Shown here: positions 1 through 64,000 of the stretch, one piece after another
Position numbering within the stretch: position 1 is the first letter of the stretch
How the letters are laid out: each line of letters begins with the position of its first letter
Origin: an uncultured Solibacteraceae bacterium
Lineage (GTDB): Bacteria > Acidobacteriota > Vicinamibacteria > Vicinamibacterales > SCN-69-37
DNA: 64,000 nt
NCBI GenBank assembly: GCA_964489685.1
Contig: CAZAZR010000001.1
Coordinates: 732-64,731 of the forward strand
Direction of reading: 5' to 3'
The notes under the pieces: generated by a model
Seen by the model: only the letters and a program-made list of their open reading frames with translations
Databases searched by the model: none
Told to the model about the DNA's origin: nothing
Made by a program: the position numbers and the translations under genes

Positions 1-463
1 TGGGAAAGCTGGACCAGCGGTCTCGGTCCAGCTCACGGATCGTGAGCAGGCTCTGGTACCGGTGAACCCACGTTTCCGGATTGTGATCGTACTCGCCCCT
101 CACTCGGCCACCCCACGCTCCGATCGTCGGCCATGCATCGGCGATGCGCGCCGTCTCGACAAGGAAGTCGGGCGCCAGAACCGTGTCGTCGTCGACGAAG
201 ACGAGAATCTCCCCCCGCGCCTCGACGATGCCGCGCAGCCGTGCATTCGTGAGCCCGACCGTTCCCTCCTGCACTACTCGCGCACCGCTGTGCCAGGAGA
301 GGTCGCAGAACTCCGCCACAGGTGTGTGCGAAGCATTGTCGATGAGGATCAACTCCCAGGAGTCCTTCGGGGCGACTTGAGTGCGCAGTCCTTCAATCGT
401 TCGCCGCATGTGGTGGGGACGCGGATCCTTGGTACAGAGAATGACGGACTGGAGGCGGGACAT
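1..463 (-). CDS. Glycosyltransferase family 2 (3' end cut by window edge)
   Basis: Not in ORF track because it runs off the edge. Own translation from ATG (cat at 461-463): MSRLQSVILCTKDPRPHHMRRTIEGLRTQVAPKDSWELILIDNAS...EILVFVDDDTVL. This shows the GT-A N-terminal pattern and an acidic DDD motif. It is an obvious paralog of the next gene. Confidence 0.8.
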   Translation of the reverse strand, partial: MSRLQSVILCTKDPRPHHMRRTIEGLRTQVAPKDSWELILIDNASHTPVAEFCDLSWHSGARVVQEGTVGLTNARLRGIVEARGEILVFVDDDTVLAPDFLVETARIADAWPTIGAWGGRVRGEYDHNPETWVHRYQSLLTIRELDRDRWSSFP

Positions 464-471
464 CGATCGCG

Positions 472-1407
472 TCACTCGAATCTCCCTTGGACGAAATCTC
501 GCCGGGCCATCTTCAGCCCAGCCAGTTCGGCGCGACGGAGTCGTCGCCGAACTCTCGAAAGACCAAGTGAGCGGATGTGGTCGATGAACAGCCGCAGTCG
601 CGACGGAATGGGCGGTCGCTTGCTGCGGATTGACCAGAACAGCAACTCGGAGTACGCGGTGCACTCTTGCATCCGCTCGAGATACGCCAGGTCGGTGCGC
701 TCCGGAGGAATCAGGTGTGTCGCCACCAGTGCAGTAAAGCGGCCCATTCCGAGCCCCAGGTCGCACGCGCTGAAAGCGAGGTCGAAATCGTCATGACCCG
801 TGAGTTCACCGGGTCGGGGGCCCAGACGCCTGCGCAACGGCCGTGTGCTGACACCGTCGGCGTAGGCGAGCGCGACCCGCCTGCGCACGACGAGACCCAC
901 ACCGCAGGGCGCGGCCTTGAGCACCGGCAGGTTGGTCCAGCGGTTCTGCGGAACCTCCCGCAAGCTGAGCAGCCCCCGCACGTCATGAATCCAGTCCGGC
1001 GGCGTCTCCTCGAATTCGCCGACGACCGCTCCGCCCCACGCGCCCAAGTGAGGCTGCTCGGCGCCGATTTGAAGAGCACGCTCCAGATAGTCGCGGTTCA
1101 GCACATTGTCATCGTCCACGAAGACGAGGCTCTTGCCGGATGACTCCCGAATCCCGCATACCCGAGCAGGGACGAGGCCCGCGTCGTCCTCCCGGACGTG
1201 TCTTGCGTGGGGGTGCCAGGACAAGTCGAAGCGCGCTGCGAGCGGCGCGTCGGATCCGTTGTCGACGAGGAGGAGTTCCCAAGACTTTGGTGCGAGCGTC
1301 TGCGCCCGCAGCGCCTCGATGGCGCGCTCCAGATGGCGCGGGCGTGGATTGCGGGTGCAGACGAGGACAGAAATGTCCACCGCATGACCTGGTGCAGTCT
1401 GGCTCAT
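472..1407 (-). CDS. Glycosyltransferase family 2
   Basis: ORF 472..1557. I prefer the internal ATG at 1405-1407 (MSQTAPGHAVDISVLVCTRNPRPRHLERAIEALRAQTLAPKSWELLLVDNGS...LVFVDDDNVL), which matches the N-terminus of its tandem paralog. The upstream extension is Arg/Gly-rich and unprotein-like. Confidence 0.85.
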   Translation of the reverse strand: MSQTAPGHAVDISVLVCTRNPRPRHLERAIEALRAQTLAPKSWELLLVDNGSDAPLAARFDLSWHPHARHVREDDAGLVPARVCGIRESSGKSLVFVDDDNVLNRDYLERALQIGAEQPHLGAWGGAVVGEFEETPPDWIHDVRGLLSLREVPQNRWTNLPVLKAAPCGVGLVVRRRVALAYADGVSTRPLRRRLGPRPGELTGHDDFDLAFSACDLGLGMGRFTALVATHLIPPERTDLAYLERMQECTAYSELLFWSIRSKRPPIPSRLRLFIDHIRSLGLSRVRRRLRRAELAGLKMARRDFVQGRFE

Positions 1408-1534
1408 CGCGCGCTGTCTCCAGCGGGTACGCTGCACGTCTCGAGTCGACGACGAGCCGAATTGAGCGCCGCCCTGAACGATCCTTACACGTTTTAAGCC
1501 CCGCGCGAGCATCGCGGCGACGTCGCAAGCGAAT

Positions 1535-2401
1535 CTACCAGGCCGTCCGGCCGCCATCGACGATCAGGTTACTTCCGGTCATGTACGACGATGCGTCCGA
1601 CACAAGGAAGAGTACCGCAGCCTGGTACTCGTCGCGCTTCGCCATTCGGTCCAGCGGAATCAGGCGGGTGAGATTCTGCACGAAGTGCGGGTCGTGTCCG
1701 GCATGGACGCCACCAGGCGAGAGGGAATTGACACGGATACCCTTTGCGGCCCAATAGGTGGCCAAGTACCGGCTGAAGTTGATGACTGCCGCCTTGGTCG
1801 TGGCATACGCGATGGGCGTGTTGAACGGCTCGCCCGTGTGTGGGTTTCTCGCACCCTCGTAGATTCGGTGGTCCGGACTGATGGTCCCCACGTCGGACGC
1901 GATATTGAGGATCACCCCACACTGTTTGTCGACCATCACTTTCCCGACCGACTGACAGCACAGAAACATGCCCGTCAGGTTGACGTCGAGCGCCTTCTGC
2001 CACAACGCCAGAGGATACTCCTCGAACGGCGCGAAGTACTCCTTGGCAGAAAGCCCGCCGCCTCTCACCGTGAGCGCGGCGTTGTTGATCAGAATGTCGA
2101 TGCGGCCGAAGCGGGCGAGCACTGTCCGCGTCATCGCCTTCACGTCGTCTTTGTCGGTGATGTCTACTCGAATGCCAATCGATTCCACATGGTGATCGCG
2201 CGTGACCTCGGCGGCCGCCTCCAAGGCATGGTCGGCGATGTCGGCCAGTACGGCGTGGCCACCGGCATCGGCGATGGCGGCAGCGTGCTGACGGCCGAGC
2301 AGGCCGGCGCCGCCGGTGATGATCGCCACGCGTCCCGTCAGATCGAACTTGTCCAACACCGTCACGTTGTGTCCCCCTTCAGACCGCGTGGCGATCGCCA
2401 C
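1535..2401 (-). CDS. Short-chain dehydrogenase/reductase (SDR) family oxidoreductase
   Basis: TGRVAIITGGAGLLG (TGxxxGxG cofactor motif), NNAA, and catalytic YATTK (YxxxK). The start is uncertain, since the ORF overlaps the upstream stop by 23 nt. Confidence 0.85.
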   Translation of the reverse strand: MAIATRSEGGHNVTVLDKFDLTGRVAIITGGAGLLGRQHAAAIADAGGHAVLADIADHALEAAAEVTRDHHVESIGIRVDITDKDDVKAMTRTVLARFGRIDILINNAALTVRGGGLSAKEYFAPFEEYPLALWQKALDVNLTGMFLCCQSVGKVMVDKQCGVILNIASDVGTISPDHRIYEGARNPHTGEPFNTPIAYATTKAAVINFSRYLATYWAAKGIRVNSLSPGGVHAGHDPHFVQNLTRLIPLDRMAKRDEYQAAVLFLVSDASSYMTGSNLIVDGGRTAW

Positions 2402-3146
2402 CGGTGTCCGGATCAGGCCATCGGCCTTGTTGCAGCTTCACGAGCGCGGCCTCGATCGCCGGAATGTTGTCCAGGTAATCCAGTTCAAGGGCAGGCTCGC
2501 GCACCACAAATGGCAGGATGCGATCGCCGCACATCAGGTTCCGGTCAAGCACCACACGGGGCCGCACGATGTCCACGTACCCGTTCTGCCAGTACACCTC
2601 AGGCAGGCTCTGACGCGGCTGACAGTAGGCCTCCACGACGGACGGCAGAGAGAGAACGGGCTGAAGCAGACCATCCACCATGTGCCACATCTTGTACGGT
2701 GTCTGGGCCGGTTGACAGACGGAACGTAGCGAATCCGCGCCGGGGTGAGCCAGCATCAGTTCGATGGCCTGGTCGATCAGAGGCACTCGCCGAACGGGAC
2801 CCGTCGGCCGTAAGTGCACCACGCACTCGCACACATAACCCTCGTGTGCGCGCAGCCAAGTGAGGGCATGCCGGAACACGTCGAGATCAAGCGACAAATC
2901 CTGCGCAAACTCGGCGGGTCGAATGAAGGGGACCTCGGCGCCGTAGGCGGCGGCCACCTCGGCAATCTCGGGGTCGTCGGTGGACACAATCGTTCGAGTG
3001 ATATGGGCGGAGGCCAGCGCCTGCTCAATGGAGTAGGCGATGATCGGCTTGCCGGCAATCACCACGAGATTTTTTCTGGGAATGGATCGCGATCCACCCC
3101 GTGCAGGAATCAACGCCAGGACTTCCGGACGGGTATCAGGTGTCAT
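2379..3146 (-). CDS. Acylneuraminate (CMP-NulO/CMP-ulosonic acid) cytidylyltransferase family protein
   Basis: LALIPARGGSRSIPRKNLVVIAGKPIIAYSIEQA...IVSTDDPEIA is typical of CMP-NeuAc/CMP-Kdo synthetase-like enzymes. The start is chosen at the 40th codon (MTPDTRPEV), giving an ATGA overlap (3143-3146) with the upstream gene. Confidence 0.85.
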   Translation of the reverse strand: MTPDTRPEVLALIPARGGSRSIPRKNLVVIAGKPIIAYSIEQALASAHITRTIVSTDDPEIAEVAAAYGAEVPFIRPAEFAQDLSLDLDVFRHALTWLRAHEGYVCECVVHLRPTGPVRRVPLIDQAIELMLAHPGADSLRSVCQPAQTPYKMWHMVDGLLQPVLSLPSVVEAYCQPRQSLPEVYWQNGYVDIVRPRVVLDRNLMCGDRILPFVVREPALELDYLDNIPAIEAALVKLQQGRWPDPDTGGDRHAV

Positions 3147-4183
3147 TGGCCCAACTCCACGACCTGTCGTGTGTCCATCGACCGTTTTGCCGCCAGCGCT
3201 ACGCGCAGGCTGAGCGCCGCATCGGCCAGGGTGGCCACGGGCGTCTGTTCGCCTCGCACACACGCCAGGAAGTGCGCCATCTCGTCGAGAAAGAGCTGGT
3301 TGCGTTCAAAGGGCGCAATCGGGGCGAGTGCCACGGCAGTGCCGTCGCCGTCAAAAAGACGGAGGCTCGGTTCCCGCAGGTCCATCAGGATTTTTCCAGC
3401 GTCTCCGATGACCTGGCAGGTGCGGGACGCCGGCCGCTGAATGTAGTCCTGGTGCACGTGCACCGGGATGGCCTGCCCGTCCATCGTCACGTCCATCAGA
3501 ATACTTGCGGTGTCTTCCACATCGATCTCGAGCGGGCTCAGATGTCCCCCCACTGCGAAGACCCGCGTCGGTCGGCCAAAGAGCCAGCATGCATAGTCGA
3601 GCTCGTGAATCTGCGAGAGAATGACGCCGCCTCCCAAGTCCCGCCGCGACGCATACATCTGCCGGTAGTCCTCATACGGGTGCCAGCCTGGCAGGTATTC
3701 TCCTGCCTCGATGCGCACCGCCAAAATCCGGCCCACGACCCGCTGCTCGATGAGTGCATGGAGCGCGCGGAGGCATGGATGGTATCGGAGTTGGTATCCA
3801 ACAAGTGCCATCAGGCCGCGGGCCTTGACTACGTCGGCCAGCTCATCAATGCCATCGATAGTGTGAGACAGCGGCTTCTCTATAAAGAGGTGACTGCCAG
3901 CCCGAGCCGCAGCGAGGGCAACCGGCATGTGGAGGCTGGTCGGGTTACAGATGAACGTCACGTCAGGGCGCTCGGCCAGCGCATCGGTGAGATCGCTGAA
4001 GACGCGAACGTTGTACTCGGTCTCCAGATCACAGTTGGGCCTGATGTTCAGTCCGTCGGTCAGCACGTGCGAGAGCCCGCGGCTGCGATACGCCAGCACG
4101 GTGGTGTCGTCACCCATCAGAGCCCTGAGATTGCGCAGGTGGCGTTGGCCGACGCCACCGAGCCCGACCATCAGCGCTTTCAC
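3143..4183 (-). CDS. Gfo/Idh/MocA family NAD(P)-dependent oxidoreductase
   Basis: N-terminal Rossmann MKALMVGLGGVGQRHLRNL and the LFIEKPLSH (EKP) motif. It has 4-nt overlaps with both neighbours. Confidence 0.8.
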   Translation of the reverse strand: MKALMVGLGGVGQRHLRNLRALMGDDTTVLAYRSRGLSHVLTDGLNIRPNCDLETEYNVRVFSDLTDALAERPDVTFICNPTSLHMPVALAAARAGSHLFIEKPLSHTIDGIDELADVVKARGLMALVGYQLRYHPCLRALHALIEQRVVGRILAVRIEAGEYLPGWHPYEDYRQMYASRRDLGGGVILSQIHELDYACWLFGRPTRVFAVGGHLSPLEIDVEDTASILMDVTMDGQAIPVHVHQDYIQRPASRTCQVIGDAGKILMDLREPSLRLFDGDGTAVALAPIAPFERNQLFLDEMAHFLACVRGEQTPVATLADAALSLRVALAAKRSMDTRQVVELGQ

Positions 4184-4995
4184 AGTAACGTCCTGACGAA
4201 GCTCAAGTGGGCAGTGGCGACCTCAAGAAAATCACGTCCGAACGCCGTTTGCATGACTACCGGTCCCGCGTAACCTGCCTCACCGACTGCGGCAAAAAAT
4301 CGTGGGAAGTCCGCGTCGCCCTGACCCAGCGGAACTGTGGGACCACCCTTCGTGCGGTCCTTGACGTGGATTCCGCACAACAGCGGACCGAGTATTCGGA
4401 TATCAGCCGCGATGTCATATCCGCGGGCTGTTGCGTTTCCGGTATCGAAATAGACTCCCAACGCAGCGTGCTGCGCGTCACTGACGAGGTCCGCATATTC
4501 GGCAGCCGGCAGTTCGGTCTCGAGGCCAAGACGAATGTCGAAAGAAGCGGCCAGGTCCAGTGGCTCTTGAAGGTGTCGCAGTAGTTCCGCCTTTTCGTCG
4601 GCCGTCCGAAGTTCGGCCACCTCCAGCACAGGCAAGAGAACGGTCGTGGCGCCCAGCGCGGCAGCCTGGGTGATCAACTGCTTGAGTACGGCCACGCTTG
4701 CGGCGGACTCGGCTCCGGGGACGCGAAAAAATGGGTGCGCCATGAAGTAGTCGGCGCAAACTGAAGGCACCGTCACACCGGTCGTCGCCACGAGCGCGCG
4801 GATGCGTTCGATACCGCCGTCGATCCAGATCGGGTTGCGATCGAACCCCTCGGCCTCAAACAACCACTCAATGCTGTTGATGCCACACGCGTGTGCGTAT
4901 GCGAATTCCTGTTCCCAGGTGTGCCAGGGGAACGCCTGCACACGGTCCGACGCCGGCGGCGACAGCCGCCCCTGCATGATACCGACAGGATTCAC
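4180..4995 (-). CDS. Sugar phosphate isomerase/epimerase (xylose isomerase-like TIM barrel) family protein
   Basis: Pattern GINSIEWLFE ... RLGLETE ... GVYFDTGN ... GIHVKD is characteristic of the AP-endonuclease-2/xylose-isomerase-like TIM barrel fold. Confidence 0.7.
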   Translation of the reverse strand: MNPVGIMQGRLSPPASDRVQAFPWHTWEQEFAYAHACGINSIEWLFEAEGFDRNPIWIDGGIERIRALVATTGVTVPSVCADYFMAHPFFRVPGAESAASVAVLKQLITQAAALGATTVLLPVLEVAELRTADEKAELLRHLQEPLDLAASFDIRLGLETELPAAEYADLVSDAQHAALGVYFDTGNATARGYDIAADIRILGPLLCGIHVKDRTKGGPTVPLGQGDADFPRFFAAVGEAGYAGPVVMQTAFGRDFLEVATAHLSFVRTLL

Positions 4996-5462
4996 GCCGG
5001 GCTCCCGACTCCAAGGACAATGTCAACGGCCTCGGCCACCGCACCGTCACCGCCCTTGTGCAGCAACACGCGGTCCGCCGCGCGAATCGCCGACGGACTG
5101 GCATCGGCAGGCGCCAGGCCCAGTCCAGCGGCTGCCAGTGCATCGGCATCCCGTACCGAGTCGCCCACATAACAGACCTCGTCGAGCGTGACATGAAGTT
5201 CGGCGCAGAGGTTATTGAGTGCGCGGCCCTTGTCTTTCGCCCCTCGCCAGACATGGAGCACGCCAAGTCTCTTCACAATCTGATCAACCCAGGGCGAGTC
5301 TTCGCCGGTGACCAGGGCCACGGTCAGGCCCTGCCGATGCGCGTGAAACACCGCATCGATATCGCGGTACGAGACCGTCTTGAGTTCCCGTCCCGCGTCA
5401 TCGATGGTGACTGTGCCTGATGTCAGGACACCGTCGATGTCCAGAGCCAGCACCCGGATCAT
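4992..5462 (-). CDS. HAD-IIIA KdsC-type phosphatase (ulosonate/nonulosonate-phosphate phosphatase)
   Basis: LALDIDGVLTSG (DxDGV motif I), VALVTGEDS, KDKGRAL, and VGDSVRDADAL (motif IV). At 156 aa its size is typical of Kdo-8-P/KDN-9-P phosphatases. Confidence 0.85.
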   Translation of the reverse strand: MIRVLALDIDGVLTSGTVTIDDAGRELKTVSYRDIDAVFHAHRQGLTVALVTGEDSPWVDQIVKRLGVLHVWRGAKDKGRALNNLCAELHVTLDEVCYVGDSVRDADALAAAGLGLAPADASPSAIRAADRVLLHKGGDGAVAEAVDIVLGVGSPA

Positions 5463-6328
5463 GCCTGCACGCGCCTCAATTTGCGCATGATCGGCACTTC
5501 GCTGTCGTAGACGCGCTTGGCTCCGTCACCCATGGCCGTCTCGATGGCCCTGATGTCCTTCACCAGCCGCGCAAAGCCCTGCGGCTCAACCGACGCAGCC
5601 TGATCGCTGCCCCACATGGCCCGATCCAGGGAGATATGACGTTCCACCATGCAGGCGCCAAGGGCCACGGCGGCCAGCGTGGTGCTGAGCCCGACTTCGT
5701 GTCCCGAATATCCGACCGGCAGTCCGAAGTGTTCCTGCAGTCGCGGAATCGCGCGGAGGTTAATCTCCTCGAGTCGCGTCGGATAGGTGCTGGTGCAATG
5801 CAGCAGGATCAGCTCTTCGCCCTGCACGGTCTTCACGCCTTGGTCCACCTGCTCCAGAGAACTCATGCCCGTGGAAAGCAGGATTGGCCTACCCGTGTGT
5901 CGATGGTGCTGAAGCAGTGCGGTATCGGTTAGCGATGCTGACGCGATCTTCCAGCACGGGGGATCGAAGGCCCTCATGAAATCGACCGACGCCTCGTCCC
6001 AGCAGGACGCAAACCACAGCAGGCCGAGGCTGCGGCAATACGCGTCGATCTCGGCATATTGCGATGCGCCGAACTCCAGACCCCGTTTCAGGTCGCCGTT
6101 GGTCGTACCGAACGGGCTCTCGCGAGGGCGGGCCAGTTCGTCGGCCGAGTACACCGTGTCCACCGTGCGCTTCTGGAATTTGACAGCGTCACAACCGGCC
6201 GAGGCCGCCGCCTGCGCCAGCTTCTTCGCCACCTTCACGTCTCCGTTGTGGTTGATGCCGATCTCGGCGACGATGAAGGTGGGGTGCCCCGGGCCAACGA
6301 TCCGGTTTCCGATCCTGACGCCCTGCAT
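5459..6328 (-). CDS. NeuB-family (N-acylneuraminate / nonulosonate synthase-like) PEP-condensing synthase lacking the SAF domain
   Basis: GPGHPTFIVAEIGINHNGDVKVAKKLAQAAASAGCDAVKFQKRT ... GYSGHEVG ... VERHISLDR. The protein ends at 289 aa, directly after the TIM barrel, with no C-terminal SAF/antifreeze-like domain. Confidence 0.9.
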   Translation of the reverse strand: MQGVRIGNRIVGPGHPTFIVAEIGINHNGDVKVAKKLAQAAASAGCDAVKFQKRTVDTVYSADELARPRESPFGTTNGDLKRGLEFGASQYAEIDAYCRSLGLLWFASCWDEASVDFMRAFDPPCWKIASASLTDTALLQHHRHTGRPILLSTGMSSLEQVDQGVKTVQGEELILLHCTSTYPTRLEEINLRAIPRLQEHFGLPVGYSGHEVGLSTTLAAVALGACMVERHISLDRAMWGSDQAASVEPQGFARLVKDIRAIETAMGDGAKRVYDSEVPIMRKLRRVQA

Positions 6329-6343
6329 AGAAGTCCTATCGTG

Positions 6344-7333
6344 TCACTGTTTCGCGTACTGATCGAAGATCCACTGATAGGTCTGTTCCAACCCGCTGCG
6401 CAACCGGATGGACGGCTCCCAACCCAGAAGGCTCTGAATCCTGGTGTTGTCGGAGTTCCGTCCGTTCACACCTTTAGGCGCCGAAAGGTTGTGGCGGCGC
6501 TCGAGCGTCACGCCGGCGATCTCCTCGACGATATCTACCAGACCGTTGATGGTGACCAGTTCGCTCGATCCCAGGTTGATCGGCTCACGGATGCCGCTGG
6601 CCAGGATGGCCTGCGCGCCATACACGCAGTCGTCGATGTACTGAAATGACCGCGTCTGTTCTCCATCGCCCCAAATCTCGATGGTATTCGTTCCGCGCAC
6701 CTTGGCGTCGATCACTTTTCGGCAGATCGCGGCCGGTGCCTTTTCGCGCCCACCATCCCAGGTTCCGTGGGGCCCGTACACGTTGTGCAGCCGGGCCACG
6801 CGGGTGTCGAGTCCCAAATCCTCGCGGAAGTGCCGGCACATGCGCTCGGAGAACAGTTTCTCCCAGCCGTAGCCGTCTTCCGGCATCGCCGGATAGGCGT
6901 CCTCTTCCTTGAGGGGGACGACGTGCGCGTCGTGTTGTTTGTCGGCGTTATAGACGCAGGCCGATGACGCGTAGAAGAAGCGTGAGACGCCTGCCGCCAC
7001 CGAAGCTTCGAGCATGTGGGTGTTGATGAGCACCGAGAGCATGCACAGGGCCTTGTTGTGCTCGATGAAGCCCATGCCGCCCATATCGGCCGCGAGTTGG
7101 TAGACGGTGGCAGCGCCGGCGCAAGCCATCTCACAGTCAGCCTTGCGCCGAAGGTCCGCCACCACATTGTCAGCGCCGGGAAACACCTGCCACCATCCCC
7201 TGATCGGTTTGATGTCCACGGAGCGGACCGTGTGGCCCTTGCGAAGCAGGTCGGCGACCAGGTGACCGCCGATGAAGCCGCCGCCACCGGCGACTACGAT
7301 GAGATCAGCCACCCAGTTAGCATACCCTCTCAC
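6344..7333 (-). CDS. NAD-dependent epimerase/dehydratase, GDP-mannose 3,5-epimerase-like
   Basis: VVAGGGGFIGGHLV (GxxGxxG), YGWEKLFSE (YxxxK), and LHNVYGPHGTWDGGREKAPAAICRKV. The last segment closely resembles the GDP-mannose 3,5-epimerase signature region as I recall it. Confidence 0.8.
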   Translation of the reverse strand: MRGYANWVADLIVVAGGGGFIGGHLVADLLRKGHTVRSVDIKPIRGWWQVFPGADNVVADLRRKADCEMACAGAATVYQLAADMGGMGFIEHNKALCMLSVLINTHMLEASVAAGVSRFFYASSACVYNADKQHDAHVVPLKEEDAYPAMPEDGYGWEKLFSERMCRHFREDLGLDTRVARLHNVYGPHGTWDGGREKAPAAICRKVIDAKVRGTNTIEIWGDGEQTRSFQYIDDCVYGAQAILASGIREPINLGSSELVTINGLVDIVEEIAGVTLERRHNLSAPKGVNGRNSDNTRIQSLLGWEPSIRLRSGLEQTYQWIFDQYAKQ

Positions 7334-8508
7334 CGAGGGGACGACAAAAGGGCAGTGGCAGCAGCACCGGCATCAGCGGGAGAGATGCTCTGGATACAAT
7401 GCGCCCCTTCCGACACACAGGCGAAAGTGCACGGCGGCAGCGGTGCGATCGGCTGCAGGACCTTGTGGGGAGTGGTCCCTGGGCCGAACCGCTCCGGAGC
7501 GTTGACGTGATCGGGATCACCCGCCCCCGGGTGACACGAGATCTCGATCACAGGGACGCCACCGGCAGCCGCCAGGTGCATCGGGCCGGAGTCATTGCCG
7601 ACGAACAGCGTGCAGCGTTTCAAGATGGCGGCGGTCTCGCGGAGGGTGGTCTGACCGACCGCGTTGATGACGTGGCCACCGAGGCTGTTGCGCAATTGCT
7701 CTCCCAGTGCTCGGTCGGCCTCACCGCCCACGACCACAACTGTGCCACCGTGTGCGCGCAGAATGTCCGCTGCCGCCGTGGCAAAGCTGGCAACAGGCCA
7801 GCGCCGACGGGGACTGGTCGCGCCTGGAGCAATGGCGAGCAAAAACCCCCCGCGCTCGGCGCCGTGGGCGGCGAGGAACTCCGTCGCAAACCGTTCATCA
7901 TCCTCATTCAGCCAGAGCTCCAGCCGGTCGTCCGCGGTGGTGCCGCCGAGCGATCGGATGAGGTTCAGGTTTCGTGCCGCCTCGTGCCGCTCCGGCATGG
8001 ACGCAGGCATATGCGTGAGCAAGGCACGGTCCCGGTACCCCAGACGCCAGCGGGCTCCGCTCTGAAACACGAGCATCGAAGCGAAGCGCGGGTCGTGGTC
8101 CCACCTGGGAGCAATTCCCAGATCGAATGCTTCAGTGAACTGGTCGCGGGCAAAGGCACGGGCGTGAGCGAGTGCCCTGAACGCTGAAGTCGAAGCATCG
8201 TGGTCGTAGGCCAGGACCCGATCAACGTAGGGGCAGAGCGCTACGAGGTTGAAAAGTTCCGGCCGTACGACGAGTGTGATCGAGGCGTGAGGCAGGTTGC
8301 GGCGCAATTCTCTCAGGAACGGCGTGGTCAGCACCATGTCCCCGATTTCGTCGAGCCTGACAACCAGGACACTCCGAACGGCAGCCAGAGCAGTGGGCTC
8401 CTTGCCGGCGCGGTGTCGGTGCGGCCGCAGGCGATCGCCCAGAAGCAAGGCCCCGCACGCCAGCCGGCGGTCCACGTCACGAAGGAAACGCCGCAGGCGC
8501 CCTGTCAT
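7330..8508 (-). CDS. Glycosyltransferase family 9 (heptosyltransferase-like)
   Basis: VLVVRLDEIGDMVLTTPFLRELRRNLPHASITLVV and the C-terminal LFVGNDSGPMHLAAAGGVPVIEI are GT9 hallmarks. Confidence 0.8.
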   Translation of the reverse strand: MTGRLRRFLRDVDRRLACGALLLGDRLRPHRHRAGKEPTALAAVRSVLVVRLDEIGDMVLTTPFLRELRRNLPHASITLVVRPELFNLVALCPYVDRVLAYDHDASTSAFRALAHARAFARDQFTEAFDLGIAPRWDHDPRFASMLVFQSGARWRLGYRDRALLTHMPASMPERHEAARNLNLIRSLGGTTADDRLELWLNEDDERFATEFLAAHGAERGGFLLAIAPGATSPRRRWPVASFATAAADILRAHGGTVVVVGGEADRALGEQLRNSLGGHVINAVGQTTLRETAAILKRCTLFVGNDSGPMHLAAAGGVPVIEISCHPGAGDPDHVNAPERFGPGTTPHKVLQPIAPLPPCTFACVSEGAHCIQSISPADAGAAATALLSSPR

Positions 8509-10184
8509 GGCCTCAGATCGATGAAGCGCGCGCCGGAGATGAACGCCGCACAGAGCTTCTCGATGGTGGCATCGCCTCCAGGCGCCAGCGCGTCGAAACT
8601 CGTGAGGGCAAACCGCTTGTCGGGCGGATGGAGCAGTGGCAGGCGCACCTCGTGGCGGAAGAACCAGAGGTACGCGAACCGTCTCGCCATTTCGATCGCG
8701 TCTGCATGCATCGTCCCTCTACCGCTACCGTCGGCAAGCAGTTGTCCCATGTGGTCGGCAGATTCGATGTCGAGCGTGAAGCCTTTGCCGCGATACGTGA
8801 CGGCGCCGGCAATCCACGGCGTGATGCCGCGCATGGCCAGCTCCAGGCCAAATCGCGATGCGTAGACGATATTGATGTCGGCCATCTCCGAGAGCGTGTA
8901 CGAGTTGATCGGGTTGTCTCCCTCGACAATGTGAATGTTTGGCAGAAGAGGCTGGAATCGCGCGCGGATCTCAGGTCCGACGGGCGAGCGCGATTGAAGG
9001 TCCGGCGGCACCATCTTTTCGGCCGGATGGGCGCGCACGACAAGGTCGATCTCCGGATGGTGTTTCGCATACCGCACGAGCGCGAAGAGCCACTCGAACA
9101 TGCTCTGGAAACCGACGTCGCGATCGATTACCGCAATGTCCCACGAAGTATTAGTAAAGGCCGCCACCAGTCGAGCGCCCGGGCGCAGTCCCAGTGCGGC
9201 GCGAATTGGCCCTGGTCCGCTGATCGGGTTGGTGTTGTAGGGAAACGGCGTATTCCTGCTGCGCGACCAGAGATCGAGGTGGGCGTCCAGTCTCGACGCT
9301 TCGGCCGGCGTCAGCGCCCGGTCGCGTTCGGTGACCCAGATGTCGTCGAGCGGAATTTCGGTGGCAGGGCGGTCGTGGCTGAACATCAGGCCATCCGGAT
9401 GCGTGGCGGTGCCGTCCCACGTGACCACTCGGATACCGCGCTGTCGGGCGATCTCGACGACGCACGCGGTGTTCAACGTCCGGCCGCTGCAGACGCCCAG
9501 GATGTCGGGTTTCACGTCGGCCAGCCAGCGCTGGGCGATCCATGTGTAGAGAATGCCGCTCACCAGCCAGCGTCTGTAGGCCGGGTCGTGGCTCGGGTCG
9601 AAAACGAACCCGCGGTAGTAGCGCTGCAATTCCCGTCGGGCATATGTGCCGACGGGGACGTCGTCGATGCGTAACGTCGTCAGCGCGTCATCGGGCGTCT
9701 CTCGCACGATCGATTCGGCGCGGTCGAGGTCCGGTGTCGCAATGTACCGGCTTGACCGGGCGTAGGTGAAGCCGAAGGCGTCTTCGTGGCGTGAAAAGGA
9801 TCCGATACAGACCGCGCAGGGAGGTCTGGTCTTCGGTCCAAGGTTGAGTTCGCAGAGCGGCAGAAGGCCGTCGCACAAGATGCCGTGGACGTCATGGCCC
9901 CTGAGGACGAGAGCTTTCGCCAGTCCGTATTCGACAGGGGAAAAGTGGTGCAGGCTGTAAAACGCGACCTTCTTGCGACCGGCGAATGTGGCATTCTGGT
10001 GTATCAGAGCCGCGATTCGGCTCTGCTCGTGCAGCCGAAGCTTGCGCACCGGTCCCGCCCAATCGTAGGTTCCGAGCAGGGTTCGCTTCGCGGCCTTGAG
10101 TTGGAGTTGCAGCACCGTCGGCAGGCGGTACAGCGCCTGGCGCAGGAGCGAGTTGCCCCGCATCACCACATGGCTACCGTTCAT
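8505..10184 (-). CDS. Capsule polysaccharide biosynthesis protein, KpsC/KpsS-like (putative CMP-ulosonic acid transferase)
   Basis: DLVVRAHPAEKM (R/K-x-HP motif) and NSYTLSEMADINIVYASRFGLELAMRGITPWIAGAVTYRGKGFTLD match the Capsule_synth pattern (S-x-G-h-E-A ... G ... Y ... G-h-T-x-D). It is a paralog of the adjacent gene. Confidence 0.65.
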   Translation of the reverse strand: MNGSHVVMRGNSLLRQALYRLPTVLQLQLKAAKRTLLGTYDWAGPVRKLRLHEQSRIAALIHQNATFAGRKKVAFYSLHHFSPVEYGLAKALVLRGHDVHGILCDGLLPLCELNLGPKTRPPCAVCIGSFSRHEDAFGFTYARSSRYIATPDLDRAESIVRETPDDALTTLRIDDVPVGTYARRELQRYYRGFVFDPSHDPAYRRWLVSGILYTWIAQRWLADVKPDILGVCSGRTLNTACVVEIARQRGIRVVTWDGTATHPDGLMFSHDRPATEIPLDDIWVTERDRALTPAEASRLDAHLDLWSRSRNTPFPYNTNPISGPGPIRAALGLRPGARLVAAFTNTSWDIAVIDRDVGFQSMFEWLFALVRYAKHHPEIDLVVRAHPAEKMVPPDLQSRSPVGPEIRARFQPLLPNIHIVEGDNPINSYTLSEMADINIVYASRFGLELAMRGITPWIAGAVTYRGKGFTLDIESADHMGQLLADGSGRGTMHADAIEMARRFAYLWFFRHEVRLPLLHPPDKRFALTSFDALAPGGDATIEKLCAAFISGARFIDLRP

Positions 10185-11889
10185 GGACGGAACTGCCTCC
10201 AGGCTGGGGCATCAGGAAGTCTTCAGCCGACGGATCGCGGAGCCAATCGGTGAACGCGGCGACGCGTGGCTCCAAGCGACAGGCGTCTGTAAGGCTCATG
10301 TCGGTGGCCATCAGTGCCGTGTTTAACGCCGGTTCGAGGGCCAGCGGTCTGAGTACGAACATTCCATACGCGAATCGTTCAGCCAGTTCCCGACGGGCCG
10401 CCGACATGGGCGGGATGTCCTGAATGCGACGCACCCGATCAAGATACTGCTGCGTCGAGTCGGAATCGATGGTGAAACCGCGCCGGTCATATCGGCCCGT
10501 TCCGCCTGTGAGCACCTCAATCCCAAGACTTGCGGCCTCCAGACCCACCGTGCCACGAACCGTCAGGCAGTAGTCCATCACGCCGAACAGGGCGATGGTG
10601 CTGACCCCACTGTCTGGTGGCACAAGCACGACGTGCGACGGCAGCAACCCAAGCTGTTGACGGATGGCGGCGATCTCGATCGAATCGGTTCCATCCTTCA
10701 CCCTCGCGCTCTTGCCCATGTTGACCGGATGTACTCTGACAACCCAGTTCACGCCCGGGTTGTCGCAGGCGGCTCGAACGGTTTCCACAAGCCAGGTCTG
10801 GTAGTCGGCAAAAAGATCCTCGCCCCACGAAAACGACGCGTCCCACGGGACGTGCGGAAAGATGAACGCCGTCCTTCTGGCGGGATCCAGCCCGAAGCGG
10901 GCCCGAAGGTCCTCTGGAGCCACGGCGATGCGAGGGTTCCCCCTGGTGGGGACGCCCCACCAGTCACCCTGTTCGTAACACGCCCGCACTTCGTGCACGA
11001 GTTCCTGCCGATGAGCGGGCGTCCAGGCCATGTGCTGGACCTGTCGCCATGACGCATCCGAAAGGGAGCTTGGGTGCCGATGCTGCGATGTCTGCGAATA
11101 GCGCTTCAACAGCAGGGCGTCACGCCTCGGAGCCCGGTACGCGGCCACCACAGTGCCGCCACGAGCCAGGCTGGCGTCAAACAGTTCCCGCTTCGGGGTG
11201 TATTCCATTTCGTACGAGACCGTCATGGTCGGCGCCAAACGGTCGAGCGCCTCGCCCGCGTGCGTTGCGGCGGCCAGAGCGTCGGCCAGGTGGGAGATCA
11301 GTCGCGGGCCCCGCGCTTCACCGTCGAGGTCGAGCAGTCCGACTTGCGATGAGCGAAGCGTCATTGATAGCGCCGACCGTCCGACGCGCACGCCACGGAA
11401 CTCGAGGCTCAACAGCGCGCGTAGCGACGTGCACTGACGAACCATGGCCTCGGCCTGGCCGAGGAAACGCTCCGCGCCGATCGTGGGCCAGACTTCGATG
11501 ATACTGACACCGGCCAGTTCGTAGTAGGGCCTCAGAAATTCTTCGCTCTTCCTGAGGAGCAGCACCGTGGGGGTGTACCCCGCCTCGCGAAGGAGGGTGA
11601 CAAGCATGACCTGCGCTTCCGGTGAACGACCGATGCGTCCAAAGACGACGGCTGTCTTTCTGTCCTCGGTGCTGGTCCGTACTGCTGCCGATCGGGCCTC
11701 TGCCAAGCGGAGGCCGTGCATGGCGGCGAACTGCTGGAAGTGTCTTTCCTCAGCGACGCGGCGCCGACGGTCGTGCATGGAGACAAAACGGAACAGCCTC
11801 CGCCCCAGTGCGCGGAGCGATCTCACGAAATCGAGCATGCCCGCCGAGGACAGGCGGTTGCGTAGACGCGTGCTTCTGTTCGTCCTCAT
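10174..11889 (-). CDS. Capsule polysaccharide biosynthesis protein, KpsC/KpsS-like paralog
   Basis: NWVVRVHPVNMG and VSTIALFGVMDYCLTVRGTVGLEAASLGIEVLTGGTGRYDRRGFTID align motif-for-motif with the 8505..10184 product. Confidence 0.65.
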   Translation of the reverse strand: MRTNRSTRLRNRLSSAGMLDFVRSLRALGRRLFRFVSMHDRRRRVAEERHFQQFAAMHGLRLAEARSAAVRTSTEDRKTAVVFGRIGRSPEAQVMLVTLLREAGYTPTVLLLRKSEEFLRPYYELAGVSIIEVWPTIGAERFLGQAEAMVRQCTSLRALLSLEFRGVRVGRSALSMTLRSSQVGLLDLDGEARGPRLISHLADALAAATHAGEALDRLAPTMTVSYEMEYTPKRELFDASLARGGTVVAAYRAPRRDALLLKRYSQTSQHRHPSSLSDASWRQVQHMAWTPAHRQELVHEVRACYEQGDWWGVPTRGNPRIAVAPEDLRARFGLDPARRTAFIFPHVPWDASFSWGEDLFADYQTWLVETVRAACDNPGVNWVVRVHPVNMGKSARVKDGTDSIEIAAIRQQLGLLPSHVVLVPPDSGVSTIALFGVMDYCLTVRGTVGLEAASLGIEVLTGGTGRYDRRGFTIDSDSTQQYLDRVRRIQDIPPMSAARRELAERFAYGMFVLRPLALEPALNTALMATDMSLTDACRLEPRVAAFTDWLRDPSAEDFLMPQPGGSSVHER

Positions 11890-11896
11890 CGCCGAC

Positions 11897-13699
11897 TCAC
11901 GAACGCGTCACGAATTGGGCAAAGGCTGAAGAGGTGGCTCGGAGTTCTGCCAGGGCACCGATGGCCGTCACACGGCCTCGGTCGAGCAGTACCACACGGT
12001 CACACGCTTCGAGTGTGGTCAGCCGATGGGCGATGAGCACAACCGTGCGATCACCGCTGAGGGAGCGGATCGCCTCCATGACGGCTTCTTCGGTCATTCC
12101 GTCCAGCGCGCTGGTAGCCTCGTCGAAGACGAGGACAGTGGGCCGCCGATACAGTGCACGGGCGATCCCGATTCGCTGACGCTCACCCCCGCTCAATCGC
12201 ACGCCTCGTTCCCCGACGACCGTGTCATAGCCTCGGGGCAGGTTCTGAATGAACTCGTCAATCTGGGCCAGCCTGGCGGCTTCTTCCACCGCGGCGTGGT
12301 CGATTCGGGCGGGCGGCAGCCCGAAGGCAATGTTTTCTGAGACGCTGACATTCGCGAGAAAAATGTGTTGGGCGACGTAGCCGACCTGGCGTCTCCAAGC
12401 GGACATGGAACCGGGCGAGAGGGGCACGCCATCGACGGTCATCGAACCGGTGTCGGGTTCGAAGAGCCCGAGCAGGATGTCGGCGAGTGTGCTTTTGCCA
12501 GCGCCAGTTCGTCCGATGAGTCCGATGCTTTCTCCTCGCCGGACGTCGAGGGTGATACTGGACAACGCGGGGCGGGAAGCCCCAGGGTACGTGAAGGTCA
12601 CGCCGTTCAGCGAGATTTGCCTGCAAAGAGTGAGGTTGGCAATTTGTTCTACGAGCACGGGCGGCCGGGCTCCGGCCCCGGTCCCGAACCAATCAGCGTG
12701 CAGCGCCGTGAGCGCCGGACGTCCATATCGCACGGAGACTGCGGTCGAGTAGATCTGCTGGAAGCCCGGCAGCAGCCGGTAGCCCACGAAGGAATACAGC
12801 GCCAAAGTCGGAATTGCCGAGGCCGCGCCAGTCTCGCTCTCCCCCAGCAATACCAAGGTCACGATCAGGATGCCGCCGATAGTGATGGTCTCGAGCAGAT
12901 GACGTGGCAGCAACTGCCACAGCCTCTTCTTCACGCTCACTGTCGCTACGCGCTTGGATGCGTCGGCAAAGCGCGAGATGACAGTCTCACGTCGGTCAAG
13001 GACGATCAGCTCCTTGATGCCGCCAAACGCCTCATGGCTGGTTGTCAGGCCATCATGTTCCGCATCACGAGACTCGTCGGCCAGCTGTGCCTGCTGCCGG
13101 CGAGCGAGTCGAAACACCGCGAAATAGGCTCCACCAAGCGTCGTCATTGCGGCGGCTGCGATGGCCGGGCTCTGAGCCGCCAGCAGCGCGATCAGGGCGA
13201 CCACCGCGATCACGCTCGAAACTCCGGACATGAGGGGCAGCAGAATGCCCCCGGTTACGCCTGATACGTCCCTATTGATCGCCCTCATCAGTGACGGCGC
13301 GTCACGCCTGATATGGAATGCGTACGGCGCGAGCAGGAAGCCCCGGAGCAGGCCCGCCGCCAGGCGATGGTGGATCCGTGCTTCGAACCGGTACTGCAGC
13401 CAGGAACTCCAGACCTTCGCGGCGTTTCCGAGCGCCACCATGGCGGCCGAACCGAGCCCAGCCCAGATTACGGTATCTCGCCAGGTGACGGCACCGACCG
13501 TGTCGGCCAACACCTGGAGTGCCGGGTAATTGGTCAAGGCGTCTGAGTTGACCACGAGAGCAATGAACGGCAGGATCGAAGCGACCCCGAGCGCTTGAAG
13601 GCCCGCCGCGATCAATGATGCCAGCAGCACCCATACGAGACGTCGCCGCTCTCTGCCGGACAGCAGATCGAGCAAATGCCGGGCGGCCTCGGTCAACAA
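11897..13699 (-). CDS. ABC exporter, fused permease/ATPase (MsbA-like type I exporter)
   Basis: N-terminal 6-TM region, Walker A GRTGAGKSTL, signature LSGGERQRIGIARAL, and Walker B VLVFDEATSALD. Confidence 0.9.
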   Translation of the reverse strand: MLTEAARHLLDLLSGRERRRLVWVLLASLIAAGLQALGVASILPFIALVVNSDALTNYPALQVLADTVGAVTWRDTVIWAGLGSAAMVALGNAAKVWSSWLQYRFEARIHHRLAAGLLRGFLLAPYAFHIRRDAPSLMRAINRDVSGVTGGILLPLMSGVSSVIAVVALIALLAAQSPAIAAAAMTTLGGAYFAVFRLARRQQAQLADESRDAEHDGLTTSHEAFGGIKELIVLDRRETVISRFADASKRVATVSVKKRLWQLLPRHLLETITIGGILIVTLVLLGESETGAASAIPTLALYSFVGYRLLPGFQQIYSTAVSVRYGRPALTALHADWFGTGAGARPPVLVEQIANLTLCRQISLNGVTFTYPGASRPALSSITLDVRRGESIGLIGRTGAGKSTLADILLGLFEPDTGSMTVDGVPLSPGSMSAWRRQVGYVAQHIFLANVSVSENIAFGLPPARIDHAAVEEAARLAQIDEFIQNLPRGYDTVVGERGVRLSGGERQRIGIARALYRRPTVLVFDEATSALDGMTEEAVMEAIRSLSGDRTVVLIAHRLTTLEACDRVVLLDRGRVTAIGALAELRATSSAFAQFVTRS

Positions 13700-13729
13700 A
13701 GACGTCGGTTTCGGGGCGTCACGCCCAAC

Positions 13730-14932
13730 TTACCGCTCCTTCCAGCGAGTAAGCACCAGGCGCGGCCAGTCCGTGACGGGCCTACCGTGAACGATCGACC
13801 GTACCCTCCGGGATCGAAGCAGCCACTTACGCGCAGCAAGGCCGAGCGTGTCAAAGAGGACCGTCGGCAGAATGTAGGTCACGCGACCAGCAAACATCAA
13901 AAATCCAGGAAAACCTGGACGGCCGCCGGGGCCGAAGTCCTGACGCCGGGCCGGCGCGACGACCAAGCGGGTGTCACTCAAGCCCCAGGTGGCACCGTTC
14001 GGGTTGATCGCGTCGGGCTCAGCAAACGGCAGATTCGGATTAACTTTGCGATGGGTAGACGTTTTTCGAACGCTCCACGGATTGTAGTGCTCGAGATGGT
14101 AAAAATCGTAATTGCACATCTCGCCCAGATCGACCATCGGGTACTTGGTCAGGAGGCGGCGGCTCATGTTGGTCTCCATGGCGTTCATGTAGATCATCCG
14201 CTCATCGTATCCGCCGCATTCATTCCACACGTCCCGACGCAACAGCCAGATTCCAACCGCCGCCTCATAGAAGGGGCTTTTGGAGCGCCAATTCTCCTTC
14301 TTGAGCCACGGCCCGAACCACCGAACGAAGTACTCGACGCTCGAGGGGGACGGGCAGCACGCAGTGAACCTGTAGTTGACGTATTTGACGTTCGAAAACC
14401 CCATCATGAGAGGTTCGGGAATCGGCAGCGTTCCGTCGAGGCAGGCGAAGAAGGTCCGCAGGAACCGTGTTCCGACGAGCGTGTCCTGGTCAATCCTCCC
14501 GATGAACTGACCTGTCGATCGTCTCGCCGCCGCATTCAGGGCAATGACCTCGGCGAATGGGCTGTCACGTTGGAGTTCTGCCGCGAGCGCAGGCGGCACA
14601 TGGACGAACGAGGTCAGGCGGGCTGCCGCCGGACAGAGGTCAAGGACCTCCCGTAGGGGCGCGGAACTTCCCCAATCGCTGACCACTACCTCGATGTCAC
14701 TGGCCCTGCCGATGTCTTCGACATTCTTCGCGACAAAATTCAACGCTGTTTGGAGCCGCCAGCGCGAATCGCCCATGTAGTTGTCATTGCGGGAACAGAG
14801 AATCAGGGAAAGGGCAGGTGTCTTGGCCGAGACCCCCAGATCAGCTTGACCGGGACCCGGATCACCGCTGAAACTGGTATCAACCATTGCTGTGGAATCA
14901 GTGCTGCGCGTTCGAAACGAATCGACGCTCAC
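13730..14932 (-). CDS. Hypothetical protein, possible GT-A-like glycosyltransferase
   Basis: The long ORF has good codon bias. LSLILCSRNDNYMGD...IEVVVSDWGS resembles the N-terminus of GT2-like enzymes, but I do not recognise the rest. Confidence 0.5.
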   Translation of the reverse strand: MSVDSFRTRSTDSTAMVDTSFSGDPGPGQADLGVSAKTPALSLILCSRNDNYMGDSRWRLQTALNFVAKNVEDIGRASDIEVVVSDWGSSAPLREVLDLCPAAARLTSFVHVPPALAAELQRDSPFAEVIALNAAARRSTGQFIGRIDQDTLVGTRFLRTFFACLDGTLPIPEPLMMGFSNVKYVNYRFTACCPSPSSVEYFVRWFGPWLKKENWRSKSPFYEAAVGIWLLRRDVWNECGGYDERMIYMNAMETNMSRRLLTKYPMVDLGEMCNYDFYHLEHYNPWSVRKTSTHRKVNPNLPFAEPDAINPNGATWGLSDTRLVVAPARRQDFGPGGRPGFPGFLMFAGRVTYILPTVLFDTLGLAARKWLLRSRRVRSIVHGRPVTDWPRLVLTRWKER

Positions 14933-15111
14933 TTTTCCGATAATAGCACACGGCTCCCACCCTTCGCGGCACAGAGTGTCGACCGGGCGGTCCTTCGTGC
15001 CCCATCCCGACCATCACAAGATGATCGCAACGCGTACCGCCCCAGCATCCCGCTCAGGTATGCTACGGTGCCTCCCAACGTGGCCGACGTGTTCTGCCTA
15101 TCCGATCGGTA

Positions 15112-16104
15112 ATGCGCGGAAGGCGCTTGGGCGCGATGAACATGGAACAGCGAAGAGCAGCAGGTTCAATCCGGAAGGTCGTATTTGTCGTGACCTCTGA
15201 GGGGGCTGACCGGTTTAGCGCGATGACCCGCATCGCCGCGATGTCGGCTCGATTGAGCAATCCGGGTGTCACGCTGGTGGCAGCCAGTGATCAGGATACC
15301 CACGCCGCCCTGCGCGAAGCGGGGCACCCACTCCCGGAAGAGTTTGATGAGTGGATTGTTGTTGAGACTCCGGCCGGGTCCCCGGCCTTCCGGAATCGAT
15401 TCGTCAAGACCAGTCTTCGCAGCGCGATAGACGGCCCGTTCCTGTACCTGGACAATGACGTGCTTGTGCGAGGCGACCTTGGTGAACTGTTTCACCTGGA
15501 CGTCGATTTGGCGGGTGTCGCGAATCATGCGCTTGACCCGCGGGCGATCTCGCGCGTTGATCGGCACGCACTGGAATCCATGGGATGGGAGCCTCGGCCT
15601 GATGTCTACATCAACGGCGGCGTGATGTTCTTCAACGACTCTCCAGCGACGCGTCGATTTTGCGCCGAGTGGCATCGCCGCTGGTTGCGGTCGTCCAGCG
15701 AGTTGTCACTGCACCAGGACCAGCCGGCTCTCAATTCCACACTGTACGATCTGCAGCCGCGGCTTTCGATCTTGCCGACCCGATTCAACGCCCAGTTCAG
15801 AGCCACCATCGGAGTCATCCCGGGCGCGACGATCTGGCACTACTACTCTTCGATGAAGAAACCGCCGGACACACGGTTTGAGCTCCTTACTGATGAGCTG
15901 GTCAGAGGATCGGAACTGGAGACACGCACGGTCCTTGCCATGATCAGAAGTACTCACCCTTGGCGTCGGGCGACCCCGCTCGACGACCTTGCGGCAGCGC
16001 GGATCCTGGCGCACGGTCGTTTTGACGGTTGGGCAGGGCGATGGCTGCGACGCGCGATCGTGCCAGGAGTGAGGCGTCGCCTCGCCAAGATTGTGGGGCG
16101 GTAG
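15112..16104 (+). CDS. Putative nucleotide-diphospho-sugar glycosyltransferase (GT8-like)
   Basis: FLYLDNDVLVRGDL (DxD) and INGGVMFFNDSPATRRF are typical of GT8/GT-A retaining transferases. It is divergent from the upstream operon. Confidence 0.55.
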   Translation: MRGRRLGAMNMEQRRAAGSIRKVVFVVTSEGADRFSAMTRIAAMSARLSNPGVTLVAASDQDTHAALREAGHPLPEEFDEWIVVETPAGSPAFRNRFVKTSLRSAIDGPFLYLDNDVLVRGDLGELFHLDVDLAGVANHALDPRAISRVDRHALESMGWEPRPDVYINGGVMFFNDSPATRRFCAEWHRRWLRSSSELSLHQDQPALNSTLYDLQPRLSILPTRFNAQFRATIGVIPGATIWHYYSSMKKPPDTRFELLTDELVRGSELETRTVLAMIRSTHPWRRATPLDDLAAARILAHGRFDGWAGRWLRRAIVPGVRRRLAKIVGR

Positions 16105-16193
16105 GGGGCCGGGGCAAACTGCGCCTCAACGCGCGCAGCTCCCTGAGCACTACGCGATGACGCGCTTTAACAGAACCGAAGAGCCGTGGCAAA

Positions 16194-17990
16194 ATGACGG
16201 CGCCGAATGGTTCACTCATGACAGACAAAAAATACGCCGTGATCACCACCTTTCATCAGAAAGGCTACGAAATTTGCGGCCACAAGATGATCAGTTCCTT
16301 TGCCCAGTACTGGCCAAAGGACGTCATGCTGTACGCCTATTGGGAAGAAGAAGAGCCTCGCGACCAGTTCGACAATGTGGTCTACATCGACCTGCTGCGG
16401 TCGTGCCCGGACCTGGTAGCGTTTCGGGAACGGAATCGATCCAACAAGAAAGATCTGAGCAACCCGGTCGCGACTTTTATTGATGATGGGGTGCTCTTTG
16501 CGCAGGCCGGTGACGGCCACAAGTTCGCGGGAATTCGCTGTGCCTATAAGAACTACTGTCTGTTTCATGCTTCAACGGTGTTGGACGTTGACTACATCAT
16601 TTGGTATGACGCTGACATCGTGACCCTGGAGCCGGTCACTCACGAATTCCTGGATGTCCTATGTCCAGATTGGTCAATGACGAGCTATCTGGGCAGGGAG
16701 GAGCTGCCCCATGAACATCATGGAGGCGACACCGAAACTGGTTGGGTTGGGTATAACGCCAGGCACCCGTATTTCAGAGAGTTCATTGATGCCTACAAGG
16801 AAATGTATGACCAGGACAAAATCTACAAACAGAAGTACTACTACGACTGCTACATATACGACCTTGTCAGAAGGCGGATTGAAAAAACATATGGTGTAAA
16901 GAATTTCGATATATCGAAAGCCCATCAGGTGGTCAGTGGGCACCCGTTCAATGATGGCCCCCTTGGAACGAAGCTGGATCACTTGAAGGGGCCTGACAAG
17001 CAGACGCAGATGACGGGCACTGATCAAAAATATCTCATCATACATAATCGCAATGCGGGATTTTTTTCGATCTTCCTGCAGATCGTCAATACGCTCCTAC
17101 TCCTGAACGGCAACGAAGACATCGTTCCAGTCGTACGGTTGGACAGGCCATTCGCCTACACCAGTGAACCGCCGGCAGAGCGATGGCGCGCAAGGCTCAA
17201 GAGGCTTCTGCCATTCATGAGGTCGGGCAGCAGCCAAGACAACACGACCAGGTTCCCAGGCGATCCATGGCACATTTTCTTTAAGGATCTCGTTCCATAC
17301 GGTCGTGGCAGCCTGAAGGCCTCAAAGTCCGTATTTCATACCGAGGCCTACTACCCTCGCGAAATACTTGGGCACTTCCCCGATCTCGACCAGCATACGT
17401 CGCTGCCAAAATTCACCGCCGCACCTTCGCAAGAAGAACGACTGGTCACTTCCCGTGTCATCGGCAGGTTCATTGAGTTGAAACGTGAATACAGAGTGGC
17501 CTTTGATGAGTACCGCGAGCAGAAGTTTTCAGGCCACTACGTCATCGGGGTCAATTACCGCGGCACAGATGCGCGGGCTGATGAGAGGAGATATGTGCCG
17601 ACCTACGAGGCCTATGTGGAGCACATCGACAGGAAGATCGCGCAGTTGGACACCGACAATTACGTGATTTTTGCCACGAGCGACGAGCAAAAATTCATCG
17701 AATTTCTCTCGAGTCGCTACAGAGTGTTGTCGATCGATACAGTCAGGGAGAAAAAGAGCAATGATCTTGCAAAGCAGAGATTTGTCAATGGTTTGAATGC
17801 TCCGATGTATATACAGGCTGACAAGACTGCAGCATTGAGGGGGGCGATCATGGACTACTATCTGTTATGCCACTGCAATTGCCTCATCTACTGCATGGCG
17901 AGTATTCCGTTGGCCGCCATGCTGACGAATCCGAACCTCGAGGGAATCATGGTCAGTAGTTTTCGGATGGTAGAAGAGGATATTCGGTAG
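16194..17990 (+). CDS. Two-domain glycosyltransferase: N-terminal GT-A (DxD) domain plus C-terminal fucosyltransferase-like (GT23/NodZ-like) domain
   Basis: N-terminal half: YIIWYDADIVTLEP (DxD). C-terminal half: HNRNAGFFSIFLQIVNTLLLL, VIGVNYRGTDA (HxRxxD-like motif I), YVIFATSDEQKFIEFL (motif II-like) and IMDYYLLCHCNCLIYCMAS (motif III-like). It is markedly A/T-richer than its flanks. Confidence 0.6.
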   Translation: MTAPNGSLMTDKKYAVITTFHQKGYEICGHKMISSFAQYWPKDVMLYAYWEEEEPRDQFDNVVYIDLLRSCPDLVAFRERNRSNKKDLSNPVATFIDDGVLFAQAGDGHKFAGIRCAYKNYCLFHASTVLDVDYIIWYDADIVTLEPVTHEFLDVLCPDWSMTSYLGREELPHEHHGGDTETGWVGYNARHPYFREFIDAYKEMYDQDKIYKQKYYYDCYIYDLVRRRIEKTYGVKNFDISKAHQVVSGHPFNDGPLGTKLDHLKGPDKQTQMTGTDQKYLIIHNRNAGFFSIFLQIVNTLLLLNGNEDIVPVVRLDRPFAYTSEPPAERWRARLKRLLPFMRSGSSQDNTTRFPGDPWHIFFKDLVPYGRGSLKASKSVFHTEAYYPREILGHFPDLDQHTSLPKFTAAPSQEERLVTSRVIGRFIELKREYRVAFDEYREQKFSGHYVIGVNYRGTDARADERRYVPTYEAYVEHIDRKIAQLDTDNYVIFATSDEQKFIEFLSSRYRVLSIDTVREKKSNDLAKQRFVNGLNAPMYIQADKTAALRGAIMDYYLLCHCNCLIYCMASIPLAAMLTNPNLEGIMVSSFRMVEEDIR

Positions 17991-18036
17991 CGTCGTTCAG
18001 GTCGGAAAGAGACTCGGCCTTCGGCAACTGGCCCTT

Positions 18037-18597
18037 GTGTTCGCTTCGCTTCTGGCGGGCCTTGCGGTGGCGGAAGTCGCACTTGCGGTGGACGGACGCT
18101 ACAACAGCGTGCTCTCACGCGGACTTGTTTCCTCGCCAGCAATCTGGGAGCCGCTCGCAAACGCAACAGAACACGAGCAATACCCCGATCTGGGGTTGCA
18201 GGTTGAGATTCGCTTCGACTCGGAAGGCGTCCGGAACCACGGCAGCGTGAGGACCCACAGGAAGCCCCAGATCATTGGCGTGTTCGGCGATAGCTTTACC
18301 GAGAACAGGCGGATCGACGATCAATTCACGTTCACGTCCGTGCTTGATGGAATTGCCAGAAGGCCCGTCCGGGTCGTGAACTGTGGCGTTGATGGGTACG
18401 GACTGGATCAGGCGCTGAAACTACTTCGCACGTTCGATGGACGGGTCATCTACCTGCGCCAAAACTTCTCGGAGGAAATGGACACGTTTGTGAAGGACGG
18501 TCATTGGAACGAGTATGGCAACCTGCAAATGGCCTCAGTGCTTGCCGGCCTCGACAGCCTGCCGTTTCACGGTGCCATCACTAGACTAGGCCTGTGA
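18037..18597 (+). CDS. SGNH/GDSL-like hydrolase or polysaccharide O-acyl-modifying protein (short)
   Basis: GTG start, N-terminal hydrophobic segment, IIGVFGDSFTEN (GDS block I), GVDGYGLDQ (block II-like), and KDGHWNEYGN (DxHW, AlgJ/AlgX-like block V). Block III is not seen, so it may be internally shortened. Confidence 0.5.
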   Translation: MFASLLAGLAVAEVALAVDGRYNSVLSRGLVSSPAIWEPLANATEHEQYPDLGLQVEIRFDSEGVRNHGSVRTHRKPQIIGVFGDSFTENRRIDDQFTFTSVLDGIARRPVRVVNCGVDGYGLDQALKLLRTFDGRVIYLRQNFSEEMDTFVKDGHWNEYGNLQMASVLAGLDSLPFHGAITRLGL

Positions 18598-18605
18598 ACC
18601 GTCCA

Positions 18606-19679
18606 CTACGGGCCGCCGAAGTTCCGGTTCAGATACAACCAGTTGAGGCCCCGTTTACCCGCGCGACGGATGTGACCCATCACCTTTCGTGTTGCCAGAA
18701 GCCCTCTAGAGGGCGGGTGCCAGATCTTGTCACGGTGATCAATCTCAAGCCTCTCGAGTTCGGCGGCGTCCTCGGCGCCAATGACGTTTCCAAGATGCCG
18801 CACGTATCGTCCCTCGGTTGACAACCGCACATAGCCAAGGGCATCGATGCGCTCGTCGAAGTCCTTTTCGCCACTACAGAGAAGCCGGGTCTCCCATTCT
18901 GGAGCCAACCCTTCGAGCAGAGTGGCCTTCAAGCCAAGGAACTGGAAATGGGTGGCTGTCGCGTACGCCCGAGCACCTTGCCGCTCTAGCACGATTTCCT
19001 CCGCGTGCTTGCGCACTGCGGCGTCTCGCTCGGTCGTATATCCGATGCTCGCCGCGAAGTCGCGGTGCCATGCCTCGGGGAGGAAGTGTCCACGACGGAC
19101 GACTACATCCGGGTGTCGCGCCTGATAAGAGGTCAGACACGAATTACCGTACCTGAACTGCTGGCCGACCGGAAGGGCGCTGACCATCCCCACTTCAGGA
19201 AATCTCTCCAGGAGGCTCATCGAGGCCTCGAGCCATCCGGGATAAAAGAGCACATCGTCATCGCTGTACGCGATCACTTCACCCGGCGCCGTGTTGAACA
19301 TGACACGCCAAGCGTTGGCTTTCCCGATATTGACGTTCGACCGCAGCAGAAAAGTGATAATTCCGGCGGACTCCAACTCCTTGAGTCGATCGACGACGGC
19401 TTGGCAACTGGCGTTGTCGAAGACGAGGACGTCCACGCTACCCAGGGGCGTGCTCCGGGCCAGACTCAGCAGAGACGCGCTGAGGACCGCCAGGCGGCGG
19501 GAATAGTAGCCGTCTTCGTTCGGGATGTACGTGAGGACGCAGGCGGTGACTCGGGCGGGCGACCAATCCGTCGTCTGGAGCCGCGTGGGAGCGATACCTA
19601 CTCGCATGCCGCCGCTCCGAGGAACAGACCAGCCGCACCGCCTCGCTGCCGGCAGCAATGCTGCGGGTTGCGCGAGCAC
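18606..19679 (-). CDS. Glycosyltransferase family 2
   Basis: VTACVLTYIPNEDGYYSRRLAVLSASLLSL...VDVLVFDNASCQ...AYSDDDVLFYPGWL. The true start may be the internal MRVGIAP at 19607. Confidence 0.85.
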   Translation of the reverse strand: MLAQPAALLPAARRCGWSVPRSGGMRVGIAPTRLQTTDWSPARVTACVLTYIPNEDGYYSRRLAVLSASLLSLARSTPLGSVDVLVFDNASCQAVVDRLKELESAGIITFLLRSNVNIGKANAWRVMFNTAPGEVIAYSDDDVLFYPGWLEASMSLLERFPEVGMVSALPVGQQFRYGNSCLTSYQARHPDVVVRRGHFLPEAWHRDFAASIGYTTERDAAVRKHAEEIVLERQGARAYATATHFQFLGLKATLLEGLAPEWETRLLCSGEKDFDERIDALGYVRLSTEGRYVRHLGNVIGAEDAAELERLEIDHRDKIWHPPSRGLLATRKVMGHIRRAGKRGLNWLYLNRNFGGP

Positions 19680-19916
19680 CGGATGAAGAAGAGTGTTGGC
19701 CGGCTCAAGTGCGGTACCTGCGAGCGATCAACGAACTGTAACACACGGGGCCCCAGCGGCTCGGACGCAGGCAGCGGCTCACGCCGACCAAAATTTGATA
19801 TGTGCCCGGGTCTTTGGGTAATCTGTCTCGGTTCTATGGCCATTTGCATCTCTGACTCTTACGTCGCGGAGCATACGCGGGGACCGGCGCAGGATCGGTT
19901 GCGGACGGTCATTGGC

Positions 19917-20630
19917 ATGTCGCCCCTGATCGGAAGGTACCGGCGGGTCCGTCGGGCGCTGGCATTGGGTGCCGGCCCGGCCGGCACCGCCGAGTGCAGG
20001 GTGACCGATAGTCTGGATCGGTGCGCAGCCCACTTCCACGAACACCGGTGGGCGTTGATCGAGAACTTTTTCTCAGACGATTTTTATGCCGACTTGGTCG
20101 CCCAGTGGCCGAAGCGGTATGAGTTCGCTCCGCCCGGCTCGCTGGAGAAGAGCTATGACACCGGATTCTTCTGCCGGTGGACGGCTGATGTCACCACTGT
20201 TGCGCCGCGGCTGCGGAGGTACGACGCCCTGTCCCGCTGGGTGCGGTTCCTGGCGACACTGGAGTGTGGCGCTCGATTCAGCACTGTGTTTGGCAAGGGC
20301 GCGAACTTGAAGTGCACGTCGTTTCTGATGCACATGACCAGGGAGGGATCCCAAGTCGTGCCGCATAAGGACAGCACGTTCCGTGCCGACCGTCCCAGGC
20401 ACATTCTGAATATTCTCGTCTTTGTCGATGGCCAGGGTGGCGATGGCGGGGGCGGACTGGCCCTGTCGCGTGACAACGAACTCCGGGACGTGATCGTGGA
20501 GGCGAAGTACCTGAAGAATACGGCGCTGCTGTATGACGTCAAGGCCGATTTGTTTCACGGGTTCAAGCCCGTGGCACCCGGGAAGTTCCGCTGGTCGATG
20601 TCGTCAGAGTTCTTTGACGAGGGGCCGTAG
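19917..20630 (+). CDS. 2OG-Fe(II) oxygenase superfamily-like protein
   Basis: This is the 3' part of ORF 19005..20630. The 5' part is antisense to the GT2 gene and is rejected. Candidate starts are ATG 19917 or ATG 19836. Putative facial triad VVPHKDS (HxD) ... LFHGF. Confidence 0.5.
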   Translation: MSPLIGRYRRVRRALALGAGPAGTAECRVTDSLDRCAAHFHEHRWALIENFFSDDFYADLVAQWPKRYEFAPPGSLEKSYDTGFFCRWTADVTTVAPRLRRYDALSRWVRFLATLECGARFSTVFGKGANLKCTSFLMHMTREGSQVVPHKDSTFRADRPRHILNILVFVDGQGGDGGGGLALSRDNELRDVIVEAKYLKNTALLYDVKADLFHGFKPVAPGKFRWSMSSEFFDEGP

Positions 20631-20947
20631 TGAGGGGTACCCAGCCCTTGAATCACGTGCCTTCGCGAACCAGACGCACGGTGTCGCTCAAGCACCGTGA
20701 ACGGGGCAATCCAACAGTGGGGCGCGAGTGGTTGGCGGCAGCGACGATATCGACGTCGAGGAAAGATAGTTCGGCCAAATCTCTCCGCGAGCACGTTGCG
20801 TAGGCTCGTATCGATTCTCGAAAAAGGCAGAACCAGTCGGAGTTGGGATGGCGAAGTTCCCCGTCCCGCGAAGGCCGGAACTCTCCCTCGACGAAGTGGC
20901 GCTCCGCCAGCATGAAGGCCAGCTCGGAAGATTGGCCCCGTAGTCCG

Positions 20948-21555
20948 CTACTCAGGCGGAAGACTGCCGGTCGGAGGCGTGCGGGTCTTCCGCTCCCGAA
21001 CCCAATTCGCCAGCGCCTGCTTCGCGCAGAGCGCGAGGTCGGGCACATCGGCGGCGATGTCGTGCCGTTCCTCCGGATCCCTCGTGAGGTCGTAGGTTTC
21101 GACGCGGTCTGTGCTGATCGTCCACACGTGTTTGCGGTCACCCTCGCGCAGCGCGAGCGTGGAGCCGGTGTCCCCGGCGAAGAGATACACCGCCTGTCGC
21201 GCCGGGTCGCCGAACAGATTCCGGCCGTCCCACTGCGGGGGCGGGGCCAGTCCCAGAAGGCCGAGGATCGACGGCGCCACGTCCGTCAGGTCGGTCAGTG
21301 CCGATGACGCACCGCCGGCCAGAAGCGCCGGACTGTGGAACAGCAGCGGGATCCGCACACTCTCTTCATACAGGTTCGTGCCGTGCCCGTAGCGGCCGTG
21401 CTGGCCAAACTCCTCGCCGTGATCGCTGGTCACCACACGCAGCGTCGAGTCGGTCAAGCCCTCCTGCTCCAGTACGTCCACGATCTCCATGATCCATTCG
21501 TCCGATCGCCGGAGGGTCTCCAGATACCGGCCGAACGAGAGGGCCGCCCACGGCC
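20948..21555 (-). pseudogene. Sulfatase C-terminal fragment (N-terminal catalytic half absent)
   Basis: LRVVTSDHGEEFGQHGRYGHGTNLYEESVRIPLLFHSP is the conserved C-terminal sulfatase block. There are only about 200 aa and no CxPxR-type active-site region. It abuts the truncated ABC gene in another frame. Confidence 0.7.
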
Positions 21556-22734
21556 GTAGCCGATCTGGTTCTGCCATCCACGCAGACGGCGTTGGATGTC
21601 GTGGCCGTCCACCAGCACGTGCCCGGCGCTGGGCGTCAGCAGGCCCAGCAGCACATCCACCAGGGTGCTCTTGCCCGAACCACTTGGGCCAATCAGGCCC
21701 ACCGATTCGCCGCTGGCTATCTGGATTGTGACTCGGTCCAGAGCTGGGGCCGGCGCTCCAGGGTAGGCATAGCTCACATCGTCCAGGTGGATGGCACCAC
21801 CCACGGTGAATGCGACACCGTCGGCCACGGCCCGCGCTTCGGGTTCCGCAAGCCGTAGCTCTTCGTGCAGCCGGTCGATGACCGGCACTGTGTACCGCAC
21901 GGTTTGTACGGCGCCGAGGATGCGGTTCACCGATGGCATGAGCCGGAACGCCGCGGCTGCGAGGAATCCGACGATGGGCACGATGGCTGCGATGTCGGTC
22001 CCACCCGCGACCATCGCAATGACGAGCGTGGCAAGGCCTCCGAACGTGAGCAACTCGAGCCAGAGTCGAGGCACCTGCTTCAACGTCCGCTGAGCCCGCT
22101 CCGCCCGAGCCGCCTCAACGTTGTGCCTCTGGAACTGCGCAAGGAAGCCGTCCTCCCGGCCGGGGAGCTTCACTTCTTTCGCCCCGCCCAGGCCCTGCAT
22201 CAGATGCTGAAGGCGCAGGCCCTCGTGATACTCACAGGCCGTGCCCAGGCGTGTGAGGCGCGCCTTCGTGATGCGGTGATACCCCGCACTCGCACCACCA
22301 AGCACCAGGCCCACGACCAGCACTCCCACGGGCTCGATCAACAGCGCCAGACCTCCGACGCTCACGAGCGTGAGGCTCTCAGCGGCACACAAGACAATGG
22401 GCGTCACCGCGCCCTGGGCGAACGACGCCACCACGGCGGTGGCCGTGTGAATCAACCGCGCCGAGTGGTGCTGCAGGTGAACCGCCAGTCCGAGCATGGC
22501 GCCCATGATGAGCGCCGGCTGGCTCGGGTGCCCGAGTCGAGCAAGGAGCCCGGTCAACACGGGGAACCGGGCGGCAATGTCAGGTTCGACCATGAGGGCG
22601 ATGACCGGAATCATCAGGCCGATACTGACGGTTTCGATCACGGCGCCGACGACCATGAACGCCAGCAGCACGGCCGCGCGCCTGCGCTGAGTTGGTGTCA
22701 GCAGCCGCCAAGTCCTTGTGAACGCCCCTGTCAC
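21556..22734 (-). pseudogene. ABC exporter remnant (paralog of 11897..13699) truncated just after Walker A
   Basis: TM region then GPSGSGKSTLVDVLLGLLTPSAGHVLVDGHDI...WQNQIGY. Where the intact paralog continues VAQ (Q-loop), the reading frame runs into unrelated sequence. Signature and Walker B are missing. Confidence 0.7.
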
Positions 22735-22746
22735 ACTGGTGTCCTT

Positions 22747-23449
22747 TCAACCGACCGGGGCTCGTCGCGCAAACACATGGCCTTTCCACGTGGCCGTGGG
22801 ATCGAGGGAGTCCACAGACGGGAATGCTTCCACGAGGCGATACCCATGGACGGCCATCACGTCTCCCACCGCTCGCTCGACGAAGAAGCGGCAGGGGTAG
22901 GTCGCAGCGTAGATTGATGCGGGCACATGCTGGATGGAAATGCGATCCCTGTCCCGGAAATGCAGGTAGGGCATTCTATCGAGAATCACCGTGTCCGTCT
23001 GACGCGCCAGAAGCTCAGCCAGCAGGCCATACGGGCCGGGAAGATACTGCAACACGGCGGACAACAACAGCACGTTCGGCTCGGTGTGACCGAGGCACTC
23101 GTCGATCGTCCCGTAGAACTTCAACACGTCGTCTTCCACCTGAGTTCGTCCGGCCTCGATGTAGTGGGGCTGCTCGACAATACTCCAGCGCAGGTCGCGA
23201 AGGCCCGACAGAAACTTCCGGTTCTGGAAGTAGTGGCTGCCAAACGCCCCGCCGAAATCAAGTACGTTCAGGCGCCCGCCGTGGCGCGCGGCCACCGACA
23301 GGAGGCCGGCCAGCACCGGCCAGGCATACGCACTGCGATCGAACACCACGGAATCGCGCTCAAAGACCGGCGGCGCCCGACTTGACCTTCAGCGACTGGC
23401 GCACGACGGCCGGCGGCAGCCAATCGCGAGCGAAGAATCCCCAGTCTGT
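22747..23449 (-). pseudogene. Methyltransferase (LIC12133/TIGR04325-like) with frameshift and N-terminal deletion
   Basis: LNVLDFGGAFGSHYFQNRKFL...WSIVEQPHYIEAGR...LLLSAVLQYLP matches my recollection of this family. An N-terminal piece, MTDWGFFARDWLPPAVVRQSLKVKSGAAG (23360-23449), ends in TGA. The body (FERDSVVFDRSAYAWPVL) continues in another frame and the usual roughly 60 aa between them are absent. Confidence 0.6.
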
Positions 23450-23817
23450 CATCGGGGGCTCACGATCTCTTGCGCAATGTAGCAGCAACGCCCGATCGTG
23501 ATCGGCGCGGCCACCGGCTTGGCGCGGCCGCCAGTCAGGCACTGCGCGATGGAATTGTGCGTGTGGATCTGCGCGCCCGACGAAATCTGTGTGTAGTCGC
23601 CGATGCGCAGCGCCGCGCGTGACCCGTCGAACACCGTGAACGGGCCAATCCAGCAGTGCGCGCCCACTTCCACGTCGCCCAGGATGAGGCACTCGTCATA
23701 GACGGAGGTGCCCACGCCAAAGCCGCGCTCGGCGGCCAGCCGCCACCGGTCGTTGCGCAGCGTCCCGACCGGCACGTGCCGCTTGATGAACTCCACGTCC
23801 GCCGCCGCAACATCCAC
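23449..23817 (-). CDS. Hexapeptide-repeat (LbH) acetyltransferase, short and possibly C-terminally truncated
   Basis: GDVEVGAHCWIGPFTVFDGS...LRIGDYTQISSGAQIHTH...PITIGRCCYIAQ shows left-handed beta-helix hexapeptide periodicity. The protein stops at 122 aa, where family members usually continue for about 50 aa. Its stop overlaps the methyltransferase ATG (ATGA). Confidence 0.6.
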   Translation of the reverse strand: MDVAAADVEFIKRHVPVGTLRNDRWRLAAERGFGVGTSVYDECLILGDVEVGAHCWIGPFTVFDGSRAALRIGDYTQISSGAQIHTHNSIAQCLTGGRAKPVAAPITIGRCCYIAQEIVSPR

Positions 23818-23827
23818 GACAGCGTCC

Positions 23828-24199
23828 TACGAGACGGTTCGTGACGCGTCGACCGGCGGTGAGGGGGACAAGCCCGCGAAGACGACGGTCCAGCCGTATC
23901 GAGACACGCTCGATCGCCTGTGGATTATCGATCCGCTGCCTGCGTGGCAACCCGTCCACAATCCGATCACCCGATTGACAGGCCCACCGAAACACCATCT
24001 TGCGGATCCCGCGCTGGCTGCGCGTTTGCTCGGCGCGGACGCCGACGCGTTGCTGGATTCGCGAGCGCTGGGTCCCCCCATCCCGAGGCGTGGCACGTTG
24101 CTCGGACACCTGTTCGAGTCGCTCGTGACCCAAAGCGTGCGTGTGGTCGCGCAGGCGACGAAGACGTCCGCCATCTTCGATGGCTGGCAGCGACGATAG
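23828..24199 (+). pseudogene. Fragment of a COG1373-type AAA ATPase (DUF4143 region only)
   Basis: TTVQPYRDTLDRLWIIDPLPAWQPVHNPITRLTGPPKHHLADPALAARLLG...GHLFESLV matches the DUF4143 segment (Y-L-x-x-L-E ... P-x-W ... K-x-y-f-x-D-x-G-L). There is no P-loop domain upstream and no C-terminal remainder. Confidence 0.6.
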
Positions 24200-24265
24200 G
24201 GGACGATCTACGTGATGCGGTGATAGTGAGGAAGGGCGGGCTCAATTCCTGCCTCGCCTCGCGCC

Positions 24266-24424
24266 TCAGAAAATCGTGTAGACGAACGGCGCGAGCACCG
24301 ACCCCTGCGTGGCCAGCATCAACGCGCCGATCATGACCATGACGATGATGATGGGGAGGAGCCAGAACTTCTTGCGCACCCGCATGAATTCCCAGAGTTC
24401 CTTGAACAGGCTCACATTGCTCAT
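24266..24424 (-). CDS. DUF5989 family small membrane protein
   Basis: Internal ATG of ORF 24266..24550: MSNVSLFKELWEFMRVRKKFWLLPIIIVMVMIGALMLATQGSVLAPFVYTIF (52 aa). This is the typical third member of the carbamoyltransferase/SxtJ triad. Confidence 0.8.
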   Translation of the reverse strand: MSNVSLFKELWEFMRVRKKFWLLPIIIVMVMIGALMLATQGSVLAPFVYTIF

Positions 24425-24437
24425 CGTCGGTTCCGTC

Positions 24438-24848
24438 CTAAAACTGGCGGTTGAGGTCGCTGCGACGCGCAGCGCCTGCCGGCCGGGTGATCCAATACGA
24501 TTCGCCACGAGGGCGCACCAGTGCATTATGGCCAAAGGCGCGCCGCACAAGGCCGATCGGCGTCAGCACCACAAAATAGATGCCGCCCATGAAGATCGGC
24601 GTCGTCACCTTCGACATCAGCACCGCCAGGCCCATCCACGCGCGGTAGACCGGCCCCATCGAGCCGGGAATCAGGGCGCCGCCGGCCATCAGCGCACCGC
24701 CAAGCGACCACAGCACCATGGGCGCGACCGAGTGCCCACGCCACCAGGACACGCCGCCCAGCAAGACAAACACGCCGCCCACGAGCAGCCCGAACTTGCG
24801 GCCTTCCGCCGGGCTCAGTCGAGCTGGAATGCTGCGTTCGAGGTGCAC
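24438..24848 (-). CDS. SxtJ family membrane protein
   Basis: GRKFGLLVGGVFVLLGGVSWWRG...GPVYRAWMGLAVLMSKVTTPIFMGGIYFVVLTPIGLVRR. It has a GTG start and lies between the carbamoyltransferase and DUF5989 genes. Confidence 0.75.
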   Translation of the reverse strand: MHLERSIPARLSPAEGRKFGLLVGGVFVLLGGVSWWRGHSVAPMVLWSLGGALMAGGALIPGSMGPVYRAWMGLAVLMSKVTTPIFMGGIYFVVLTPIGLVRRAFGHNALVRPRGESYWITRPAGAARRSDLNRQF

Positions 24849-25014
24849 CTGATGATTCTACGGGGCTTTTGTCGATGTGCGGTATCCACACTGTCCTTAT
24901 TGAAGTGATTAATGAGTGATATGCACGATCGTTCCTGGCGCAATGCCGAGCCGACCGCATTGCCAACGGATGGTGAATCCCCGCAAAACTCGCTGACGCC
25001 GAGAGGCTCTGACT

Positions 25015-26844
25015 TCAGTCGAGCTGGAATTCTGCTTTCCAATCCGCAGTTTCCTTCCACGCCGGCTGCGAGGCCTTGTCGAGATAATACGGGCCCAGCA
25101 CGAGCGTGTCGATGTGCGTGCGCATGAAACACCGATACGCGTCTTCGGGGGTGCAGACGATGGGCTCGCCGCGCACGTTGAAGGACGTATTGACCAGGAC
25201 CGCGCAGCCGGTGAGCCGCTCGAATTCGGCAATCAAGTCGTAGTAGTCGGGGTTGACGTCGCGCGAGACGGTCTGAATACGGGCCGAATAATCGATGTGC
25301 GTGACGGCCGGAATGTCGGACCGCAGCACATTGAGCTGCTCGATGCCCCAGAGCCGCTGCTGCTCGCTGGTCATCGGAATCTGGCGCGACTTCTTTACCG
25401 GCGCCACCAGCAACATGTACGGCGAGTCGTCGTCGAGCTCGAAATAGTCGGCCACGCGCTCGCGCAGCACGCTGGGCGCAAAGGGCCTGAAGCCTTCACG
25501 GAACTTGATCTTGATGTTCATGTCGGCCTGCATGCGGGGACTGCGCGGGTCGCCCAGAATGCTGCGGCAGCCAAGCGACCGCGGGCCAAACTCCATCCGC
25601 CCGTTGAACCAGCCGACAATCTTCCCGCTCGCCAGATCCTGCGCGACGGTCTTGCGAAGGTCGGCCGGCTCGATCTTCGTGAACACGGCGCCAGCCGATG
25701 TCAGCCAGGCCTCGATCTCGGCGTCGGAGAACGCGGGACCCAGGTAACTGCCATTCATGGCATCTCGGCCGGGGACCACCGTGCGTGGCTTCTGGCAGTG
25801 CCGATTCCACACAAGCGTGGCCGCGCCAAGCGCGCCGCCCGCATCCCCGGATGCCGGCTGAATCCAGAGGCGTTTGAAAGGACCTTCACGCAGCAGCCTG
25901 CCATTTCCGACACAGTTGAGCGCCACGCCACCCGACAGGCACAGGTGCTCGGCACCCGTTTCGCGATGCGCGGTGCGCGCCATCCGCAGCATCACTTCCT
26001 CTGTGACGTGCTGCACCGATCGGGCCAGGTCCATCTGCTTCTGCGTCAACTGGCTCTCGGCCTGGCGCGGCGGACCGCCAAACAGTTCATCAAACGCACC
26101 GCTCGTCATCGTCAAACCGGCGAGATAGTTGAAGTACTTCTGGTCCAGCGTGAACGACCCGTCGTCGCGCAGGTCCATCAGATGGTTGAGGATGAGGTCC
26201 ACGTACTTCGGCTGGCCATAGGGCGCCAGGCCCATGACTTTGTACTCGCCCGAGTTGACCTTGAAGCCGGTGTAGTACGTGAAGGCCGAGTAGAGCAGAC
26301 CGAGCGAGTCGGGCCAGTGCAATTCCTTGATGATTTCGAAGTCGTTGTCTCGCCCCATGCCGATGGTGGTGGTGGCCCACTCACCGACGCCATCCATCGT
26401 GAGAATGGCCGCTTCCTGGAATGGCGACGGAAAAAACGCGCTGGCCGCGTGCGACTCGTGATGTTCGGCGTACAGGATCTTGCCCTCGTACCCGAGCGAG
26501 TCGTGCAACTCCCGATCGATGTAGAGCTTGTCCTTGATCCACAGCGGGCCGGCCGCCAGGAACGACCCGAATCCGCGAGGGGCCACGCCGATGTAGGTCT
26601 CGAGGATGCGCTCGAACTTGAGCAGCGGCTTGTCGTAGAAGGCGACGTGGTCGAGGTTCTTCGCCTCGATGCCGGCGGTCTTCAGGCAGAACTCGACCGC
26701 CCGTGCAGGAAACGCCGCGTCACCCTTCTTTCGGGTGAATCGCTCTTCCGACGCCGCAGCCAGGATCTCGCCATCGCGCACCAGGCACGCGGCGCTGTCG
26801 TGGTAAAACGCGGAAATGCCAAGGATGTGCACGCGCTTCATCAT
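25015..26844 (-). CDS. Carbamoyltransferase (NodU/CmcH family)
   Basis: MMKRVHILGISAFYHDSAACLVRDGEILAAASEERFTRKKGDAAFP ... C-terminal YrdC/Kae1-like region. The start is trimmed to the MMKR ATG. Confidence 0.9.
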   Translation of the reverse strand: MMKRVHILGISAFYHDSAACLVRDGEILAAASEERFTRKKGDAAFPARAVEFCLKTAGIEAKNLDHVAFYDKPLLKFERILETYIGVAPRGFGSFLAAGPLWIKDKLYIDRELHDSLGYEGKILYAEHHESHAASAFFPSPFQEAAILTMDGVGEWATTTIGMGRDNDFEIIKELHWPDSLGLLYSAFTYYTGFKVNSGEYKVMGLAPYGQPKYVDLILNHLMDLRDDGSFTLDQKYFNYLAGLTMTSGAFDELFGGPPRQAESQLTQKQMDLARSVQHVTEEVMLRMARTAHRETGAEHLCLSGGVALNCVGNGRLLREGPFKRLWIQPASGDAGGALGAATLVWNRHCQKPRTVVPGRDAMNGSYLGPAFSDAEIEAWLTSAGAVFTKIEPADLRKTVAQDLASGKIVGWFNGRMEFGPRSLGCRSILGDPRSPRMQADMNIKIKFREGFRPFAPSVLRERVADYFELDDDSPYMLLVAPVKKSRQIPMTSEQQRLWGIEQLNVLRSDIPAVTHIDYSARIQTVSRDVNPDYYDLIAEFERLTGCAVLVNTSFNVRGEPIVCTPEDAYRCFMRTHIDTLVLGPYYLDKASQPAWKETADWKAEFQLD

Positions 26845-26911
26845 TTCACACGAGCCATCAAAAACCTCGGGTTGCACACAAGGCGTCAAGGACTGACAGA
26901 GACTGGCTCAA

Positions 26912-27654
26912 TCAGCGATTGGAGAACATCGCCCTGCGGTATTCGCGGTTCATGGTGGCGATGTGTCTGAGCGAAATGCCCTTGGGGCACACGGCTTCGC
27001 ACTCGCCCTCGTTGGAACAGCCGCCGAAGCCGGCGGTGTCCATCGCTTCCACCATGGCGACCACGCGCGTGGGCGCTTCGGCCCGGCCCTGGGGCAGCAG
27101 GGCCAGCTGGGTGATTTTGGCTGAAGTGAACAGGGCCGCCGACGCGTTCTTGCACGCGGCGACACACGCGCCGCATCCGATGCACACGGCCGCATCCATC
27201 GCCTCGTCAGCCACCGTCTTCGGGATGAGAATCGCGTTGCCGTCAGGCGCGCCGCCCGTGTTGACCGACGTGTAGCCGCCGGCCTGAATGATGGCGTCAA
27301 ACGCACTGCGGTCCACGACCAGGTCCTTGATGAGCGGAAACGCCAGCGCCTGCCACGGTTCAATGACGATGGTGTCGCCGTCGTTGTAGCGACGCATGTG
27401 GAGTTGGCAGACCGTGGTGCAGGGGTCGGGGCCGTGCGCGCGGCCGTCCACCATCACGCCACAAGTACCGCAAATGCCTTCGCGACAGTCCGAGTCGAAC
27501 GCGATCGGGTCTTCCCCACGAGCGATCAGGGTCTCGTTGACCGAGTCCAGCATCTCGAGGAACGACATATCGGGTGCCACGTGGTCGGCGGTGTAGTCCA
27601 CCAGCCGGCCTTTGGCGTCGGGCCCGGCCTGCCGCCAGACTTTGAGGTGTACCT

Positions 27655-27658
<4 letters not shown>
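26912..27658 (-). CDS. sdhB: Succinate dehydrogenase/fumarate reductase iron-sulfur subunit
   Basis: 2Fe-2S motif [10 protein letters not shown] and 4Fe-4S/3Fe-4S motifs [11 protein letters not shown] and [15 protein letters not shown]. Confidence 0.95.
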
Positions 27659-29564
<1,906 letters not shown>

Positions 29565-29568
<4 letters not shown>

Positions 29569-30248
29569 AGGAAGAAATACACCCACACGGGGATGAGCGC
29601 GAAGGCGGTCGAGAGGAGCACCGCAAGCCCAAGGCCGCCTGAAAGGATTGTGGATGTCCATCCGGGCGTCATCAGGCCCAGCGACTGGAACGCACTCGAG
29701 ATGCCGTGGCGCAGATGCAGGCCAATGACGGCCATCGACACGACGTAAAAGATCACCAGACCCGGCGACTGGAAGACCTCGACGACGAGGCGGTAGATGT
29801 CGCGCGTGCCTGGGTCAGGCGACGCATAGTAGGCCCCGTATTTCAGCGTGGCGATGTGGATCACCAGGAAGACGAGCAGGCTGATGCCCGACACCGCCAT
29901 GGTCGTCGATCCCCACGACTTGCGGCTGGGGCCACCGGCCCAGACTTTTTTCGTGTACGGCCGGGGGCGAGCGGTGCGGCCCTGCATCACGTGGCGCAGC
30001 GCCCGGTAGATATGGAGCAGCAGGAGGCCGATGAGGCCAAGCTCCGCCGGAATCACCAGTGGATTGGTGATGAGGGCATGACTGTATCCGTTGAACTTCT
30101 CAGGGCCGAGCAGGATGAGCAGATTGCCGGCGAGGTGAGCGACGAGAAATCCCACAAGCGAGAGTCCCGTCAGCGCGACCAGAAATTTCGAACCGACTGA
30201 CGTGCCGAGTGCCTTCAAGGCTTTCAATTCACGTTCTCCACTCCACAT
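29565..30248 (-). CDS. sdhC: Succinate dehydrogenase cytochrome b558 subunit (5-TM type)
   Basis: [32 protein letters not shown] plus further TM helices with conserved His. Operon order is sdhC-A-B. Confidence 0.85.
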
Positions 30249-30264
30249 TCTATCTTTTGATAGA
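30249..30264. promoter_or_regulatory. 16-bp palindrome TCTATCTTTTGATAGA in the 29-bp sdhC/sucC divergent spacer
   Basis: Read directly: tctatc tttt gataga occupies more than half of the space between the ATG of sdhC (30248, minus) and the ATG of sucC (30278, plus). Confidence 0.3.
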
Positions 30265-30277
30265 CTTTCTGTCCCGT

Positions 30278-31447
30278 ATGAAGATTCACGAGTACCAAGG
30301 CAAATCCATCCTCGCGCGTCACGGCGTTGCTGTGCCTCGCGGCTTCGTGGCGTTCACGGCTGATGAGGCGCGCGCACATGCGGAAGCCCTCGGCGGCGGC
30401 ACGGTGGTCGTCAAGGCCCAGATTCACGCCGGGGGCCGTGGCAAGGGCGGCGGCGTCAAGGTGGTCAAGAACCCCGATGCCGCGCATGCGGCCGCATCGG
30501 CCATCCTGGGGATGACACTCGTCACCTATCAGACAAGTCCGGCCGGGCAGGTGGTGTCGCGGGTGCTGGTGGAAGAAGGCCTGCAGATGACGCGCGAAAT
30601 GTACCTGGGGCTGGTCATCGATCGGTCGACGCAGAAGAGCGTCCTGATGGTGAGCCAGGAAGGCGGCGTGGAGATCGAGAAAGTGGCCCACGAAACGCCC
30701 GAGAAGATTTTCAAGGCGTTTATCGACCCGGCGCTGGGACTGCAGCCGTTTCAGGCGCGGCAACTGGCGTTCAAGCTGGGCCTGTCGGGCGACGAAGTCA
30801 AGAAGGCCGTCACACTGATGCTGTCGGTGTACGAGGCGTTTGTGGCCAGTGACGCGGCCCTGCTCGAGATCAACCCTCTGGTGGTGACCGCGGCCGGCGA
30901 CCTCATCGCGCTCGACGCCAAGGTGAACTTCGACGACAACGCGTTGTACCGGCACCCCGACATCAAGGCGTTCCGCGACCTCGCCGAAGAGGACCCGCTC
31001 GAAATCGACGCGTCGAAGTTCTCGCTCAACTACATCAAACTGGACGGCACCATCGGGTGCATGGTGAACGGCGCCGGCCTGGCGATGGCCACCATGGACA
31101 TCATCAAGCTGGCGGGCGGGGAGCCGGCCAACTTCCTGGATGTGGGCGGCGGCGCCAACGCCGAGCAAATCAAGAACGCCTTCCGCATCCTGATGTCGGA
31201 TACCAGCGTCAAGGCCGTGCTCATCAACATCTTCGGCGGCATCCTGCGGTGTGATGTGCTGGCGCAGGGCGTGATCGCCGCGGTGCAGGACCTGGGCGTG
31301 CGGGTGCCGATTGTCATCCGCATGGAAGGCACCAACGTCGAGCTGGGCAAGCAGATGCTCAAGGACAGCGGCCTCAACTTCACAACCGCCGACGCCATGG
31401 ACATCGCTGCGGCTAAAGTTGTCGAACTGGGGAAATTAGGAAATTAG
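30278..31447 (+). CDS. sucC: Succinyl-CoA synthetase beta subunit
   Basis: [22 protein letters not shown] ... ATP-grasp and ligase-CoA domains. The start is trimmed from ORF 30209. Confidence 0.95.
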
Positions 31448-31450
31448 GAA

Positions 31451-32320
31451 ATGTCTGTACTGATTGATAAGTCGACGCGTCTGGTGGTGCAGGGGCTGAC
31501 GGGCCGCGAGGGAACGTTTCACGCCAAGCAGGCCCAGGCCTATGGCACGAACGTGGTGGGAGGCGTGACGCCCGGCAAGGGCGGCACCACGCATGAGGGC
31601 TGGCCGGTGTTCAACACGGTGGCCGATGCGGTGGCGGCCACCGGCGCCAATGCGTCGGTCATCTTTGTGCCGCCTCCCGGCGGTGCCGACGCGGTCATGG
31701 AGGCTGCCGATGCCGGACTGGCGCTGGCCGTCTGCATCACCGAGGGCATCCCGACGCTGGACATGATGAAGGCGCTGGCCTTCATGAAGGGCACCGGGAT
31801 GCGTCTCATCGGGCCGAACTGCCCGGGTCTGATTTCGGCCGGCCGGGCCAAGGCCGGCATCATCCCCGGCCACATCTGCAAGGAAGGCCGGGTGGGCATC
31901 GTGTCGAAGTCGGGCACGCTGACCTACGAGGCCATTCACCAGTTGACCGGCAACGGCCTGGGGCAGACCACCTGTATCGGCATTGGCGGCGACCCGCTCA
32001 TCGGCACCTCGTTCATCGACGCGCTCACGTTGTTTGCGGCCGACCCCGAGACCGAAGCCGTGGTGATGATTGGCGAAATTGGCGGCTCGGCTGAAGAAGA
32101 GGCCGCGGCCTACATCAAGGCGTCGTTCAAGAAACCCGTGGTGGGCTTCATCGCCGGCCAGACGGCCCCCCCGGGGCGCCGGATGGGGCACGCCGGCGCC
32201 ATCATCGCCGGAGGCAAGGGCACCGCGGCCGAGAAGATGGCCGCCCTCACCGACGCCGGCGTGCGCGTGGTCAACAGCCCCGCCGACATTGGAAGGGCGA
32301 TGGCGGAACTGATCGGGTAA
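31451..32320 (+). CDS. sucD: Succinyl-CoA synthetase alpha subunit
   Basis: [27 protein letters not shown] ... SRSGTLTYE-like [11 protein letters not shown] ... MGHAGAII (phosphohistidine loop). Confidence 0.95.
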
Positions 32321-32361
32321 GGGCTTCTCAGGGTGCGGAGGGCGTCTTGGGATGCGGAAGC

Positions 32362-32445
32362 GGGGACGGGTGTGGATCTGTGGGAAACTCCGGGAACTCT
32401 GATCGCGATGTTCCGGGAGTTTTCCACAGATCCACACCCGTCCCC
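32362..32445. repeat. 84-nt palindromic (hairpin) repeat element, intergenic copy
   Basis: Left arm ggggacgggtgtggatctgtgggaaactccgggaac (32362-32397), a 12-nt loop, and right arm gttccgggagttttccacagatccacacccgtcccc (32410-32445). About 34 of 36 positions pair. A sibling copy lies at 59349-59435. Confidence 0.85.
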
Positions 32446-32461
32446 TTATACTTACTAGATT

Positions 32462-34300
32462 ATGTCCTCGCCGTCCGCCACGGCCGCACCGGCCGAGTCT
32501 CCTGCCTCCCAACTCGTCGTCAATAACTTCAGCATTTCAGTCGCCACCGTCAACGGGTCTGGCAGTCAGACGGCCAACCAGGTGCTGCTGCGCGCCATCT
32601 TCCAGATGGGCGTGCCGATTTCAGGCAAGAACATGTTCCCGTCGAACATCGCGGGACTTCCGACGTGGTACACCATTCGTGCGAATGCCAAGGGCTACAT
32701 CGCCCGCAAGAAGGAAATCGATTTCCTGGTCGCGATGAATGCCGAAACGGCGCGCGAAGACGTCCTGTCGCTCGACCCGGGTCGGGCGGTGGTCTACGAC
32801 GCGCCACTGAAGCTCAATGAACTGCGCGACGACCTGATGTTTTATCCCGTCCCGTTCGACAAGATCGTCGCCGAGGTGTGTCCGGACGCCAAGCTCCGGC
32901 GCCTGGTCAAGAACATGATCTACGACGGCATCCTGTCGCACCTGCTCGGTGTGGAGCTGAGCGAAATGGTGAAGGCCCTGTCATCGCAGCTCGGCAAGAA
33001 GCCGAAGGCGATGGCGCTCAACCAGGGCGCGCTCGAAGCCGGCGCGACGTACGCCCAGGAACACTTCCCGGAGATCACGCATCCGTACCGGATTGAGCGG
33101 ATGAACGGCACCGCAGGACAGATCCTGGTGGAAGGCAATTCGGCTGCGGCGATGGGCTGCATGTTCGCCGGCTGTACCGTGGTCGCGTGGTATCCCATCA
33201 CGCCCTCGTCGTCGTTGCCTGAGGCGTTGATTGGATACATGCGCAAATACCGCATGGATAAGGAGACCGGCAAGGCGACGTTTGCCATCGTGCAGGCCGA
33301 AGATGAAATTGCGGCGCTCGGCATGGTGATTGGCGCGAGCTGGGCGGGCGCTCGGGCGATGACGTCCACGTCGGGGCCCGGTATTTCATTGATGTCGGAG
33401 TTCGCGGGCCTGGCGTATTACGCCGAGGTGCCGGCCGTGGTGTTTGACATTCAGCGCGTGGGCCCTTCTACCGGTTTGCCTACGCGCACGGCGCAGGGCG
33501 ACATCCTCTTTGCCGCGATCAACTCCCACGGCGACACCAAACACGTCCTGCTGCTTCCGTCGTCCATGACCGAGTGCTTCGATATGGCCGCCGACGCGTT
33601 TGACTTGTCCGAGCGCCTCCAGAGCATCGTGTTTGTGATGAGCGACCTGGATCTGGGCATGAACACCTGGATGTCGGAGCCGTTCATCTATCCCGCCAAG
33701 CCGCTGGATCGCGGCAAAGTGCTCGACGAGGCGAAGGTGCGCGAATTGGGCGCCACGTGGGGCCGCTACAAGGACGTGGATGGCGACGGGATCCCCTGGC
33801 GCTCATTACCCGATACGAACACGCCGCCGTTTTTTACACGTGGGTCGGGCCACAACGCGATGGCGCAGTATTCAGAGCGCGCCGAAGACTACGTGACCAA
33901 CCTGGATCGCCTCGCGAAGAAATTCGAGACGGCCAAGGGCCTGGTGCCGCAGCCGGTGGATGAAACGGTGCCTGGCGCCACAGTCGGCATCATTGCCTAC
34001 GGGTCCAGTCACTGGGCGGTGGAAGAGGCGCGCGACCAGTTGCGTGAGGAGGCGTCACTGCCGGTCTCGTACCTGCGGCTGCGCGCGTATCCATTCCCCG
34101 ACGCAGTGGAAGACTTCGTGCGCCGCCACGACCGGGTGTATGTGGTGGAGCAGAACCGTGACGCGCAGATGATGAGCCTGCTGCGCATGGACCTTGCCCC
34201 GGCCCTGCAGACGCGGTTGCGAAGCGTGCTGCACTACAGCGGTTTGCCGATCGACGCCCGCAGCGTCACCCAGAACATCCTCGCGCAGGAGAACTCGTAA
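32462..34300 (+). CDS. korA: 2-oxoglutarate/2-oxoacid:ferredoxin oxidoreductase alpha subunit
   Basis: FSISVATVNGSGSQTANQVLLRAIFQMGVPISGKNMFPSNIAGLPTWY, then the PFOR domain I pattern GNSAAAMGCMFAGCTVVAWYPITPSS. Confidence 0.9.
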   Translation: MSSPSATAAPAESPASQLVVNNFSISVATVNGSGSQTANQVLLRAIFQMGVPISGKNMFPSNIAGLPTWYTIRANAKGYIARKKEIDFLVAMNAETAREDVLSLDPGRAVVYDAPLKLNELRDDLMFYPVPFDKIVAEVCPDAKLRRLVKNMIYDGILSHLLGVELSEMVKALSSQLGKKPKAMALNQGALEAGATYAQEHFPEITHPYRIERMNGTAGQILVEGNSAAAMGCMFAGCTVVAWYPITPSSSLPEALIGYMRKYRMDKETGKATFAIVQAEDEIAALGMVIGASWAGARAMTSTSGPGISLMSEFAGLAYYAEVPAVVFDIQRVGPSTGLPTRTAQGDILFAAINSHGDTKHVLLLPSSMTECFDMAADAFDLSERLQSIVFVMSDLDLGMNTWMSEPFIYPAKPLDRGKVLDEAKVRELGATWGRYKDVDGDGIPWRSLPDTNTPPFFTRGSGHNAMAQYSERAEDYVTNLDRLAKKFETAKGLVPQPVDETVPGATVGIIAYGSSHWAVEEARDQLREEASLPVSYLRLRAYPFPDAVEDFVRRHDRVYVVEQNRDAQMMSLLRMDLAPALQTRLRSVLHYSGLPIDARSVTQNILAQENS

Positions 34301-35358
34301 TGTCGACCGACACGCCCAGCCCCACGCCCGCCCCGGCCGCGAAGAAGACCAATCGCCTCGGCCTTGAACTCACCACGTACCGTGGCAGCAAGACCACGCT
34401 CTGCGCCGGATGCGGCCACAACGCCATCACCGAGCGCATCATCGACGCCTTCTACGAAATGGGTGTGGATGCGAAGAAGGTCTTCAAGCTGTCGGGTATC
34501 GGCTGCTCGAGCAAGAGCCCGGCGTACTTCCTGAACGCATCGCATGGGTTCAACTCCGTGCATGGCCGCATGCCGTCGGTGGCCACCGGCGCGATGCTCG
34601 CGAACAAGACCATGATGGCCATCGGCGTGAGCGGCGACGGCGACACCGGGGCGATCGGCATCGGTCAGTTCGTGCACCTGATGCGCCGCAACCTGCCCAT
34701 CATCTACATCATCGAAGACAACGGCTGTTATGGCCTGACCAAAGGCCAGTTCTCCCCGACGGCCGACATGGGCTCCAAGGCGAAAAACGGCGTGGTCAAC
34801 GACCTGCCGCCGATTGATACGTGCGCGCTGGCCATCGAACTGGGCGCCACCTTTGTGGCGCGGTCGTTCTCGGGCGACAAGAAGCAGTTGCTCAGCATCC
34901 TGAAGGCGGCCATCGCCCACCGAGGCACCTGCATGATCGACGTGATTTCACCGTGTGTGACGTTCAACGACCACGAGGGCTCCACCAAGAGCTACGCGTA
35001 CGCGAAGGACCATGACGAGGCCCTCGGCGAGGTCACGTTCGTGCCGTTCTTCGAGGACATCACCGTGGAGTACGAGCCCGGCTCGACCACTGCGGTGACG
35101 ATGCATGATGGGTCGCATTTGTATTTGAAGAAGATCGCGGAAGATTACGACCCGCAGGACAAACTCTCCGCGCATCGGCTGCTGCACGAAACCGCGCGGC
35201 GGGGCGAGTTCGCCACCGGCGTCATCTATGTGGAGCCTGACAAGGACGACTTCCTGACCGCGCTCAACACCGTGGACGAGCCGCTCGCGTTCCTGCCGAC
35301 CGCCAGGACACGGCCGTCCAAGGCCGTGTTGGACGAGCTCATGAAGGGGTTGATGTAG
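34300..35358 (+). CDS. korB: 2-oxoglutarate/2-oxoacid:ferredoxin oxidoreductase beta subunit (TPP-binding)
   Basis: CAGCGHNAI ... SGDGDTGAIGIGQFVH (TPP GDG motif). The start overlaps the korA stop. Confidence 0.9.
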   Translation: MSTDTPSPTPAPAAKKTNRLGLELTTYRGSKTTLCAGCGHNAITERIIDAFYEMGVDAKKVFKLSGIGCSSKSPAYFLNASHGFNSVHGRMPSVATGAMLANKTMMAIGVSGDGDTGAIGIGQFVHLMRRNLPIIYIIEDNGCYGLTKGQFSPTADMGSKAKNGVVNDLPPIDTCALAIELGATFVARSFSGDKKQLLSILKAAIAHRGTCMIDVISPCVTFNDHEGSTKSYAYAKDHDEALGEVTFVPFFEDITVEYEPGSTTAVTMHDGSHLYLKKIAEDYDPQDKLSAHRLLHETARRGEFATGVIYVEPDKDDFLTALNTVDEPLAFLPTARTRPSKAVLDELMKGLM

Positions 35359-35412
35359 GGATCGGGGTCCAGGACCCCAGGACCCCGACACGTAAGATAG
35401 AATTCGCCAGAT

Positions 35413-35826
35413 ATGACTGAGAGAACGTTCGCCATCATCAAGCCCGACGCCGTGAAGGCGGGGTATACCGGCCGCATCCTGGCCCGCATCGAAGAACAGG
35501 GATTTGGCATCCGCGGCATGCGCCGGATTCATCTGAGCAAACGCGAAGCCGAAGGGTTTTACGCCGTCCACGGCGCGCGACCGTTTTTCGGCAGCCTGAC
35601 CGACTTCATGTCGTCGGGCCCCTGTGTGGTGTTGTGCCTCGAGGCTCCCGACGCCATCCTGAAATGGCGCGCGGCTATGGGCGCCACAGACCCGGCGAAG
35701 GCCGAGGCCGGCACCCTGCGTAAGGAGTTCGGCGCGTCGATTGAAAACAACGCGACGCACGGCTCGGACGCCCCCGAGACAGCGGCGTTCGAACTCGGCT
35801 ACTTCTTTCGCGGACTCGACCTGTGA
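35413..35826 (+). CDS. ndk: Nucleoside diphosphate kinase
   Basis: [14 protein letters not shown] ... [12 protein letters not shown] (active-site His). Confidence 0.95.
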
Positions 35827-36377
35827 GCATCAAGTCGGATCGCTGGATCCGTCAGATGTCGCGCGACCACGGCATGATCGAGCCGTTTGTCGACACTCAG
35901 GTGAGCGCGGGGGTCGTCTCCTACGGGTTGTCGTCGTACGGCTACGACATTCGCGTGGCCGACGAGTTCAAGGTGTTCACCAACATCAACAACACGGTGA
36001 TCGACCCGAAGGCGTTCGACCCGCGGTCGTTTGTGGATATCCGGGCCGACGTCTGCATCGTGCCGCCGAACTCGTTCGCGTTGGCGCGCACCATCGAGTA
36101 TTTCCGCATCCCGCGCGACATCCTGACCATCTGCCTCGGCAAGTCCACCTACGCCCGCTGCGGCATCATCGTCAATGTGACGCCATTCGAGCCCGAGTGG
36201 GAAGGGTTCGTGACACTCGAAATTTCGAACACGACCCCGTTGCCGGCAAAGATCTATGCGAACGAGGGTATCGCGCAGGTCCTGTTTTTCCAGAGCGACG
36301 AAGTGTGTGAGCGCTCCTACGCCGACAAAAAGGGCAAGTACCTCAAGCAGACCGGCGTGACCCTGCCGAAGATTTAG
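35823..36377 (+). CDS. dcd: dCTP deaminase
   Basis: [12 protein letters not shown]...GMIEPF ... SYGYDIRV ... [10 protein letters not shown] ... [15 protein letters not shown]. Confidence 0.95.
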
Positions 36378-36447
36378 GAACTTAGGAACGCAGTGCTGTG
36401 CTGTTGGGGACAGCGATTCTGACGTCGCGGGCGCCAAAATCGTCTCC

Positions 36448-36669
36448 ATGAAAACAGGATCTCTTGTTGGCGTGGTGTTGATTGTGCTCGGCCTTTTGGC
36501 GTTGGCGTATCAGGGCTTCTCCTACACGAGCCGCGAGAAGGTTCTTGATATCGGGCCGCTTGAGGCGCACGCCGATACCGAGAAGACGGTGGCGATTCCG
36601 CCCATCGCCGCAGGCGCGGCCGTGCTCGTGGGTCTCGTGCTGGTCGTGGCCGGACGTAAATCAGGCTAG
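36448..36669 (+). CDS. Small two-TM membrane protein (DUF3185-like)
   Basis: MKTGSLVGVVLIVLGLLALAYQGFSYTSREKVLDIGPLEAHADTEKTVAIPPIAAGAAVLVGLVLVVAGRKSG. The pattern G-G/Q-F-S-Y-T...IP...G matches my recollection of DUF3185. Confidence 0.65.
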   Translation: MKTGSLVGVVLIVLGLLALAYQGFSYTSREKVLDIGPLEAHADTEKTVAIPPIAAGAAVLVGLVLVVAGRKSG

Positions 36670-36743
36670 CGGCCGTCCGTAGCGCGGCCGCCGTCCGTAG
36701 CGCGGCCGCCGTCCGTAGCGCGGCCGCCGTCCGTAGCGCGGCC
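36667..36743. repeat. 18-bp tandem repeat (gtccgtagcgcggccgcc), about 4.3 copies
   Basis: Read directly: three perfect units at 36675-36728, a partial unit on each side, beginning at the stop codon of the upstream small gene. Confidence 0.9.
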
Positions 36744-36745
36744 TG

Positions 36746-36781
36746 GGTCTCAAGGCCGCGGCGACCCGCGGCCTTGGGACC
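36746..36781 (+). terminator. GC-rich 16-bp-stem hairpin without a U-tract (possible terminator or RNA stabiliser)
   Basis: ggtctcaaggccgcgg cgac ccgcggccttgggacc, with one G-U position. No T-run follows. Confidence 0.4.
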
Positions 36782-36814
36782 TGGGCCGCACTTCCGCGTG
36801 TACGCCGCTCCCCC

Positions 36815-38917
36815 GTGAGACACTGCCTTCTTGTGCTGATCCCCTCACTCTGGCGCGGCGGCGTCATTGCGGCCGCCATCGTGATCGCAGGCGGTGCGGC
36901 GATCGCGTCGGCGGCCGAGCCTGGGCCGTCGGCCGGGCAGGCGTTGCTTGACGTGCCCTACGTGACTCAGACACCCGAATTGTGCGGCGGCGCGGCGGTC
37001 GCCATGGTGTTGCGTTATTGGGGGCAACGCGAGGTGTTCGCCGAAGACTTCGCCGCACTCGTCGTCCCCAGCGAGCGTGGCATTCCCACGGGTGCCCTTG
37101 TGGCGGCCGTCCGCGACCGCGCATGGCAGGCCGTGGTGTTGCCGGTCACTGATGATACGGGTCACGCGCGCATTCGCACCGAGGTGGCCCAGGGGCGTCC
37201 GCTCATCGCCTTGATCGAAGTCGCGCCCCGCACCTACCACTACGTCGTCATCGTCGGCGCCACCGGTGATCAGGTGGTGTTGCATGACCCCGCACGGGCG
37301 CCGTTTCGGGTGTTGACGTGGGCAGAGTTCGACCGCGCGTGGGCGGTCACGAATCGCTGGAGCATGCTGATCCTGCCGCCAGAGGCCGGTCGTCTGCTTT
37401 CGCCGCCGGTCACGGTCAAGCCCGCCATACCCGGCCCTGAGGGTCCAGTGACTCCCTGTGACGGGCTCGTCGCGCGCGGCGTGACCCTGGCGCGTGGCGG
37501 TGAGGGTGCGGCGGCCGAGCAGGCACTTGTGGCGGCCACCACCATGTGTCCGAAGAATCCCGTCGCATGGCAGGAACTGGCGGGATGGCGATTCTCCGAG
37601 TCACGGTGGGCCGAGAGCGAGCGTTTTGCGAGCATGGCTGTGCGGCTGGCGCCCACTGACGAGTACGCGCGTCGGCTCCTCGGTACCAGCCGGTATCTGC
37701 TTGGGGATGAGGTCGGCGCTCTGACCGCGTGGACGCCTCTTGGTGAGCCGCGTATCGATGCGATCGACGTGCGGGGCGCCGAGCGCACCCGCCACCCCGT
37801 GGTGGTGAGAGCCACAGGGTTGCAGCCACGTCAACTGCTGACGGCCGACGTGTTCGAGCGTGCGCGGCGGAGACTGGACGCACTGCCGGTTGCCTCGCGT
37901 GCGCGCCTTCAATATGAACCGCTCGATGCCGGCCTGGCCAAAGTCGATGCGGTCATTGCGGAGCGGCCAGTGGTGCCGTGGGGATGGCGGCCGCTGGCCA
38001 CCATCGGCATTCGCGCCGCGGTCAGTCGCGAAGTGCGCGTGGACGTGGCGGGCGCACTGGGAGCCGGCGAATTGGCGGCCTTCTCGTGGCGATGGCGATC
38101 GGCGCGGCCGCGTGTCGCCTTCAGTCTGGCGGTGCCGTCCCCCCACTGGATTCCCGGCGTCGTGTCGGTGACGGGCTTGTGGGAGCGCCAGTCGTACCAG
38201 ACGCCCGCGACGACGGCCGCGGCCGCGGAGCCGCTGGTGGAACGGCGCCGTCGTGCCGGCGTGTCGATGGCTGATTGGGCCACGAGCCGGATCCGGTGGC
38301 ATGGCGGCATCGCGATGGATCGCTTTGACTCGCGTGGCCATGTGGCGCTGGATGGCGGCCTTGAGTTCCGCCTGGCCGGTGATCACGTGGCGCTTGGCAT
38401 GCTGGGCGGCGGTTGGGTCCCGCTCTCGGGCGGCGATCCATTTGCGTCAGGGCGTGTGCGAGCCGCGTGGCGATCGACGATGGAGTTGCATGCGCCCTTG
38501 TGGACGGGCAGCGTGGCGCTTGCGAGTGCGGGGCGGTCGGCGCCGCTGGCGCTGTGGGAAGGGGCCGGCGGCGGGCATGCCCGTTCGGGCCTGCTCCGCG
38601 CCCATCGTCTGCTCACAGACGATGTGGTGACGGGGGAGGCGTTTGGGCGCACGTTTGCGTATGGCACCACGGAGTATGCGCGGCCGGTGGGCCGTGTGAT
38701 GGCTGGTGCCATTGCGGTCGCGGGTTTTGTGGATGTGGCTCGGACCTGGCATCGCCTGAGCACGTCGGACCGATCGGCGCTTCTGGTGGACGCGGGCGCG
38801 GGAGTGAGAATCAGCACGGCGGGCCGCACGGAAGTGTTACGGATCGATGTGGCGCAGGGGCTTCGTGGTGGAGGCACCAGGGTGTCGGTCACATGGGGAC
38901 GCGCCTGGCCGTGGTGA
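36815..38917 (+). CDS. Fusion protein: C39-like (PA2778-type) cysteine peptidase - TPR - POTRA - Omp85/surface-antigen beta-barrel
   Basis: N-terminal hydrophobic segment. Peptidase motifs VPYVTQTPELCGGAAVAMVLRYWG (Gln/Cys) and YHYVVIVGATGDQVVLHDP (His/Asp). TPR-like helices (aa ~215-300). POTRA-like IDAIDVRGAERTRHPVVVRATGLQPRQLLT...ARLQYEPLDAGLAKVDAVIAERP. Barrel motifs GFVDVARTW and GVRISTAGRTEVLRIDVAQGL...VTWGRAWPW (aromatic C-terminus). Confidence 0.75.
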   Translation: MRHCLLVLIPSLWRGGVIAAAIVIAGGAAIASAAEPGPSAGQALLDVPYVTQTPELCGGAAVAMVLRYWGQREVFAEDFAALVVPSERGIPTGALVAAVRDRAWQAVVLPVTDDTGHARIRTEVAQGRPLIALIEVAPRTYHYVVIVGATGDQVVLHDPARAPFRVLTWAEFDRAWAVTNRWSMLILPPEAGRLLSPPVTVKPAIPGPEGPVTPCDGLVARGVTLARGGEGAAAEQALVAATTMCPKNPVAWQELAGWRFSESRWAESERFASMAVRLAPTDEYARRLLGTSRYLLGDEVGALTAWTPLGEPRIDAIDVRGAERTRHPVVVRATGLQPRQLLTADVFERARRRLDALPVASRARLQYEPLDAGLAKVDAVIAERPVVPWGWRPLATIGIRAAVSREVRVDVAGALGAGELAAFSWRWRSARPRVAFSLAVPSPHWIPGVVSVTGLWERQSYQTPATTAAAAEPLVERRRRAGVSMADWATSRIRWHGGIAMDRFDSRGHVALDGGLEFRLAGDHVALGMLGGGWVPLSGGDPFASGRVRAAWRSTMELHAPLWTGSVALASAGRSAPLALWEGAGGGHARSGLLRAHRLLTDDVVTGEAFGRTFAYGTTEYARPVGRVMAGAIAVAGFVDVARTWHRLSTSDRSALLVDAGAGVRISTAGRTEVLRIDVAQGLRGGGTRVSVTWGRAWPW

Positions 38918-39019
38918 GCCGGCGGTGTGCCGAATGGAACAGCGGCTGCGGGCCCGGTTCGGTAACGTGAGGCTGTCTGTCTGGCGCGTATGCCGGGCAC
39001 GAGGTCTCAAGGAGTGAGC

Positions 39020-39400
39020 ATGCGTATTCGAACTGTGTCTGCGGCGTTGATTTTTTCGTTGTGTGTGTGGAGTTCACCGGCCTTCGCGCAGCAGCGGCAC
39101 GTGGTCACTCCGGCCGAGATGCGTCAGGCCATTGCGGGTCAGGCGCAGACCGACCAGCAGAACCGCGAGGCCGTTGTCGGCGTGTTGCAGCGCACGCAGG
39201 TGCGTGAAGTGGCCGGCCGTCTTGGCCTGACCGTGGCGAGTGCCCAAACGGCTGTGGCTACGCTCAACAGCGTCGAGCTGGCGCAGGCTGCCGATGCCGC
39301 CCGCCAGGCCGAGGTGCAGTTGTCGGGCGGCAACACCGTGGTGATTTCGTTGACCACGTTGCTGCTGATCATCATCATTGTGATTTTGGTCGCGGACTGA
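39020..39400 (+). CDS. Secreted, C-terminally anchored small protein (PA2779-family-like) with Gly-Gly immediately before the TM anchor
   Basis: SD aaggag sits 5 nt upstream of ATG 39020. Signal peptide MRIRTVSAALIFSLCVWSSPAFA|QQ. C-terminus ...QAEVQLSGGNTVVISLTTLLLIIIIVILVAD. The family assignment is from memory of the PA2778/PA2779 gene pair. Confidence 0.6.
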   Translation: MRIRTVSAALIFSLCVWSSPAFAQQRHVVTPAEMRQAIAGQAQTDQQNREAVVGVLQRTQVREVAGRLGLTVASAQTAVATLNSVELAQAADAARQAEVQLSGGNTVVISLTTLLLIIIIVILVAD

Positions 39401-39447
39401 CGAGGTTGCGGTTTCGGGCCCGGCGAGATACCATTAGGATTCCTTGA

Positions 39448-39525
<78 letters not shown>

Positions 39526-39532
39526 CCTCTCG

Positions 39533-39567
39533 AAGGACTTACGGCACTCGCCGTAAGTCCTTTTTTC
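39533..39567 (+). terminator. Rho-independent terminator of the tRNA gene
   Basis: aaggacttacggc actc gccgtaagtcctt followed by a T-run (tttttt): a 13-bp perfect stem with a 4-nt loop. Confidence 0.85.
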
Positions 39568-39633
39568 GTTGTCGGTCACAGCGTTCAGATCCGTCTCGGG
39601 CGTGAGGTTCAGCCCGAGCTACGTTTTTCGGAT
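39545..39633. repeat. Direct repeat copy 1 (~89 nt), starts inside the tRNA terminator loop
   Basis: cactcgccgtaagtccttttttcgttgtcggtcacagcgttcagatccgtctcgggcgtgaggttcagcccgagctacgtttttcggat. About 90 percent identical to 41392-41478 by hand alignment. Confidence 0.85.
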
Positions 39634-39678
39634 TGGCGACGATTGCCGCCATGGGGCTTCAACGACCGCTCGTCCCAG

Positions 39679-40797
39679 CTACCATCGATGTCGCACGCGG
39701 CGCATCAGCCACGGGACGAGTTGGCGCCTGGCGTCGAGGCCCACAAGGCCCGCCGTGAATCGCAGAAAACCAGTGGTTCCAGGATGGCGGCGCCTCGCTC
39801 GTCGCCACCCTCGCCAGAATAACCACAGGTTCACGGCCGGACCGACCGGGCGCGTCTTCACGCGGCATTCCAGGCGGTCTGCCCACGACCCGGGCGAACG
39901 GCCCAACTCCGTCAGTACCGTCGCAGGCACGGCGACGTCCGGCATGTCGGCAACCAGTCGGAGTGCCACCCGCAACTGGTAGGACAGCTGACGCTGTCGT
40001 GCTTCCGCCACGAGCACGTCCCAGGCCAGCGTGTTGCCGGCCCGGCGGAGCACTTCGACCGCGTCGGCCACCCAGGTCCCGGCGTGTACCCGACTCCACC
40101 GCAAACCGTGGATGCAGACGTGCAGCAGTTGATCGGCAGGGCTCAGGACAAGCCAGCGCGTCTGCTCGTCCTCGACGGACACCGTCCGTCGCCAGACCTC
40201 CGCGTCGACGCCGGGCCAGGTGCATTCCTGCAGCAGGTACTGATGCACGTCGAGGGCGCCGCCGTCTGCGGCCGAGTAGCCGAAACTGTGTCGGGCTGTC
40301 TGAGGAAGCGCGCCCGCGGTGTGAGGACACGTCCACTCCAGCCCGGCGAGGATCGCCCGGGCCGGCGAGATCAACGCCGGTTCGACCAGCGCGTCCACGT
40401 CGCCAAATGGTCGCGCCCCGCGATCAGGGTACACGGCGAGTGCGAGCGCGGCGCCCTTGAGCAGAACGGTGCGAATGCCGGCGCGATGGAGGGCCGTCAG
40501 CGCAGGTCTGGCCCGATCGAGGATGAGCTGGTTGCTGGCCCACGCCTCGCGGCGCGCTCGTCGAAGGACGTCGTCAGTCGCCTCAGGTGCGCCAAGTCTC
40601 GCGAGGTTGCCCGCAACCAGCGGCAGCCAGCGCGCCTCGATGGCGGTGAGGGAGGCGGCCGCGGGGCGACCGGACCATTGTCTCCACGCGCGAACCGCAT
40701 CGTCGCTCTGCGCGAGGGCGGCGGTCATGAGCCAGTCGCGCACGGCATCGGGACGGCCAAGCACATCCCGAACGTCCTCCCTGCGGCGTGATCGCAT
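39679..40797 (-). CDS. Nucleotidyltransferase family protein (PF14907 / NTP_transf_5-like)
   Basis: GIRTVLLKGAALALAVYPDRGARPFGDVDALVEPALISPARAILAGLEW ... HGLRW is the core pattern of the 'uncharacterised nucleotidyltransferase' family, which is often linked to RiPP/lasso tailoring. Confidence 0.75.
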   Translation of the reverse strand: MRSRRREDVRDVLGRPDAVRDWLMTAALAQSDDAVRAWRQWSGRPAAASLTAIEARWLPLVAGNLARLGAPEATDDVLRRARREAWASNQLILDRARPALTALHRAGIRTVLLKGAALALAVYPDRGARPFGDVDALVEPALISPARAILAGLEWTCPHTAGALPQTARHSFGYSAADGGALDVHQYLLQECTWPGVDAEVWRRTVSVEDEQTRWLVLSPADQLLHVCIHGLRWSRVHAGTWVADAVEVLRRAGNTLAWDVLVAEARQRQLSYQLRVALRLVADMPDVAVPATVLTELGRSPGSWADRLECRVKTRPVGPAVNLWLFWRGWRRARRRHPGTTGFLRFTAGLVGLDARRQLVPWLMRRVRHRW

Positions 40798-40815
40798 CGA
40801 GGGGAGAGTATAGGA

Positions 40816-41394
40816 CTATCGGCCGTCGAGCTGTTGAAGCAGCAGGGGCGCGACCGTGTGCGCCTCACCGCGCGCGCTTTCGATTGCGTGCGCGCCAAGG
40901 ACCGCCAGGCGCAGGATCGGCATGGTGGACTCGGGGTCGCGTTGCGCCGCGACGGTGTTGTCCATGCACGCCAGCAGCGCACGGGCCGGCGAGAGCGGGC
41001 GCGGGCGCCACCTGGCACTGGGTTGATACCGCGTGACGACGATCGACCCGAGTGGAAGCGGCACGGTGCCGGCCTGGCCACCGAGCGACTCGACCGGAGT
41101 CAAGACGCCGGGCTCGCCGCCGGTGCCTCGAACCGACAGCGGGACCGGGTACGGGTGGACGTGCCCCGCCTTGTCGAGCACCGCAAACTCGTCGGAGTAG
41201 TACGTCGCGCCCGCACGCACCAACGCGCTGACGAGGGTCGTCTTGCCGGTCATCGATCGACCGGGGATGATCAGCGCCCGGCCGCGCCAGCCGACGACAC
41301 CGGCATGAACGAACAGGCAGTCCCGCGCGCGCAGGGCCGTGAGCAGTTCGGCGTGCCGATGAAACGCGGTGAACAGGGTGCCTCCTGACGACAC
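40816..41394 (-). CDS. HPr kinase-like (HprK-related) kinase, apparently lacking the N-terminal domain
   Basis: LFVHAGVVGWRGRALIIPGRSMTGKTTLVSALVRAGATYYSDEFAVLD (P-loop of the HprK C-terminal domain family). There are only 192 aa. Its GTG start (41392-41394) coincides with the first bases of direct repeat copy 2. Confidence 0.7.
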   Translation of the reverse strand: MSSGGTLFTAFHRHAELLTALRARDCLFVHAGVVGWRGRALIIPGRSMTGKTTLVSALVRAGATYYSDEFAVLDKAGHVHPYPVPLSVRGTGGEPGVLTPVESLGGQAGTVPLPLGSIVVTRYQPSARWRPRPLSPARALLACMDNTVAAQRDPESTMPILRLAVLGAHAIESARGEAHTVAPLLLQQLDGR

Positions 41395-41478
41395 TCGCCG
41401 TAAGTCCTTTTTTTATTGTCGGTCACAGCGCTCAGATCCCTCTCGGGCTTGAGGCTCAGCCCGAGCTACGTTTCGGAT
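41392..41478. repeat. Direct repeat copy 2 (~87 nt)
   Basis: cactcgccgtaagtcctttttttattgtcggtcacagcgctcagatccctctcgggcttgaggctcagcccgagctacgtttcggat. It lacks the left arm of the terminator hairpin present at copy 1. Confidence 0.85.
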
Positions 41479-42154
41479 ACGGGGTGGATGCAGTGAAGGA
41501 TCGTGATCGAGGGGCCGACCGGGAAGCTGCCGGTCGTTCTGTATCTGGATCAGGCAGTGCACGCCCTGCGAGTCGGCGATGTGGCCACCGTGGTCGACTT
41601 CGTGGAGCTCCCCTCGTCCGGCCCCGCCGGATGGCGTTTCACTCGCTCACACCGCCACCCACCACCTCGCCAAATAACGGCGGTTGCACGCCCCTCGGAG
41701 TTGGAAGGCGCTACTCCGTCGATCACGGGCGACTGGAGGCGGCCTTGAACAACTCGGTGAGCATCGTAGCGGATCTGCTCCAGGCGGCCGAGGCCGAGCC
41801 GGGTCTCAACCGCGTTGCACGCTTCCAGAGTAGTGCGCGGCGAATTCCGCGGCATGCGTTACCGAATGTCTGACACGACGCGAGTGGATTCCTCGAGAGC
41901 GGCGGGTGTGTGGTGGCAATCCTTCTCGGCTGCGGCGCTTCCCGATCAGCAAGGGCGGGGGCAGAGTCATCATCGACCTTTCCCGCGTCTTCAGGTCTGA
42001 TGCCGATCCTGCTGGCTGGGTGGCCGCCACGGTGCAGGTCCAGGCCTATCCTGGAGGTCAGGGCCGCACGAACGGTTTCAGTGGTACCATGCGCCGGAAG
42101 GCTCCAATCTCCAGCCGCACCAATCACATTTCTCAGATTCTCGAGACCATCATC

Positions 42155-42337
42155 ATGAGCGAGAAAGAGACGCCAATCGTATCCAGGTCGACACCAAATA
42201 CCGGTGAGATTTCAGTCGAGGATCTGGAGACGGTCACTGGGGGTGTTGCGCAGTGCAATGCCCCTGGTGGAATCACGGCGAAGGTCCCGAAGCCCGCCAA
42301 CTTCAGCAGTACCATGATGGAAGGCTCCAACATCTAG
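42155..42337 (+). CDS. 60-aa peptide with canonical double-glycine (bacteriocin/pheromone-type) leader
   Basis: MSEKETPIVSRSTPNTGEISVEDLETVTGG|VAQCNAPGGITAKVPKPANFSSTMMEGSNI. The segment ISVEDLETVTGG fits the LSxxELxxIxGG leader consensus at positions -12, -11, -8 (D for E), -7, -4, -2 and -1. A 120-nt hand count (42121-42240) gives 59 G+C, lower than the flanks. No obvious SD. The stop lies 6 nt before the next gene. Confidence 0.5.
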   Translation: MSEKETPIVSRSTPNTGEISVEDLETVTGGVAQCNAPGGITAKVPKPANFSSTMMEGSNI

Positions 42338-42343
42338 TCGGAC

Positions 42344-44632
42344 GTGACTGACAGATTGTCCCGTCTGGCCCGCCTCTTCGTTCTTCTGATTCTGGTGTCT
42401 GGTCTGCCGTTCGCGGCGGCTCAGGCGTTTGCCCAGGCCGTCGCCCCTCAGGCTGCCGGACGGGGGCCAGTCGTGACGGACATCACAACCATCAACCCGG
42501 AAACGTTTGAGGCCATGGCGGCCCGGTTGCCCTCGGGACGCGCGCCAAAAATCGACGGCGTGCTCGACGACGCGGAGTGGCAGATGGCGCCGGTGCAGGG
42601 GCGATTCATCCAGCGCGAGCCCCACTTCGGCTTTGAGTCCAGCGAGCGGACGGAGTTTCGGATCCTGTACGACGATATGAAGCTCTACATCGGCATCTGG
42701 GCCTACGACTCACTCCCCTCGGGCATCGTCGCCAGCGAACTGAAGCGGGACGCAGGATTACGCAAGGGCGACCAGATCAAGATCACGCTGGATACGTTTC
42801 ACGATCACCGGAACGCCTTCTACTTTTCGACCAATCCCCTCGGCGCGCTCAAGGATGCGCACTCGGTTGAAGAGGGCCGGACGATCAACTACGACTGGAA
42901 CGCCGTGTGGGAGAACCGCACCTCCATCAACGAGCACGGCTGGTACGTGGAGATCGCCGTGCCGCTCAGTCAATTGCGCTTCAAGGGCGGACCGGGTGAC
43001 ACCGTCTGGGGGTTGAACGTCTGCCGCATCATCATCAGGAAGCAGGAAGAAGCCTACTGGGTGCCGTTTCCCCGGGAGTGGCAGGCCATCGGCTTTGCCC
43101 GCATGTCTGGCGCCGGTGTGCTCAAGGGGCTTCGCGATCTGGTGCCGCGACGCCGAGTGGAGTTTGTGCCGTTTGCCAGTCCGCACGTCGTGCGCGACTA
43201 CGATGCCGGCACCCCCACGCGCACGACCAAGGACTTCGGTTTCGATCTCAAAGTCGGCCTGACACAGAGCCTCAATGCCGATGTCACCTACAAGACCGAC
43301 TTCGCGCACGTCGAGGCCGATCAGGAGGTGGTGAACCTGTCCCGGTTCAGCCTCTTCTTTCCGGAAAAGCGCCAGTTCTTCACCGAGGGCGCGGGGATAT
43401 TTGACTACAGCCAGAACGCGGGTGCCAATGCCGGCCCAGGCCTGCTGACGTTGTTCTACAGTCGCCGGGTCGGGTTGCAGGATGGTCGGGAGGTGCCGCT
43501 GCTGGCCGGCGCGAGGGTCACCGGCCGCATCGGCCACACCACCCTTGGCGCGATGAACATTGAAACGGACGCAGCCACACTCGGCAGCGGCGCCAGCGCG
43601 CTCCGCATTCCTCGAGCGAATTACTCGGTGGTGCGCGTGAAACGCGACGTGTTTTCGAAATCGTCAATCGGCGGCATTGTCCTCAATCGGACCGGCGGCG
43701 GACGTCCAGACAATCGGAGCGTGGGGGTGGACGGCGTGTTCACGATTGGCACCCATGTGGACTGGATTGTGGCGGCGGCCAAGACCTTTACGCCTGGCGT
43801 GCGCGGCGGCGACGCGGCGCTGGCCACTCGGCTCCGCTTCACACTGGACCAGTTCGACAGCGGACTGACCTACCTCGATGTTGGTGAGCGTTTTAACGCA
43901 GAGATGGGGTTCATTCCCCGAGTCGACATCCGGACGCTGGGCCTGCAGGCCGCCTGGACCCCTCGTCCGAAGTGGACAGGGGTACGGCAACTGCGTTTCA
44001 ACGTGAACACGTCGTACGTGGAAAACCATGCCGGACGAAGGGAATCGCAGTCCACCGGATTCGACACGATCGTGACCGCCCAGGACAGTTCCAATTACCG
44101 GGTCGGCGTTGAGACGCAGTACGACTTCCTGCCGTTTCACTGGTCGACAGGCGGCGGCGTGATTCCCAGTGCGGGGTATTCATGGCAGACGGTCCGGGCG
44201 TCGTACGGCTCGAACCAGTCGCGGCGGGCGTACGGCAGCGTCGGCGTGGACGTGGGCGGGTACTACAGCGGTGACAAGCAGACGTATCGGGCTGATTTCA
44301 GTGTCGTGCCCAGGGACACGCTCCTCATCGAGAACTTCTATTCCCGAAACCGCATCGTCCTGCCCGCCACGGCCCCCTACGTCACCAATGTGCTGAGCAC
44401 GCGTGTCAGTTACTCCTTTTCTCCGAACCTGTTCGTGAAGAGTTTTGCCCAGTACAACGACGCGACCCGGACGGCCAGTCTGAATCTGCTGCTCTGGTAT
44501 ATCTATCGACCTGGCAGCGACTTCTACGTCGTGTACAAGCAGGGTTGGGAAACAGATGTTCCCGGTCCTCAATCACGGCGGGTGCGGGGACGGTCGCTGG
44601 CAGTGAAGATGACGTACTGGTTGTCGCGCTGA
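42344..44632 (+). CDS. Secreted CBM9-like / DUF5916 family protein
   Basis: Signal peptide LFVLLILVSGLPFAAAQAFA. PKIDGVLDDAEWQMAPVQGRFIQREPHFGFESSERTEFRILYDDMKLYIGIWAYD is the N-terminal CBM9-like signature of this family. The long beta-rich C-terminus ends YWLSR. Confidence 0.65.
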   Translation: MTDRLSRLARLFVLLILVSGLPFAAAQAFAQAVAPQAAGRGPVVTDITTINPETFEAMAARLPSGRAPKIDGVLDDAEWQMAPVQGRFIQREPHFGFESSERTEFRILYDDMKLYIGIWAYDSLPSGIVASELKRDAGLRKGDQIKITLDTFHDHRNAFYFSTNPLGALKDAHSVEEGRTINYDWNAVWENRTSINEHGWYVEIAVPLSQLRFKGGPGDTVWGLNVCRIIIRKQEEAYWVPFPREWQAIGFARMSGAGVLKGLRDLVPRRRVEFVPFASPHVVRDYDAGTPTRTTKDFGFDLKVGLTQSLNADVTYKTDFAHVEADQEVVNLSRFSLFFPEKRQFFTEGAGIFDYSQNAGANAGPGLLTLFYSRRVGLQDGREVPLLAGARVTGRIGHTTLGAMNIETDAATLGSGASALRIPRANYSVVRVKRDVFSKSSIGGIVLNRTGGGRPDNRSVGVDGVFTIGTHVDWIVAAAKTFTPGVRGGDAALATRLRFTLDQFDSGLTYLDVGERFNAEMGFIPRVDIRTLGLQAAWTPRPKWTGVRQLRFNVNTSYVENHAGRRESQSTGFDTIVTAQDSSNYRVGVETQYDFLPFHWSTGGGVIPSAGYSWQTVRASYGSNQSRRAYGSVGVDVGGYYSGDKQTYRADFSVVPRDTLLIENFYSRNRIVLPATAPYVTNVLSTRVSYSFSPNLFVKSFAQYNDATRTASLNLLLWYIYRPGSDFYVVYKQGWETDVPGPQSRRVRGRSLAVKMTYWLSR

Positions 44633-44688
44633 GGGCCGCGCTTTCGCGGGTCCATCTGGCTGGTGTTCTAGGAACTCGGGAGGGTTGT

Positions 44689-47538
44689 ATGCGCACACGA
44701 CTGCTGGTGCTACTGGTAGGAGTGCTGACGATCATGGCCACGGCGAAGGTGCCGGGGGAGAGGTCAGCGGTGTCGGTGCTGGAGAACGGGCTGTTGCGGG
44801 CCACGCTGACCGACGGGCGACTCGAGGCGCTTGAGGACCTCACGACGGGCGACTCGGTCAGGTTCACCGACGATCGCTTCAGTGTCACGATCAACGGGCA
44901 GGTCCGTGAGGTGTCGTCCATCGCGCCGACACAGGTCGCGTCGCCGGCGGGCACCGCGAGGTTCGAGTTCGCGCTGCCGACCGCGCGGGTGACGATGACC
45001 TACGAATTGCGGGCGGGCTGGAGGTTTCTCTCGAAGCAGCTCACGATCGAGGCGACCACGCCGGGCGTCTTTCGCGTCAACCACATCAGCGCGCTGGATG
45101 CGACCTTGGCGCCGGCGGCGGTCGATCAACTGGCGCTGACTGACGGCCGGTTCGGCATGGTCTACCGGCTACCCGCGTCGCCAACCGTGTCGCGTGGCAG
45201 ATCGCTGTTGGCGCTCTATCAGAATCCCTACAACGTGCACACAATCGATGGGGCGCACGTGCGCGGGTCGTACGCGCCTGACATGGACTGGAATCCCGCG
45301 AACGGTCCGTTCGAGAGCGACCGGCTCCTGCTGGGGCTCGTCGCGCGCAGCGGCCAAATGATGCCGGCCACATCCGTGCCCGAGTGGGTGCACGTCACTG
45401 ACTACGATCGCTATCTGCGGGAGAACCCCGTCATCGACGAGGCTGAGTCAGACGCGCTCGTCTCCTTCGTCCGTGCGTTTCTGCAGTACCGGCCGGACCG
45501 CAGCATCCGCGTGCACGTGCCGTGGACGGAAAACGACTACCAGATCGACGTCGCGACGCCGGCGGGGTGGACGGAATACCAGCGCATCATCGACATGGCC
45601 GCGCAACTGGGCGTGCGCGACACGTTGTTCGCGCCGTCGAACTCGGCGCTGGCCGCCCTCAAGGACAATCGCGACGCCTGGGGTTGGGAGAATCTGCTGT
45701 TCTTCGGGATGGGCCAGAAGATCCGCACGGGGGAGTGGGTACCAGGTCGCGATCCGGTGCCCGCATCGCTCCGTACGATGCTCGACCGCGGCGCGAAGCG
45801 CGGCCTGAAGTTCGTGGCGTACGCATACCCCACGCTGCCGTTCATGCAGGATCCGTCATGGACGGCGTGGGCGAAGGGCGACCTCGGCGGATACCGCGGC
45901 GTTGATACGGGGCAGCGCGGGTTTCAGGATTGGTGGGTGAACACCCTGGTTGAGTTCGTGAAGGCCACTGGCGCCGGCGGATTCTCTTTCGACCACTGGT
46001 GGATTGCGTACGACGACCCGGCGGCCACCAGCAAGTACGCGCAGTGGTTCGGCGCCCGCCGCATTCTTGAAGAACTCCGCCGCCGCGTGCCAGACATCGT
46101 CATTGACGGCCGACAGCAGTACATGAGCTTTGGGCCCTGGACGTGGCTGGCTGGTTCGTATCCGCATCCGACCTTGACCGACGAGCAGCCGGAGAGTTTC
46201 CTGGCGTTCCCTGATCTGCACACCGATCGCGTGTCGGCGAACCGGCAGCGGTTCGCGGCGTGGAAGTACAGGACAGAACGGTTCACGCCGCCGGAGATCA
46301 TGCCTGGCTACATCACCCACCAGACCGAGCGCACCGACGGCGAGAACGTGATGCGCCGCGATCGCTTTCGACCGCGTGACTGGGACGTGCTGGGCTGGAA
46401 GTATTCCCTGATGTCGTCGGTCGGCACGGCCCCGTTCAATCACACGATCAGTTATATCCCCGCGAGGGATGAGGCCGAGTTCAACGCCTTCAGCGCGGCC
46501 GACAAGGCGTTCTTCAGACGCTGGCTCGACTGGACAGACACCAATGCCGAGGTGCTTCGTCACCTCAAGCCCATCATCGGGCCGCCGATGATGGGACGGG
46601 TCGACGGCACGGCGGCGATCGACCGCGACCATGGCTTCGTGTTCGTCTTTAATCCGAACTACCGATCGATGGACGGCACATTCACGCTGGATCAGTCCAT
46701 CGGGCTCACCGAGGCAGGCCGGGCGTCGGGCTATCTCATCAGGGAGCTGTATCCCGCCGAGGGTCGCCTCATTGGCAAGCCTGGCGCGGGAGTGTGGGCC
46801 TACGGCGATGTCGTGGCGCTTCCAATGCCGGCCACCGACGCGATGGTGTTGGAGATCACGCCAGCCACCATGGTGACCCCGAGGTTGTTCAATGTCAGCG
46901 GACGGGTTGCTGCGTCGAAGGTGGTCACCGTGACCGGCGTGACCGGTGAGCCGGGGAGCTCGACGAGGATGCAGGTTGCGCTGGTGCCCGGCCTTGACGT
47001 GTCGCGGCTGACAGTGAACGGCAGCGAGACGGCGTTCACCCGGAGGAACGACGTGATCGAGGCCACCGTGTCGTTCGCGGGGCAGGCGTTCGGCCGCGCG
47101 GCGAGCGTGTTTCCCTACGACCCGGCGTTCACGGGCGGGACGCTGACCGGCGCCACCACGATCCCTCGCCGGGTGTTCGCGCAACTGGCGGCGCGCAAGG
47201 CGGCGTGGCCTGTGGCCTACACGGCTGATGACCTGCTGGCGCCGTGGCTCGGGTCCGATCGCCTGCTGCTCTTCGTGCAGATCGCCGAGCCTGACGACAG
47301 CCTTGATGTGGCCCTGACGATTGACGGCAAACCGGTGCCGCTGATTCGTGCGTACAACAGCATCTACGGGCACGCACCGAAACGCACGTTTCTGGGGTTC
47401 TATGCCGACGTGTCCACGCTTGCGCCAGACGTGACACATCAGGTGGTGCTGCGTGTGCCCCCGCTTCCGGCGGGACGGTTCCAGGGGCTGTTCTTCGAGA
47501 ACGTCGAACCAGAGCGAACCGCGGTGATTCGGCGATAG
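44689..47538 (+). CDS. Large secreted hypothetical protein, possibly a TIM-barrel glycoside-hydrolase-like enzyme
   Basis: Start trimmed to ATG 44689 (SD gggaggg upstream). Signal-like MRTRLLVLLVGVLTIMATA. The central region GLKFVAYAYPTLPF...GFQDWWVNTLVEFVKATGAGGFSFDHWW is reminiscent of melibiase-like barrels. The function is not established. Confidence 0.55.
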   Translation: MRTRLLVLLVGVLTIMATAKVPGERSAVSVLENGLLRATLTDGRLEALEDLTTGDSVRFTDDRFSVTINGQVREVSSIAPTQVASPAGTARFEFALPTARVTMTYELRAGWRFLSKQLTIEATTPGVFRVNHISALDATLAPAAVDQLALTDGRFGMVYRLPASPTVSRGRSLLALYQNPYNVHTIDGAHVRGSYAPDMDWNPANGPFESDRLLLGLVARSGQMMPATSVPEWVHVTDYDRYLRENPVIDEAESDALVSFVRAFLQYRPDRSIRVHVPWTENDYQIDVATPAGWTEYQRIIDMAAQLGVRDTLFAPSNSALAALKDNRDAWGWENLLFFGMGQKIRTGEWVPGRDPVPASLRTMLDRGAKRGLKFVAYAYPTLPFMQDPSWTAWAKGDLGGYRGVDTGQRGFQDWWVNTLVEFVKATGAGGFSFDHWWIAYDDPAATSKYAQWFGARRILEELRRRVPDIVIDGRQQYMSFGPWTWLAGSYPHPTLTDEQPESFLAFPDLHTDRVSANRQRFAAWKYRTERFTPPEIMPGYITHQTERTDGENVMRRDRFRPRDWDVLGWKYSLMSSVGTAPFNHTISYIPARDEAEFNAFSAADKAFFRRWLDWTDTNAEVLRHLKPIIGPPMMGRVDGTAAIDRDHGFVFVFNPNYRSMDGTFTLDQSIGLTEAGRASGYLIRELYPAEGRLIGKPGAGVWAYGDVVALPMPATDAMVLEITPATMVTPRLFNVSGRVAASKVVTVTGVTGEPGSSTRMQVALVPGLDVSRLTVNGSETAFTRRNDVIEATVSFAGQAFGRAASVFPYDPAFTGGTLTGATTIPRRVFAQLAARKAAWPVAYTADDLLAPWLGSDRLLLFVQIAEPDDSLDVALTIDGKPVPLIRAYNSIYGHAPKRTFLGFYADVSTLAPDVTHQVVLRVPPLPAGRFQGLFFENVEPERTAVIRR

Positions 47539-47651
47539 GTTGGTCTCGAACGGCCTGAATCACGTGATCGACACGGTACTGATCCCGAAGTAGGGCGAGA
47601 TCGTGCTCACAGAGCAACAGAGAGGCGCGTACGGTCGTATCCGTCACCAGT

Positions 47652-48977
47652 ATGGCTAGAGTGGCACACGTACGGGCGGCGGCGTTCTTCGGACGAGTGG
47701 TGGTGGTGGCGGGAACAGTCGCGGCGCTGGTCGCGCCCGCCCAGGCACAGGAGGCGACGGGCGTCGCCGACGGTGCCTTGCGCGTGTTCCTTGACTGCGC
47801 ACAGTGTGACTTCAACAACCTGCGGCAGGACGTGACATACGTCAACTATGTTCGTGACAAGGCTGACGCCGATGTCCATGTGCTCATCTCCACCCAGAAC
47901 ACGGCATCGGGTGGTCGCGAATTCGCCATGGACTTCATCGGACAGAAGGCGTTTGCCGACCTGAAGCAGCGGCTCTCCTTCCTGAGCAGCGGCTCGGACA
48001 CCGAGGACGAACGCCGCAGGGGCGTGTCGCGGACGTTTGCGCTGGGGCTGGCGCCTTTCCTGGTGCGCACGCCGGAGGGCGACCGGTTCTCGCTGCAATA
48101 TCGAAGTCCCGCCGGTGCGGCTGCGACGCTGAACGCCACTCCGGCCAACGACCGCTGGAATCTGTGGATCTTCCGGCTGGGTGCCAGCACCGAGCTGAAC
48201 GGCGAAGAACGGCAGAACAGCAATCGCTTCCGCACGAACATATCGGCTAATCGCACCACTGAGCGCTGGAAGCTCTCGTTCACCAGCAATGGCGACTTCA
48301 ACCGGTCCGACTTCACGCTGAGTGACGGGCGCGTGGTCAAGAGTTCGTCGGACTCCTGGAATGTCAGCGGATCGGTGGTCAAAAGTCTCGGTCAGTCTCA
48401 CTGGGCCGCGGCCGCCCGGTCCGACGTGCGACGAAGCACGCAGTCGAATCAGAAACTCGATGTGCGCGGTTCGATGGGCGTCGAGTGGGACTACTTCCCC
48501 TACGCCGATTCCACGCGACGGTCGATGGTGGTCCAGTACTCGACCGGCGTCTCGCGTGTGAAGTATTACGCGCCGACAATTTTTGGAAAGGAAGAGGAGA
48601 CGCTGTTCGATCATCGCCTGGCGGCGATTCTCGCCCTGCGGCAACCCTGGGGAACCTGGCGCGCGTCAGCGGCCTATGCCGCGTTCCTCCACGACCACAA
48701 GAAGTACAATCTCGACTTCTTCGCCGACGCCGACGTCCGGCTGTTTCGTGGATTCAGTCTGAACGTCGAAGGCAGTTACTCGCGCGTGCGTGACCAGGTA
48801 TACCTGCCGGTCGGCGAGGCATCTGACGAAGATGTGCTCCTGAGACTGCGCCGCCTCCAGACGGGCTACCGATATCGCATGCAGGTGGGCTTCAGTTTCC
48901 AGTTCGGTTCCATCTTCAACAACGTCGTCAATCCTCGCTGGAGTGCGACGACGGGCCGGCAGTTCGGCGGCGGATAG
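47652..48977 (+). CDS. Putative outer-membrane beta-barrel protein
   Basis: Signal peptide ...ALVAPAQAQE, an alternating beta-strand pattern, and a C-terminal YRMQVGFSFQFGSIF segment. Confidence 0.55.
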   Translation: MARVAHVRAAAFFGRVVVVAGTVAALVAPAQAQEATGVADGALRVFLDCAQCDFNNLRQDVTYVNYVRDKADADVHVLISTQNTASGGREFAMDFIGQKAFADLKQRLSFLSSGSDTEDERRRGVSRTFALGLAPFLVRTPEGDRFSLQYRSPAGAAATLNATPANDRWNLWIFRLGASTELNGEERQNSNRFRTNISANRTTERWKLSFTSNGDFNRSDFTLSDGRVVKSSSDSWNVSGSVVKSLGQSHWAAAARSDVRRSTQSNQKLDVRGSMGVEWDYFPYADSTRRSMVVQYSTGVSRVKYYAPTIFGKEEETLFDHRLAAILALRQPWGTWRASAAYAAFLHDHKKYNLDFFADADVRLFRGFSLNVEGSYSRVRDQVYLPVGEASDEDVLLRLRRLQTGYRYRMQVGFSFQFGSIFNNVVNPRWSATTGRQFGGG

Positions 48978-49078
48978 ACTCGAACGTACGCCCGGGTCAC
49001 GATCCAAACAGGTGGTCGTACCGTCGAGTGGCGAGCGCGGCGTCGAAGCGTTCGGCGATGGTGGCCACGAGCGCCGGA

Positions 49079-49825
49079 TCAGTGCCGCGATCCATTCACA
49101 CGCCCACGTGGTGCTCGCTGTCGTTGTAACTGATGTGGACGATGGCGCTCGGCCTGAAACTCCGTGACAAGAAAATCGATCAGCGCCGGTCGAGGCGGCA
49201 CCTGGCGGTCGCGCGCCTGGGTGAACGCGGCGTTGTTCGACGTCAGCGCCGGCACTGGGCCGGCGAGTGACGCAAGCGCGTCGAACTCGTTCTGCTGCTC
49301 GATCGTGATGGGTTGACCTCGGTGGGCGATTCGAAAGCGGGCGTCGGCGGCCCAGATTCTCGCGGACCCACCCGATGTGACCTCGCTGAATCCAGAGGCC
49401 ACGGTCGCGATCTCGAACGGGCCAATGACCTCCGTGCGGATGGGGGCATCGCGCGCCACGATACGGAACCGGTACCGGTCGAGGAACTGCGCGCCGGGCC
49501 GCCCCGGCAGGGGCACGAGGAATCCAGCGCCGGGGGCGTCTGTCCGACGGGTCAGCGGATTTCCGTGGCCAGCAGCAGATCCTGGCCCTCCAGTGTTGGC
49601 GACCCCTGGTTTCGGGCGGCCTGCCACGATGCGGCACGCGACCGTGCCAATGACGAACCCGGCGAACAGGCCGACGAGCGCCATCGCGATCACGAAGTAG
49701 CCCGCGCCACCTTCGAACGACGAAATGCGGTACCACCCGACGGCCACCTCGGCTGTGGCAAACGCCGCCACCATGGTGATGAGTCCGGTGATGACGCCGA
49801 TGAAGAGGGAGAGGAGCCAGCCCAA
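49079..49825 (-). CDS. Hypothetical membrane protein (3' end uncertain)
   Basis: TTG start directly after the upstream stop. Two clear TM helices (LLSLFIGVITGLITMVAAFATA, GYFVIAMALVGLFAGFVIGTVA). The last ~30 codons look unprotein-like, whereas other frames downstream read protein-like. Confidence 0.4.
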   Translation of the reverse strand: MGWLLSLFIGVITGLITMVAAFATAEVAVGWYRISSFEGGAGYFVIAMALVGLFAGFVIGTVACRIVAGRPKPGVANTGGPGSAAGHGNPLTRRTDAPGAGFLVPLPGRPGAQFLDRYRFRIVARDAPIRTEVIGPFEIATVASGFSEVTSGGSARIWAADARFRIAHRGQPITIEQQNEFDALASLAGPVPALTSNNAAFTQARDRQVPPRPALIDFLVTEFQAERHRPHQLQRQRAPRGRVNGSRH

Positions 49826-50677
49826 CTACCGGGGGGCCTTCCACTTCATCTCGAGGTACTTGATGTCGATCAGGAGTGGGAACCACAGCGCCTGGAGGAA
49901 ATGGAAGGCAAACGCCTGGCGGCCGTCCAGAAACCCACCCGTGAGCACATACCGGTACCCGAAATAGAAAAAGGGCCGGATGAGCAGCGGCATCCGGTTC
50001 CACACCCGATGCCGCAGCCAGCGCGTGCGCTGGGCCTGGGTGCCGAAGAACCGTGCGTCGATCTCACGATACGCCGCTGCCGGGGCGGAGTTGACCAGCG
50101 CCTGGGCCTCAAGAGTGGCGTACCGGTTGTGCTTCGCGATCCACTCCGTCACGCCTTTCCGGTCCTCGTGCATGAAGTCGTGCTTCAGCTGGGCTGTCTC
50201 GCCCTCCACGATCAGGTGCTCGTTGACTTCCCGATCCTCACAGCGTCCCTTGCCGCGCCGAAAGAGGCGGAGGATGCGGGCAGGGTAGTAGCCGCGCCGG
50301 ATCCAGCGACCCATCCAGAACAGGCGCCGGTTGAGTGTGAATCCGTTGGCGGCTGGGGCCGTGGCGAGGACGGTCGAGATTTCCTGCTTGAGCGGTGCCG
50401 GCAGCCATTCGTCGGCATCGAGGAACAGCACCCATTCGCTCGTGATGGGCAGGTGGTCGAGCGCGTAGTTGCGCTGCGTTGCGTAGTTCTCGAAGCGGTG
50501 CTGCACGATGTGGCACGGGTATTCGCCCGCAATCTCCAGTGTGCGATCGGTGCTGAAGGAATCGAGGACGAAAAGTTCCTGCGCCCAGCCAGCCACCGAC
50601 CCCAGCGCCTGGGCGATGTTGACCTCTTCATTGTAGGTGAGCAGGATGACGGCCACGTCGCCCGTGTGATGGGGCAT
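49826..50677 (-). CDS. Glycosyltransferase family 2 (LPS-core KdtX/WaaE-like)
   Basis: VAVILLTYNEEVNIAQALGSV...LFVLDSFSTDRTLEIA...VLFLDADEWL. Confidence 0.85.
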   Translation of the reverse strand: MPHHTGDVAVILLTYNEEVNIAQALGSVAGWAQELFVLDSFSTDRTLEIAGEYPCHIVQHRFENYATQRNYALDHLPITSEWVLFLDADEWLPAPLKQEISTVLATAPAANGFTLNRRLFWMGRWIRRGYYPARILRLFRRGKGRCEDREVNEHLIVEGETAQLKHDFMHEDRKGVTEWIAKHNRYATLEAQALVNSAPAAAYREIDARFFGTQAQRTRWLRHRVWNRMPLLIRPFFYFGYRYVLTGGFLDGRQAFAFHFLQALWFPLLIDIKYLEMKWKAPR

Positions 50678-50683
50678 GGTGGC

Positions 50684-51073
50684 CTAGTGGCGGTCGGTGG
50701 GGCGGTCCCGGATGATGATCAGAGTCTCGCCAGGTTTGATCAGTCCCAATTTCTCGCGAACGAAGTCTTCAAGCGCCCTGGGATCGCTGCGCAGGTCCTC
50801 AATCTGAGCCTCGAGGCTGGCGTTCTCGGACGCGATCTGGAGCAGCGCATGACTGGCGGCCTGGAAGTCGCGTCGGGCCTGCATGTTGGCCAGATAGCCC
50901 TTCTCGCCGATCAGGGCATTGACCATCAACGTGGCAGACACCGTCAGCAGGCCGTAGGTCCAGAACTTCTTCCAGCGCTCACGGACATTCGTGCTTTTCC
51001 TCACGCGGCGCCGTACACGGGACCGGGCCGCCTGCGTCGCTGGCGTTTCTGTTTCTGTCACTTCGGAATTCAT
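50684..51073 (-). CDS. ftsB: Septum formation initiator FtsB/DivIC family protein
   Basis: Single TM, then coiled coil LIGEKGYLANMQARRDFQAASHALLQIASENASLEAQIEDLRSDPRALEDFVREKLGLIKPGETLIII. Confidence 0.75.
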   Translation of the reverse strand: MNSEVTETETPATQAARSRVRRRVRKSTNVRERWKKFWTYGLLTVSATLMVNALIGEKGYLANMQARRDFQAASHALLQIASENASLEAQIEDLRSDPRALEDFVREKLGLIKPGETLIIIRDRPTDRH

Positions 51074-51193
51074 GCGCCGTTTGGGTTTGTATCAGGTTTT
51101 CGGCTCCAGTACAAGCGCAAAATAGGACCATGGGCGAAATAGTGCTCATCGAGGCGGGCTGACAAGGGTCACGAGACCTACGGACGGGCCACG

Positions 51194-52354
51194 CTATCCG
51201 AGCGCGTGCGCCAGGTCCTGCTTGAGATCCTCGATGTCCTCGATGCCGGCCGAAATCCGGATGAGGCTGTCGCTCAACCCGATGGCTGCTCGCCGCTCGG
51301 GTGGCACCGACGCGTGGGTCATCGACGCCGGGTGGCAGACCAACGTCTCCACGCCGCCGAGGCTCTCGGCCAGGGCCATCAGCTCGAAGCGGTTGAGCAC
51401 CTGCCGCGCCTCTTCGAGCGACCCCATCTCGAACGACAACATGCCGCCGCAGCCGTGCGGCATCTGACGCTGCGCCAGCGCGTATTGCGGATGGCTCGGC
51501 AGTCCGGGGTAGATGACTTTCTTCACCCGCGGGTGCTCCGACAAAAACTCGGCCAGTGCCACACCGTTGGCCGTGTGCTGCACCATGCGCAACGCCAGCG
51601 TCTTGGTGCCGCGAAGCACAAGTGATGAATCCATTGGACTCAGGATCGCGCCCGCCGAATTCTGAATGAACTTCAGCCACTCGATGTGTTCGTCGCTGAC
51701 CGCAATCACCACGCCGCCAATCGAATCGCTATGGCCGTTGAGATACTTGGTGGTGCTGTGTACAACCATGTCGGCGCCCAGTTCGAGCGGACGCTGCAGG
51801 CACGGGCTGGCAAACGTGTTGTCCACCACGAGGAACGCACCGTGCCGATGGGCAATGTCCGCACAGGCCGCAATGTCGGTCAATCGCAACACCGGGTTGG
51901 TCGGTGTCTCGATGAACACCATCTTCGTCGCCGGTGTCATGGCGGCGTCGATGGCGGCCGGGTCCGACGTGTCCACAAAGCTGAACGTGAGTCCCAGCCG
52001 CGACATCACCTTGTCGAACAGCCGGAACGTGCCACCGTAGGTGTTGTCCGTGACAATCGTATGGTCGCCGGCAGACAGCTTGGTGACGATGGCGTGAATG
52101 GCCGACATGCCCGAGGCAAACGCGAACGCGGCCCGGCCGCCTTCAATCGCGGCGAGGTTCGCCTCAAGCGCCGATCGCGTCGGGTTCTGGGTGCGGGCGT
52201 ACTCGTATCCCTTGTGCTGGCCCAGTGCGTCCTGCACGTACGTGGAGGTCTGATAGATGGGCGTGATGATGGCGCCGGTCGTCGGGTCGGGCGTTTGACC
52301 CGCGTGCAGACACACCGTGGCGAATCGCGCGTGCTTGGGCAGCTTCATGGTCAC
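51194..52354 (-). CDS. PLP-dependent transsulfuration enzyme (cystathionine gamma-synthase/beta-lyase family)
   Basis: ATVCLHAGQ...PIYQTSTY...YARTQNPTR...HSTTKYLNGHSD (PLP lysine). Confidence 0.9.
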   Translation of the reverse strand: MTMKLPKHARFATVCLHAGQTPDPTTGAIITPIYQTSTYVQDALGQHKGYEYARTQNPTRSALEANLAAIEGGRAAFAFASGMSAIHAIVTKLSAGDHTIVTDNTYGGTFRLFDKVMSRLGLTFSFVDTSDPAAIDAAMTPATKMVFIETPTNPVLRLTDIAACADIAHRHGAFLVVDNTFASPCLQRPLELGADMVVHSTTKYLNGHSDSIGGVVIAVSDEHIEWLKFIQNSAGAILSPMDSSLVLRGTKTLALRMVQHTANGVALAEFLSEHPRVKKVIYPGLPSHPQYALAQRQMPHGCGGMLSFEMGSLEEARQVLNRFELMALAESLGGVETLVCHPASMTHASVPPERRAAIGLSDSLIRISAGIEDIEDLKQDLAHALG

Positions 52355-52392
52355 TCACGATAGTCTGTTATCATCCAAGATTCAATTTCTGG

Positions 52393-54474
52393 ATGGCTTC
52401 AGACGCTGCTCCGCGAGTGATGCCGGCTCCACCCCCGGCGCCGTTTCATCCGTTCCGCATTCTCCCCGGACGCCTGCTCATTCTGTCGGGCGTCTCCCTG
52501 GTGCTGGTGTGGCTGCTGGGGCAGGTCACCACTGTCCCGCCGCTAATCGAGGCTTTCCGCAAGGTGGCCTCGTTCGCCGTCCGCGTCTCCGTGGTCTGGC
52601 TGGCGGTCGTCGTCCTGGTCCGGTACCGCCGCCAGTTCCTGTGGCGCGTCCGCCGCAAGCTGATTCTCAGTTACGTCTTTCTCGGCTTCGTGCCGGTCGT
52701 CCTTGTGGTCGTCTTCGCCTCGGTGGCCGGCGTCATCGTGCACGGGGTCACGGCCGCCTATCTGTTTAACGACGGCCTCGAGGACATTGAGCGGGAAGTA
52801 CTGCAGGTGGCCACCACGGCGGCCACCGATATTGGTTCGACGCTGGTCAGATCAGAGGTGGTCCTGGCTGGCAAGTACAGGGATCTGGCGGGAAGATACC
52901 CCGGGCTCTCGCTCACGGTCGTGCCCGCTCAGGGTGGGGCGGAGCCGATCGCCGAGGCCGGCGCGGAGTGGAAGCACCTTCCGGCTCCCGTGAGGATTCC
53001 CGCGTGGGCCCGCGAGAGGGCCACGGTCAAAGTGCTGGCGATGGTGTTCGAGGAGTCCGCCTCCACGCAGGGAAAGCGCCTGCTCATCCGTGCATCGGCA
53101 CCGCTCTCCGACGGCCGGCACGTCGTGGTCGTCGATCTGCCCGTGGATATCGATGTGGCGGCGCGTCTGGATGAGATGACCGGCGTGCGCCTGCGCGGCA
53201 TTGAGATCAACCAGCAGGGCGGTGCCGAGGCCGACAGCGCCCAGCCGCTCAAGGGCCGGCCCCTGGTGGTGCCCGACGGCGATGACGATCTGGATGCGGC
53301 GGCCGCGCGATTCACGATGCTCCGGCGCACGGTGATGTTCATGGACTTTGCCGATTGGGAGTCGGGCATCGCCGGTCGCGTGTCGGTGAGCCTGGACGCG
53401 CCGCTTGGCCGCCTGATCAATCAATTGTCGGAGGCTCAGGGGATCCAGCTGCGCGGCAGCACGCTGTTTCTCCTGCTCCTGGTCCTTGGCGCCCTCTTGT
53501 TGATTGTCCAGGGTGTGGCCCTGTTCTTCGGCGCCGGACTCGGCCGGCAGATCACCTCCGCGGTGCACGAGCTGTCTATCGGCACCGAGCGCATCCAGCA
53601 GGGCGATTTCGCGCACCGCATCAAGATCGACTCACAGGATCAACTGGGCGATCTGGCCGGCGACTTCAACCGCATGAGCGCCAGCATCGAACACCTGCTG
53701 CACGTGCAGCGCGAGAAGCAGCGCCTGGACGACGAACTACGGATTGCGCGCGACATCCAGCAGTCACTGCTGCCCGAAGCGCCTCCGCCGTTCCGCGGAT
53801 TGTCGATTGCGGACTTGTGCGTACCGGCGCGCGAGGTGGGCGGTGACTACTACGACTTCTTCGAGCTCGGGCCACGGCAGCTGGGCGTGCTCGTCGCCGA
53901 CGTGTCGGGCAAGGGCACCTCGGCCGCGCTCTACATGGCCGAGCTCAAGGGCCTGATGCTGGCGCTGAGCCACCTGGAGCGGTCGCCGAAGGCATTGCTC
54001 ACGCGCGTCAACCGTCTGCTTGCCGATCACCTCGACAACCGCAGCTTCATCACGATGACGTATGCCGTCATCGACCTCGAGGCGCGCACGCTGACGCATG
54101 CTCGCGCTGGCCACACGCCGCTCATCGTCGCGTCGCAGGAGGGCGTGGACGTGATCGTGCCCGACGGGATGGTGCTCGGCCTGCGGTTGCCCGGCGCGGC
54201 CGATCGCTTCGAGTCGATTCTGGAGGAGCACACACGGCCGCTCACCGCCGGCGACGTGATCGTGCTGTATACCGACGGCATCACCGAGGCGATGGATGTG
54301 ACTGGTGAATTGTTCACCGACGCGGCCCTGAGCCGTGTCGTCAGCGCGCACCACGGGCTCGACGCCGGTGGCATTCGCGAACGCGTGCTGCGCGAGGTCA
54401 CCGCGTTTGTCGGAGACGCCGAGCCGCACGATGATATGACGATGGTGGTGGTGAAGGTGGAAAGGTTCGAGTGA
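52393..54474 (+). CDS. Membrane-bound HAMP domain / PP2C-type (SpoIIE, RsbU-like) serine phosphatase
   Basis: N-terminal TM helices, HAMP (ITSAVHELSIGTERIQQGDFAHRIKI...DQLGDLAGDFNRM), and PP2C region VGGDYYDFF...VADVSGKGTSAAL...LYTDGITEA...HDDMTMVVVKV. Confidence 0.85.
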   Translation: MASDAAPRVMPAPPPAPFHPFRILPGRLLILSGVSLVLVWLLGQVTTVPPLIEAFRKVASFAVRVSVVWLAVVVLVRYRRQFLWRVRRKLILSYVFLGFVPVVLVVVFASVAGVIVHGVTAAYLFNDGLEDIEREVLQVATTAATDIGSTLVRSEVVLAGKYRDLAGRYPGLSLTVVPAQGGAEPIAEAGAEWKHLPAPVRIPAWARERATVKVLAMVFEESASTQGKRLLIRASAPLSDGRHVVVVDLPVDIDVAARLDEMTGVRLRGIEINQQGGAEADSAQPLKGRPLVVPDGDDDLDAAAARFTMLRRTVMFMDFADWESGIAGRVSVSLDAPLGRLINQLSEAQGIQLRGSTLFLLLLVLGALLLIVQGVALFFGAGLGRQITSAVHELSIGTERIQQGDFAHRIKIDSQDQLGDLAGDFNRMSASIEHLLHVQREKQRLDDELRIARDIQQSLLPEAPPPFRGLSIADLCVPAREVGGDYYDFFELGPRQLGVLVADVSGKGTSAALYMAELKGLMLALSHLERSPKALLTRVNRLLADHLDNRSFITMTYAVIDLEARTLTHARAGHTPLIVASQEGVDVIVPDGMVLGLRLPGAADRFESILEEHTRPLTAGDVIVLYTDGITEAMDVTGELFTDAALSRVVSAHHGLDAGGIRERVLREVTAFVGDAEPHDDMTMVVVKVERFE

Positions 54475-55418
54475 GCGTCGAGGTCTTCCGGAGTCATCTC
54501 TCGATCGAGGCCGAGATCGTGCGTGCCTTGCTCGAGGCGCACGGGCTGGATGCCATCGTGTCGTCCAGACTTGCGCCCGGGTTGTTTCCGCTCCGTTTTG
54601 GAGGACAGGCCGCGTTCGGCGTGAGCGTGCGAGAGGAGCAGGCCGCGCGCGCGGAGTCGTTGATTGCGAGCCACCTCGACGAGGCGGCCGCGGTCGAAGT
54701 ACGGCGCCTCAGCGAAACCGTCGGCCCACTCGAAGAACGGATTGGCTATCACTTCCGCGACCTCGGACTGCTCGAACACGCCTTGACGCATCGGTCGCGC
54801 GCGCACGAGGACGCCTCGGGCGGCGTGGTGGACAACGAGTCGCTCGAGTTCCTGGGCGATGCCGTCCTCGGCTTTGTCATTGCCGACATGCTGTTCCAGC
54901 GGTTCCCGACGCACAGCGAGGGGTACAAATCAAAGATCAAGGCGTCGATTGTCTCGACCGTCTCGTTGGCGAAACTGGCCGCCGGCATCGACCTGGGGCG
55001 CTATGTGCTGCTGGGCCGCGGGGAGGAAAAGACCGGCGGCCGTTCGAAGAATGCGATTCTGGCAGACAGCTTTGAAGCGTTGCTGGCGGCGGTGTATCTG
55101 GACGGCGGTGTAGATGCGGCGCGCGGGTTCATCATGTCGTGTTTTGGTCCGCTCATCGATTCGGGCGGCGACAAGGTGGCCGAGGCGTCGTTCACAAACG
55201 ACTGGAAGTCGGAGTTGCAGGAGTGGCTGCAGGCCGCCGGGCGCGGGTTGCCGGAGTATCAGTTGACGGCGACCGAGGGCCCCGACCATCGGCGCAGATT
55301 CAATGTGGACGTGTTGGTTGGCGGCGTCTCCGCGGGCAACGCTCAGGGACGATCCAAGAAAGAAGCCGAACAACAAGCCGCGAAAGCTGCGCTCGCACGG
55401 TTCAGGTCTCCAGTGTGA
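54471..55418 (+). CDS. rnc: Ribonuclease III with ~85-aa N-terminal DUF2007-like extension
   Basis: RNase III signature NESLEFLGDAVLGFVIADMLF, and the C-terminal dsRBD (KSELQEWLQA...KKEAEQQAAKAAL). N-terminus VEVFRSHLSIEAEIVRALLEAHGLDAIV...VSVREEQAARAESLI. GTGA overlap with the upstream gene. Confidence 0.9.
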   Translation: MSVEVFRSHLSIEAEIVRALLEAHGLDAIVSSRLAPGLFPLRFGGQAAFGVSVREEQAARAESLIASHLDEAAAVEVRRLSETVGPLEERIGYHFRDLGLLEHALTHRSRAHEDASGGVVDNESLEFLGDAVLGFVIADMLFQRFPTHSEGYKSKIKASIVSTVSLAKLAAGIDLGRYVLLGRGEEKTGGRSKNAILADSFEALLAAVYLDGGVDAARGFIMSCFGPLIDSGGDKVAEASFTNDWKSELQEWLQAAGRGLPEYQLTATEGPDHRRRFNVDVLVGGVSAGNAQGRSKKEAEQQAAKAALARFRSPV

Positions 55419-55420
55419 GA

Positions 55421-56580
55421 CTAGTCGATTTCGATGATGCCGGATGGGTCGTGGCCGCGGGCGTCGGCGCCGGCGGCGACCGGTGTCGGCGCAGGCGGCG
55501 ACGTCTCGGTCGGCATGCAGAGGACAGCCCATGCCGCCACTTCGGCGGCGATGATGGCCGGTGTTGGCGGCGTGGCACCGCCGTAGAGGCGAATGTGCAA
55601 CCGCATGAGCGGATCGTCGAAGACGTAGCGCTTCCGCTGCATCGTGACCAGGTCCACGTCTTCGAGCCACGAGAGATAGTCCTTGGTCGACCCCGGCGTG
55701 CGGTGCAACCGCTGTGAGATCTCGGTCAGTGTGATGGCGTCCTGTTCGGCGAGCACACCGAGGATGGCCTTGAGTGCGCCATAGCCGCGCGCGCGATGCA
55801 GGCGGAATTCATAACTTTCGCGGCAGCGCGCCGACAGTGGGCCGTCCGGACTCATGGCGGTGGCGAGCGCATCGATCGGACGCCGGCGCGCCGCCGGCTG
55901 CGCCAGGACCGCCGTCAGCAGCGTGTTCGCCGGTGCCGCCCGGTGCCCGCCGAGTGCCGCAATCGCCGCAGCCTGCGCGGGTGTGATCGCGTCGGCCGCA
56001 TTGCGCTGCCGCGCCAGCCCCCGCACATCGTCGCCCCCGAACTGCGGGATGTGGATGACCTCGAAACGCGCATCGGCGTCGCGCAGCAGCCGGTGCGCGC
56101 GGGCGGTGAAACGCGACGCGAGAACGAAGCCATTGGGACTGGCCGCGAGTCGGTCGATCAACTCGCGCTGGACGTGGCGAAGTCCGGGGAAACTCTCGAA
56201 CGTGCGGATGTCGAGGATCTCATCGAAGAGAAATGTGACCGGGCCGTTGCTCGGCGCGCTGGCCGTATCAAGGTAGGTGAGCAATGCGTCGAAGGCCAAT
56301 CGGGCGTTCGGCGGCACCGGCACCGGCCCCGGCATCGGTCCCGGTCCCGGCGCGGTCGCGGCCTCAGTGGACGCGGCGGCCAGTACGGATTGCAGGCACC
56401 GCTCGGGTGTGGTGGCTGCGGCGGCGAAGTCGATGTACACCGCGCGCCCGGCGCCAATCAGCGAGGACAGCCGCAACAACGCCGACGTGCGCCCCGTTCC
56501 ACACCCGCCCAGCAGGACAGGAATTCGGCCGGCGTCGAGCGCCTGCAGCACACGCTGTTCGAGGGCCGGCCGCTCGACGA

Positions 56581-56584
<4 letters not shown>
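55421..56584 (-). CDS. AAA-type ATPase-like protein with C-terminal winged-helix (Arch_ATPase/COG1672-like); Walker A Lys replaced by Arg
   Basis: [15 protein letters not shown] (GxxGxGR-T instead of GK-T), FLFDEILD (Walker B), and C-terminal [30 protein letters not shown] (wHTH-like). The ATGA overlap (56581-56584) with hutU implies co-translation. Confidence 0.65.
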
Positions 56585-58260
<1,676 letters not shown>

Positions 58261-58340
58261 TACGTCATTGCGAACGGGTGTGCCGGTCGGGGAGTGGTCA
58301 CTCTAAAGAAGGATGGACGGCGAGTCAACGGTTGACAGAC

Positions 58341-59924
58341 TCAGGACAATTGAAGTGTGCACGCGCGCTCCAGGGTGCCATCGCAGATGAGCGCGCCGAT
58401 GGTCTGAATATCGGGCGCCGGCGCACGATCGACGGTCAACATCGGCACCACCGCGCGCACGGCGGCGTGTACGGCCTGTAACGGCGAGGCGGTCCTGAGC
58501 GGCGCCAGAAGATCGAGCGCCTGCGCGGCGGCCAGCACTTCGATCGCCAGAACGTGCGTGAGCAGATCGGCGATGCGCGCGGCTTTGAGCGCAGCGCCCA
58601 TGCTCATGCTCACGTGGTCTTCGCGGCCCGCCGACGTGGGGATGGTATCCACCGACGCGGGCGACGCCAGCGTCTTGATCTCGGCGGTCAGCGCGGCCGC
58701 CGTGACGTGTGCCATCATCAGTCCCGAATTGAGGCCGGAGTCGCGAATCAGAAATGCGGGCAGGCCGCTTTCGTGCGGCGTCATCATCCGGTCGGTGCGC
58801 CGTTCGCTGATCGTGGCGAGTTGGGCCAACCCGATGCAGAGCGTATCGGCAGCCAGGGCGACGGGCGCGCCATGGAAGTTGCCCCCAGACACAATGTCGC
58901 CCTCTTCGGCAAAGACCATCGGGTTGTCGGTGGCCGAGTTGGCTTCGATCGTGGCCAGGCGATGGGCAAACCCGATCGCCTCACGCGCCGAGCCATGCAC
59001 CTGCGGCGTACACCGCAGCGCGTAGGCGTCCTGCACTTTGCCGCAGTGGGCATGCGAGGCATTGATCGCACTGCCGTCAAGCAGTGCACGCACGTTGGCC
59101 GCCGCCGCGGCCTGGCCGGGCACCGGCCGCGCGTCGTGGATGCGACTGTCAAATGGCTTCAGTGATCCGCGCAGGGCATCGATGCTCATCGCTGCGGCAA
59201 TGTCGGCCGCGCGCGCCAGGCGCATCGCGCACTGTACGGCCAGGGCCAGCACACCGGTGCTGGCCTGTGTGCCATTGATGAGCGCCAGACCCTCTTTCGG
59301 GCCGAGGAGCACCGGGGCCAGGCCTGCGGCCTGGAGTGCTGGAAGAGAGGGGAACGGGTGTCGATCTGTGGAACACTCCCGGGCCTTCGCACCGTTCGTG
59401 GCCCCGGAGTGTTCCACAGATCGACACCCGTCCCCCTTCAAAACCTCTCCTTCGCCGATGAGGACCAGCGCGAGGTGGGCGAGGGGTGCGAGGTCGCCAC
59501 TGGCGCCCACCGACCCGCGCGACGGCACACGCGGGTGGACGCCGGCGTTGATGAGCGCGAGCAGCGCGTCGAGTGTCGAGAGCCGAATGCCCGAGCGTCC
59601 GCGCGCCAGCACATTCGCGCGCAGCACCATGACCGCGCGCACCTCGGCGACCGACAGCGGCGTGTCCACGCCCGCCGCATGGCTGCGGATCAGGTTCACC
59701 TGCAGGGCGGCGAGTTGGTCGGCCGGAATGACTACCTCGGCCAGCGCACCGAATCCCGTGTTGATGCCGTAGACCGGCTCAGGACGCGCAGCATGCGCAT
59801 CCACCACCGCGCGCGCCGCAGTGACGCGCACTGCCGCTTCGGGTGCCAGCCCGACCCGAACACGGTCCGAGGCCACGCGTTGCAGATCGTCAAGAGTGAG
59901 GGAGTGACCGTCGAGGAGAACCAT
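58341..59924 (-). CDS. hutH: Histidine ammonia-lyase carrying a 29-codon in-frame palindromic-element insertion
   Basis: GSVGASGDLAPLAH (MIO-forming Ala-Ser-Gly), KEGLALINGTQ, QDAYALRC. The inserted segment GDGCRSVEHSGATNGAKARECSTDRHPFP is encoded by the repeat at 59349-59435. Confidence 0.9.
   Translation of the reverse strand: MVLLDGHSLTLDDLQRVASDRVRVGLAPEAAVRVTAARAVVDAHAARPEPVYGINTGFGALAEVVIPADQLAALQVNLIRSHAAGVDTPLSVAEVRAVMVLRANVLARGRSGIRLSTLDALLALINAGVHPRVPSRGSVGASGDLAPLAHLALVLIGEGEVLKGDGCRSVEHSGATNGAKARECSTDRHPFPSLPALQAAGLAPVLLGPKEGLALINGTQASTGVLALAVQCAMRLARAADIAAAMSIDALRGSLKPFDSRIHDARPVPGQAAAAANVRALLDGSAINASHAHCGKVQDAYALRCTPQVHGSAREAIGFAHRLATIEANSATDNPMVFAEEGDIVSGGNFHGAPVALAADTLCIGLAQLATISERRTDRMMTPHESGLPAFLIRDSGLNSGLMMAHVTAAALTAEIKTLASPASVDTIPTSAGREDHVSMSMGAALKAARIADLLTHVLAIEVLAAAQALDLLAPLRTASPLQAVHAAVRAVVPMLTVDRAPAPDIQTIGALICDGTLERACTLQLS
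59349..59435. repeat. 87-nt palindromic (hairpin) repeat element, intragenic copy within hutH
   Basis: Arms ggggaacgggtgtcgatctgtggaacactcccgggc (59349-59384) and gccccggagtgttccacagatcgacacccgtcccc (59401-59435), with a 16-nt loop. The arms share the ggggacgggtgt.gatctgtgg.aa.actcc.ggg core with the 32362-32445 copy. Confidence 0.85.
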
Positions 59925-59938
59925 GGGACTGAGATTGA

Positions 59939-61692
<1,754 letters not shown>

Positions 61693-61727
61693 CTTCGATT
61701 CACTCTCCTGATAGCATCAACTATACC

Positions 61728-62444
61728 GTGCCCGTCCTCCTCTGCGACCTCGACGACACGCTCTTTGACCATGAACGGGCCACCCGCGACGCACTTGATA
61801 ATCTGCGCGGCGGCTATCAGGTTTTGACCCGGTGGTCACTGGATGAACTCGATAGTCGACACCGAGTGCTGCTCGAGTCCATTCACATCGATGTGCTCAA
61901 CGGCCGACTATCGATCGAGGACGCGCGGCGGGAGCGATTCGGGCGACTGCTGGCCCAGGCCGGCGTGGAAGACCGCGCGGCGACCGAGGCAATTGCGGGC
62001 GCGTACCGCGAGGCCTACGCCTCGAAGTGGCAGCCGGTGCCTGGCGCGATCGAGTTCCTGTGTGCCGTGCGCGCGGCGGGGTATGCCATCGTGATCGTCA
62101 CAAACAACGGGGTGGCCGAGCAGCAGCTGAAGCTCGTGCGGTGCGGATTTGATGGTCTCGTCGACGCGATGGTGACCTCTGAAGAAGCCGGTGTGAGTAA
62201 ACCCGGCCGGGGCATCTTTGCACAGGCGTTGGCGCGCGTCGGGTCGACGTCGGGTGAGGCGGTGATGCTCGGCGACGCGTGGGTCGCCGACATCGAAGGC
62301 GCACGGGCCATCGGTGTGGCACCGGTGTGGTTCAATCGCGCGGGGCGGCCGAGCCCGGATCCGACCGTGGCGGAACTGGCGTCGCTCGCACCGGCCGCGG
62401 ACGCCGTGGCGATCGTCACGCGCGCGGGCGTTCGGTCAGCGTGA
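61728..62444 (+). CDS. HAD-superfamily hydrolase (subfamily IA-like)
   Basis: LLCDLDDTLFDH (DxD motif I), VIVTNNG, SKPGRGIF, LGDAWVADIEGA. Confidence 0.8.
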   Translation: MPVLLCDLDDTLFDHERATRDALDNLRGGYQVLTRWSLDELDSRHRVLLESIHIDVLNGRLSIEDARRERFGRLLAQAGVEDRAATEAIAGAYREAYASKWQPVPGAIEFLCAVRAAGYAIVIVTNNGVAEQQLKLVRCGFDGLVDAMVTSEEAGVSKPGRGIFAQALARVGSTSGEAVMLGDAWVADIEGARAIGVAPVWFNRAGRPSPDPTVAELASLAPAADAVAIVTRAGVRSA

Positions 62445-63290
62445 CCGGCCCCGGTTCGCGGTTGCCAACCCAATGCCGACGACCACAAGTACCATCGACG
62501 CGCCGAGCCGCCAGGTCAGTCGCTCGTGGAGCAAGAGCGTCGCCCCCAGCGCCGTCAGCACTGGTACTGACAGTTGGATTGTAGCGGCGCGCCAGACGGG
62601 AAGACGTGGGAGCACCGCATACCAGGCGGCGTACGCCAGGCCGGACGCGAGCGCGCCGGAGGCCGCGGCCAGCGCCAGGCCGGTGGCTGTGTAGGGGCCT
62701 GTCATCCCGATCGGCATGGCGATCACCACCCCGATGGCGGCGGCACGCAGGAAGTTGTCGGCGGTGACCGCGAGCGGATCGGTGGCGCCGCGGCCGGCCA
62801 GCGAATAGGCGCCCCAGCACGCACCGGCTCCGGCCATCAGGACCGCGCCCGCCGGGTCGGGCGCACTCAGGCCAGGCAGGGTCAGGACCAGGAAGCCAAC
62901 CAGGGAGAGCGCGACGCCAATCCCGTGCCGCGGCGACAACGTTTCGCCGCGCGCGAGGGCGGCGGCGAACATGGTGAGTTGGACGCTGCCAAAGAGCAGG
63001 AGCGCGCCCGGTGCCGCGTCAATGCGAACATACGCGAGGGTAAAGAGCACGGCGTAGCCGGCGAGCCACAGGCTCATGAGCCATGAGCCGCGCCCGGAAA
63101 CGGAACACGACCTCTGAGGTCGTGTTGTTTGCGCCGCAACCAGGATCGCCAGCATGATGGCGCCGGTGACCAACCGCACCACCATGAACGTCCACGCGTC
63201 AAGGTGATGGCCGCGGATGGCGGCGCGTGTCATCAGGGAGTTGGCCGCGAAGCCGAACAGTGCGAAGGTGGTGAGTGTCAGCAGGCGCAA
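62436..63290 (-). CDS. EamA/DMT family transporter
   Basis: Ten hydrophobic segments in two homologous halves; FAANSLMTRAA ... and WGAYSLAGR are typical EamA repeats. Confidence 0.8.
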   Translation of the reverse strand: MRLLTLTTFALFGFAANSLMTRAAIRGHHLDAWTFMVVRLVTGAIMLAILVAAQTTRPQRSCSVSGRGSWLMSLWLAGYAVLFTLAYVRIDAAPGALLLFGSVQLTMFAAALARGETLSPRHGIGVALSLVGFLVLTLPGLSAPDPAGAVLMAGAGACWGAYSLAGRGATDPLAVTADNFLRAAAIGVVIAMPIGMTGPYTATGLALAAASGALASGLAYAAWYAVLPRLPVWRAATIQLSVPVLTALGATLLLHERLTWRLGASMVLVVVGIGLATANRGRSR

Positions 63291-63419
63291 AGCAGGCCAA
63301 GCTTAGACCGAGTTTTCCCAGAGTTAACATGGGCGTGGCCGACCTGAAACATTGGCGTCGCATGGTTGACGGGCAAGTAACTGCGCCATGACGCCGCAGT
63401 AACGACAAAGGGGACGGGC

Positions 63420-64000
63420 ATGAGACGACAGATACTGGGCCTGCTGTTGGTGGTGGCGCTGCCGGGTACGGCCGCAGGGCAGACGCCCGCGCCACAGGCA
63501 TCCACACCCGCCGCGGCGCCGGCGTCGGCGCCGGCCATTCGCGTGGGCGCCACGATCTTCGCCGACTACATGTGGACCGACCTCCCCAAGACCACTGACG
63601 CCAACGGGGCGCAGGTCAGCCTCAGTGCCTTTAACCTGACGCGGTCGTACATCAACCTGACGGGCAACGTCAGCGCACGCATCGCGTTCCGCATCACGCC
63701 CGACATCGTCAGGAACACGGACGCCGGCAGTACGTCGGGCAACCTCCTGTTCCGGATCAAGTACGCCTACGCGCAGATGCGAGCCGGTGACGACGCGATC
63801 ATCCGCCTCGGGGTGCAACCGACGCCGATGATCGACGGCCAGGAAGGCGTGTATCGCTATCGCTTCCAGGGCACCTCGTTCGTCGAGCGCGAGGCGGGGC
63901 TGTCGTCGTCAGATGTGGGGCTGACGGTGCTCACGCCGCTGCCGAAGGGGTACGGCGACGTGCATGTGGGGCTCTATAACGGGGAAGGGTACACGCGGAG
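63420..64000 (+). CDS. Putative outer-membrane porin-like protein (3' end beyond window)
   Basis: Not in track because it runs off the edge. Own translation from ATG 63420: MRRQILGLLLVVALPGTAAGQTPAPQ...IRVGATIFADYMWTDLPKTTDANG...FNLTRSYINLTGNVSARIAFRITPDI...FRIKYAYAQM. It shows a signal peptide and an amphipathic beta pattern. Confidence 0.6.
   Translation, partial: MRRQILGLLLVVALPGTAAGQTPAPQASTPAAAPASAPAIRVGATIFADYMWTDLPKTTDANGAQVSLSAFNLTRSYINLTGNVSARIAFRITPDIVRNTDAGSTSGNLLFRIKYAYAQMRAGDDAIIRLGVQPTPMIDGQEGVYRYRFQGTSFVEREAGLSSSDVGLTVLTPLPKGYGDVHVGLYNGEGYTR

Follow-up and report, generated by a model that had tools for sequence, protein, structure and literature searches.

An operon in a soil Acidobacteria genome that may make a CMP-activated Kdn-type acid by way of a phosphosugar

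What acidic sugar would be made by an operon that pairs a NeuB-family synthase lacking the SAF domain with a KdsC-type phosphatase, and where would that sugar go? We addressed this question in a window of 64,000 nucleotides (the whole stretch of DNA analysed) from a soil Acidobacteria genome. The reading we favour, which we regard as probable though well short of certain, is that the operon makes a Kdn-type 3-deoxy-2-ulosonic acid from a phosphorylated sugar, activates it with CMP and also supplies the machinery that places the acid in an ABC-exported surface glycan.

ORF coordinates and junction sequences define a minus-strand operon of 14 tightly packed genes, linked by ATGA and GTGA overlaps (Table 1). 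The five 4-nt start/stop overlaps reported in the first-pass annotation were all seen in the junction sequences (7330-7333 GTGA, 5459-5462 ATGA, 4992-4995 GTGA, 4180-4183 GTGA and 3143-3146 ATGA), and a further pair was located at 8505-8508 (ATGA) and 472-475 (GTGA). Domain assignments also agree with the eight gene identities it gave: a GT9 transferase, a GDP-mannose 3,5-epimerase (GME)-like protein, NeuB, a KdsC-type HAD phosphatase, a TIM barrel, a Gfo/Idh/MocA oxidoreductase (GFO), a cytidylyltransferase and an SDR. The operon is longer than was then described, however, with two KpsC-like genes, an ABC exporter and a 400-aa protein (no Pfam or NCBIfam match below 0.01) upstream and two GT2 genes reaching the contig end downstream. 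The cytidylyltransferase starts at ATG 3146 (255 aa) rather than at the start of the longest ORF, and the SDR starts at GTG 2365, preceded by an AGGGGGA Shine-Dalgarno site; GT2 glycosyltransferase b probably starts at GTG 475, via its GTGA overlap.

Table 1. Genes of the operon, in the order of transcription
Feature	Coordinates	Strand	Evidence
400-aa protein, unknown family, head of minus-strand run	13730..14932	-	54% homologue adjoins ABC and Kps paralogue 2 genes in locus L008
MsbA-like ABC exporter, fused TMD and NBD, first large locus gene	11897..13699	-	PF00005 7.5e-32, PF00664 3.6e-11
KpsC/KpsS-like glycosyltransferase paralogue 2, 571 aa, candidate ulosonic acid transferase	10174..11889	-	weak PF05159, E 0.0012
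KpsC/KpsS-like glycosyltransferase paralogue 1, 559 aa, candidate ulosonic acid transferase	8505..10184	-	AF2 model, KpsC-like fold
GT9-family heptosyltransferase-like glycosyltransferase	7330..8508	-	PF01075 4.3e-21
GDP-mannose 3,5-epimerase (GME) homologue, SDR, 329 aa	6344..7333	-	PDB 8sg0 E 1e-89, 2c59 E 2e-88
SAF-less NeuB-family PEP-condensing synthase, 289 aa	5459..6328	-	PF03102 262 bits
KdsC-family HAD phosphatase, 156 aa	4992..5462	-	TIGR01670 105.6 bits
Xylose-isomerase-like TIM barrel, 271 aa, nearest UlaE	4180..4995	-	PF01261 (AP_endonuc_2) 1.8e-29
Gfo/Idh/MocA NAD(P) oxidoreductase (GFO), 346 aa, PtmF-like	3143..4183	-	PF01408, PF22725, PF02894
CMP-nonulosonate-type cytidylyltransferase, 255 aa	2379..3146	-	PF02348 (CTP_transf_3) 2.7e-18
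Classical SDR, 276 aa, PtmA-like	1535..2365	-	PF13561 1.7e-49
GT2 glycosyltransferase a, 361 aa	472..1557	-	PF00535 3.7e-15
GT2 glycosyltransferase b, leaves window toward contig end	2..475	-	PF00535 4.6e-16, from residue 107 of longest ORF

The synthase covers the NeuB family profile (PF03102, positions 3-241 of 241, E 6e-78), but its alignment to TIGR03569 begins at position 1 and stops at position 276 of 329, so the SAF domain is missing. It scores 261.7 bits against TIGR03569 (cut-off 399.65) and 215.7 bits against TIGR03586 (cut-off 340.25), under both the NeuB/LegI and the PseI thresholds. Its top PDB match is 6ncs, a 290-aa SAF-less NeuB (E 1e-39) of identical domain architecture, although the clade found here is just ~40% identical to it. 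That clade spans 80 species genomes from at least 10 phyla at 62-72% identity, and the C-terminal extension is absent from all of its NeuBs. In a tree, every SAF-less sequence lay on the same side of a branch (SH-aLRT 91), apart from the sequences that PGAP names neuB or pseI. Thus the synthase falls outside the bona fide Neu5Ac, Leg and Pse synthases. The same architecture marks an 'environmental' SAF-less group that clustered in a large-scale NulO synthase phylogeny, where it was assigned neither function nor gene context (PMC8208679). Members of the clade also occur in contexts without a HAD or a cytidylyltransferase gene, so a single substrate common to all of them can only be assumed.

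The neighbouring phosphatase points to a phosphorylated substrate. Its gene overlaps that of the synthase, and the two adjoin in 35 of the 51 loci with full flanks, which bears out the sugar-phosphate condensation route proposed earlier. The phosphatase matches KdsC (2e-26) and BT1713 (5e-25) in the PDB, and reaches 101 bits against NF058599, the KDN-9-P phosphatase (BT1713 equivalog) family, whose cut-off is 180. Its Glu54 and Arg65 align with Glu56 and Lys67 of BT1713, positions that we take, after Lu et al. 2009, to be markers of Kdn-9-P phosphatases. Across the cassette HADs the first position is Glu in 51/51 and the second Lys or Arg in 50/51, whereas KdsC has Arg at the first. The Kdn-9-P synthase/phosphatase route is itself experimentally established (PMC6200933). 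As in the CMP-Kdn pathway of Bacteroides thetaiotaomicron (BT1714, BT1713 and CMP-Kdn synthetase) and Prymnesium parvum, a NeuB-family synthase, a KdsC-family phosphatase and a cytidylyltransferase adjoin here, the likeness to BT1714 being one of gene family, and a phosphorylated product would be dephosphorylated before CMP activation (PMC6200933). The operon differs in adding the TIM barrel, GFO and SDR.

The rest of the genome helps to place the pathway. The phosphatase is the second KdsC-family paralogue, the canonical one lying on contig C13 with kdsA, kdsD and kdsB in a separate and complete set. The Kdo pathway (KdsD, KdsA, KdsC, KdsB) likewise condenses an aldose phosphate with PEP, employs a KdsC-family phosphatase and proceeds to CMP activation, but the synthase here is of the NeuB family and not KdsA (DAHP_synth_1). 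The canonical UDP-GlcNAc-processing genes, noted earlier as missing from the window, are absent from the whole assembly, as are NeuC and a second NeuB; the sole UDP-GlcNAc 2-epimerase (Epimerase_2) is the non-hydrolysing WecB, which scores 219.6 bits as wecB and 59.5 as NeuC. A standard pathway to Neu5Ac, legionaminic acid or pseudaminic acid, with precursor genes elsewhere in the genome, is thus very improbable, even though source annotations call close homologues of the synthase 'N-acetylneuraminate synthase' and three DegT-type aminotransferases are encoded elsewhere: the synthase scores below both curated cut-offs and belongs to a separate SAF-less clade, the only UDP-GlcNAc 2-epimerase is WecB, and such pathways leave the phosphatase with no role. 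The animal Neu5Ac-9-phosphate route (NANS, NANP, CMAS) does resemble the proposed one in joining a phosphorylated hexose to PEP before dephosphorylation and CMP activation, but NANS retains the antifreeze-like (SAF) domain, the animal phosphatase comes from a different HAD subfamily, and a supply of N-acetylmannosamine is absent here. Because the organism has its own kdsA/C/D/B set, lacks NeuC and carries the Glu and Lys/Arg markers in its phosphatase, the operon is best read as making a CMP-activated Kdn-type acid by the phosphosugar route.

By sequence, the cytidylyltransferase is nearest to CMP-Neu5Ac synthetases (6ifd 3e-30, 9ftb 4e-27) rather than to KdsB (just 1e-9), and it scores 120 bits against TIGR03584 (PseF), under the cut-off. 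The TIM barrel best matches the L-ribulose-5-phosphate 3-epimerase UlaE (3cqh, 5.8e-12). The three extra tailoring enzymes of the first-pass annotation are thus present, and two of them can be described more closely: on sequence comparison GFO and SDR resemble the PtmF and PtmA partners that border LegF in loci for legionaminic acid. Compared with the Leg locus of Azospirillum thermophilum, GFO is 35% identical to a 311-aa gene product at the PtmF position, the cytidylyltransferase 34% to that at the LegF position, and the SDR 42% to an SDR adjoining the LegF-type gene (and 47% to an SDR of that locus's TIM/SDR module). PtmA and PtmF were reportedly assigned, by Schoenhofen in 2009, to the supply of amino-sugar phosphate. 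An aminated product is therefore conceivable, with GFO and SDR acting before condensation to give an amino-sugar phosphate and then a neuraminic-acid-type sugar by way of a 9-phosphate. Sizes and annotations agree with Table 5 of PMC4481668, in which PtmF is a 326-aa oxidoreductase, and same-genus relatives retain GFO, SDR, cytidylyltransferase, HAD and NeuB with the TIM barrel absent. We nevertheless judge this unlikely: aminotransferase, amidotransferase and N-acetyltransferase genes are lacking from the cassette both here and in 17 six-gene loci, the biochemical role of PtmA/PtmF comes from a single study, and two oxidoreductase folds fit more naturally with epimerisation via a keto intermediate. 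Leg loci of Campylobacter, Vibrio, Plesiomonas and Azospirillum share the clustered SDR/cytidylyltransferase/Gfo/Idh/MocA trio, but this operon has no LegB, LegC, LegH, LegG or PtmE, its SAF-less synthase is accompanied by a phosphatase, and the PtmA/PtmF roles are themselves poorly established.

We used the loci of the NeuB clade in 80 related species genomes to examine recurrence, taking neighbour counts from the 51 with full flanks. All six cassette genes (NeuB, HAD, TIM barrel, GFO, cytidylyltransferase and SDR) occur together in 17 of the 80, in Chloroflexota, Myxococcota and Omnitrophota, and thus the arrangement is not due to chance. The TIM barrel accompanies the clade in 30/51 loci, and in 24/51 NeuB has a GmhA-like SIS_2 gene no more than 7 kb away. 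Its presence in about half of the cassettes elsewhere points to heptose phosphate and makes possible, rather than proves, a ten-carbon homologue of Kdn: GmhA would give D-glycero-D-manno-heptose-7-phosphate, which NeuB would condense with PEP to 3-deoxy-dec-2-ulosonate 10-phosphate before dephosphorylation and CMP activation. We consider this a minority prospect. The SIS_2 protein matches solved GmhAs (E 1e-49) better than DiaA, with catalytic and zinc motifs aligned; an RfaE-type heptose kinase is absent from 5/5 SIS2-bearing genomes tested, which rules out ADP-heptose as the sink in them; the organism of the window is itself a heptose producer (HldA, GmhB, HldC, WaaC and WaaF on contig C146, with GmhA in 18/19 congeners); and C10 CMP-ulosonic acids have mass-spectrometric support in Magnetospirillum (bioRxiv 10.64898/2026.04.20.719630). 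However, the Magnetospirillum acid is a diamino sugar, unlike the product expected here, and we found no natural dec-2-ulosonic acid in the literature searched. The SIS_2 gene is absent from both the window's operon and the assembly, and GmhA is wholly absent from 3/9 genomes that have the cassette without an adjacent SIS_2, one of them a complete 4.33-Mb chromosome. GmhA chemistry would equally yield mannose-6-phosphate from fructose-6-phosphate. Moreover, the clade is very common, yet among environmental prokaryotes Kdn/Neu-type acids are frequent and higher-carbon acids rare (PMC8157484).

GME and GT9, by these comparisons, stand outside the sugar cassette and travel with the two KpsC-like transferases. 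GT9 was found near the cassette in 0 of 80 related loci and GME (at least 45% identity) in just 3; GT9 scores 73 bits against TIGR02195, under the cut-off, and the PDB matches of GME are solved plant GDP-mannose 3,5-epimerases. The same-genus genome G016 retains GME (87%), GT9 (60%) and the KpsC-like genes (75% and 62%), with the GME homologue adjoining the Kps and GT9 genes, whereas its NeuB is just 55% identical. The earlier proposal of an L-sugar reaching NeuB from the GME-like enzyme is not upheld, since GME makes GDP-linked sugars and a nucleotide-sugar hydrolase is lacking; GME probably provides GDP-L-galactose or GDP-L-gulose, a donor in its own right. Both Kps-like proteins fall under the Pfam threshold for PF05159, a family already documented beside nonulosonic acid modules (PMC4487303). 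The model of paralogue 1 (pLDDT 75.6) ranked four KpsC beta-Kdo transferases first after VIA re-ranking (Z 14.6-14.9, rmsd 3.9-4.7 A over 270-283 residues), and an alignment of both paralogues with 8 homologues had invariant R-x-HP and G-x-E motifs and a profile whose top four PDB matches were all KpsC. Homologues of paralogue 1 adjoin the cassette in 11/80 loci, as does a 40% homologue of the exporter in L008. Group 2 capsule loci (KpsC/KpsS beta-Kdo transferases) similarly unite KpsC-like GT-B transferases with an ABC exporter, although the exporter here is MsbA-like and not KpsMT.

Our comparisons establish which genes the operon contains, how it is arranged, the families to which its products belong, that the cassette recurs, and that it is distinct from the Kdo, Neu5Ac, Leg and Pse machinery; for the favoured phosphosugar route to a Kdn-type acid, we infer all the substrates, the chain length and the sequence in which the redox enzymes act. 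The absence of a recognisable mannose-6-phosphate isomerase from the genome counts against this route. The SAF-less NeuB would join an aldose phosphate to PEP; the simplest candidate is mannose-6-phosphate or one of its stereoisomers, and D-glycero-D-manno-heptose-7-phosphate is another possibility. The KdsC-type HAD would then remove the terminal phosphate, and the NeuA/LegF-type cytidylyltransferase would form the CMP-sugar. GFO, the UlaE-like TIM barrel and SDR may form an oxidise/epimerise/reduce set that alters one or two stereocentres, working on the sugar phosphate ahead of condensation or else on the acid once it is formed. The two KpsC-like enzymes would attach the acid to an acceptor linked to lipid. 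GT9 and the GT2 enzymes would extend the glycan, with the GME homologue providing GDP-L-galactose, and export would fall to the MsbA-like ABC protein. The six-gene cassette at the centre of this scheme is so far uncharacterised and is present in many phyla.

Fourteen genes run without interruption along the minus strand from position 2 to 14932 of the window. Start and stop codons overlap as ATGA or GTGA in the junction sequences at 8505-8508, 7330-7333, 5459-5462, 4992-4995, 4180-4183, 3143-3146 and 472-475; at 10174-10184 the overlap measures 11 nt, and short spacers separate the other genes. Gene identities were taken from Pfam, NCBIfam and PDB sequence searches, and the gene order and families therefore confirm the operon described in the first-pass annotation; the genes it listed are all in place, but the run is longer than it had stated. 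We refer to genes 7 to 12 as the cassette.

Genes of the minus-strand run, with coordinates in the window
Gene	Product	Coordinates	Strand	Remarks
1	400-aa orphan protein		minus	
2	MsbA-like ABC exporter		minus	
3-4	Paralogue pair, 560-570 aa (Kps2, Kps1)	Kps2 10174-11889; Kps1 8505-10184	minus	No family at threshold
5	GT9 glycosyltransferase		minus	
6	GDP-mannose 3,5-epimerase (GME) homologue		minus	E 1e-89 to solved plant enzymes
7	NeuB, 289 aa	5459-6328	minus	
8	KdsC-type HAD phosphatase, 156 aa	4992-5462	minus	
9	UlaE-like TIM barrel		minus	
10	Gfo/Idh/MocA oxidoreductase		minus	
11	NeuA/PseF-like cytidylyltransferase	2379-3146	minus	Start ATG 3146
12	Classical SDR		minus	Start GTG 2365, AGGGGGA upstream
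13-14	Two GT2 enzymes		minus	Reach the contig end

The synthase covers the entire PF03102 barrel and ends at position 276 of the 329-position TIGR03569 model (matched positions 1-276). No C-terminal SAF (antifreeze-like) domain was found in its 289 residues, and its stop codon overlaps the start of the next gene. It scores below the cut-offs of both TIGR03569, the NeuB/LegI equivalog (261.7 bits against 399.65), and TIGR03586, the PseI model (215.7 against 340.25), and its best solved relative, 6ncs, is likewise SAF-less at 290 aa. A metagenome protein search returned at least 8000 candidates for this family of about 288 aa, all scored ones at E <=0.001, with the best 120 matches 70-84% identical to the window protein. 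SAF-less NeuBs occur in at least 584 species genomes, the best 80 of which (62-72% identical) span Chloroflexota, Acidobacteriota, Nitrospirota, Peregrinibacteria, Gemmatimonadota, Cyanobacteria, Myxococcota, Planctomycetota, Pseudomonadota, Omnitrophota, Verrucomicrobiota, Actinomycetota and others. The C-terminal extension is at most 30 aa in 80/80 clade members, and paralogues and other homologues at 44% identity or less have at least 70 extra C-terminal residues (70-100 in paralogues). In a quick maximum-likelihood tree (IQ-TREE), the SAF-less sequences all lie on one side of a branch with SH-aLRT 91 and the PGAP-named neuB and pseI on the other; these anchors come from plasmids and serve as proxies for proven enzymes, and the Nonomuraea row (L112), a faulty ORF extraction with a very long branch, was disregarded. 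A published phylogeny (PMC8208679) shows SAF-less NeuBs as an environmental cluster and assigned them no function. Several Chloroflexia loci (L016:18840-, L027:16260-, L029:5751- and L031:16258-) also hold a third NeuB homologue, 42-43% identical, whose C-terminal extension of about 370 aa makes it a fusion protein of about 630 aa.

The synthase adjoins a KdsC-subfamily phosphatase and shares its operon with a cytidylyltransferase, a gene content that matches the Kdn-9-phosphate pathway of BT1714/BT1713 type. Glu54 and Arg65 of the window HAD align with Glu56 and Lys67 of BT1713 (3e81), where KdsC has Arg at the first position; among cassette HADs, the Glu is found in 51/51 and Lys or Arg at the second position in 50/51. 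Lu et al. are said to have identified Glu56 and Lys67 of BT1713, in JBC in 2009, as markers that separate Kdn-9-P from Kdo-8-P phosphatases, and we take Glu54 and Arg65 of the window protein to occupy these marker positions. Against the BT1713 equivalog the HAD scores 101 bits, under the cut-off of 180. The phosphate-route reading of the operon, proposed at first pass, is well supported, by a SAF-less NeuB, a KdsC-subfamily phosphatase with aligned marker residues and a CMP-transferase in a single operon. Pathways of this kind are already known for Kdn, from both Bacteroides and Prymnesium (PMC6200933). The variant seen here, a cassette that includes a redox/epimerase set and is partnered by KpsC-like proteins, is widespread and uncharacterised.

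The window comes from an Acidobacteria MAG of 99% completeness whose 300 contigs total 4.3 Mb. This assembly contains no other NeuB, the weak second match being a DAHP synthase, and a hydrolysing UDP/GDP-GlcNAc 2-epimerase (NeuC/LegG) was not found in these 300 contigs; the sole PF02350 gene is a non-hydrolysing WecB (219.6 bits to TIGR00236 versus 59.5 to NeuC). A complete canonical Kdo set (kdsA, kdsC, kdsD and kdsB, with kdsA at 371.6 bits) lies separately on contig C13, and the operon synthase belongs to PF03102, not to the KdsA-type Kdo-8-P synthases (DAHP_synth_1). Thus, the operon is not a Kdo pathway, and it is not a Neu5Ac, Leg or Pse pathway whose precursor genes lie at other places in the genome. 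The latter was the case that the first-pass annotation had set against its own reading, with the synthase nested among Neu5Ac, Leg or Pse enzymes, and both the separate clade and the lack of a NeuC in the assembly speak against it. On contig C52 (2738-3690), a DegT-type aminotransferase match is split between reading frames, one part covering profile positions 7-249 and the other 280-359; an assembly error or a frameshift in the gene may be the cause.

To examine recurrence of the cassette, window proteins were mapped by tblastn onto 80 related loci, 51 of them with full flanks. Within 7 kb of NeuB in these 51, the HAD and the SDR were each found in 35, the TIM barrel and the cytidylyltransferase each in 30, and the oxidoreductase in 17. 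The complete set of six was found in 17 of the 80 loci, which belong to Chloroflexota, Myxococcota and Omnitrophota. The TIM barrel, oxidoreductase and SDR had been called three extra tailoring enzymes; the genes are present, and two of them, the oxidoreductase and SDR, are PtmF/PtmA-like. In Azospirillum thermophilum, a plasmid locus with PGAP-named LegB, LegC and NeuC runs from an SDR through a cytidylyltransferase and a 311-aa protein to a nucleotidyltransferase. This matches the order PtmA-LegF-PtmF-PtmE tabulated for Plesiomonas, Vibrio and Campylobacter (PMC4481668), in which PtmA is a 254-aa protein of SDR size and PtmF a 326-aa oxidoreductase. To the genes in the PtmA, LegF and PtmF positions, the window proteins show 42% (SDR), 34% (cytidylyltransferase) and 35% (oxidoreductase) identity, and the SDR and oxidoreductase therefore come from families regularly found with cytidylyltransferases for nonulosonates. 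The nearest match to the TIM barrel is L-ribulose-5-phosphate 3-epimerase. Taken together, the families of the triad (dehydrogenase, enolising epimerase and reductase) suggest that one or two stereocentres are inverted by way of a keto intermediate, either at the stage of the sugar phosphate or once the acid is complete. On the A. thermophilum plasmid (L108, 9859-10944), a 361-aa "HAD hydrolase family protein" adjoins a SAF-less NeuB; it joins an N-terminal cytidylyltransferase-like piece to a C-terminal KdsC-type HAD, which recalls the CMAS-type fusion of animals.

For the window, a nine-carbon product of Kdn type is a serious possibility that stops just short of being probable. The synthase might instead use a heptose-7-phosphate and so make a ten-carbon acid, which is unlikely here, the window operon having no SIS_2 gene. 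Such a gene, of 190-210 aa, does lie within the cassette of 24 of the 51 full-flank loci. It encodes a GmhA homologue that matches solved GmhAs at E 1e-49, aligns with them in the catalytic and zinc motifs, and scores 175 bits to TIGR00441 (housekeeping GmhAs of the window's genus score 165-182). An RfaE-type heptose kinase is absent from all five SIS_2-bearing genomes tested, and the GmhA product therefore seems destined for the cassette, which favours heptose-7-phosphate as substrate and an acid of ten carbons in such genomes. However, among nine genomes whose cassette has no adjacent SIS_2, three are free of GmhA throughout, one of them a complete chromosome with a NeuB 66% identical to the window's, and GmhA-type chemistry would also convert fructose-6-P to mannose-6-P. 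Only one C10 acid has been reported in CMP-linked form, a diamino sugar, and a literature search found no natural dec-2-ulosonic acids. Higher-carbon acids are rarely found in surveys and Kdn/Neu-type acids often (PMC8157484), yet the SAF-less NeuB clade is abundant.

In the window's own assembly, GmhA was not found and no mannose-6-phosphate isomerase was recognised (neither a type I ManA nor a bifunctional GMP/PMI), so the gene content guarantees neither precursor. The absence of GmhA is almost certainly an assembly gap, despite the high estimated completeness, because the other ADP-heptose genes are present (HldA in two copies, GmhB, HldC, WaaC and WaaF, on contigs C146 and C26; loci L090 and L091) and 18/19 same-genus genomes have GmhA. 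We rejected on these grounds the idea that heptose is unavailable to this organism. The operon encodes a GDP-mannose 3,5-epimerase in a genome that has no recognisable ManA or GMP/PMI, and a 131-aa cupin (C6:19599-19976) is a weak candidate for a source of mannose-6-phosphate.

Another way to view the locus is by which of its genes travel together. GT9 lay alongside the cassette in none of the 80 loci, and GME at 45% identity or more in three. A same-genus genome (L121, G016:C3:515500-535499) retains GME (87% identical), Kps1 (75%), Kps2 (62%), GT9 (60%) and the oxidoreductase (69%); its NeuB (55%), HAD, cytidylyltransferase and SDR are 35-55% identical and on the opposite strand, and the TIM barrel is missing, a pattern that points to replacement of the cassette within the genus. 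Only 4 of 18 congeners have a homologue at 55% identity or more, none above 60%, and the window NeuB and cytidylyltransferase are closest to versions from Chloroflexota and Pyrinomonadaceae. Judged from these sequence comparisons, the locus is a mosaic, in which a vertically kept glycan backbone (the Kps genes, GT9 and GME) is joined to a sugar cassette. With GME belonging to the backbone, the basis for an L-sugar supply from GME to NeuB, suggested at first pass, is removed, and we rejected it. The enzyme itself resembles characterised GMEs over its full length (about 300 bits, residues 12-328, to 8sg0 and 2c59), and more plausibly it would supply GDP-L-galactose or GDP-L-gulose to one of the transferases.

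Kps1 alone had no match in Pfam or PDB, and Kps2 scored 18.8 bits to PF05159 (GT107, the KpsC/KpsS retaining beta-Kdo transferases), under the cut-off of 20, which leaves both outside the family at Pfam level. A profile of 10 sequences (both paralogues and homologues) matched only KpsC at E <0.01 among solved proteins (the top four PDB entries), aligning the HP(D) and S-x-G-x-E-A motifs. The structures nearest to the AlphaFold model of Kps1 (pLDDT 75.6) are KpsC beta-Kdo transferases (Z 14.6-14.9, rmsd 3.9-4.7 A), and generic GT-B folds come no closer than 9-10 A. The Kps proteins are thus predicted to have the KpsC-like modified GT-B fold with its HP and S-x-G-x-E motifs. Their homologues adjoin the cassette in 11/80 loci, and in both E. 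coli and Acinetobacter, PF05159 proteins are known to neighbour modules for nonulosonic acids (PMC4487303). The Kps-like transferases would be the natural users of the CMP-sugar.

NeuB and HAD also recur as a pair in other settings. In Terriglobia, Bryobacterales, Planctomycetota and Hydrogenedentota (L039, L045, L056, L061, L062, L071, L075, L080, L082, L085 and others), the pair, 63-66% identical, is followed by an acetolactate-synthase-like TPP enzyme of 600 aa, an FkbM methyltransferase and a GT2, and a cytidylyltransferase is absent. A TPP enzyme acting on a 2-keto acid suggests that the ulosonate may be decarboxylated, amounting to a two-carbon extension to a 2-deoxy sugar, rather than activated with CMP. 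On Methylomagnum ishizawai plasmid pRS11DPr1 (L106, 4886-13557), a SAF-less NeuB (55% identical) and a HAD lie with a split transketolase, a class III aminotransferase, an SDR, LplT, a GNAT N-acyltransferase and a lysophospholipid acyltransferase, a setting that suggests a role for the module in something linked to lipid.

Recognition of microbial surfaces is shaped by sialic-acid-like sugars, and to our knowledge the cassette of the SAF-less NeuB clade has never been characterised. A bolder and less probable reading is that it is a route to an undescribed sugar, either a stereo-inverted Kdn produced by the triad of oxidoreductase, TIM-barrel epimerase and SDR or, where GmhA feeds it, a ten-carbon Kdn homologue, which KpsC-like transferases would polymerise or cap in environmental bacteria from many phyla. 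In many bacteria from the environment, surveys by mass spectrometry detect Kdn/Neu-type acids for which there is no matching gene set. Assigning the product would allow a large block of "N-acetylneuraminate synthase" annotations to be corrected, would connect a new donor sugar with a family of KpsC-like transferases, and could give bacterial glycobiology a new monosaccharide.

Follow-up and report, generated by a model that had tools for sequence, protein, structure and literature searches.

A C39-type cysteine peptidase fused to TPR, POTRA and Omp85 barrel domains in Vicinamibacteria, and its conserved partner gene with a candidate double-glycine site

The locus and the authenticity of the fusion

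The stretch of DNA analysed here (the window; 64,000 nucleotides) carries an intact gene in which a cysteine peptidase, TPR repeats, a POTRA domain and an outer-membrane barrel are encoded as a single polypeptide, followed on the same strand by a small gene whose product resembles the PA2779 family. The features are as follows.

36448..36669, +: small 73-aa two-helix membrane protein upstream of the fusion (weak DUF202/DUF308 matches; loosely linked)
36815..38917, +: C39-TPR-POTRA-Omp85 fusion gene, an intact ORF with a GTG start and a stop at 38915-38917, encoding 700 aa
36815..36913, +: predicted Sec signal peptide, aa 1-33, with a putative cleavage site between ASA and A (hydropathy and AxA motif; pLDDT <50)
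36944..37384, +: C39/double-glycine-type papain-like cysteine peptidase, aa 44-190, with Q52, C57, H142 and D158 (Pfam, NCBIfam, Foldseek, invariant residues)
37385..37453, +: flexible Pro/Ala/Ser/Thr-rich linker, aa 191-213 (pLDDT <50 at 193-205)
37454..37741, +: three TPR repeats, aa 214-309, in which Cys215 and Cys245 are both invariant (six helices; TPR profile and PDB matches)
37742..37969, +: single POTRA, aa 310-385, ~3 residues from the last TPR helix (topology, Pfam matches in homologs, alignment within BamA/TamA Foldseek matches)
38030..38914, +: Omp85-type beta-barrel, aa 406-700 (Foldseek to BamA/TamA, PDB profile matches)
39020..39400, +: PA2779-like partner gene, 126 aa, proposed substrate (NCBIfam NF033919, Pfam DUF6627, adjacency to the fusion)
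39326..39331, +: codons for Gly103-Gly104 in the partner, a putative site of double-glycine cleavage (motif conservation)

The fusion ORF has no internal stops. HMM searches, two AlphaFold models and Foldseek agree on the order signal peptide, C39 peptidase, Pro/Ala-rich linker, three TPRs, one POTRA and Omp85 barrel (whole-protein AF2 model: pLDDT 83.8, pTM 0.70), which confirms the four-domain order proposed in a preliminary description of this DNA. The same description had raised the possibility that two genes were merged by a sequencing error. We checked this, and because the full-length architecture recurs, in homologs of the same length, at 80 loci in species-level Vicinamibacteria genomes (34-82% identity to the fusion), a frameshift or merge artefact of assembly was rejected as its origin. 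The architecture was also present in 85 of 150 representatives of 50%-identity clusters and in >1475 clusters at 90% identity. The remaining representatives are ~43 contig-edge fragments and ~22 genuine peptidase-less forms, and for this reason the short (400-540 aa) barrel relatives were rejected as proof of split genes. The C39-TPR-POTRA-barrel architecture is undescribed in the searchable literature.

Domains of the fusion protein

The N-terminus resembles a signal peptide, with R2 and R14, a hydrophobic core at 17-30 and then A31-S32-A33 ahead of A34; a hydrophobic N-terminal segment is present in 64/66 fusion homologs. The peptidase domain that follows matches the entire Pfam Peptidase_C39_2 model (PF13529; aa 45-160, 1.6e-11, 45.4 bits against a cutoff of 24), as well as Peptidase_C39 (PF03412; 9e-07, 29.2 bits against a cutoff of 22), Peptidase_C70 (4e-08) and, over aa 44-191, the NCBIfam PA2778-family model NF033920 (4e-18). 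The catalytic residues named in the preliminary description are real and do not vary among 71 genome-derived homologs (Q52 in 69/69, C57 in 69/69, H142 in 70/70 and D158 in 71/71). A structure model of aa 40-312 (pLDDT 88.8) matched the C39-like peptidase 3ERV, the PCAT1 peptidase domain, ComA-PEP (TM 0.84, rmsd 2.2 A) and the double-glycine protease LahT150 (TM 0.79) in Foldseek. By fold and by its catalytic Gln/Cys/His/Asp the protein belongs to the Peptidase C39 clan. It is not an ABC exporter fusion of the PCAT type, as Pfam/NCBIfam scans found no ABC domains in it.

The linker between C39 and TPR varies from 18 to 52 aa among homologs and has no conserved column. The six helices of aa 214-309 superpose on consensus 3-TPR proteins with TM 0.8-0.88, and both C215 and C245, which probably form a disulfide, are found in 71/71 homologs. 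The POTRA appears in the model as a beta-alpha-alpha-beta-beta unit at aa 313-383; the window protein matches Pfam POTRA weakly (E 0.26), and 13 of 44 homologs match (best 3e-4). The fusion therefore has, by topology and by the matches of its homologs, the POTRA of an Omp85 superfamily protein.

The claim of a C-terminal Omp85 barrel was likewise borne out. BamA and TamA fill the top 50 Foldseek matches (E 7e-13 to 4e-10; BamA 7e-13, TamA 2e-12), with no FhaC/CdiB (TpsB) among those 50; profile-to-PDB sequence matches again return BamA (1.7e-5) and TamA (8.7e-5), and 11/44 homologs match Pfam Omp85 PF01103 (best 3.8e-5). The barrel is homologous to BamA/TamA and hence of the Omp85 superfamily, with DSSP assigning 15 strands plus short bridges at 600-605 within aa 406-696. 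It is on these structure and profile comparisons that the assignment rests; the sequence motifs first offered as Omp85 hallmarks are not diagnostic alone. An L6-like loop (aa 573-610) has L-R595-A-H597 at the place of the (V/I)RG(F/Y) motif, so that the Arg is retained and the Gly and aromatic residue are replaced (R595 in 71/71, A596 in 68/71 with Gly in the other 3, H597 in 69/71). The last strand ends S-A-G-W/Y/F in 67/71 homologs.

Conservation of the POTRA and L6 loop equals that of the TPR, and the ~22/150 peptidase-less representatives have their own signal peptide followed by (TPR-)POTRA-barrel without C39. For these reasons the barrel is probably more than an anchor.

A conserved partner with an invariant Gly-Gly

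One neighbour of the fusion is conserved, and all-vs-all clustering of flanking ORFs revealed no others. This PA2779-like gene is adjacent to and co-oriented with the fusion in 78/85 sources, either downstream or upstream, the order flipping between subclades. Its product matches NCBIfam NF033919 at 8e-8 (32.4 bits, below the cutoff of 40) and Pfam DUF6627 at 2.6e-4, and consists of a signal peptide (AFA|QQ), an ~80-aa domain predicted to be helical and periplasmic, the motif L-S-G-G and a 22-aa hydrophobic C-terminal tail. Near two peptidase-less barrel relatives (P0365 and P0410), a C39 domain and a PA2779-like gene are both absent, indicating that the partner tracks the peptidase and not the barrel.

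Every complete partner has L-A/S-G-G directly ahead of the C-terminal hydrophobic helix. The Gly-Gly is present in 75/75 complete Vicinamibacteria partners and Leu at -4 in 71/75; G103, G104 and L101 are invariant in our partner alignment (A2). Only 2-5 residues separate the site from the predicted surface of the inner membrane. The residues at -8, -11 and -15 are small or hydrophobic and share one helical face, and the -7 position is acidic rather than hydrophobic, which differs from the canonical LSxxELxxIxGG leader. The preliminary description had suggested the product of this gene as a substrate, and it proves a good candidate on the grounds of conserved linkage and of the invariant Gly-Gly with its transmembrane tail. 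The latter combination, which that description had not noticed, is the strongest mechanistic clue at the locus.

Relationship to the proteobacterial PA2778/PA2779 cassette

A tblastn search with the partner against plasmids gave no match, and the top 120 matches of the Vicinamibacteria partner profile were saturated by its own clade; the proteobacterial cassettes were reached via a plasmid tblastn match. The cassette of Azoarcus sp. KH32C pAZKH (AZKH_RS25055/25060) is an example. As in the fusion, a homologous C39 domain is followed by TPRs (30% identity to the fusion over aa 46-256, E 2e-13), and next to it in the same orientation lies a gene for a small protein whose signal peptide and helical domain are followed by A-G-G and a hydrophobic tail at the C-terminus. 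Among 120 proteobacterial PA2779 proteins, 117 have P-A-G-G at the equivalent site, with the A-G-G followed by a Thr-rich stretch and hydrophobic tail, and the other 3 have G-A; both GG and GA are tolerated by double-glycine peptidases (PMC5557850). The motif is thus conserved in two phyla, as L-A/S-G-G in Vicinamibacteria and P-A-G-G in Proteobacteria. Pseudomonas aeruginosa and many Betaproteobacteria possess the PA2778/PA2779 cassette.

The proteobacterial peptidase differs from the fusion in being a stand-alone C39+TPR lipoprotein of ~250-320 aa: the three such homologs that were checked (Azoarcus, Dechloromonas and Ramlibacter) all have a lipobox (LAAC, LAAC and LAGC, respectively), whereas the 700-aa fusion has an AxA signal peptide without lipobox and carries an additional 390 residues of POTRA and Omp85 barrel. 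Since it scores 65.7 bits against a curated cutoff of 150 and aligns to model positions 2-149 of 255 only, the fusion is a related outlier of the PA2778 family (NF033920) and not a member as curated, even though it shares with the family adjacency to a PA2779-family/DUF6627 gene. The link to PA2778-type stand-alone C39+TPR proteins made at the outset was correct. No dedicated barrel was found within 5 kb of three proteobacterial cassettes (L085, L088 and L089), and a fourth proteobacterial locus (L090) has a PA2779-like gene without an adjacent C39 gene. We found no biochemical evidence of cleavage for any PA2778/PA2779 family member in the literature, and both cassettes are uncharacterised.

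Orientation and proposed function

The peptidase was originally suggested to face the periplasm, and several observations make this likely. The TPR module joins the POTRA via ~3 residues, and POTRA domains are periplasmic (PMC11116518). The stand-alone homologs that were checked carry lipoboxes. The topology of the partner, with a signal peptide and a C-terminal stop-transfer helix, would place its Gly-Gly in the periplasm. The invariant Cys215/Cys245 pair, alongside a single catalytic Cys, points the same way, as do the precedents of periplasmic PlpD and periplasmic FapD.

The locus is best explained as the form that the two-gene PA2778/PA2779 cassette takes in Vicinamibacteria. We propose, with moderate confidence, that an outer-membrane-anchored, periplasm-facing C39 peptidase clips the partner at Gly-Gly and so frees it from its membrane anchor. 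The fusion protein would be exported by Sec and its C-terminal POTRA and barrel would insert in the outer membrane, with the 3-TPR module directly beneath the POTRA and the active C39 domain hanging in the periplasm from a flexible linker of ~25 residues. The co-encoded PA2779-like protein, its presumed dedicated substrate, would also be exported by Sec and be held in the inner membrane by its C-terminal hydrophobic helix. The TPRs would probably dock its helical ectodomain, and the peptidase would cut after L-A/S-G-G just outside the helix, releasing the ~80-residue ectodomain and leaving a hydrophobic stub of 22-27 residues. The Omp85 module would replace the lipid anchor of the proteobacterial enzyme and may add a further outer-membrane function. 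With the Gly-Gly so near the inner membrane, a peptidase tethered to the outer membrane must reach across the periplasm, which the linker, TPR and POTRA might permit. Two observations count against this explanation: the sequence ahead of the Gly-Gly is not a canonical leader and is acidic at -7, and the proteobacterial locus L090 has its PA2779-like gene without a C39 gene beside it.

Alternative readings

The preliminary description went further and proposed a one-polypeptide device that cleaves and exports, in which the fused POTRA/Omp85 would translocate or display the ectodomain clipped by the periplasmic C39, as an analogue of FapD plus FapF or of TpsB. The POTRA and L6 loop are constrained to a degree comparable to the TPR, substrate binding by POTRA domains is known from other Omp85 proteins (PMC4104836), FapD/FapF couples a periplasmic C39 peptidase to outer-membrane secretion (PMC5557850) and the fusion is stable throughout one bacterial class, all of which suits such a device. 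However, the proteobacterial cassettes do without a dedicated barrel, closed BamA/TamA barrels lead the structural matches, with TpsB proteins absent from the top 50, the fusion has a single POTRA and lacks an H1 plug helix, and the partner lacks a TPS domain and is predicted to be helical, unlike an unfolded beta-helix cargo. Bernstein and colleagues also argue against secretion of folded domains by folded Omp85 barrels (PMC11116518). We consider this reading unlikely: a cleavage candidate and a likely periplasm-facing peptidase survive from it, but we found no evidence for export, and the proteobacterial homologs are barrel-less with a lipoprotein anchor.

It seems similarly doubtful that the barrel has an Omp85 function of its own, such as assembling or inserting envelope proteins, with C39-TPR as a regulatory or quality-control add-on acting on its clients and the partner as an adaptor. 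The peptidase-less relatives (~22/150), which have a signal peptide and (TPR-)POTRA-barrel with no C39 and no partner gene, would suit such a machine. BamD binds BamA POTRA5, and the TPR beside the POTRA of the fusion recalls this. Heinz and Lithgow, moreover, proposed periplasmic quality control by protease-fused Omp85s (PMC4104836). On the other hand, the trio of C39, TPR and partner is self-contained in Proteobacteria without any Omp85, no conserved client genes lie nearby, and TPR remnants are present in the peptidase-less relatives, which suggests secondary loss of C39 and not an ancestral stand-alone machine.

A further reading starts from the C-terminal sorting systems, namely sortase/LPXTG, exosortase/PEP-CTERM, rhombosortase/GlyGly-CTERM and PorU/T9SS CTD. 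The partner shares with their substrates a short signature motif, an extreme C-terminal hydrophobic helix and a very short tail, and a cysteine-type processing enzyme is encoded next to it, as in those systems. A-G-G plus hydrophobic helix could then be a new C-terminal sorting signal and the outer-membrane-located C39 a sortase-like enzyme that forms a Gly thioester and passes the ectodomain to an envelope acceptor (peptidoglycan, lipid or an outer-membrane protein) or to its own POTRA/Omp85 for surface display, instead of only hydrolysing the partner. In contrast to sortase, exosortase and rhomboid, the enzyme here is a soluble-domain C39 and not membrane-embedded, the partner has no basic cluster after the helix, and each enzyme has a single substrate instead of many. 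Transpeptidation is purely speculative, and we regard this reading as improbable. If true, it would mean a single-polypeptide "sortase-plus-translocon" in Vicinamibacteria and a previously unrecognised protein-sorting pathway in Pseudomonas and relatives.

We think it very improbable that the protein is a type Vd-like autotransporter in which the POTRA-barrel carries C39, alone or together with the TPRs, to the surface as a passenger that acts on external substrates. The order N-terminal enzyme, single POTRA and 16-strand Omp85 barrel is that of PlpD, the original type Vd archetype, and the 18-52-residue Pro-rich linker could in principle thread the barrel. Yet the enzyme domain of PlpD itself was shown to remain periplasmic (PMC11116518), which undermines the type Vd model as such; in addition, the TPRs abut a periplasmic POTRA, the Gly-Gly of the partner is periplasmic by topology, the stand-alone homologs are lipoproteins and the barrel resembles closed BamA/TamA.

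Least probable is a toxin/immunity pair with C39 as a harmful protease and the PA2779-like protein as its immunity protein or inhibitor, not its substrate: such pairs typically show tight two-gene linkage, a TraDIS study listed PA2778 among putative enzymes upstream of seemingly protective genes with the H1-T6SS active (bioRxiv 10.1101/733030; a lead without follow-up) and a papain-like toxin/immunity pair (9L5U) is among the weaker Foldseek matches (rank 26), but the fusion has a Sec signal (a lipobox in the stand-alone homologs) and an outer-membrane anchor, Pfam/NCBIfam scans revealed no PAAR, VgrG, Rhs or CdiA delivery domain, the gene is single-copy and, instead of being polymorphic, is conserved throughout the class at identities as low as 34%, and the most conserved feature of the partner, Gly-Gly before a transmembrane helix, resembles a cleavage or sorting site and not an inhibitor surface.

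Comparison with known systems

The architecture of the fusion has a parallel in the patatin-like Omp85 proteins PlpD/FplA (formerly "type Vd secretion"), single polypeptides in which an N-terminal enzyme precedes one POTRA and an Omp85 barrel. For these proteins as for the fusion, a periplasmic location of the enzyme is most likely, and the Omp85 scaffold serves a non-canonical purpose (PMC11116518). The PlpD/FplA enzyme is a patatin phospholipase that acts on lipids, whereas the fusion has a cysteine peptidase plus TPR and a proposed dedicated protein substrate; Pfam matched no patatin domain in it. Patatin-, metallophosphatase- and WD40-Omp85 are known enzyme-fused forms (PMC4104836). The fusion falls outside the ten subfamilies of Heinz and Lithgow 2014 (BamA, BamA-like, TamA, Lipo, noNterm, Metallo, WD40, PlpD, FhaC and Hmw1B), and the text of that paper mentions neither peptidases, C39, TPR nor Acidobacteria (PMC4104836). 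TpsB proteins (type Vb) combine an N-terminal plug helix with two POTRAs and have a TpsA partner bearing a TPS domain, in contrast to the one POTRA and the 126-aa helical partner without TPS described here.

In the Pseudomonas Fap system, FapD is a Sec-exported, catalytically active periplasmic C39 peptidase needed for secretion via the outer-membrane barrel FapF (PMC5557850). As in the fusion, a C39-like peptidase is paired with an outer-membrane beta-barrel, and the suspected targets are GG/GA motifs of proteins from the same operon (PMC5557850). FapD and FapF are, however, not joined in one protein, and FapF, a trimeric autotransporter-like barrel of 12 strands, is not an Omp85; the cargo consists of amyloid subunits and the operon content is unrelated to that of the fusion locus. 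Given FapD/FapF (PMC5557850), the enzyme-fused Omp85 proteins (PMC4104836) and periplasmic PlpD (PMC11116518), the initial remark that no characterised example is known was overstated.

The PCAT/AMS exporters (PCAT1, ComA and LahT) have the same peptidase fold and catalytic Gln/Cys/His/Asp as the fusion, and a cut after Gly-Gly with an amphipathic helix ahead of it is expected in both. Their peptidase domains are cytoplasmic, fused to ABC transporters and remove N-terminal leaders; the enzyme of the fusion would be extracytoplasmic, is fused to an outer-membrane barrel and has its proposed site near the C-terminus of the substrate, before a membrane anchor. If true, this would clearly exemplify extracytoplasmic action of a double-glycine peptidase at a C-terminal site, for which FapD has given the only hint so far. 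The predicted cleavage after the invariant Gly-Gly beside the membrane anchor also provides the PA2778/PA2779 cassette with its first substrate hypothesis that can be tested cheaply. The fusion is a widespread addition to the architectures of the Omp85 superfamily and supports re-use of the Omp85 scaffold to hold periplasmic enzymes at the outer membrane, here in Vicinamibacteria, abundant soil bacteria with hardly any characterised envelope biology.

Other neighbouring genes

Three further genes of the window were rejected as conserved partners because they are absent from all 84 other loci: an HprK-like kinase (40816..41394), an NTP_transf_5 gene (39679..40797) and a gene for a 60-aa GG-leader peptide (42155..42337), the last missing even from an 82%-identical relative. 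The 60-aa peptide, put forward earlier as a second candidate for cleavage by the fusion, has a textbook double-glycine leader without a Sec signal and so would not get to the periplasm unaided. Among 20 large ORFs scanned across the window there was no C39-ABC exporter (PCAT) for it, the one ABC exporter (11897..13699) being of the plain type, and Pfam scans of ORFs between 41484 and 42337 found no PqqD/RRE-like protein. A methyltransferase gene on the opposite strand at 21/81 loci was rejected as subclade synteny. The 73-aa membrane protein has a homolog in 15/85 sources, all close relatives, and is upstream of the fusion in two of the loci (L001 and L002); it is possibly a loosely linked accessory.

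Domain architecture of the fusion protein

The ORF encoding the fusion (36815..38917, +) opens with GTG and runs uninterrupted for 700 aa. Its N-terminus resembles a Sec signal: basic residues come first, residues 17-30 form a hydrophobic core, and A-S-A|A spans 31-34. A comparable N-terminal hydrophobic segment was present in 64 of the 66 fusion homologs with enough upstream sequence. In Pfam, Peptidase_C39_2 aligned in full at aa 45-160 (1.6e-11; 45.4 bits, gathering score 24) and overlapped matches to Peptidase_C39 and C70. The NCBIfam model that scored best was the one for PA2778-family cysteine peptidases (4e-18, aa 44-191), at a score under its curated cutoff. An AlphaFold2 model with 44 homologs as input was confident (pLDDT 83.8, pTM 0.70) and comprised the following elements.

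aa 45-190: alpha/beta domain
aa 193-205: disordered stretch
aa 214-309: six helices
aa 313-383: beta-alpha-alpha-beta-beta unit
aa 391-404: helix
aa 406-696: 15 DSSP strands plus short bridges

The top 50 Foldseek matches of the whole model were all Omp85 proteins (BamA and TamA, several phyla; E 7e-13 to 4e-10). A second model, of aa 40-312 (pLDDT 88.8), matched the C39-like peptidase 3ERV and the PCAT1 peptidase domain in Foldseek; it compared with ComA-PEP at TM 0.84 and rmsd 2.2 A and with the double-glycine protease LahT150 at TM 0.79, and its helical part matched consensus 3-TPR proteins. Since the Pfam and NCBIfam matches, the AlphaFold2 models and Foldseek agree, the C39, TPR, POTRA and Omp85 barrel domains named in the preliminary description are real and follow one another in the order proposed there. 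The sequence strings it cited as signs of an Omp85 protein are not diagnostic; structure and profile comparisons supply the evidence for the barrel.

Distribution and conservation of the fusion

A sequence search with the window protein matched more than 1475 clusters at 90% identity, the best 120 of which were all 630-800 aa long; the named ones among these 120 were each a 'C39 family peptidase' from Vicinamibacterales or Acidobacteriota. Scanning one genome per species gave 80 loci with full-length fusion matches (34-82% identity), nearly all in Vicinamibacterales/Vicinamibacteria MAGs, with a few bins labelled Gemmatimonadales. A conserved family with 80 full-length loci rules out the concern, raised when the ORF was first described, that two genes had been merged by a frameshift or similar artefact.

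The catalytic residues proposed from the window alone (Q52, C57, H142 and D158) were invariant across 71 fusion proteins, as were Cys215 and Cys245 in the first TPR. Most mature fusion proteins have exactly three cysteines, a count that, with the invariance of Cys215 and Cys245, would fit a free catalytic thiol together with one disulfide, as expected in an oxidising compartment. The loop equivalent to Omp85 L6 carries L-R-A-H, with Arg595 in 71/71, which we read as a variant of the canonical Omp85 (V/I)RG(F/Y). Conservation of each domain, expressed as the share of alignment columns at or above 95%, was as follows.

Near-invariant alignment columns in the fusion proteins
C39: 23%
L6-like loop: 16%
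TPR: 12%
POTRA: 11%
C-terminal barrel strands: 11%
N-terminal barrel strands: 3%
Linker and signal peptide: 0%

A two-gene cassette

The gene at 39020..39400 (+) encodes the partner, a protein with weak matches to the NCBIfam 'PA2779 family protein' model (8e-8) and Pfam DUF6627. We searched for conserved neighbours among six-frame ORFs of 84 fetched loci and the window (85 sources). A partner homolog adjoined the fusion gene in 78 of the 85, and 77 of 79 matches shared its strand; close relatives have the homolog directly downstream of the fusion gene, more distant ones directly upstream. No other neighbour was broadly conserved among the flanking ORFs of the relative loci: an HprK-related kinase-like gene, an NTP_transf_5 gene and the gene for a 60-aa peptide (42155..42337) occurred in the window and in none of the 84 other loci, being missing even beside the relative whose fusion is 82% identical. 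Fusion and partner thus make up a conserved two-gene cassette. The 60-aa peptide, which had been suggested as a substrate of the fusion, drops out as a conserved partner, being unique to the window among the 85 loci.

All 75 unique sequences of complete partners carry L-(A/S)-G-G; behind it come 2-5 polar residues, then a stretch rich in Thr and finally a hydrophobic run up to the C-terminus, the tail beyond GG amounting to 22-27 residues. Upstream of GG, Leu occupies -4 in 71/75 and Ala -3 in 61/75, and positions -8, -11, -14 and -15 hold small or hydrophobic residues. The Sec and stop-transfer rules are an established basis for the topology of such a protein. From these rules we predict that the partner, with its AxA|Q signal peptide, should be exported and anchored in the inner membrane by its C-terminal helix, and that its GG should lie just outside that membrane on the periplasmic side.

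One MAG (MFD05442.bin.1.381) holds two paralogous cassettes (L013 and L040, whose fusions are 54% and 45% identical to the window protein), with the partner downstream of the fusion in one and upstream in the other. These opposite positions suggest two ancient cassette subtypes, each with its cognate partner.

The proteobacterial PA2778/PA2779 pair

We located the curated PA2778/PA2779 pair on the Azoarcus sp. KH32C plasmid pAZKH, where the PA2779 protein ends in '...RIDSMPAGG-NLTTTEWILIVLIAILVAIAL'. Among 120 proteobacterial PA2779 proteins, 117 had P-A-G-G plus a 21-residue tail and the remaining 3 had G-A, which double-glycine peptidases accept for GG (PMC5557850). The simplest reading of a GG motif kept in two phyla beside a C39 peptidase gene is that this peptidase cleaves there. 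As an exception to the pairing, a proteobacterial-type PA2779/DUF6627 gene (L090:5001-5369) had no adjacent C39 peptidase gene; upstream of it, on the opposite strand, lies a 447-aa gene with no Pfam match.

The PA2778 homologs of Azoarcus, Dechloromonas and Ramlibacter are C39+TPR proteins of 266-316 aa without POTRA or barrel, and no Omp85 gene was found within 5 kb of them. Each of the three begins with a lipoprotein signal (...LSLAAC|Q, ...LALAAC|A, ...LCLAGC|A), from which the proteobacterial module is predicted to be a lipid-tethered extracytoplasmic enzyme. In the Vicinamibacteria fusion the POTRA-barrel stands where that tether would be. The called starts of two of these stand-alone genes, L085:5058-5804 (Azoarcus WP_231874598.1, annotated to begin beyond the catalytic Cys) and L088:5488-6288 (Dechloromonas), are too far downstream, and longer ORFs restore the lipoprotein signal peptide at both. 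Immediately upstream of the Dechloromonas PA2779/PA2778 pair is a patatin-family gene (L088:3726-4883; Patatin + DUF3734), a parallel to PlpD that is probably coincidence.

Orientation of the peptidase and role of the barrel

In the AlphaFold2 model the junction between the last TPR helix and POTRA is only ~3 residues. POTRA domains have so far been found solely in the periplasm, and the enzyme domain of PlpD is experimentally periplasmic, not secreted (PMC11116518). Together with the predicted periplasmic position of the partner GG, these points argue that the fusion's peptidase faces the periplasm. C39 is the module furthest from the barrel, and its linker to the TPR is Ala/Pro/Ser/Thr-rich, unconserved and 18-52 residues long; we conjecture that it might let C39 reach towards the inner membrane. 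Going beyond architecture, conservation and linkage, we infer a mechanism in which an outer-membrane-embedded, periplasm-facing double-glycine peptidase would cut the partner after Gly-Gly and so free it from its membrane anchor, a reading to which we give about even chances.

A search with POTRA+barrel alone against 1.84 billion representatives gave 311 matches at E ≤ 1e-30 and 744 at E ≤ 1e-3. The best 150 comprised 85 full fusions, ~43 contig-edge fragments and ~22 relatives without C39, the last with their own signal peptide directly ahead of a TPR remnant or POTRA. In three peptidase-less barrel relatives a signal peptide is followed by TPR, POTRA and barrel (521 aa) or directly by POTRA and barrel (409 aa), with no PA2779-like gene close by.

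L086:2101-3666: P0365, peptidase-less barrel relative
L087:2338-3567: P0410, peptidase-less barrel relative, adjoined by an ECF sigma/anti-sigma pair
P0361: peptidase-less barrel relative

The loci of P0365 and P0410 lacked, in every frame, both a C39 domain and a PA2779-like gene. The partner thus goes with the peptidase rather than with the barrel, as would be expected of a substrate and its enzyme. Since the barrel lineage can persist alone, it likely has a function of its own, and the barrel probably does more than anchor the enzyme. An Omp85 function independent of the peptidase, which would then be an add-on, would suit these relatives; we think it less likely than the main reading. Export of the released partner domain through the barrel, as the preliminary description had it, is possible, but our results lend it no support and we think it improbable. 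A toxin/immunity pair, for all the linkage of peptidase and partner, and a surface-displayed 'autotransporter' peptidase, set against the periplasmic POTRA and PlpD precedents, are both unlikely.

Comparison with described systems

The survey of Heinz & Lithgow (PMC4104836) divides the Omp85/TpsB proteins into ten subfamilies, among them forms fused to patatin, metallophosphatase or WD40 domains, and names no peptidase-C39 or TPR fusion and no Acidobacteria. Full-text literature searches returned no paper on the C39-TPR-POTRA-Omp85 architecture or on PA2778/PA2779 function; PA2779 is termed a hypothetical protein, and PA2778 appears only as a candidate from a T6SS TraDIS screen (bioRxiv 10.1101/733030). 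The closest functional precedent for the fusion, a periplasmic C39 peptidase with an outer-membrane barrel, is FapD with FapF; FapD is Sec-exported and its catalytic Cys is essential for secretion (PMC5557850). The fusion falls below the curated cutoffs for the PA2778 family and belongs to none of PCAT, TpsB and PlpD. The description that suits it best is a new architectural variant merging two known kinds.

Other features near the fusion gene

36448..36669 (+): gene just ahead of the fusion gene, for a 73-aa protein that has two hydrophobic helices
36672..36743: perfect tandem repeat of four 18-bp units (GCCGTCCGTAGCGCGGCC), in the gap that separates the 73-aa gene from the fusion gene
36744..36795: longer GC-rich inverted repeat (AAGGCCGCGG...CCGCGGCCTT)
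39679..41394 (-): NTP_transf_5 nucleotidyltransferase (2e-36), then a short 192-aa HprK-related kinase A-like protein (3.5e-13, partial model match)
42155..42337 (+): 60-aa ORF with a double-glycine leader and a 30-aa core (VAQCNAPGGITAKVPKPANFSSTMMEGSNI)
42344..44632 (+): 762-aa DUF5916/CBM9-like protein with signal peptide
44545..47538 (+): 997-aa ORF with no Pfam match at all

The leader of the 60-aa ORF is near-canonical (I-S-V-E-D-L-E-T-V-T-G-G, hydrophobic at -4, -7 and -12), and the ORF weakly matches the NCBIfam 'CTB family bacteriocin' model; no C39-ABC exporter for it was found in the window. Pairs of NTP_transf_5 and HprK-related kinase genes are typical of peptide-modification cassettes. 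The pair here is divergent from the leader-peptide gene and absent from all related loci, so it may be an inserted RiPP-like islet; no PqqD/RRE-like ORF was detected between the HprK-like and leader-peptide genes. The 762-aa protein is probably an outer-membrane protein, and in the related locus L001, too, DUF5916 genes occur at a distance of a few kb from the fusion. Homologs of the 73-aa protein occurred in 15 of the 85 sources, only in close relatives, at the same position in L001 and L002. Every 18-bp repeat unit holds a GGCCGC...GCGGCC palindrome, and elsewhere in the window the unit recurred only as one 3-mismatch match at 4601. The repeats at 36672..36795 may serve as a terminator or REP-like element, or else as a regulatory array.

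What the first reader, a model, noticed from the sequence alone, without database searches (positions are those of the whole stretch)
42155..42337. Orphan 60-aa ORF with a textbook double-glycine leader in a locally A/T-richer patch
Seen in the sequence:
- The ORF reads MSEKETPIVSRSTPNTGEISVEDLETVTGG-VAQCNAPGGITAKVPKPANFSSTMMEGSNI.
- The 12 residues before GG (ISVEDLETVTGG) match the LSxxELxxIxGG leader consensus of class II bacteriocins, GG-type peptide pheromones and some RiPPs at nearly every constrained position.
- The ORF lies in a stretch with 59 G+C in 120 nt (hand count, 42121-42240), versus 77 in 120 for a typical coding sample at 15481-15600.
- It ends 6 nt before a secreted CBM9/DUF5916 gene.

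No peptidase-containing ABC transporter is present in the window. The only C39-type domain is the Omp85 fusion 3.2 kb upstream. The 30-aa core, with a single Cys and several Ser/Thr, could be a signalling peptide, a linear bacteriocin or a RiPP core.
Basis: partly seen in the sequence, partly recalled or inferred. Interest (0 to 1): 0.66.

Follow-up and report, generated by a model that had tools for sequence, protein, structure and literature searches.

The report
Strain-specific double-glycine leader peptide gene
This 60-codon reading frame in a Vicinamibacterales (Acidobacteriota) genome carries the same cut-and-export tag as several other scattered small peptide genes of that genome, whose matching exporter is encoded on another contig; it is an ordinary kind of gene, but this copy is unique to one strain and is not shown to be expressed.

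Summary
The ORF at 42155-42337 is real and reads as reported.

Its 30-residue N-terminal half is not a chance motif:
- It shares the start MSExE[T/K] and the block E-h-S-x-x-D/E-L-x-x-V-x-G-G with at least five other ~60-aa ORFs of the same genome.
- Two of those ORFs belong to families that are conserved in other Vicinamibacterales.

The genome also encodes, on contig C116, a complete NHLP-type peptidase-containing ABC export system (TIGR03794/03796/03797, all above curated cut-offs). In 41 related genomes, strong hits to this leader family occur only in genomes that have such an exporter.

Best reading (about 0.55): ORF60 is one member of a dispersed, hypervariable set of double-glycine-leader peptides, cut after Gly30 and exported by that transporter.

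Evidence against a working gene:
- The 30-aa core has no homologue anywhere.
- There is no Shine-Dalgarno site, while four sister genes checked have one.
- Codon usage is borderline.
- The locus is a recently scrambled, decayed junction.

A relic is therefore a serious rival (about 0.3). The nearby C39-Omp85 fusion and the truncated kinase/nucleotidyltransferase cassette are probably unrelated. This is a new member of a known kind, of modest interest.

The parts
42155..42337 (+). ORF60: 60-codon candidate precursor peptide gene (ATG ... TAG)
   Evidence: It is the best of the six frames by a codon-usage log-likelihood ratio, +0.10 per codon. That value is borderline: the 5th percentile of real genes is 0.15 and the 95th percentile of off-frame sequence is 0.12. 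G+C by codon position is 0.48/0.51/0.67.
42155..42244 (+). Leader, 30 residues: MSEKETPIVSRSTPNTGEISVEDLETVTGG. The predicted cleavage site is after Gly30.
   Evidence: The MSExE[T/K] start and the E-h-S-x-x-D-L-x-x-V-x-G-G block are shared with the peptide genes on C19, C37, C105, C142 and C182 and with their relatives P0007-P0012 and P0016-P0023. Shuffle tests give p <= 0.0016 against four other leaders. hhalign against the C105 family gives E 1e-4, probability 57%.
42245..42334 (+). Core, 30 residues: VAQCNAPGGITAKVPKPANFSSTMMEGSNI. It has one Cys and five Ser/Thr and is not hydrophobic.
   Evidence: No homologue was found. It is not significantly similar to the C105-family cores (p 0.07-0.66).
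42138..42154 (+). Upstream 17 nt (ctcgagaccatcatc before the ATG) with no Shine-Dalgarno match
   Evidence: The four sister genes checked have AGGAGG, AGGAGA, GGAGG or GAGGA 4-5 nt before their ATG.
42344..44632 (+). Downstream neighbour, a secreted DUF5916/CBM9-like protein 6 nt after the ORF60 stop. Co-transcription is inferred. It is context, not a partner.
   Evidence: Orthologues of 70-81% identity in sister species lie next to an MFS transporter gene instead and have no ORF60. The MFS orthologue of this genome is on contig C2.
41503..41640 (+). Decayed remnant of a small DUF4926-like gene that follows tRNA-Met in genome G001. It marks the left edge of the roughly 0.8 kb of strain-specific sequence (about 41640-42455) that holds ORF60.

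Best explanation
ORF60 is a precursor of a small secreted peptide. It is one member of a dispersed, fast-diversifying set of ~60-aa double-glycine-leader peptide genes in this Vicinamibacterales bacterium.

Proposed mechanism:
- The 30-residue leader forms the recognition element for the C39 peptidase domain of the NHLP-type ABC exporter encoded on contig C116. That system has three parts: TIGR03796 (peptidase/permease/ATPase), TIGR03797 (second ABC subunit) and TIGR03794 (HlyD-like adaptor).
- The exporter cuts after Gly29-Gly30 and exports the 30-residue core VAQC...GSNI.
- The released peptide would act outside the cell as an unmodified or lightly modified bacteriocin-like or signalling peptide.

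Shown here:
- The ORF exists.
- Its leader resembles sister genes and conserved families.
- A complete exporter is present in the genome.
- The leader family co-occurs with such exporters in related genomes.

Inferred, not shown:
- Transcription, probably on the same RNA as the DUF5916 gene 6 nt downstream.
- Translation from ATG 42155.
- Cleavage, export and activity.
For: Leader family within the genome:
- Leader pattern counts in the six-frame genome exceed expectation.
- There are five to six sister ORFs of the same build: C19, C37, C105, C142 and C182.
- Shuffle tests of the leader give p <= 0.0016 against four of them.
- BLASTP against the C105 family gives E 3e-4, and hhalign E 1e-4. 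Both share MSExET...GGVAQ.

The family is real:
- The C105- and C182-type families are conserved in other metagenomes and in a named Vicinamibacterales MAG, with conserved cores and conserved gene order.
- A sister species, G016, has at least five dispersed ~60-aa GG-leader genes with unrelated cores. Lack of core conservation is therefore normal for this set.

Exporter:
- Contig C116 encodes TIGR03796 (1057 bits, cut-off 853), TIGR03797 (758, cut-off 709) and TIGR03794 (244, cut-off 156).
- The catalytic Cys (ECGAAC) and His (NHFVVV) are readable in the sequence.
- Strong family hits (E < 1e-3) occur in 3 of 7 genomes with a strong C39-ABC hit and in 0 of 34 without one.

The ORF itself:
- The reading frame is the best of six by codon usage, and G+C at codon position 3 exceeds positions 1 and 2.
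- The identical locus is found in nine independent metagenome assemblies, so it is not an assembly artefact.
Against: - There is no Shine-Dalgarno site, unlike the four sister genes checked, and no sigma-70-like promoter match in 41350-42500.
- The codon-usage score of +0.10 lies below the 5th percentile of real genes.
- No homologue of the whole peptide or of its core exists in 1.84 and 5.8 billion proteins, nor in 60 relatives.
- A leader HMM built without ORF60 finds it only at E 8.9.
- All nine metagenome copies are 100% identical in DNA, so selection cannot be measured.
- The locus is a junkyard. It holds a relocated DUF5916 gene, a decayed DUF4926-like gene, and a 5'-truncated kinase gene inside an 89-nt direct-repeat-bracketed insertion.
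- One sister gene (C105) is demonstrably truncated in this genome, so decay of such genes does occur here.
- The exporter is on another contig and no experiment links it to this leader.
Confidence: 0.55

Rival explanations
1. Relic: ORF60 descends from a genuine GG-leader peptide gene but is no longer expressed. It is a stranded copy that lost its ribosome-binding site and promoter when the region was rearranged, and it survives as an open frame only because the event is recent.
For: - No Shine-Dalgarno site, against four of four sister genes checked.
- Borderline codon usage and low G+C.
- It sits between a decayed DUF4926-like gene and a relocated DUF5916 gene, next to a truncated HprK-like gene.
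- The sister C105 gene of the same genome lost its 3' half and the adjacent FAD monooxygenase gene.
- No orthologue exists anywhere.
Against: - All recognition residues of the leader are intact: hydrophobic at -4, -7 and -12, and GG.
- The 60 codons are uninterrupted.
- The intact DUF5916 gene only 6 nt downstream needs a transcript that very probably covers ORF60 (inference).
- Hypervariable cores without orthologues are the rule in this set.
Confidence: 0.3
2. Chance ORF: an open frame in G+C-rich non-coding DNA that happens to contain a GG-like motif.
For: - Long open frames are common at this G+C. The frame is open for 167 codons, which is not significant by my own estimate.
- A leave-one-out leader HMM gives E 8.9.
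- No curated model passes its cut-off.
- The scan covers very many windows, so isolated motif matches are expected.
Against: - Two independent features coincide in the right geometry: the MSExE[T/K] start, found 3 times in 8.67 million residues and always on GG-leader ORFs, and the strict GG block 17 residues later.
- Leader shuffle tests give p <= 0.0016 against four sister genes.
- The other six strict motif matches in the genome all lie inside long proteins rather than in ~60-aa ORFs.
Confidence: 0.08
3. Local system: ORF60 is the substrate of neighbouring genes. Either it is cut by the periplasmic C39-TPR-POTRA-Omp85 fusion (36815-38917), or it is tailored by the HprK-like kinase and PF14907 nucleotidyltransferase (39679-41394) as a RiPP precursor.
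For: - Proximity, at 0.8-3.2 kb.
- C39 enzymes cut after GG.
- GG-leader genes of this family lie 6-9 kb from HprK/PqqD/NTP_transf_5 clusters in other Vicinamibacterales.
Against: - ORF60 has no signal peptide to reach a periplasmic or outer-membrane peptidase (read from the sequence).
- The C39-Omp85 gene is present in 10 of the 20 relatives searched, 9 of them in the same genus, and ORF60 was found in none of the 40-60 relatives searched. In G001 the same C39-Omp85/PA2779/tRNA-Met block is followed by other genes.
- The kinase ORF starts inside an 89-nt direct repeat and lacks roughly the first 87 profile positions.
- No PqqD partner is present, and the two-gene cassette is an insertion next to tRNA-Met.
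- It is on the opposite strand.
Confidence: 0.04
4. Longer protein: the true product is the 82-aa (ATG 42089) or 143-aa (GTG 41906) protein that gene callers annotated, and it is unrelated to GG-leader peptides.
For: - The frame is open, and public annotations use these starts.
- The upstream extension has a similar borderline codon score, +0.075.
Against: - The extension has no homologue and no domain hit.
- Neither upstream start has a Shine-Dalgarno site.
- The family-typical N-terminus MSExE[T/K] begins exactly at ATG 42155.
Confidence: 0.03

Closest known systems
Double-glycine leader peptides (class II bacteriocins and peptide pheromones; NCBIfam TIGR01847 leader domain) cut and exported by peptidase-containing ABC transporters such as ComA, LagD or LahT (PMC6363468)
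   Same: It has a short N-terminal leader with an acidic/hydrophobic pattern ending in Gly-Gly, a core of about 30 residues, and no signal peptide. A C39-ABC transporter is present in the genome.
   Different: No curated leader model reaches its cut-off. The organism is a diderm Acidobacterium. The gene is not next to its transporter, an immunity gene or a regulator. The core is not hydrophobic or cationic like typical class II bacteriocins.
NHLP and Nif11-type precursors with the TIGR03794/03796/03797 export system (Haft, Basu and Mitchell 2010, PMC2887384), including dispersed precursor sets such as the prochlorosins
   Same: The same three-gene exporter type is present. The same 13-residue block precedes GG. 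The genes are multiple, scattered, have hypervariable cores and share a leader. A relative, G024, has true NHLP precursors ending ELSDSDLEKVAGG beside a LanM gene and the exporter. One C182-type core occurs under a Nif11-type leader (P0022).
   Different: The leader is only 30 residues and lacks the nitrile-hydratase-like or Nif11-like domain; there is no PF07862 or TIGR03793/03798 hit. No LanM, cyclodehydratase or NHLP precursor was found in this genome.
Cyanobacterial double-glycine bacteriocin precursors (Wang et al. 2011, PMC3140520; NCBIfam NF038167 'CTB family bacteriocin')
   Same: This is the only curated model that touches ORF60, and it does so over the leader (residues 17-35). These are Gram-negative producers with short GG-leader peptides.
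   Different: The score is 14.4 bits against a cut-off of 32 (E 0.033), and there is no similarity in the core.
PA2778-family C39 peptidase and PA2779-family partner (NF033920 / NF033919), here as a C39-TPR-POTRA-Omp85 fusion 3.2 kb upstream
   Same: It is a GG-specific type of peptidase in the same neighbourhood.
   Different: That pair is found in relatives that lack ORF60. The peptidase is predicted to lie outside the cytoplasm, whereas ORF60 has no export signal other than the GG leader.

Membership tests
GG-leader bacteriocin/pheromone precursors (TIGR01847 bacteriocin_sig domain) | Match to the curated leader model at or above its cut-off (15.7 bits) | tested here: not met
   hmmscan at E <= 10 lists no TIGR01847 hit for ORF60. 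The sister C37 peptide reaches 12.8 bits.
GG-leader bacteriocin/pheromone precursors (TIGR01847 bacteriocin_sig domain) | Consensus residues before the cut site: hydrophobic at -4, -7 and -12, Ser/Thr at -11, acidic at -8 and -13, Gly-Gly at -2/-1 | tested here: met
   The sequence E(-13) I(-12) S(-11) V E D(-8) L(-7) E T V(-4) T G G is read directly. It was compared with the logo described in PMC2887384.
GG-leader bacteriocin/pheromone precursors (TIGR01847 bacteriocin_sig domain) | A peptidase-containing ABC transporter (C39 + ABC) in the same organism | tested here: met
   C116:9686-12016 matches PF03412 at 126 bits and TIGR03796 at 1057 bits, full length. It is not adjacent to ORF60, so a cognate relationship is inferred only.
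GG-leader bacteriocin/pheromone precursors (TIGR01847 bacteriocin_sig domain) | Cleavage after Gly-Gly and export of the core | not testable with these tools
   This needs an in vitro protease assay or peptidomics.
NHLP / Nif11-type precursors (TIGR03793, TIGR03798, PF07862) | Long leader (about 70-90 aa) homologous to the nitrile hydratase alpha subunit or to Nif11 | tested here: not met
   The leader is 30 aa and has no Pfam or NCBIfam hit. phmmer with a true NHLP precursor from G024 finds nothing in this genome.
NHLP / Nif11-type precursors (TIGR03793, TIGR03798, PF07862) | Co-occurrence with the TIGR03794/03796/03797 export genes | tested here: met
   All three are above their cut-offs on C116. 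The leader family is enriched in exporter-positive relatives.
Class II lanthipeptide precursors | A LanM-type synthetase in the genome, and Cys plus Ser/Thr in the core | tested here: not met
   tblastn with the G024 LanM finds nothing in the genome. The core has one Cys, but the cores of sister peptides often have none.
CTB family bacteriocin (NF038167) | Model score at or above 32 bits | tested here: not met
   14.4 bits, E 0.033, over leader residues 17-35 only.
HprK-like kinase / PF14907 nucleotidyltransferase / PqqD peptide-modification systems (lasso-related) | An intact kinase, a PqqD-type recognition protein, and a precursor in the same operon | tested here: not met
   The kinase ORF covers only profile positions 88-160 and starts inside a direct repeat. 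No PqqD gene is present in the locus. ORF60 is on the opposite strand.

The most novel reading that the evidence does not exclude
The short MSExE...ELSxxDLxxVxGG leader is a mobile export cassette. In exporter-bearing Vicinamibacterales it keeps being joined to new sequence at rearrangement junctions. ORF60 would then be a newly born secreted peptide: an old leader fused to a core that arose from previously non-coding or scrambled DNA, read on the transcript of a relocated gene. That would make this genus a natural system for watching the birth and death of secreted peptides. ORF60 would be the newborn, the truncated C105 gene the dying copy, and C182 and C105 in sister genomes the conserved ones.
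Probability: 0.15. Interest if true: 0.6.

Novelty: new member of a known kind. Interest (0 to 1): 0.35.

Why it matters
If it is expressed, ORF60 adds a strain-specific secreted peptide to a poorly studied, uncultured soil and freshwater lineage.

The wider result matters more than this single ORF:
- Some Vicinamibacterales carry an NHLP-type exporter without NHLP or Nif11 precursors, but with a scattered set of short-leader GG peptides.
- These peptides are unannotated or mis-started in public records. Here the ORF is called as 82 or 143 aa.
- Two subfamilies have conserved cores next to candidate tailoring enzymes: a WbsX-type glycosyltransferase plus GT2, and an FAD monooxygenase.

This gives concrete substrates to test for an exporter class whose cargo is usually guessed. 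For the finding itself the biology is conventional.

Tried and rejected
Searches for homologues of ORF60:
- Own genome: only a weak hit to C105, E 0.4.
- 40 and 60 relatives, by protein and by DNA: nothing over the ORF.
- 5.8 billion clustered proteins: only itself.
- phmmer against 1.84 billion representatives: only itself.

Selection test (dN/dS): impossible, because nine metagenome contigs are 100% identical in DNA.

Tests that gave nothing or were not significant:
- The leave-one-out leader HMM was not significant, E 8.9.
- Core similarity to the C105 family was rejected, p 0.07-0.66.
- Rfam found no family in 41300-42500 at E <= 1.
- The promoter scan found none.

Other candidate readings of the surrounding DNA, all rejected:
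- The antisense ORF 42133-42333, and ORFs 41484-41873, 41550-41855 and 41723-42127, have no domain hits.
- The minus-strand ORF upstream is not a relic of the nitroreductase that precedes the C105-family genes.
- No PqqD partner of the kinase cassette exists in the window; the only PqqD-like hit is on C35.

Chance or ambiguous motif matches:
- The C168 match lies inside a cyclophilin-type gene.
- The C86 match is in frame with the end of a NUDIX gene (profile E 0.0015).

Breakpoint upstream of DUF5916: I first thought it lay inside the signal-peptide codons. That region is too divergent among the orthologues themselves to say so.

Full report
**1. The observation**

The ORF is there as described: ATG 42155 to TAG 42337 on the + strand, 60 codons, with exactly the reported translation.
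- It is 55.7% G+C in a window that averages 64%.
The comparison sample has 75 G+C, not 77.
- The stop lies 6 nt before the GTG of a 762-aa DUF5916/CBM9-like protein with a signal peptide.
- The frame is open upstream to GTG 41906, with an ATG at 42089. Public gene callers recorded 82-aa and 143-aa versions.

**2. The neighbourhood**

Gene order around the ORF:
- 36815-38917 (+): PA2778-family C39 peptidase fused to TPR and an Omp85-like end.
- 38990-39400 (+): PA2779-family protein.
- 39448-39524: tRNA-Met.
- 39679-40797 (-): PF14907 nucleotidyltransferase.
- 40816-41394 (-): HprK-related kinase.
- ORF60, then the DUF5916 gene.

The nucleotidyltransferase and kinase are an inserted and truncated fragment:
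- They are bracketed by an 89-nt direct repeat, 39538-39626 and 41385-41473, 91% identical.
- The kinase ORF starts inside the second repeat copy. It matches only profile positions 88-160 of TIGR04352.
- The PqqD-type partner that precedes the orthologous pair in genome G016 is missing here.

ORF60 lies in about 0.8 kb of strain-specific sequence:
- In G001 the same C39-Omp85/PA2779/tRNA-Met block is followed directly by a DUF4926-like small gene. Window 41503-41640 is a decayed remnant of that gene.
- From about 41640 to about 42455 the sequence has no counterpart in 60 related genomes.

The DUF5916 gene has been relocated:
- Its orthologues (70-81% identity) in G016, G001 and G002 sit divergently next to an MFS transporter gene, with a short spacer and no small ORF.
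- In this genome the MFS orthologue (94% identity) is on contig C2. It is followed by the gene that lies downstream of DUF5916 in G001.
- So ORF60 sits at a recent rearrangement junction.
- The arrangement is not an assembly error. Nine independent metagenome contigs carry it with 100% identical DNA, which also rules out any selection test.

**3. Is the leader more than chance?**

Curated models say little. The best hit is NF038167 at 14.4 bits against a cut-off of 32, and nothing comes from TIGR01847 or Pfam. The genome itself is more informative.

Pattern counts in the six-frame translation:
- The strict leader pattern occurs 9 times in 8.67 million residues (1.6 expected). Six matches are inside long proteins. 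Three are in ~60-aa ORFs with the motif 17-19 residues after an ATG and 30-33 residues before the stop: ORF60, C19:34550-34738 and C182:4473-4658.
- Relaxed patterns and a profile add C37:30-227, C105:7148-7354 and C142:33-251.
- MSE.E[TK] occurs exactly three times in the whole six-frame translation (0.63 expected): at the starts of ORF60, C105 and C182. The pattern was chosen after seeing the sequences, so its weight lies in the absence of any other match.

Similarity tests:
- Global alignment of the ORF60 leader to each of four sister leaders beats 5000 composition-preserving shuffles at p <= 0.0016.
- BLASTP and hhalign against the C105 family give E 3e-4 and 1e-4 for single comparisons. 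The alignment covers MSExET...GGVAQ.
- A leader HMM built without ORF60 finds it only at E 8.9. The case therefore rests on several moderate signals, not one strong one.
- The cores are not similar.

**4. Are the sister genes real?**

Yes, for at least two families.
- C182 type. The core ...SLKAGASEVLMETV... recurs in other metagenomes under several leaders, one of them a Nif11-type leader. In two loci the gene lies a few nucleotides upstream of a WbsX-type glycosyltransferase gene.
- C105 type. The core VGLNxVAPKxPGRxSxFGDxPGLNGGDMM recurs in a named Vicinamibacterales MAG and in many contigs. In the loci examined it lies 13-14 nt upstream of an FAD monooxygenase gene; where the contig extends further, a 3-keto-disaccharide-hydrolase-like gene follows.
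- In this genome the C105 copy has lost its 3' half together with the monooxygenase gene.
- The four sister genes checked have a Shine-Dalgarno site 4-5 nt before the ATG. ORF60 has none.

**5. The exporter**

- Contig C116 encodes the three-gene NHLP-type export system, all above curated cut-offs: TIGR03796 with its C39 domain (1057 bits), TIGR03797 (758 bits) and TIGR03794 (244 bits).
- The contig ends inside the HlyD-like gene.
- Haft et al. (PMC2887384) tied this system to precursors whose last 13 leader residues look like class II bacteriocin leaders. ORF60 fits that logo at all listed positions but one.
- No NHLP precursor and no LanM gene is present in this genome.

Distribution among 41 genomes of the order:
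- A strong C39-ABC hit occurs in seven.
- Strong hits to a profile of the leader family (E < 1e-3) occur in three, all exporter-positive: this genome with 7 hits, G016 with 8 and G024 with 3. None of the 34 exporter-negative genomes has a strong hit.
- G016 shows the same layout: at least five scattered ~60-aa GG-leader genes with unrelated cores.
- In G024 the profile hits nearest the exporter are true NHLP precursors beside a LanM gene, about 10 kb from it.

**6. Reading**

The most economical explanation is that ORF60 belongs to a dispersed, hypervariable set of GG-leader peptides served by the C116 exporter. Lack of an orthologous core is then expected rather than damning.

What keeps confidence near 0.55:
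- No ribosome-binding site or promoter match.
- A codon-usage score of +0.10 per codon. Real genes average 0.42 with a 5th percentile of 0.15, and the off-frame 95th percentile is 0.12.
- The decayed surroundings.
- Proven decay of a sister gene in the same genome.

Hence a relic is the main rival (0.3). Pure chance is unlikely (0.08).

A functional tie to the C39-Omp85 fusion or to the truncated kinase cassette is unlikely (0.04):
- The peptidase gene occurs in 10 of the 20 relatives searched, and ORF60 was found in no relative.
- ORF60 has no route to the periplasm other than the GG leader.
- The kinase cassette is an incomplete insertion on the other strand.

The start at 42155 is favoured over 42089 or 41906 because the family N-terminus begins there.

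**7. Novelty and score**

GG-leader peptides and their exporters are textbook, so this is a new member of a known kind. The mildly new aspect is the pairing, in Acidobacteriota, of an NHLP-type exporter with a scattered set of short-leader peptides that public annotation misses or mis-starts. Interest 0.35.

**8. Limits**

- The MAG is in 300 contigs.
- Profile searches of relatives pass through a loose first filter, so absences are not absolute.
- The taxonomic label comes from earlier notes of this scan and from the source name of P0016.

Noticed in passing
window 39538-39626 and 41385-41473: An 89-nt direct repeat (91% identical) starts just after tRNA-Met. It brackets the PF14907 nucleotidyltransferase and a 5'-truncated HprK-related kinase. 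This is an incomplete inserted copy of a PqqD/kinase/nucleotidyltransferase system that is complete in G016 and, per earlier notes, elsewhere in this genome.
   Followed up: partly
window 42344-44632; genome contig C2:71376-73281 and C2:76163-76498: The DUF5916 gene has moved. In three sister species it lies between an MFS gene and a 138-aa secreted-protein gene. In this genome those two genes are adjacent on contig C2 without it, and a decayed DUF5916-like fragment lies 3 kb further on.
   Followed up: partly
genome contig C182:4473-4658, with relatives P0007, P0010, P0011, P0018, P0020-P0023 (L074): This GG-leader family has a conserved core ...(S/A)LKAGASEVLME(T)V... attached to different leaders, including a Nif11-type one. 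In this genome and in L074 the gene lies 3-7 nt upstream of a WbsX-type glycosyltransferase gene; in this genome a GT2 gene follows. It may be a glycosylated (glycocin-like) peptide system.
   Followed up: partly
genome contig C105:7148-7354; L065, L080-L084: This GG-leader family has the conserved core VGLNxVAPKxPGRxSxFGDxPGLNGGDMM(I/S)K. In the loci examined it lies 13-14 nt upstream of an FAD-dependent monooxygenase gene, followed in L080-L084 by a 3-keto-disaccharide-hydrolase-like gene. In this genome a deletion removed the 3' half of the peptide gene and the monooxygenase gene.
   Followed up: partly
L080-L084 (G016 = GCA_016716905.1 and relatives); L022: GG-leader peptide loci lie 6-9 kb from HprK-like/PqqD/NTP_transf_5/Transglut_core3 clusters in several Vicinamibacterales. 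In G016 the WbsX and GT2 genes lie about 6 kb from the PqqD-kinase-nucleotidyltransferase cluster. This loose neighbourhood recurs and is unexplained.
   Followed up: no
L072 (G024:C1:1028000-1047000): A class II lanthipeptide locus: a 1109-aa LanM-like gene with two NHLP-type precursors (one 110 aa) ending ELSDSDLEKVAGG and sharing an identical 27-aa core, about 10 kb from an NHLP-type C39-ABC exporter.
   Followed up: no
window 42096-42120 and 42319-42343: A 25-nt imperfect direct repeat (20 of 25 identical), GGAAGGCTCCAA..., lies just after ATG 42089 and at the end of ORF60, 223 nt apart. It may be chance or a trace of the rearrangement.
   Followed up: no
window 41503-41694; G000:C160:5619-5757; G001:C63, G022, G047, G050: Parts of this stretch recur at 77-92% identity in other contigs and genomes. 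Logan assemblies break at about 41571. It is probably a short dispersed repeat overlapping the decayed DUF4926-like gene.
   Followed up: no
genome contig C86:8474-9193 (-): A GG-leader-like peptide (MNHDNPEDD...IADGDLERVAGG|VGINPQQ...) is in frame with, and without a stop after, a NUDIX hydrolase gene. It could be a fusion, a lost stop codon or chance (profile E 0.0015).
   Followed up: no

Follow-up and report, generated by a model that had tools for sequence, protein, structure and literature searches.

An in-frame palindromic element in the histidine ammonia-lyase gene of a Vicinamibacterales bacterium and the repeat family to which it belongs

In-frame "protein-coding palindromes" are generally described as peculiar to Rickettsia, where they are termed Rickettsia palindromic elements or RPEs (Ogata et al. 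2000, 2002; summarised in PMC10969869 and PMC3733652). A 2024 review only speculates on such a route of protein evolution outside Rickettsia (PMC10969869), and the text of a 2026 bioRxiv preprint (10.64898/2026.09.22.753630) contains mentions of REPs, of "in-frame" and of hairpins within coding sequence. The first-pass annotation of the DNA analyzed here cited the Rickettsia precedent and took in-frame palindromes to be otherwise rare; they are not limited to that genus, as REPs inside open reading frames have been reported from several bacterial species (PMC3733652). ERIC, Correia/NEMIS, Nezha and the Anabaena MITEs also have occasional in-frame intragenic copies (review PMC10969869). TIR repeats (TIRtrons) are long inverted repeats, distinct from REPs, that flank RAYT-like TIRYT genes; some TIRs share the motif GGGGWSAS, and one well-defined group of TIRYT genes is from Acidobacteria (Di Nocera et al. 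2013, PMC3733652).

The window (the whole stretch of DNA analyzed) comprises 64,000 nt of contig CAZAZR010000001.1, from a genome of the order Vicinamibacterales. It contains a hairpin element within the gene hutH, and related sequences are found elsewhere in the window and in other Vicinamibacterales or Acidobacteria MAGs. The family is termed family A here.

The element within hutH

The hutH locus (58341..59924, minus strand) displays an intact open reading frame for a histidine ammonia-lyase (HAL) of 527 aa, as called from the open reading frame, Pfam and structure matches. It is flanked by purA (59957-61255, plus strand) and hutU (56581-58260, minus strand), and the gene order purA-hutH-hutU is the same in orthologous loci. 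The amino acid sequence matches Pfam Lyase_aromatic (PF00221) with E = 1e-179 and HAL structures with E = 1e-125 to 1e-116. Every family-invariant residue is kept, including A141-S142-G143; the window protein has the Lyase_aromatic fold, the MIO-forming Ala-Ser-Gly and the catalytic residues of a histidine ammonia-lyase. HutH and its ortholog at locus L072 have 90% amino acid identity and 64.5% identity at four-fold sites, which points to purifying selection on hutH.

The palindromic element encompasses 90 nt at positions 59348..59437 (A-G-GGGA...CCCC-C-T). It is defined by its inverted repeat, its fold and the family consensus, and the ends were set by the consensus built from 88 arms. The left arm (59348..59385, plus strand) consists of the conserved 31-nt family arm (59348-59378) and a variable inner stem (59379-59385); it displays a G>A variant at 59353 and an A>C variant, GGAACACTC. 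An apical loop of 14 nt follows (59386..59399, TTCGCACCGTTCGT on the plus strand), and then the right arm (59400..59437), which is supported by the inverted repeat and the family consensus. An inverted-repeat search gives arms of 38 nt each with 95% complementarity and a 14-nt spacer, close to the arms of about 35 nt and loop of 16 nt estimated at first. The predicted fold of the coding-strand RNA has an energy of -85 kcal/mol (z = -11.8; 0 of 200 shuffles equally stable), and that of the plus strand -78.3 kcal/mol.

Codons 164-192 of HutH correspond to window positions 59435-59349. Translated on the minus strand they give the stop-free sequence GDGCRSVEHSGATNGAKARECSTDRHPFP, flanked by GEGEVLK and SLPALQAAGL, which reproduces the 29-codon peptide of the first-pass annotation. 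Judged at the DNA level, the 29 codons are read through in frame. Residues 169-180 form a predicted tryptic peptide, SVEHSGATNGAK.

This segment is an insertion. An alignment to the Pseudomonas putida HAL (1gkm) leaves about 23 residues of the window HutH unmatched at the insert site. The HutH loop is 50 aa long in the window and 24-29 aa in orthologs without the repeat, in agreement with the short loop that had been expected in HAL orthologs; two orthologs with an empty site (L075 and L079) have loops of 24-26 aa and no element. An AlphaFold2 model of HutH (pLDDT 85, pTM 0.88) places the insert between strands at residues 160-161 and 191-192, and insert residues 165-187 have a pLDDT below 50 and no predicted secondary structure. 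The prediction fits an insert of about 29 residues that forms a floppy or disordered loop at the tip of a surface beta-hairpin, and surface exposure had been raised as a point for modelling.

The element may extend beyond the hairpin on one side. A 9-mer at positions 59341..59349 (GGAAGAGAG on the plus strand, CTCTCTTCC on the coding strand) is a probable one-sided tail; it overlaps the first two bases of the arm (59348-59349) and encodes part of the S-L-P that lies 3′ of the hairpin. The same 9-mer adjoins the hairpin in hutH (the window and L072), in lpxK (L017, L023 and L061) and at L025, and its recurrence beside other hairpins suggests that in hutH it is probably element sequence. A related 14-nt tail, ATCGGGGnnnATAG, is present at 6 independent loci, is translated in UvrC and MutS2, and is probably part of the element as well. 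Given this short tail on one flank, part of the "SLPA" sequence may also stem from the element.

A repeat family in Vicinamibacterales

The conserved family-A arm has 31 nt, A-R-GGGGACGGGTGTCGATCTGTGGAAAACTC, and its consensus contains no stop triplet on either strand. The center of the element is variable, yet still self-complementary. The 24-nt core of the arm occurs 4 times in the window (0 expected). Across genome contigs, 71 stretches matched an exact arm 18-mer where about 35 are expected by chance; paired arms were found only in Vicinamibacterales/Acidobacteria MAGs, and the leftover single matches are in line with chance. Altogether 46 complete elements were found. They are spread over at least 8 MAG species of Vicinamibacterales or Acidobacteria, and many are located within genes and in frame. 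The hairpin in hutH thus belongs to a repeat family, as first proposed, and is not half of a two-copy coincidence. All arm pairs are less than 220 nt apart and the total size is 70-150 nt. With about 3-16 exact-core copies per MAG the copy number appears modest, a point against the mobile-repeat reading, though MAGs tend to break at repeats.

At least 9 of 42 complete copies (those from the DNA scan or the window) are in frame in Pfam-supported open reading frames, and these represent 6 gene families: HutH, UvrC, MutS2, MetH, a glycosyltransferase and Cox1-Cox3 fusions. Pfam domains flank the element on both sides in the MetH linker, the GT4 inter-domain linker, UvrC, the Cox1-Cox3 linker and MutS2. 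Across the copies of family A, each of the three reading frames is used. The length modulo 3 of intragenic copies is uninformative, since the true length of an insertion is obscured by tails and secondary indels. A purine-rich "CAAGAnAA" flank was considered as a target motif and rejected; it consists of heterogeneous gene-start, gene-end or ribosome binding site sequence and does not form a module.

Some copies are situated 14-22 nt upstream of start codons. One of these is the intergenic sibling in the window, which the first-pass annotation had placed at 32362-32445 and which is real, with arms of 36 nt and 94% complementarity. Its inverted repeat and fold extend over 32360..32447, and it carries a GTGGATC/GATCCAC arm variant. 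It is situated 41 nt past the stop codon of the open reading frame at 31451-32320, and a 2-oxoacid:ferredoxin oxidoreductase gene starts 16 nt beyond the copy (ATG at 32462); an orthologous copy is present at L065. A promoter scan gave one weak promoter-like match over the right arm, and a terminator scan found no terminator there.

A second type of repeat in the window, family B′, is a REP-like perfect palindrome of 23 nt (AACACGACCTCTGAGGTCGTGTT, 63104..63126) that is read through in frame in the called open reading frame of an EamA-type transporter (62436-63290, minus strand). The B′ unit is also found, singly or as a dimer, in the HutH and UvrC loops of relatives.

Family A shares several properties with the RPEs. 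Both are palindromic and have a large fraction of their copies in frame within housekeeping genes that are unrelated to one another, both add peptide segments where the fold permits, both are inherited by orthologs, and neither has a known dedicated transposase or an obvious target-site duplication. Unlike the reduced, obligate intracellular host of the RPEs, the hosts of family A are free-living bacteria of another phylum with large high-GC genomes. Family A is also shorter (70-90 nt, compared with roughly 100-150 nt), combines a sharply conserved 31-nt arm with a hypervariable palindromic center, and is often nested with a second REP-like family; in addition, several families here repeatedly hit one loop. 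Because the host is in the Vicinamibacterales and there is no Rfam match, family A was filed as working like an RPE and not as a member of RPE-1 to RPE-10, to which kinship in sequence would not be expected.

With REPs and REPINs, family A has in common a repeated unit made of an inverted doublet that folds into one long hairpin, with covarying halves, as well as the absence of a target-site duplication and the occurrence of singles, dimers, tandem partial duplications and BIME-like mosaics with other short motifs. It differs in having no GTAG tag: outside the GGGG the consensus is A and then R, and further out it is random, while ATAG is found only in the one-sided tail of some copies and GTAG once. 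The family-A arm is not itself a clear palindrome of 20-40 nt, at least a fifth of the copies are intragenic, and no RAYT gene adjoins a copy in the DNA examined. The arm end (...CACCCGTCCCC) reads CGTC followed by a C-run, which recalls the CGTC-tagged REPs; these, however, have a stem of 8-9 bp, a loop of 4-5 nt, CGTC at the end and a short tail resembling CCA (Di Nocera et al. 2013), compared with a stem of 35-38 bp and a loop of 12-14 nt in family A, which therefore falls outside that class.

The arm start, GGGGACGG, agrees with the GGGGWSAS motif quoted in PMC3733652 at 7 of 8 positions and in this respect resembles the TIRs. No TIRYT gene was located in the examined loci, and the acidobacterial TIRYT examples described are of the Terriglobia type (Koribacter, Terriglobus and others), not of Vicinamibacteria. 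Like bacterial MITEs, family A is small and non-autonomous, has terminal inverted repeats and can form in-frame fusions with host open reading frames; MITEs, however, are DDE-derived with target-site duplications and non-palindromic interiors, whereas family A is one whole hairpin with no duplication.

Covariation, arm conservation and the HutH loop

The two arms of family A covary. In the family alignment 93.4% of cells are paired, a value that 0 of 500 shuffles reach; changes on both sides are seen in 15 of 35 stem pairs, and variant arms are matched within each element. G-U intermediates (about 15 cells, compared with 31 double changes) are a minority and thus give no special support for a role at the RNA level.

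In orthologous hutH copies the arms are 82-92% identical, compared with 53-65% identity at four-fold sites of the surrounding gene (P about 1e-7 to 1e-10). Decaying junk would not show such conservation, a point against the tolerated-repeat reading; gene conversion from other copies, re-insertion or a real constraint is needed to account for it. The insertion is an old one, common to orthologs of 77-90% amino acid identity. These orthologs are saturated at synonymous sites.

The HutH loop is an indel hot spot, the only internal indel site among 118 HutH homologs, and 55 of these have at least 5 extra residues there. Among distinct loops of 33 aa or more, an inverted repeat of 15 bp or longer is encoded by 12 of 16; among those of 32 aa or less, by 1 of 61, and short "empty" loops display inverted repeats of 6-12 bp only. 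These repeats come from at least 5 hairpin families, and some are nested composites. In UvrC, two linkers show hairpin-encoded enlargements of the same sort. In close relatives the element has been deleted and hutH retained, and deletion footprints are seen in the tree neighbors P0004, P0011 (GHPSSLA), P0012 (GDGG) and P0019 (GD..RH).

The central loop has been flipped in the lineage of the window, relative to the L072 and L078 copies. The apical loop on the plus strand of the window matches the coding strand of L072 at 11 of 14 positions, and in the same-strand comparison at 1 of 14. The single inner-stem mismatch is mirrored between the two as well.

Origin of the element and its meaning

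The hairpin in hutH is probably a copy of a non-autonomous, selfish repeat family of Vicinamibacterales that is REP/REPIN/RPE-like and tolerated in permissive sites. The earlier idea of a REP/MITE-like hairpin tolerated by coding sequence is supported in this form by orthologs, assemblies and copy number alike. The element would have entered hutH of an ancestor of the lineage, in the stretch coding for the tip of a surface beta-hairpin that lies 20-odd residues past the MIO motif. Since the arm consensus is free of stops and the net length preserves the frame, the gene would have stayed open and the element would be translated. Selection on host proteins would act as a filter, with survivors in intergenic positions, beside start codons and in permissive loops or inter-domain linkers. 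The complementarity of the arms would be kept by paired changes, either by hairpin-templated correction (intrastrand template switching or repair) or by selection for the hairpin. An exchange between the arms may flip the center, the apex may receive smaller REP-like dimers, and internal deletions would erode or remove the element, always in frame.

The element presumably is or was mobile. No presence/absence polymorphism was found between near-identical genomes. Mobilization through single-stranded hairpin DNA and an HUH tyrosine transposase of the RAYT/TIRYT type might be considered, tentatively, from the resemblance of the arm start to GGGGWSAS and from the lack of a target-site duplication. 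In about 850 kb of examined sequence no transposase was found next to an arm or between two arms, nor an autonomous copy (arms 0.3-3 kb apart) in the examined loci. A tblastn search of about 850 kb with an E. coli RAYT sequence gave nothing better than E ~1, which is weak negative evidence.

A different explanation is that the hairpin is a selected cis-acting element, whose arm binds a host protein or whose long perfect RNA stem is an RNase III or ribosome-pausing signal that tunes the mRNAs of hutH and other genes. Copies within open reading frames would then have a function. BIME/REP sites are bound by IHF, gyrase or Pol I. Such a role would agree with arms at orthologous sites conserved far beyond neutral expectation, with a single arm consensus across 8 or more lake, soil and Antarctic species, with the strong covariation, with orthologous copies kept by 2 MAGs in UvrC and by 3 MAGs in the Cox1-Cox3 linker, and with the copies upstream of start codons. 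It is nevertheless unlikely. The host genes are unrelated in function and the sites follow permissive loops and linkers with no common regulatory position; close relatives have lost the element and not hutH; and the presence of several unrelated hairpin families in one HutH loop fits tolerance better than a specific function. The minority of G-U intermediates also argues against it, as does Rfam, which gave only generic long-hairpin miRNA models far below gathering scores and no RNA family. Less probable by a wide measure is a classical MITE of a DDE transposase, a deletion derivative of an IS or Tn3-family element. With inverted repeats of about 31 nt at its ends and a size of 70-150 nt, the element is within the MITE range, and there is a likeness to the Tn3 inverted repeat; Tn3 terminal repeats begin with GGGG and contain GGAA..AAAACTC. 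But none of the 46 elements showed a target-site duplication at offsets 0-16 and lengths 3-9, and a Tn3-like terminal repeat was rejected because there is no 5-bp duplication. A long copy with an open reading frame between the arms was not found, and the center is itself palindromic and covarying, which would be unusual in an IS-derived MITE. No parent IS sharing the arms was seen in the examined loci, plasmids or viral contigs; a plasmid BLAST search gave no match, and one viral-contig match to the arm core, with neither a partner arm nor a GGGG/CCCC end, was read as chance.

It could also be proposed that nothing was inserted, and that a native hypervariable loop of hutH acquired its palindrome on the spot, through template switching or duplication-inversion; its likeness to the copy at 32362 would then be secondary. 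Loop length does vary across all HALs and palindrome-generating template switches are an established mutational mechanism, but at least 8 species have the base-identical 31-nt arm, both in unrelated genes and between genes, and empty loops carry only the short inverted repeats described above; given the family census this explanation is effectively refuted. Least credible is an artefact of assembly, a chimera or fold-back made at a repeat. MAG contigs often end in the element (L006, L008, L009, L055 and L062), yet the insertion, with lineage-specific substitutions, was recovered in assemblies made independently, with different assemblers and from different samples, and all of them have an intact reading frame. 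An identical HutH protein is encoded on 2 further contigs, near-identical P0001 on 4 and P0002 on 10 (independent JGI, ENA, NCBI and Logan assemblies). This answers the concern about misassembly raised in the first-pass annotation.

The tolerated-repeat reading may leave room for a further, rather doubtful proposal: that the 31-nt arms are under purifying selection at the nucleotide level even where translated, and that they are read by a protein, of the host or encoded by an element, or else at the RNA level, for instance through RNase III cleavage. Were this so, there would be a genome-wide network of conserved hairpin sites within Vicinamibacterales coding sequence, loop-flipping and nesting would yield peptide and regulatory variants, and protein linkers of Vicinamibacterales would be largely made of such elements.

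The best reading is that family A is a known kind of element, REP/REPIN/RPE-like, in a phylum where it is new. The phenomenon associated with Rickettsia is seen here in an abundant free-living order of soil and freshwater with large high-GC genomes; several hairpin families take part, and core enzymes are affected (HutH, UvrC, MutS2, MetH and cytochrome oxidase). The elements break MAG assemblies and inflate the apparent loop diversity of protein families, and they mark permissive insertion sites that may be of use in protein engineering. Over a phylogeny, one and the same loop occurs in filled, nested, flipped, eroded and empty form, and these alleles constitute natural experiments, as do arms that are conserved while synonymous sites saturate. 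With these it can be asked what moves palindromic repeats that have no transposase, whether selection or template-switch correction maintains the symmetry of the hairpin, and how easily enzymes accommodate 30-60 additional residues in surface loops and linkers.

The hairpin in hutH

The hutH open reading frame (58341..59924, minus strand, 527 aa) encodes a histidine ammonia-lyase (Pfam Lyase_aromatic, E = 1e-179), and solved HAL structures match the HutH sequence with E = 1e-125 to 1e-116. Inside it, at positions 59348–59437, is an inverted repeat of family A, a dispersed hairpin repeat family, with 38-nt arms that are 95% complementary and separated by 14 nt. The fold energy of the coding-strand RNA is -85 kcal/mol vs. 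-40 ± 4 in shuffles (z = -11.8). Codons 164–192 (59435–59349) read GDGCRSVEHSGATNGAKARECSTDRHPFP and are free of stops, with GEGEVLK and SLPALQAAGL on either side. A stop-free hairpin between these two peptides had been proposed in the first-pass annotation and is confirmed by the inverted repeat, the open reading frame and the Pfam match. The inserted segment is 21 residues beyond the Ala141-Ser142-Gly143 triad and is unmatched in an alignment with the P. putida HAL.

An AlphaFold2 model of HutH, built with a 61-sequence alignment, has a mean pLDDT of 85 and a pTM of 0.88. Residues 165–187 show a pLDDT below 50 and are modelled without secondary structure, between short strands at 160–161 and 191–192. 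As a prediction, the model fits a disordered surface excursion formed by the inserted residues.

The first-pass annotation also described the intergenic sibling at 32362–32445, and it is confirmed; four copies of the 24-nt arm core are present in the window, where none would be expected. The sibling copy (32360–32447) is 41 nt past a stop codon and 16 nt ahead of the start codon (ATG) of a gene for a 2-oxoacid:ferredoxin oxidoreductase (32462–34300). A sequence weakly resembling a sigma-70 promoter (TCCACA, 18 nt, TATACT) shares bases with its right arm. In other loci (L002/L025, L004), family-A copies are likewise found 14–22 nt upstream of start codons. An unrelated hairpin at 36735–36792 (27-nt arms, 85% complementary, 4-nt spacer) is directly upstream of an open reading frame starting at 36815; a neighbouring tandem repeat with a 15-nt unit (~36650–36730) reads AALRT four times in a spurious minus-strand open reading frame.

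Architecture and spread of family A

The exact 18-mer ACGGGTGTSGATCTGTGG matched 71 stretches in a search with one genome per species. Paired inverted matches are exclusively in Vicinamibacterales/Acidobacteria MAGs (Baikal-deep-G11, F1-60-MAGs081, ant_bin.512, ant_bin.222, SLM_MC1B_24-G04, Ww335 and two MFD bins), and those HutH relatives that carry names are annotated as Vicinamibacterales or Acidobacteriota. Unpaired matches in unrelated taxa are at about chance level, with an estimated ~35 expected in 596 Gb. A perfect 29-nt arm is also present at the extreme end of a contig labelled Planctomycetota (L029:16–44, JACDEN010000358.1); mis-binning of an acidobacterial contig is the probable explanation, with horizontal transfer a possible one.

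A mismatch-tolerant scan of the collected loci yielded 46 complete elements. The partner of an arm is always less than 220 nt away, save where a contig end intervenes. The conserved unit, derived from 88 arms, is 31 nt long, A-R-GGGG-ACGGGTGTCGATCTGTGG-AAAACTC, and the flanks outside it are random. The centre varies in sequence and length with self-complementarity kept, giving size classes of ~70 and ~85 nt. Composites of 120–150 nt carry a second, REP-like unit at the hairpin apex, as an inverted dimer or singly (at least 12 cases). The nested units belong to family B (GAAAAGACGTCGGGTGTCTTTT) or family B' (AAAACGACCTCTGAGGTCGTTTT). Partial tandem duplications of family A are found in L017, L022, L067 and L069. 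A 14-nt tail, ATCGGGGnnnATAG (or ATTCGGGAnnATAG), adjoins the hairpin on one side in L001, L024, L030, L037, L042 and L059 and on both sides in L071, and is translated in UvrC and MutS2. Further recurrent flank modules are GGAGACCTAGGTTTCTAG and CGGGATCCACATAG; tail and modules suggest BIME-like mosaics.

The arm consensus, as read from the sequence, has no stop triplet on either strand. Simple copies typically have 4–6 of the six frames open, which is only mildly unusual at this GC content. Genes crossing an element were judged real by Pfam domains on both sides of it. In MetH (L018) the element is between the S-methyltransferase and pterin-binding domains, and in a GT4 glycosyltransferase (L020) between the two Rossmann halves. 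It is also read through in MutS2 (L071, by Pfam) and in UvrC (L030 by Pfam; the orthologue L037 was identified from its translation). Cox1-Cox3 fusions in L053 and L058, with both domains matched, have the hairpin in the linker; in the Cox1-Cox3 protein of L060 it follows the Cox1 domain, the only one matched within the locus. The three Cox1-Cox3 copies are from three MAG species and are strongly diverged yet largely compensated. With HutH included, at least 9 of 42 complete copies (DNA scan or window) are genic and in frame, and all three reading frames are in use (GDGCRSVENS, GTGVDLWKT and GRVSICGKL).

The window contains a second in-frame palindrome, a perfect 23-nt B' REP-like sequence, AACACGACCTCTGAGGTCGTGTT, at 63104–63126 in an EamA-family transporter open reading frame (62436–63290, minus strand). 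The peptide ..QTTRPQRSCS.. results from its read-through and apparently belongs to a loop that connects hydrophobic helices.

The HutH loop and the UvrC linkers

Across 118 full-length HutH homologues, frequent internal insertions are confined to the loop that holds the element. In 55 of these sequences the loop is enlarged by 5 residues or more; at every other internal site this is so in at most one. A hairpin survey covered 77 distinct loops for which DNA was available. In loops of up to 32 aa (n = 61), the best inverted repeat has a median of 8 bp, with a single loop reaching 15 bp. Among the 16 longer loops (≥33 aa), 12 contain an inverted repeat of 15–53 bp. Families A, B, B' and C (AAGACCTCGGGGGTCG...) are represented among the hairpins, as are further types (L097, L098). 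The core CGGGTGTC/GACACCCG is common to family A and to otherwise different hairpin families (L097, L098, L076, L123), and CGGGTGTC may be a common recognition motif that defines a superfamily.

On a rough NJ tree of HutH, family C is in one clade and B and B' are in another; family A is patchy (P0001–3, P0005, P0021, P0023). Copies also erode. The homologue P0004, a neighbour of family-A HutHs, has lost part of the loop along with the element, and other neighbours read GHPSSLA (P0011), GDGG... (P0012) and GD..RH (P0019); all four look like deletion derivatives, all in frame. In a metagenomic hutH homologue (L107:1001–2704) the loop has 91 residues, with a GSG-type tandem repeat and other sequence and no long inverted repeat, a different route to enlarging the same permissive site.

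UvrC from members of this order (L030/L037, P0121–P0240) presents a parallel, with two variable linkers (at ~residues 285–320 and 467) that contain palindrome-encoded peptides of several families. The “empty” linker, TSEVVS...DLRG, is itself encoded by a palindrome, since ACCTCTGAGGTC and GACCTCAGAGGT are reverse complements of each other.

Age, upkeep and proposed mobility

The gene order purA-hutH-hutU is conserved across orthologous loci. The spacing from GEG to KEGLALINGT is 24–26 residues in orthologues with an empty site (L075, L079) vs. 50 in the window. The element is at the identical place and frame in L072 (P0002), L074 (P0005), L077 (P0021) and L078 (P0023), and likewise in L009 and L055, with B nested, and in L081, with B' nested. 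Filled orthologues have 80–90% protein identity, and their four-fold degenerate sites, with 53–65% identity, are near saturation; the 2 × 31 arm positions are 82–92% identical (binomial P = 1e-7 to 1e-10). The insertion in hutH is old, and its hairpin has been kept.

Where orthologous copies differ, the changes mostly come in pairs: GTGGAAC/GTTCCAC in the window vs. GTAGAAA/TTTCTAC in L072, GGGTGTC/GACACCC vs. GGGGGTC/GACCCCC for L074, and GATCTG/CAGATC vs. GACCTG/CAGGTC for L078. When 20 simple copies are aligned, pairing holds in 93.4% of cells, and both partners have changed in 15 of 35 pairs; these values are reached in 0 of 500 shuffles, and sliding the partner columns lowers pairing to 33%–53%. 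Compared with L072 and L078, the hutH copy in the window has its central loop turned round. The plus-strand sequence of this loop, TTCGCACCGTTCGT, matches the coding-strand loop of L072, TTCCCATCGTCCGT, at 11 of 14 positions, vs. 1 of 14 on the same strand, and the sole inner-stem mismatch is mirrored as well. Because the one-sided flank CTCTCTTCC has not changed sides, this is a flip within the element, by arm exchange or template switching, and not a re-insertion.

These results support the earlier interpretation of a hairpin element tolerated in coding sequence, and the finding is real; read-through is established at the DNA level. What a plain “tolerated junk” picture chiefly leaves unexplained is the over-conservation of the arms. 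Such conservation calls for conversion from other copies, family-level selection for transposition competence, or a host function.

Family A would be mobile, by a route at which several features hint. Its elements have no target-site duplication, the mark of DDE MITEs, and lack the GTAG of REPs. Neither a long copy nor a transposase was found between family-A arms in the collected loci, and a weak search of ~850 kb of locus sequence gave no RAYT-like gene. The start of the arm matches at 7 of 8 positions the GGGGWSAS motif of TIRs on either side of RAYT-like “TIRYT” genes, which include an acidobacterial group (PMC3733652). Given the whole-element hairpin, the missing duplication, the apex-targeted nesting and this match, mobilization through single-strand DNA and an HUH tyrosine transposase is the most likely route, if still a rather doubtful one.

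Family A works like the Rickettsia palindromic elements and the REPs found inside open reading frames of several bacteria (PMC3733652, PMC10969869). By its host it is set apart from the former. In a literature search, no account of elements like these in Vicinamibacteria turned up. The significance of the finding is in the host, a free-living phylum, and the number of core genes affected; in the repeated occupation of one enzyme loop by several families, also in nested form; and in arms that are conserved while synonymous sites saturate.
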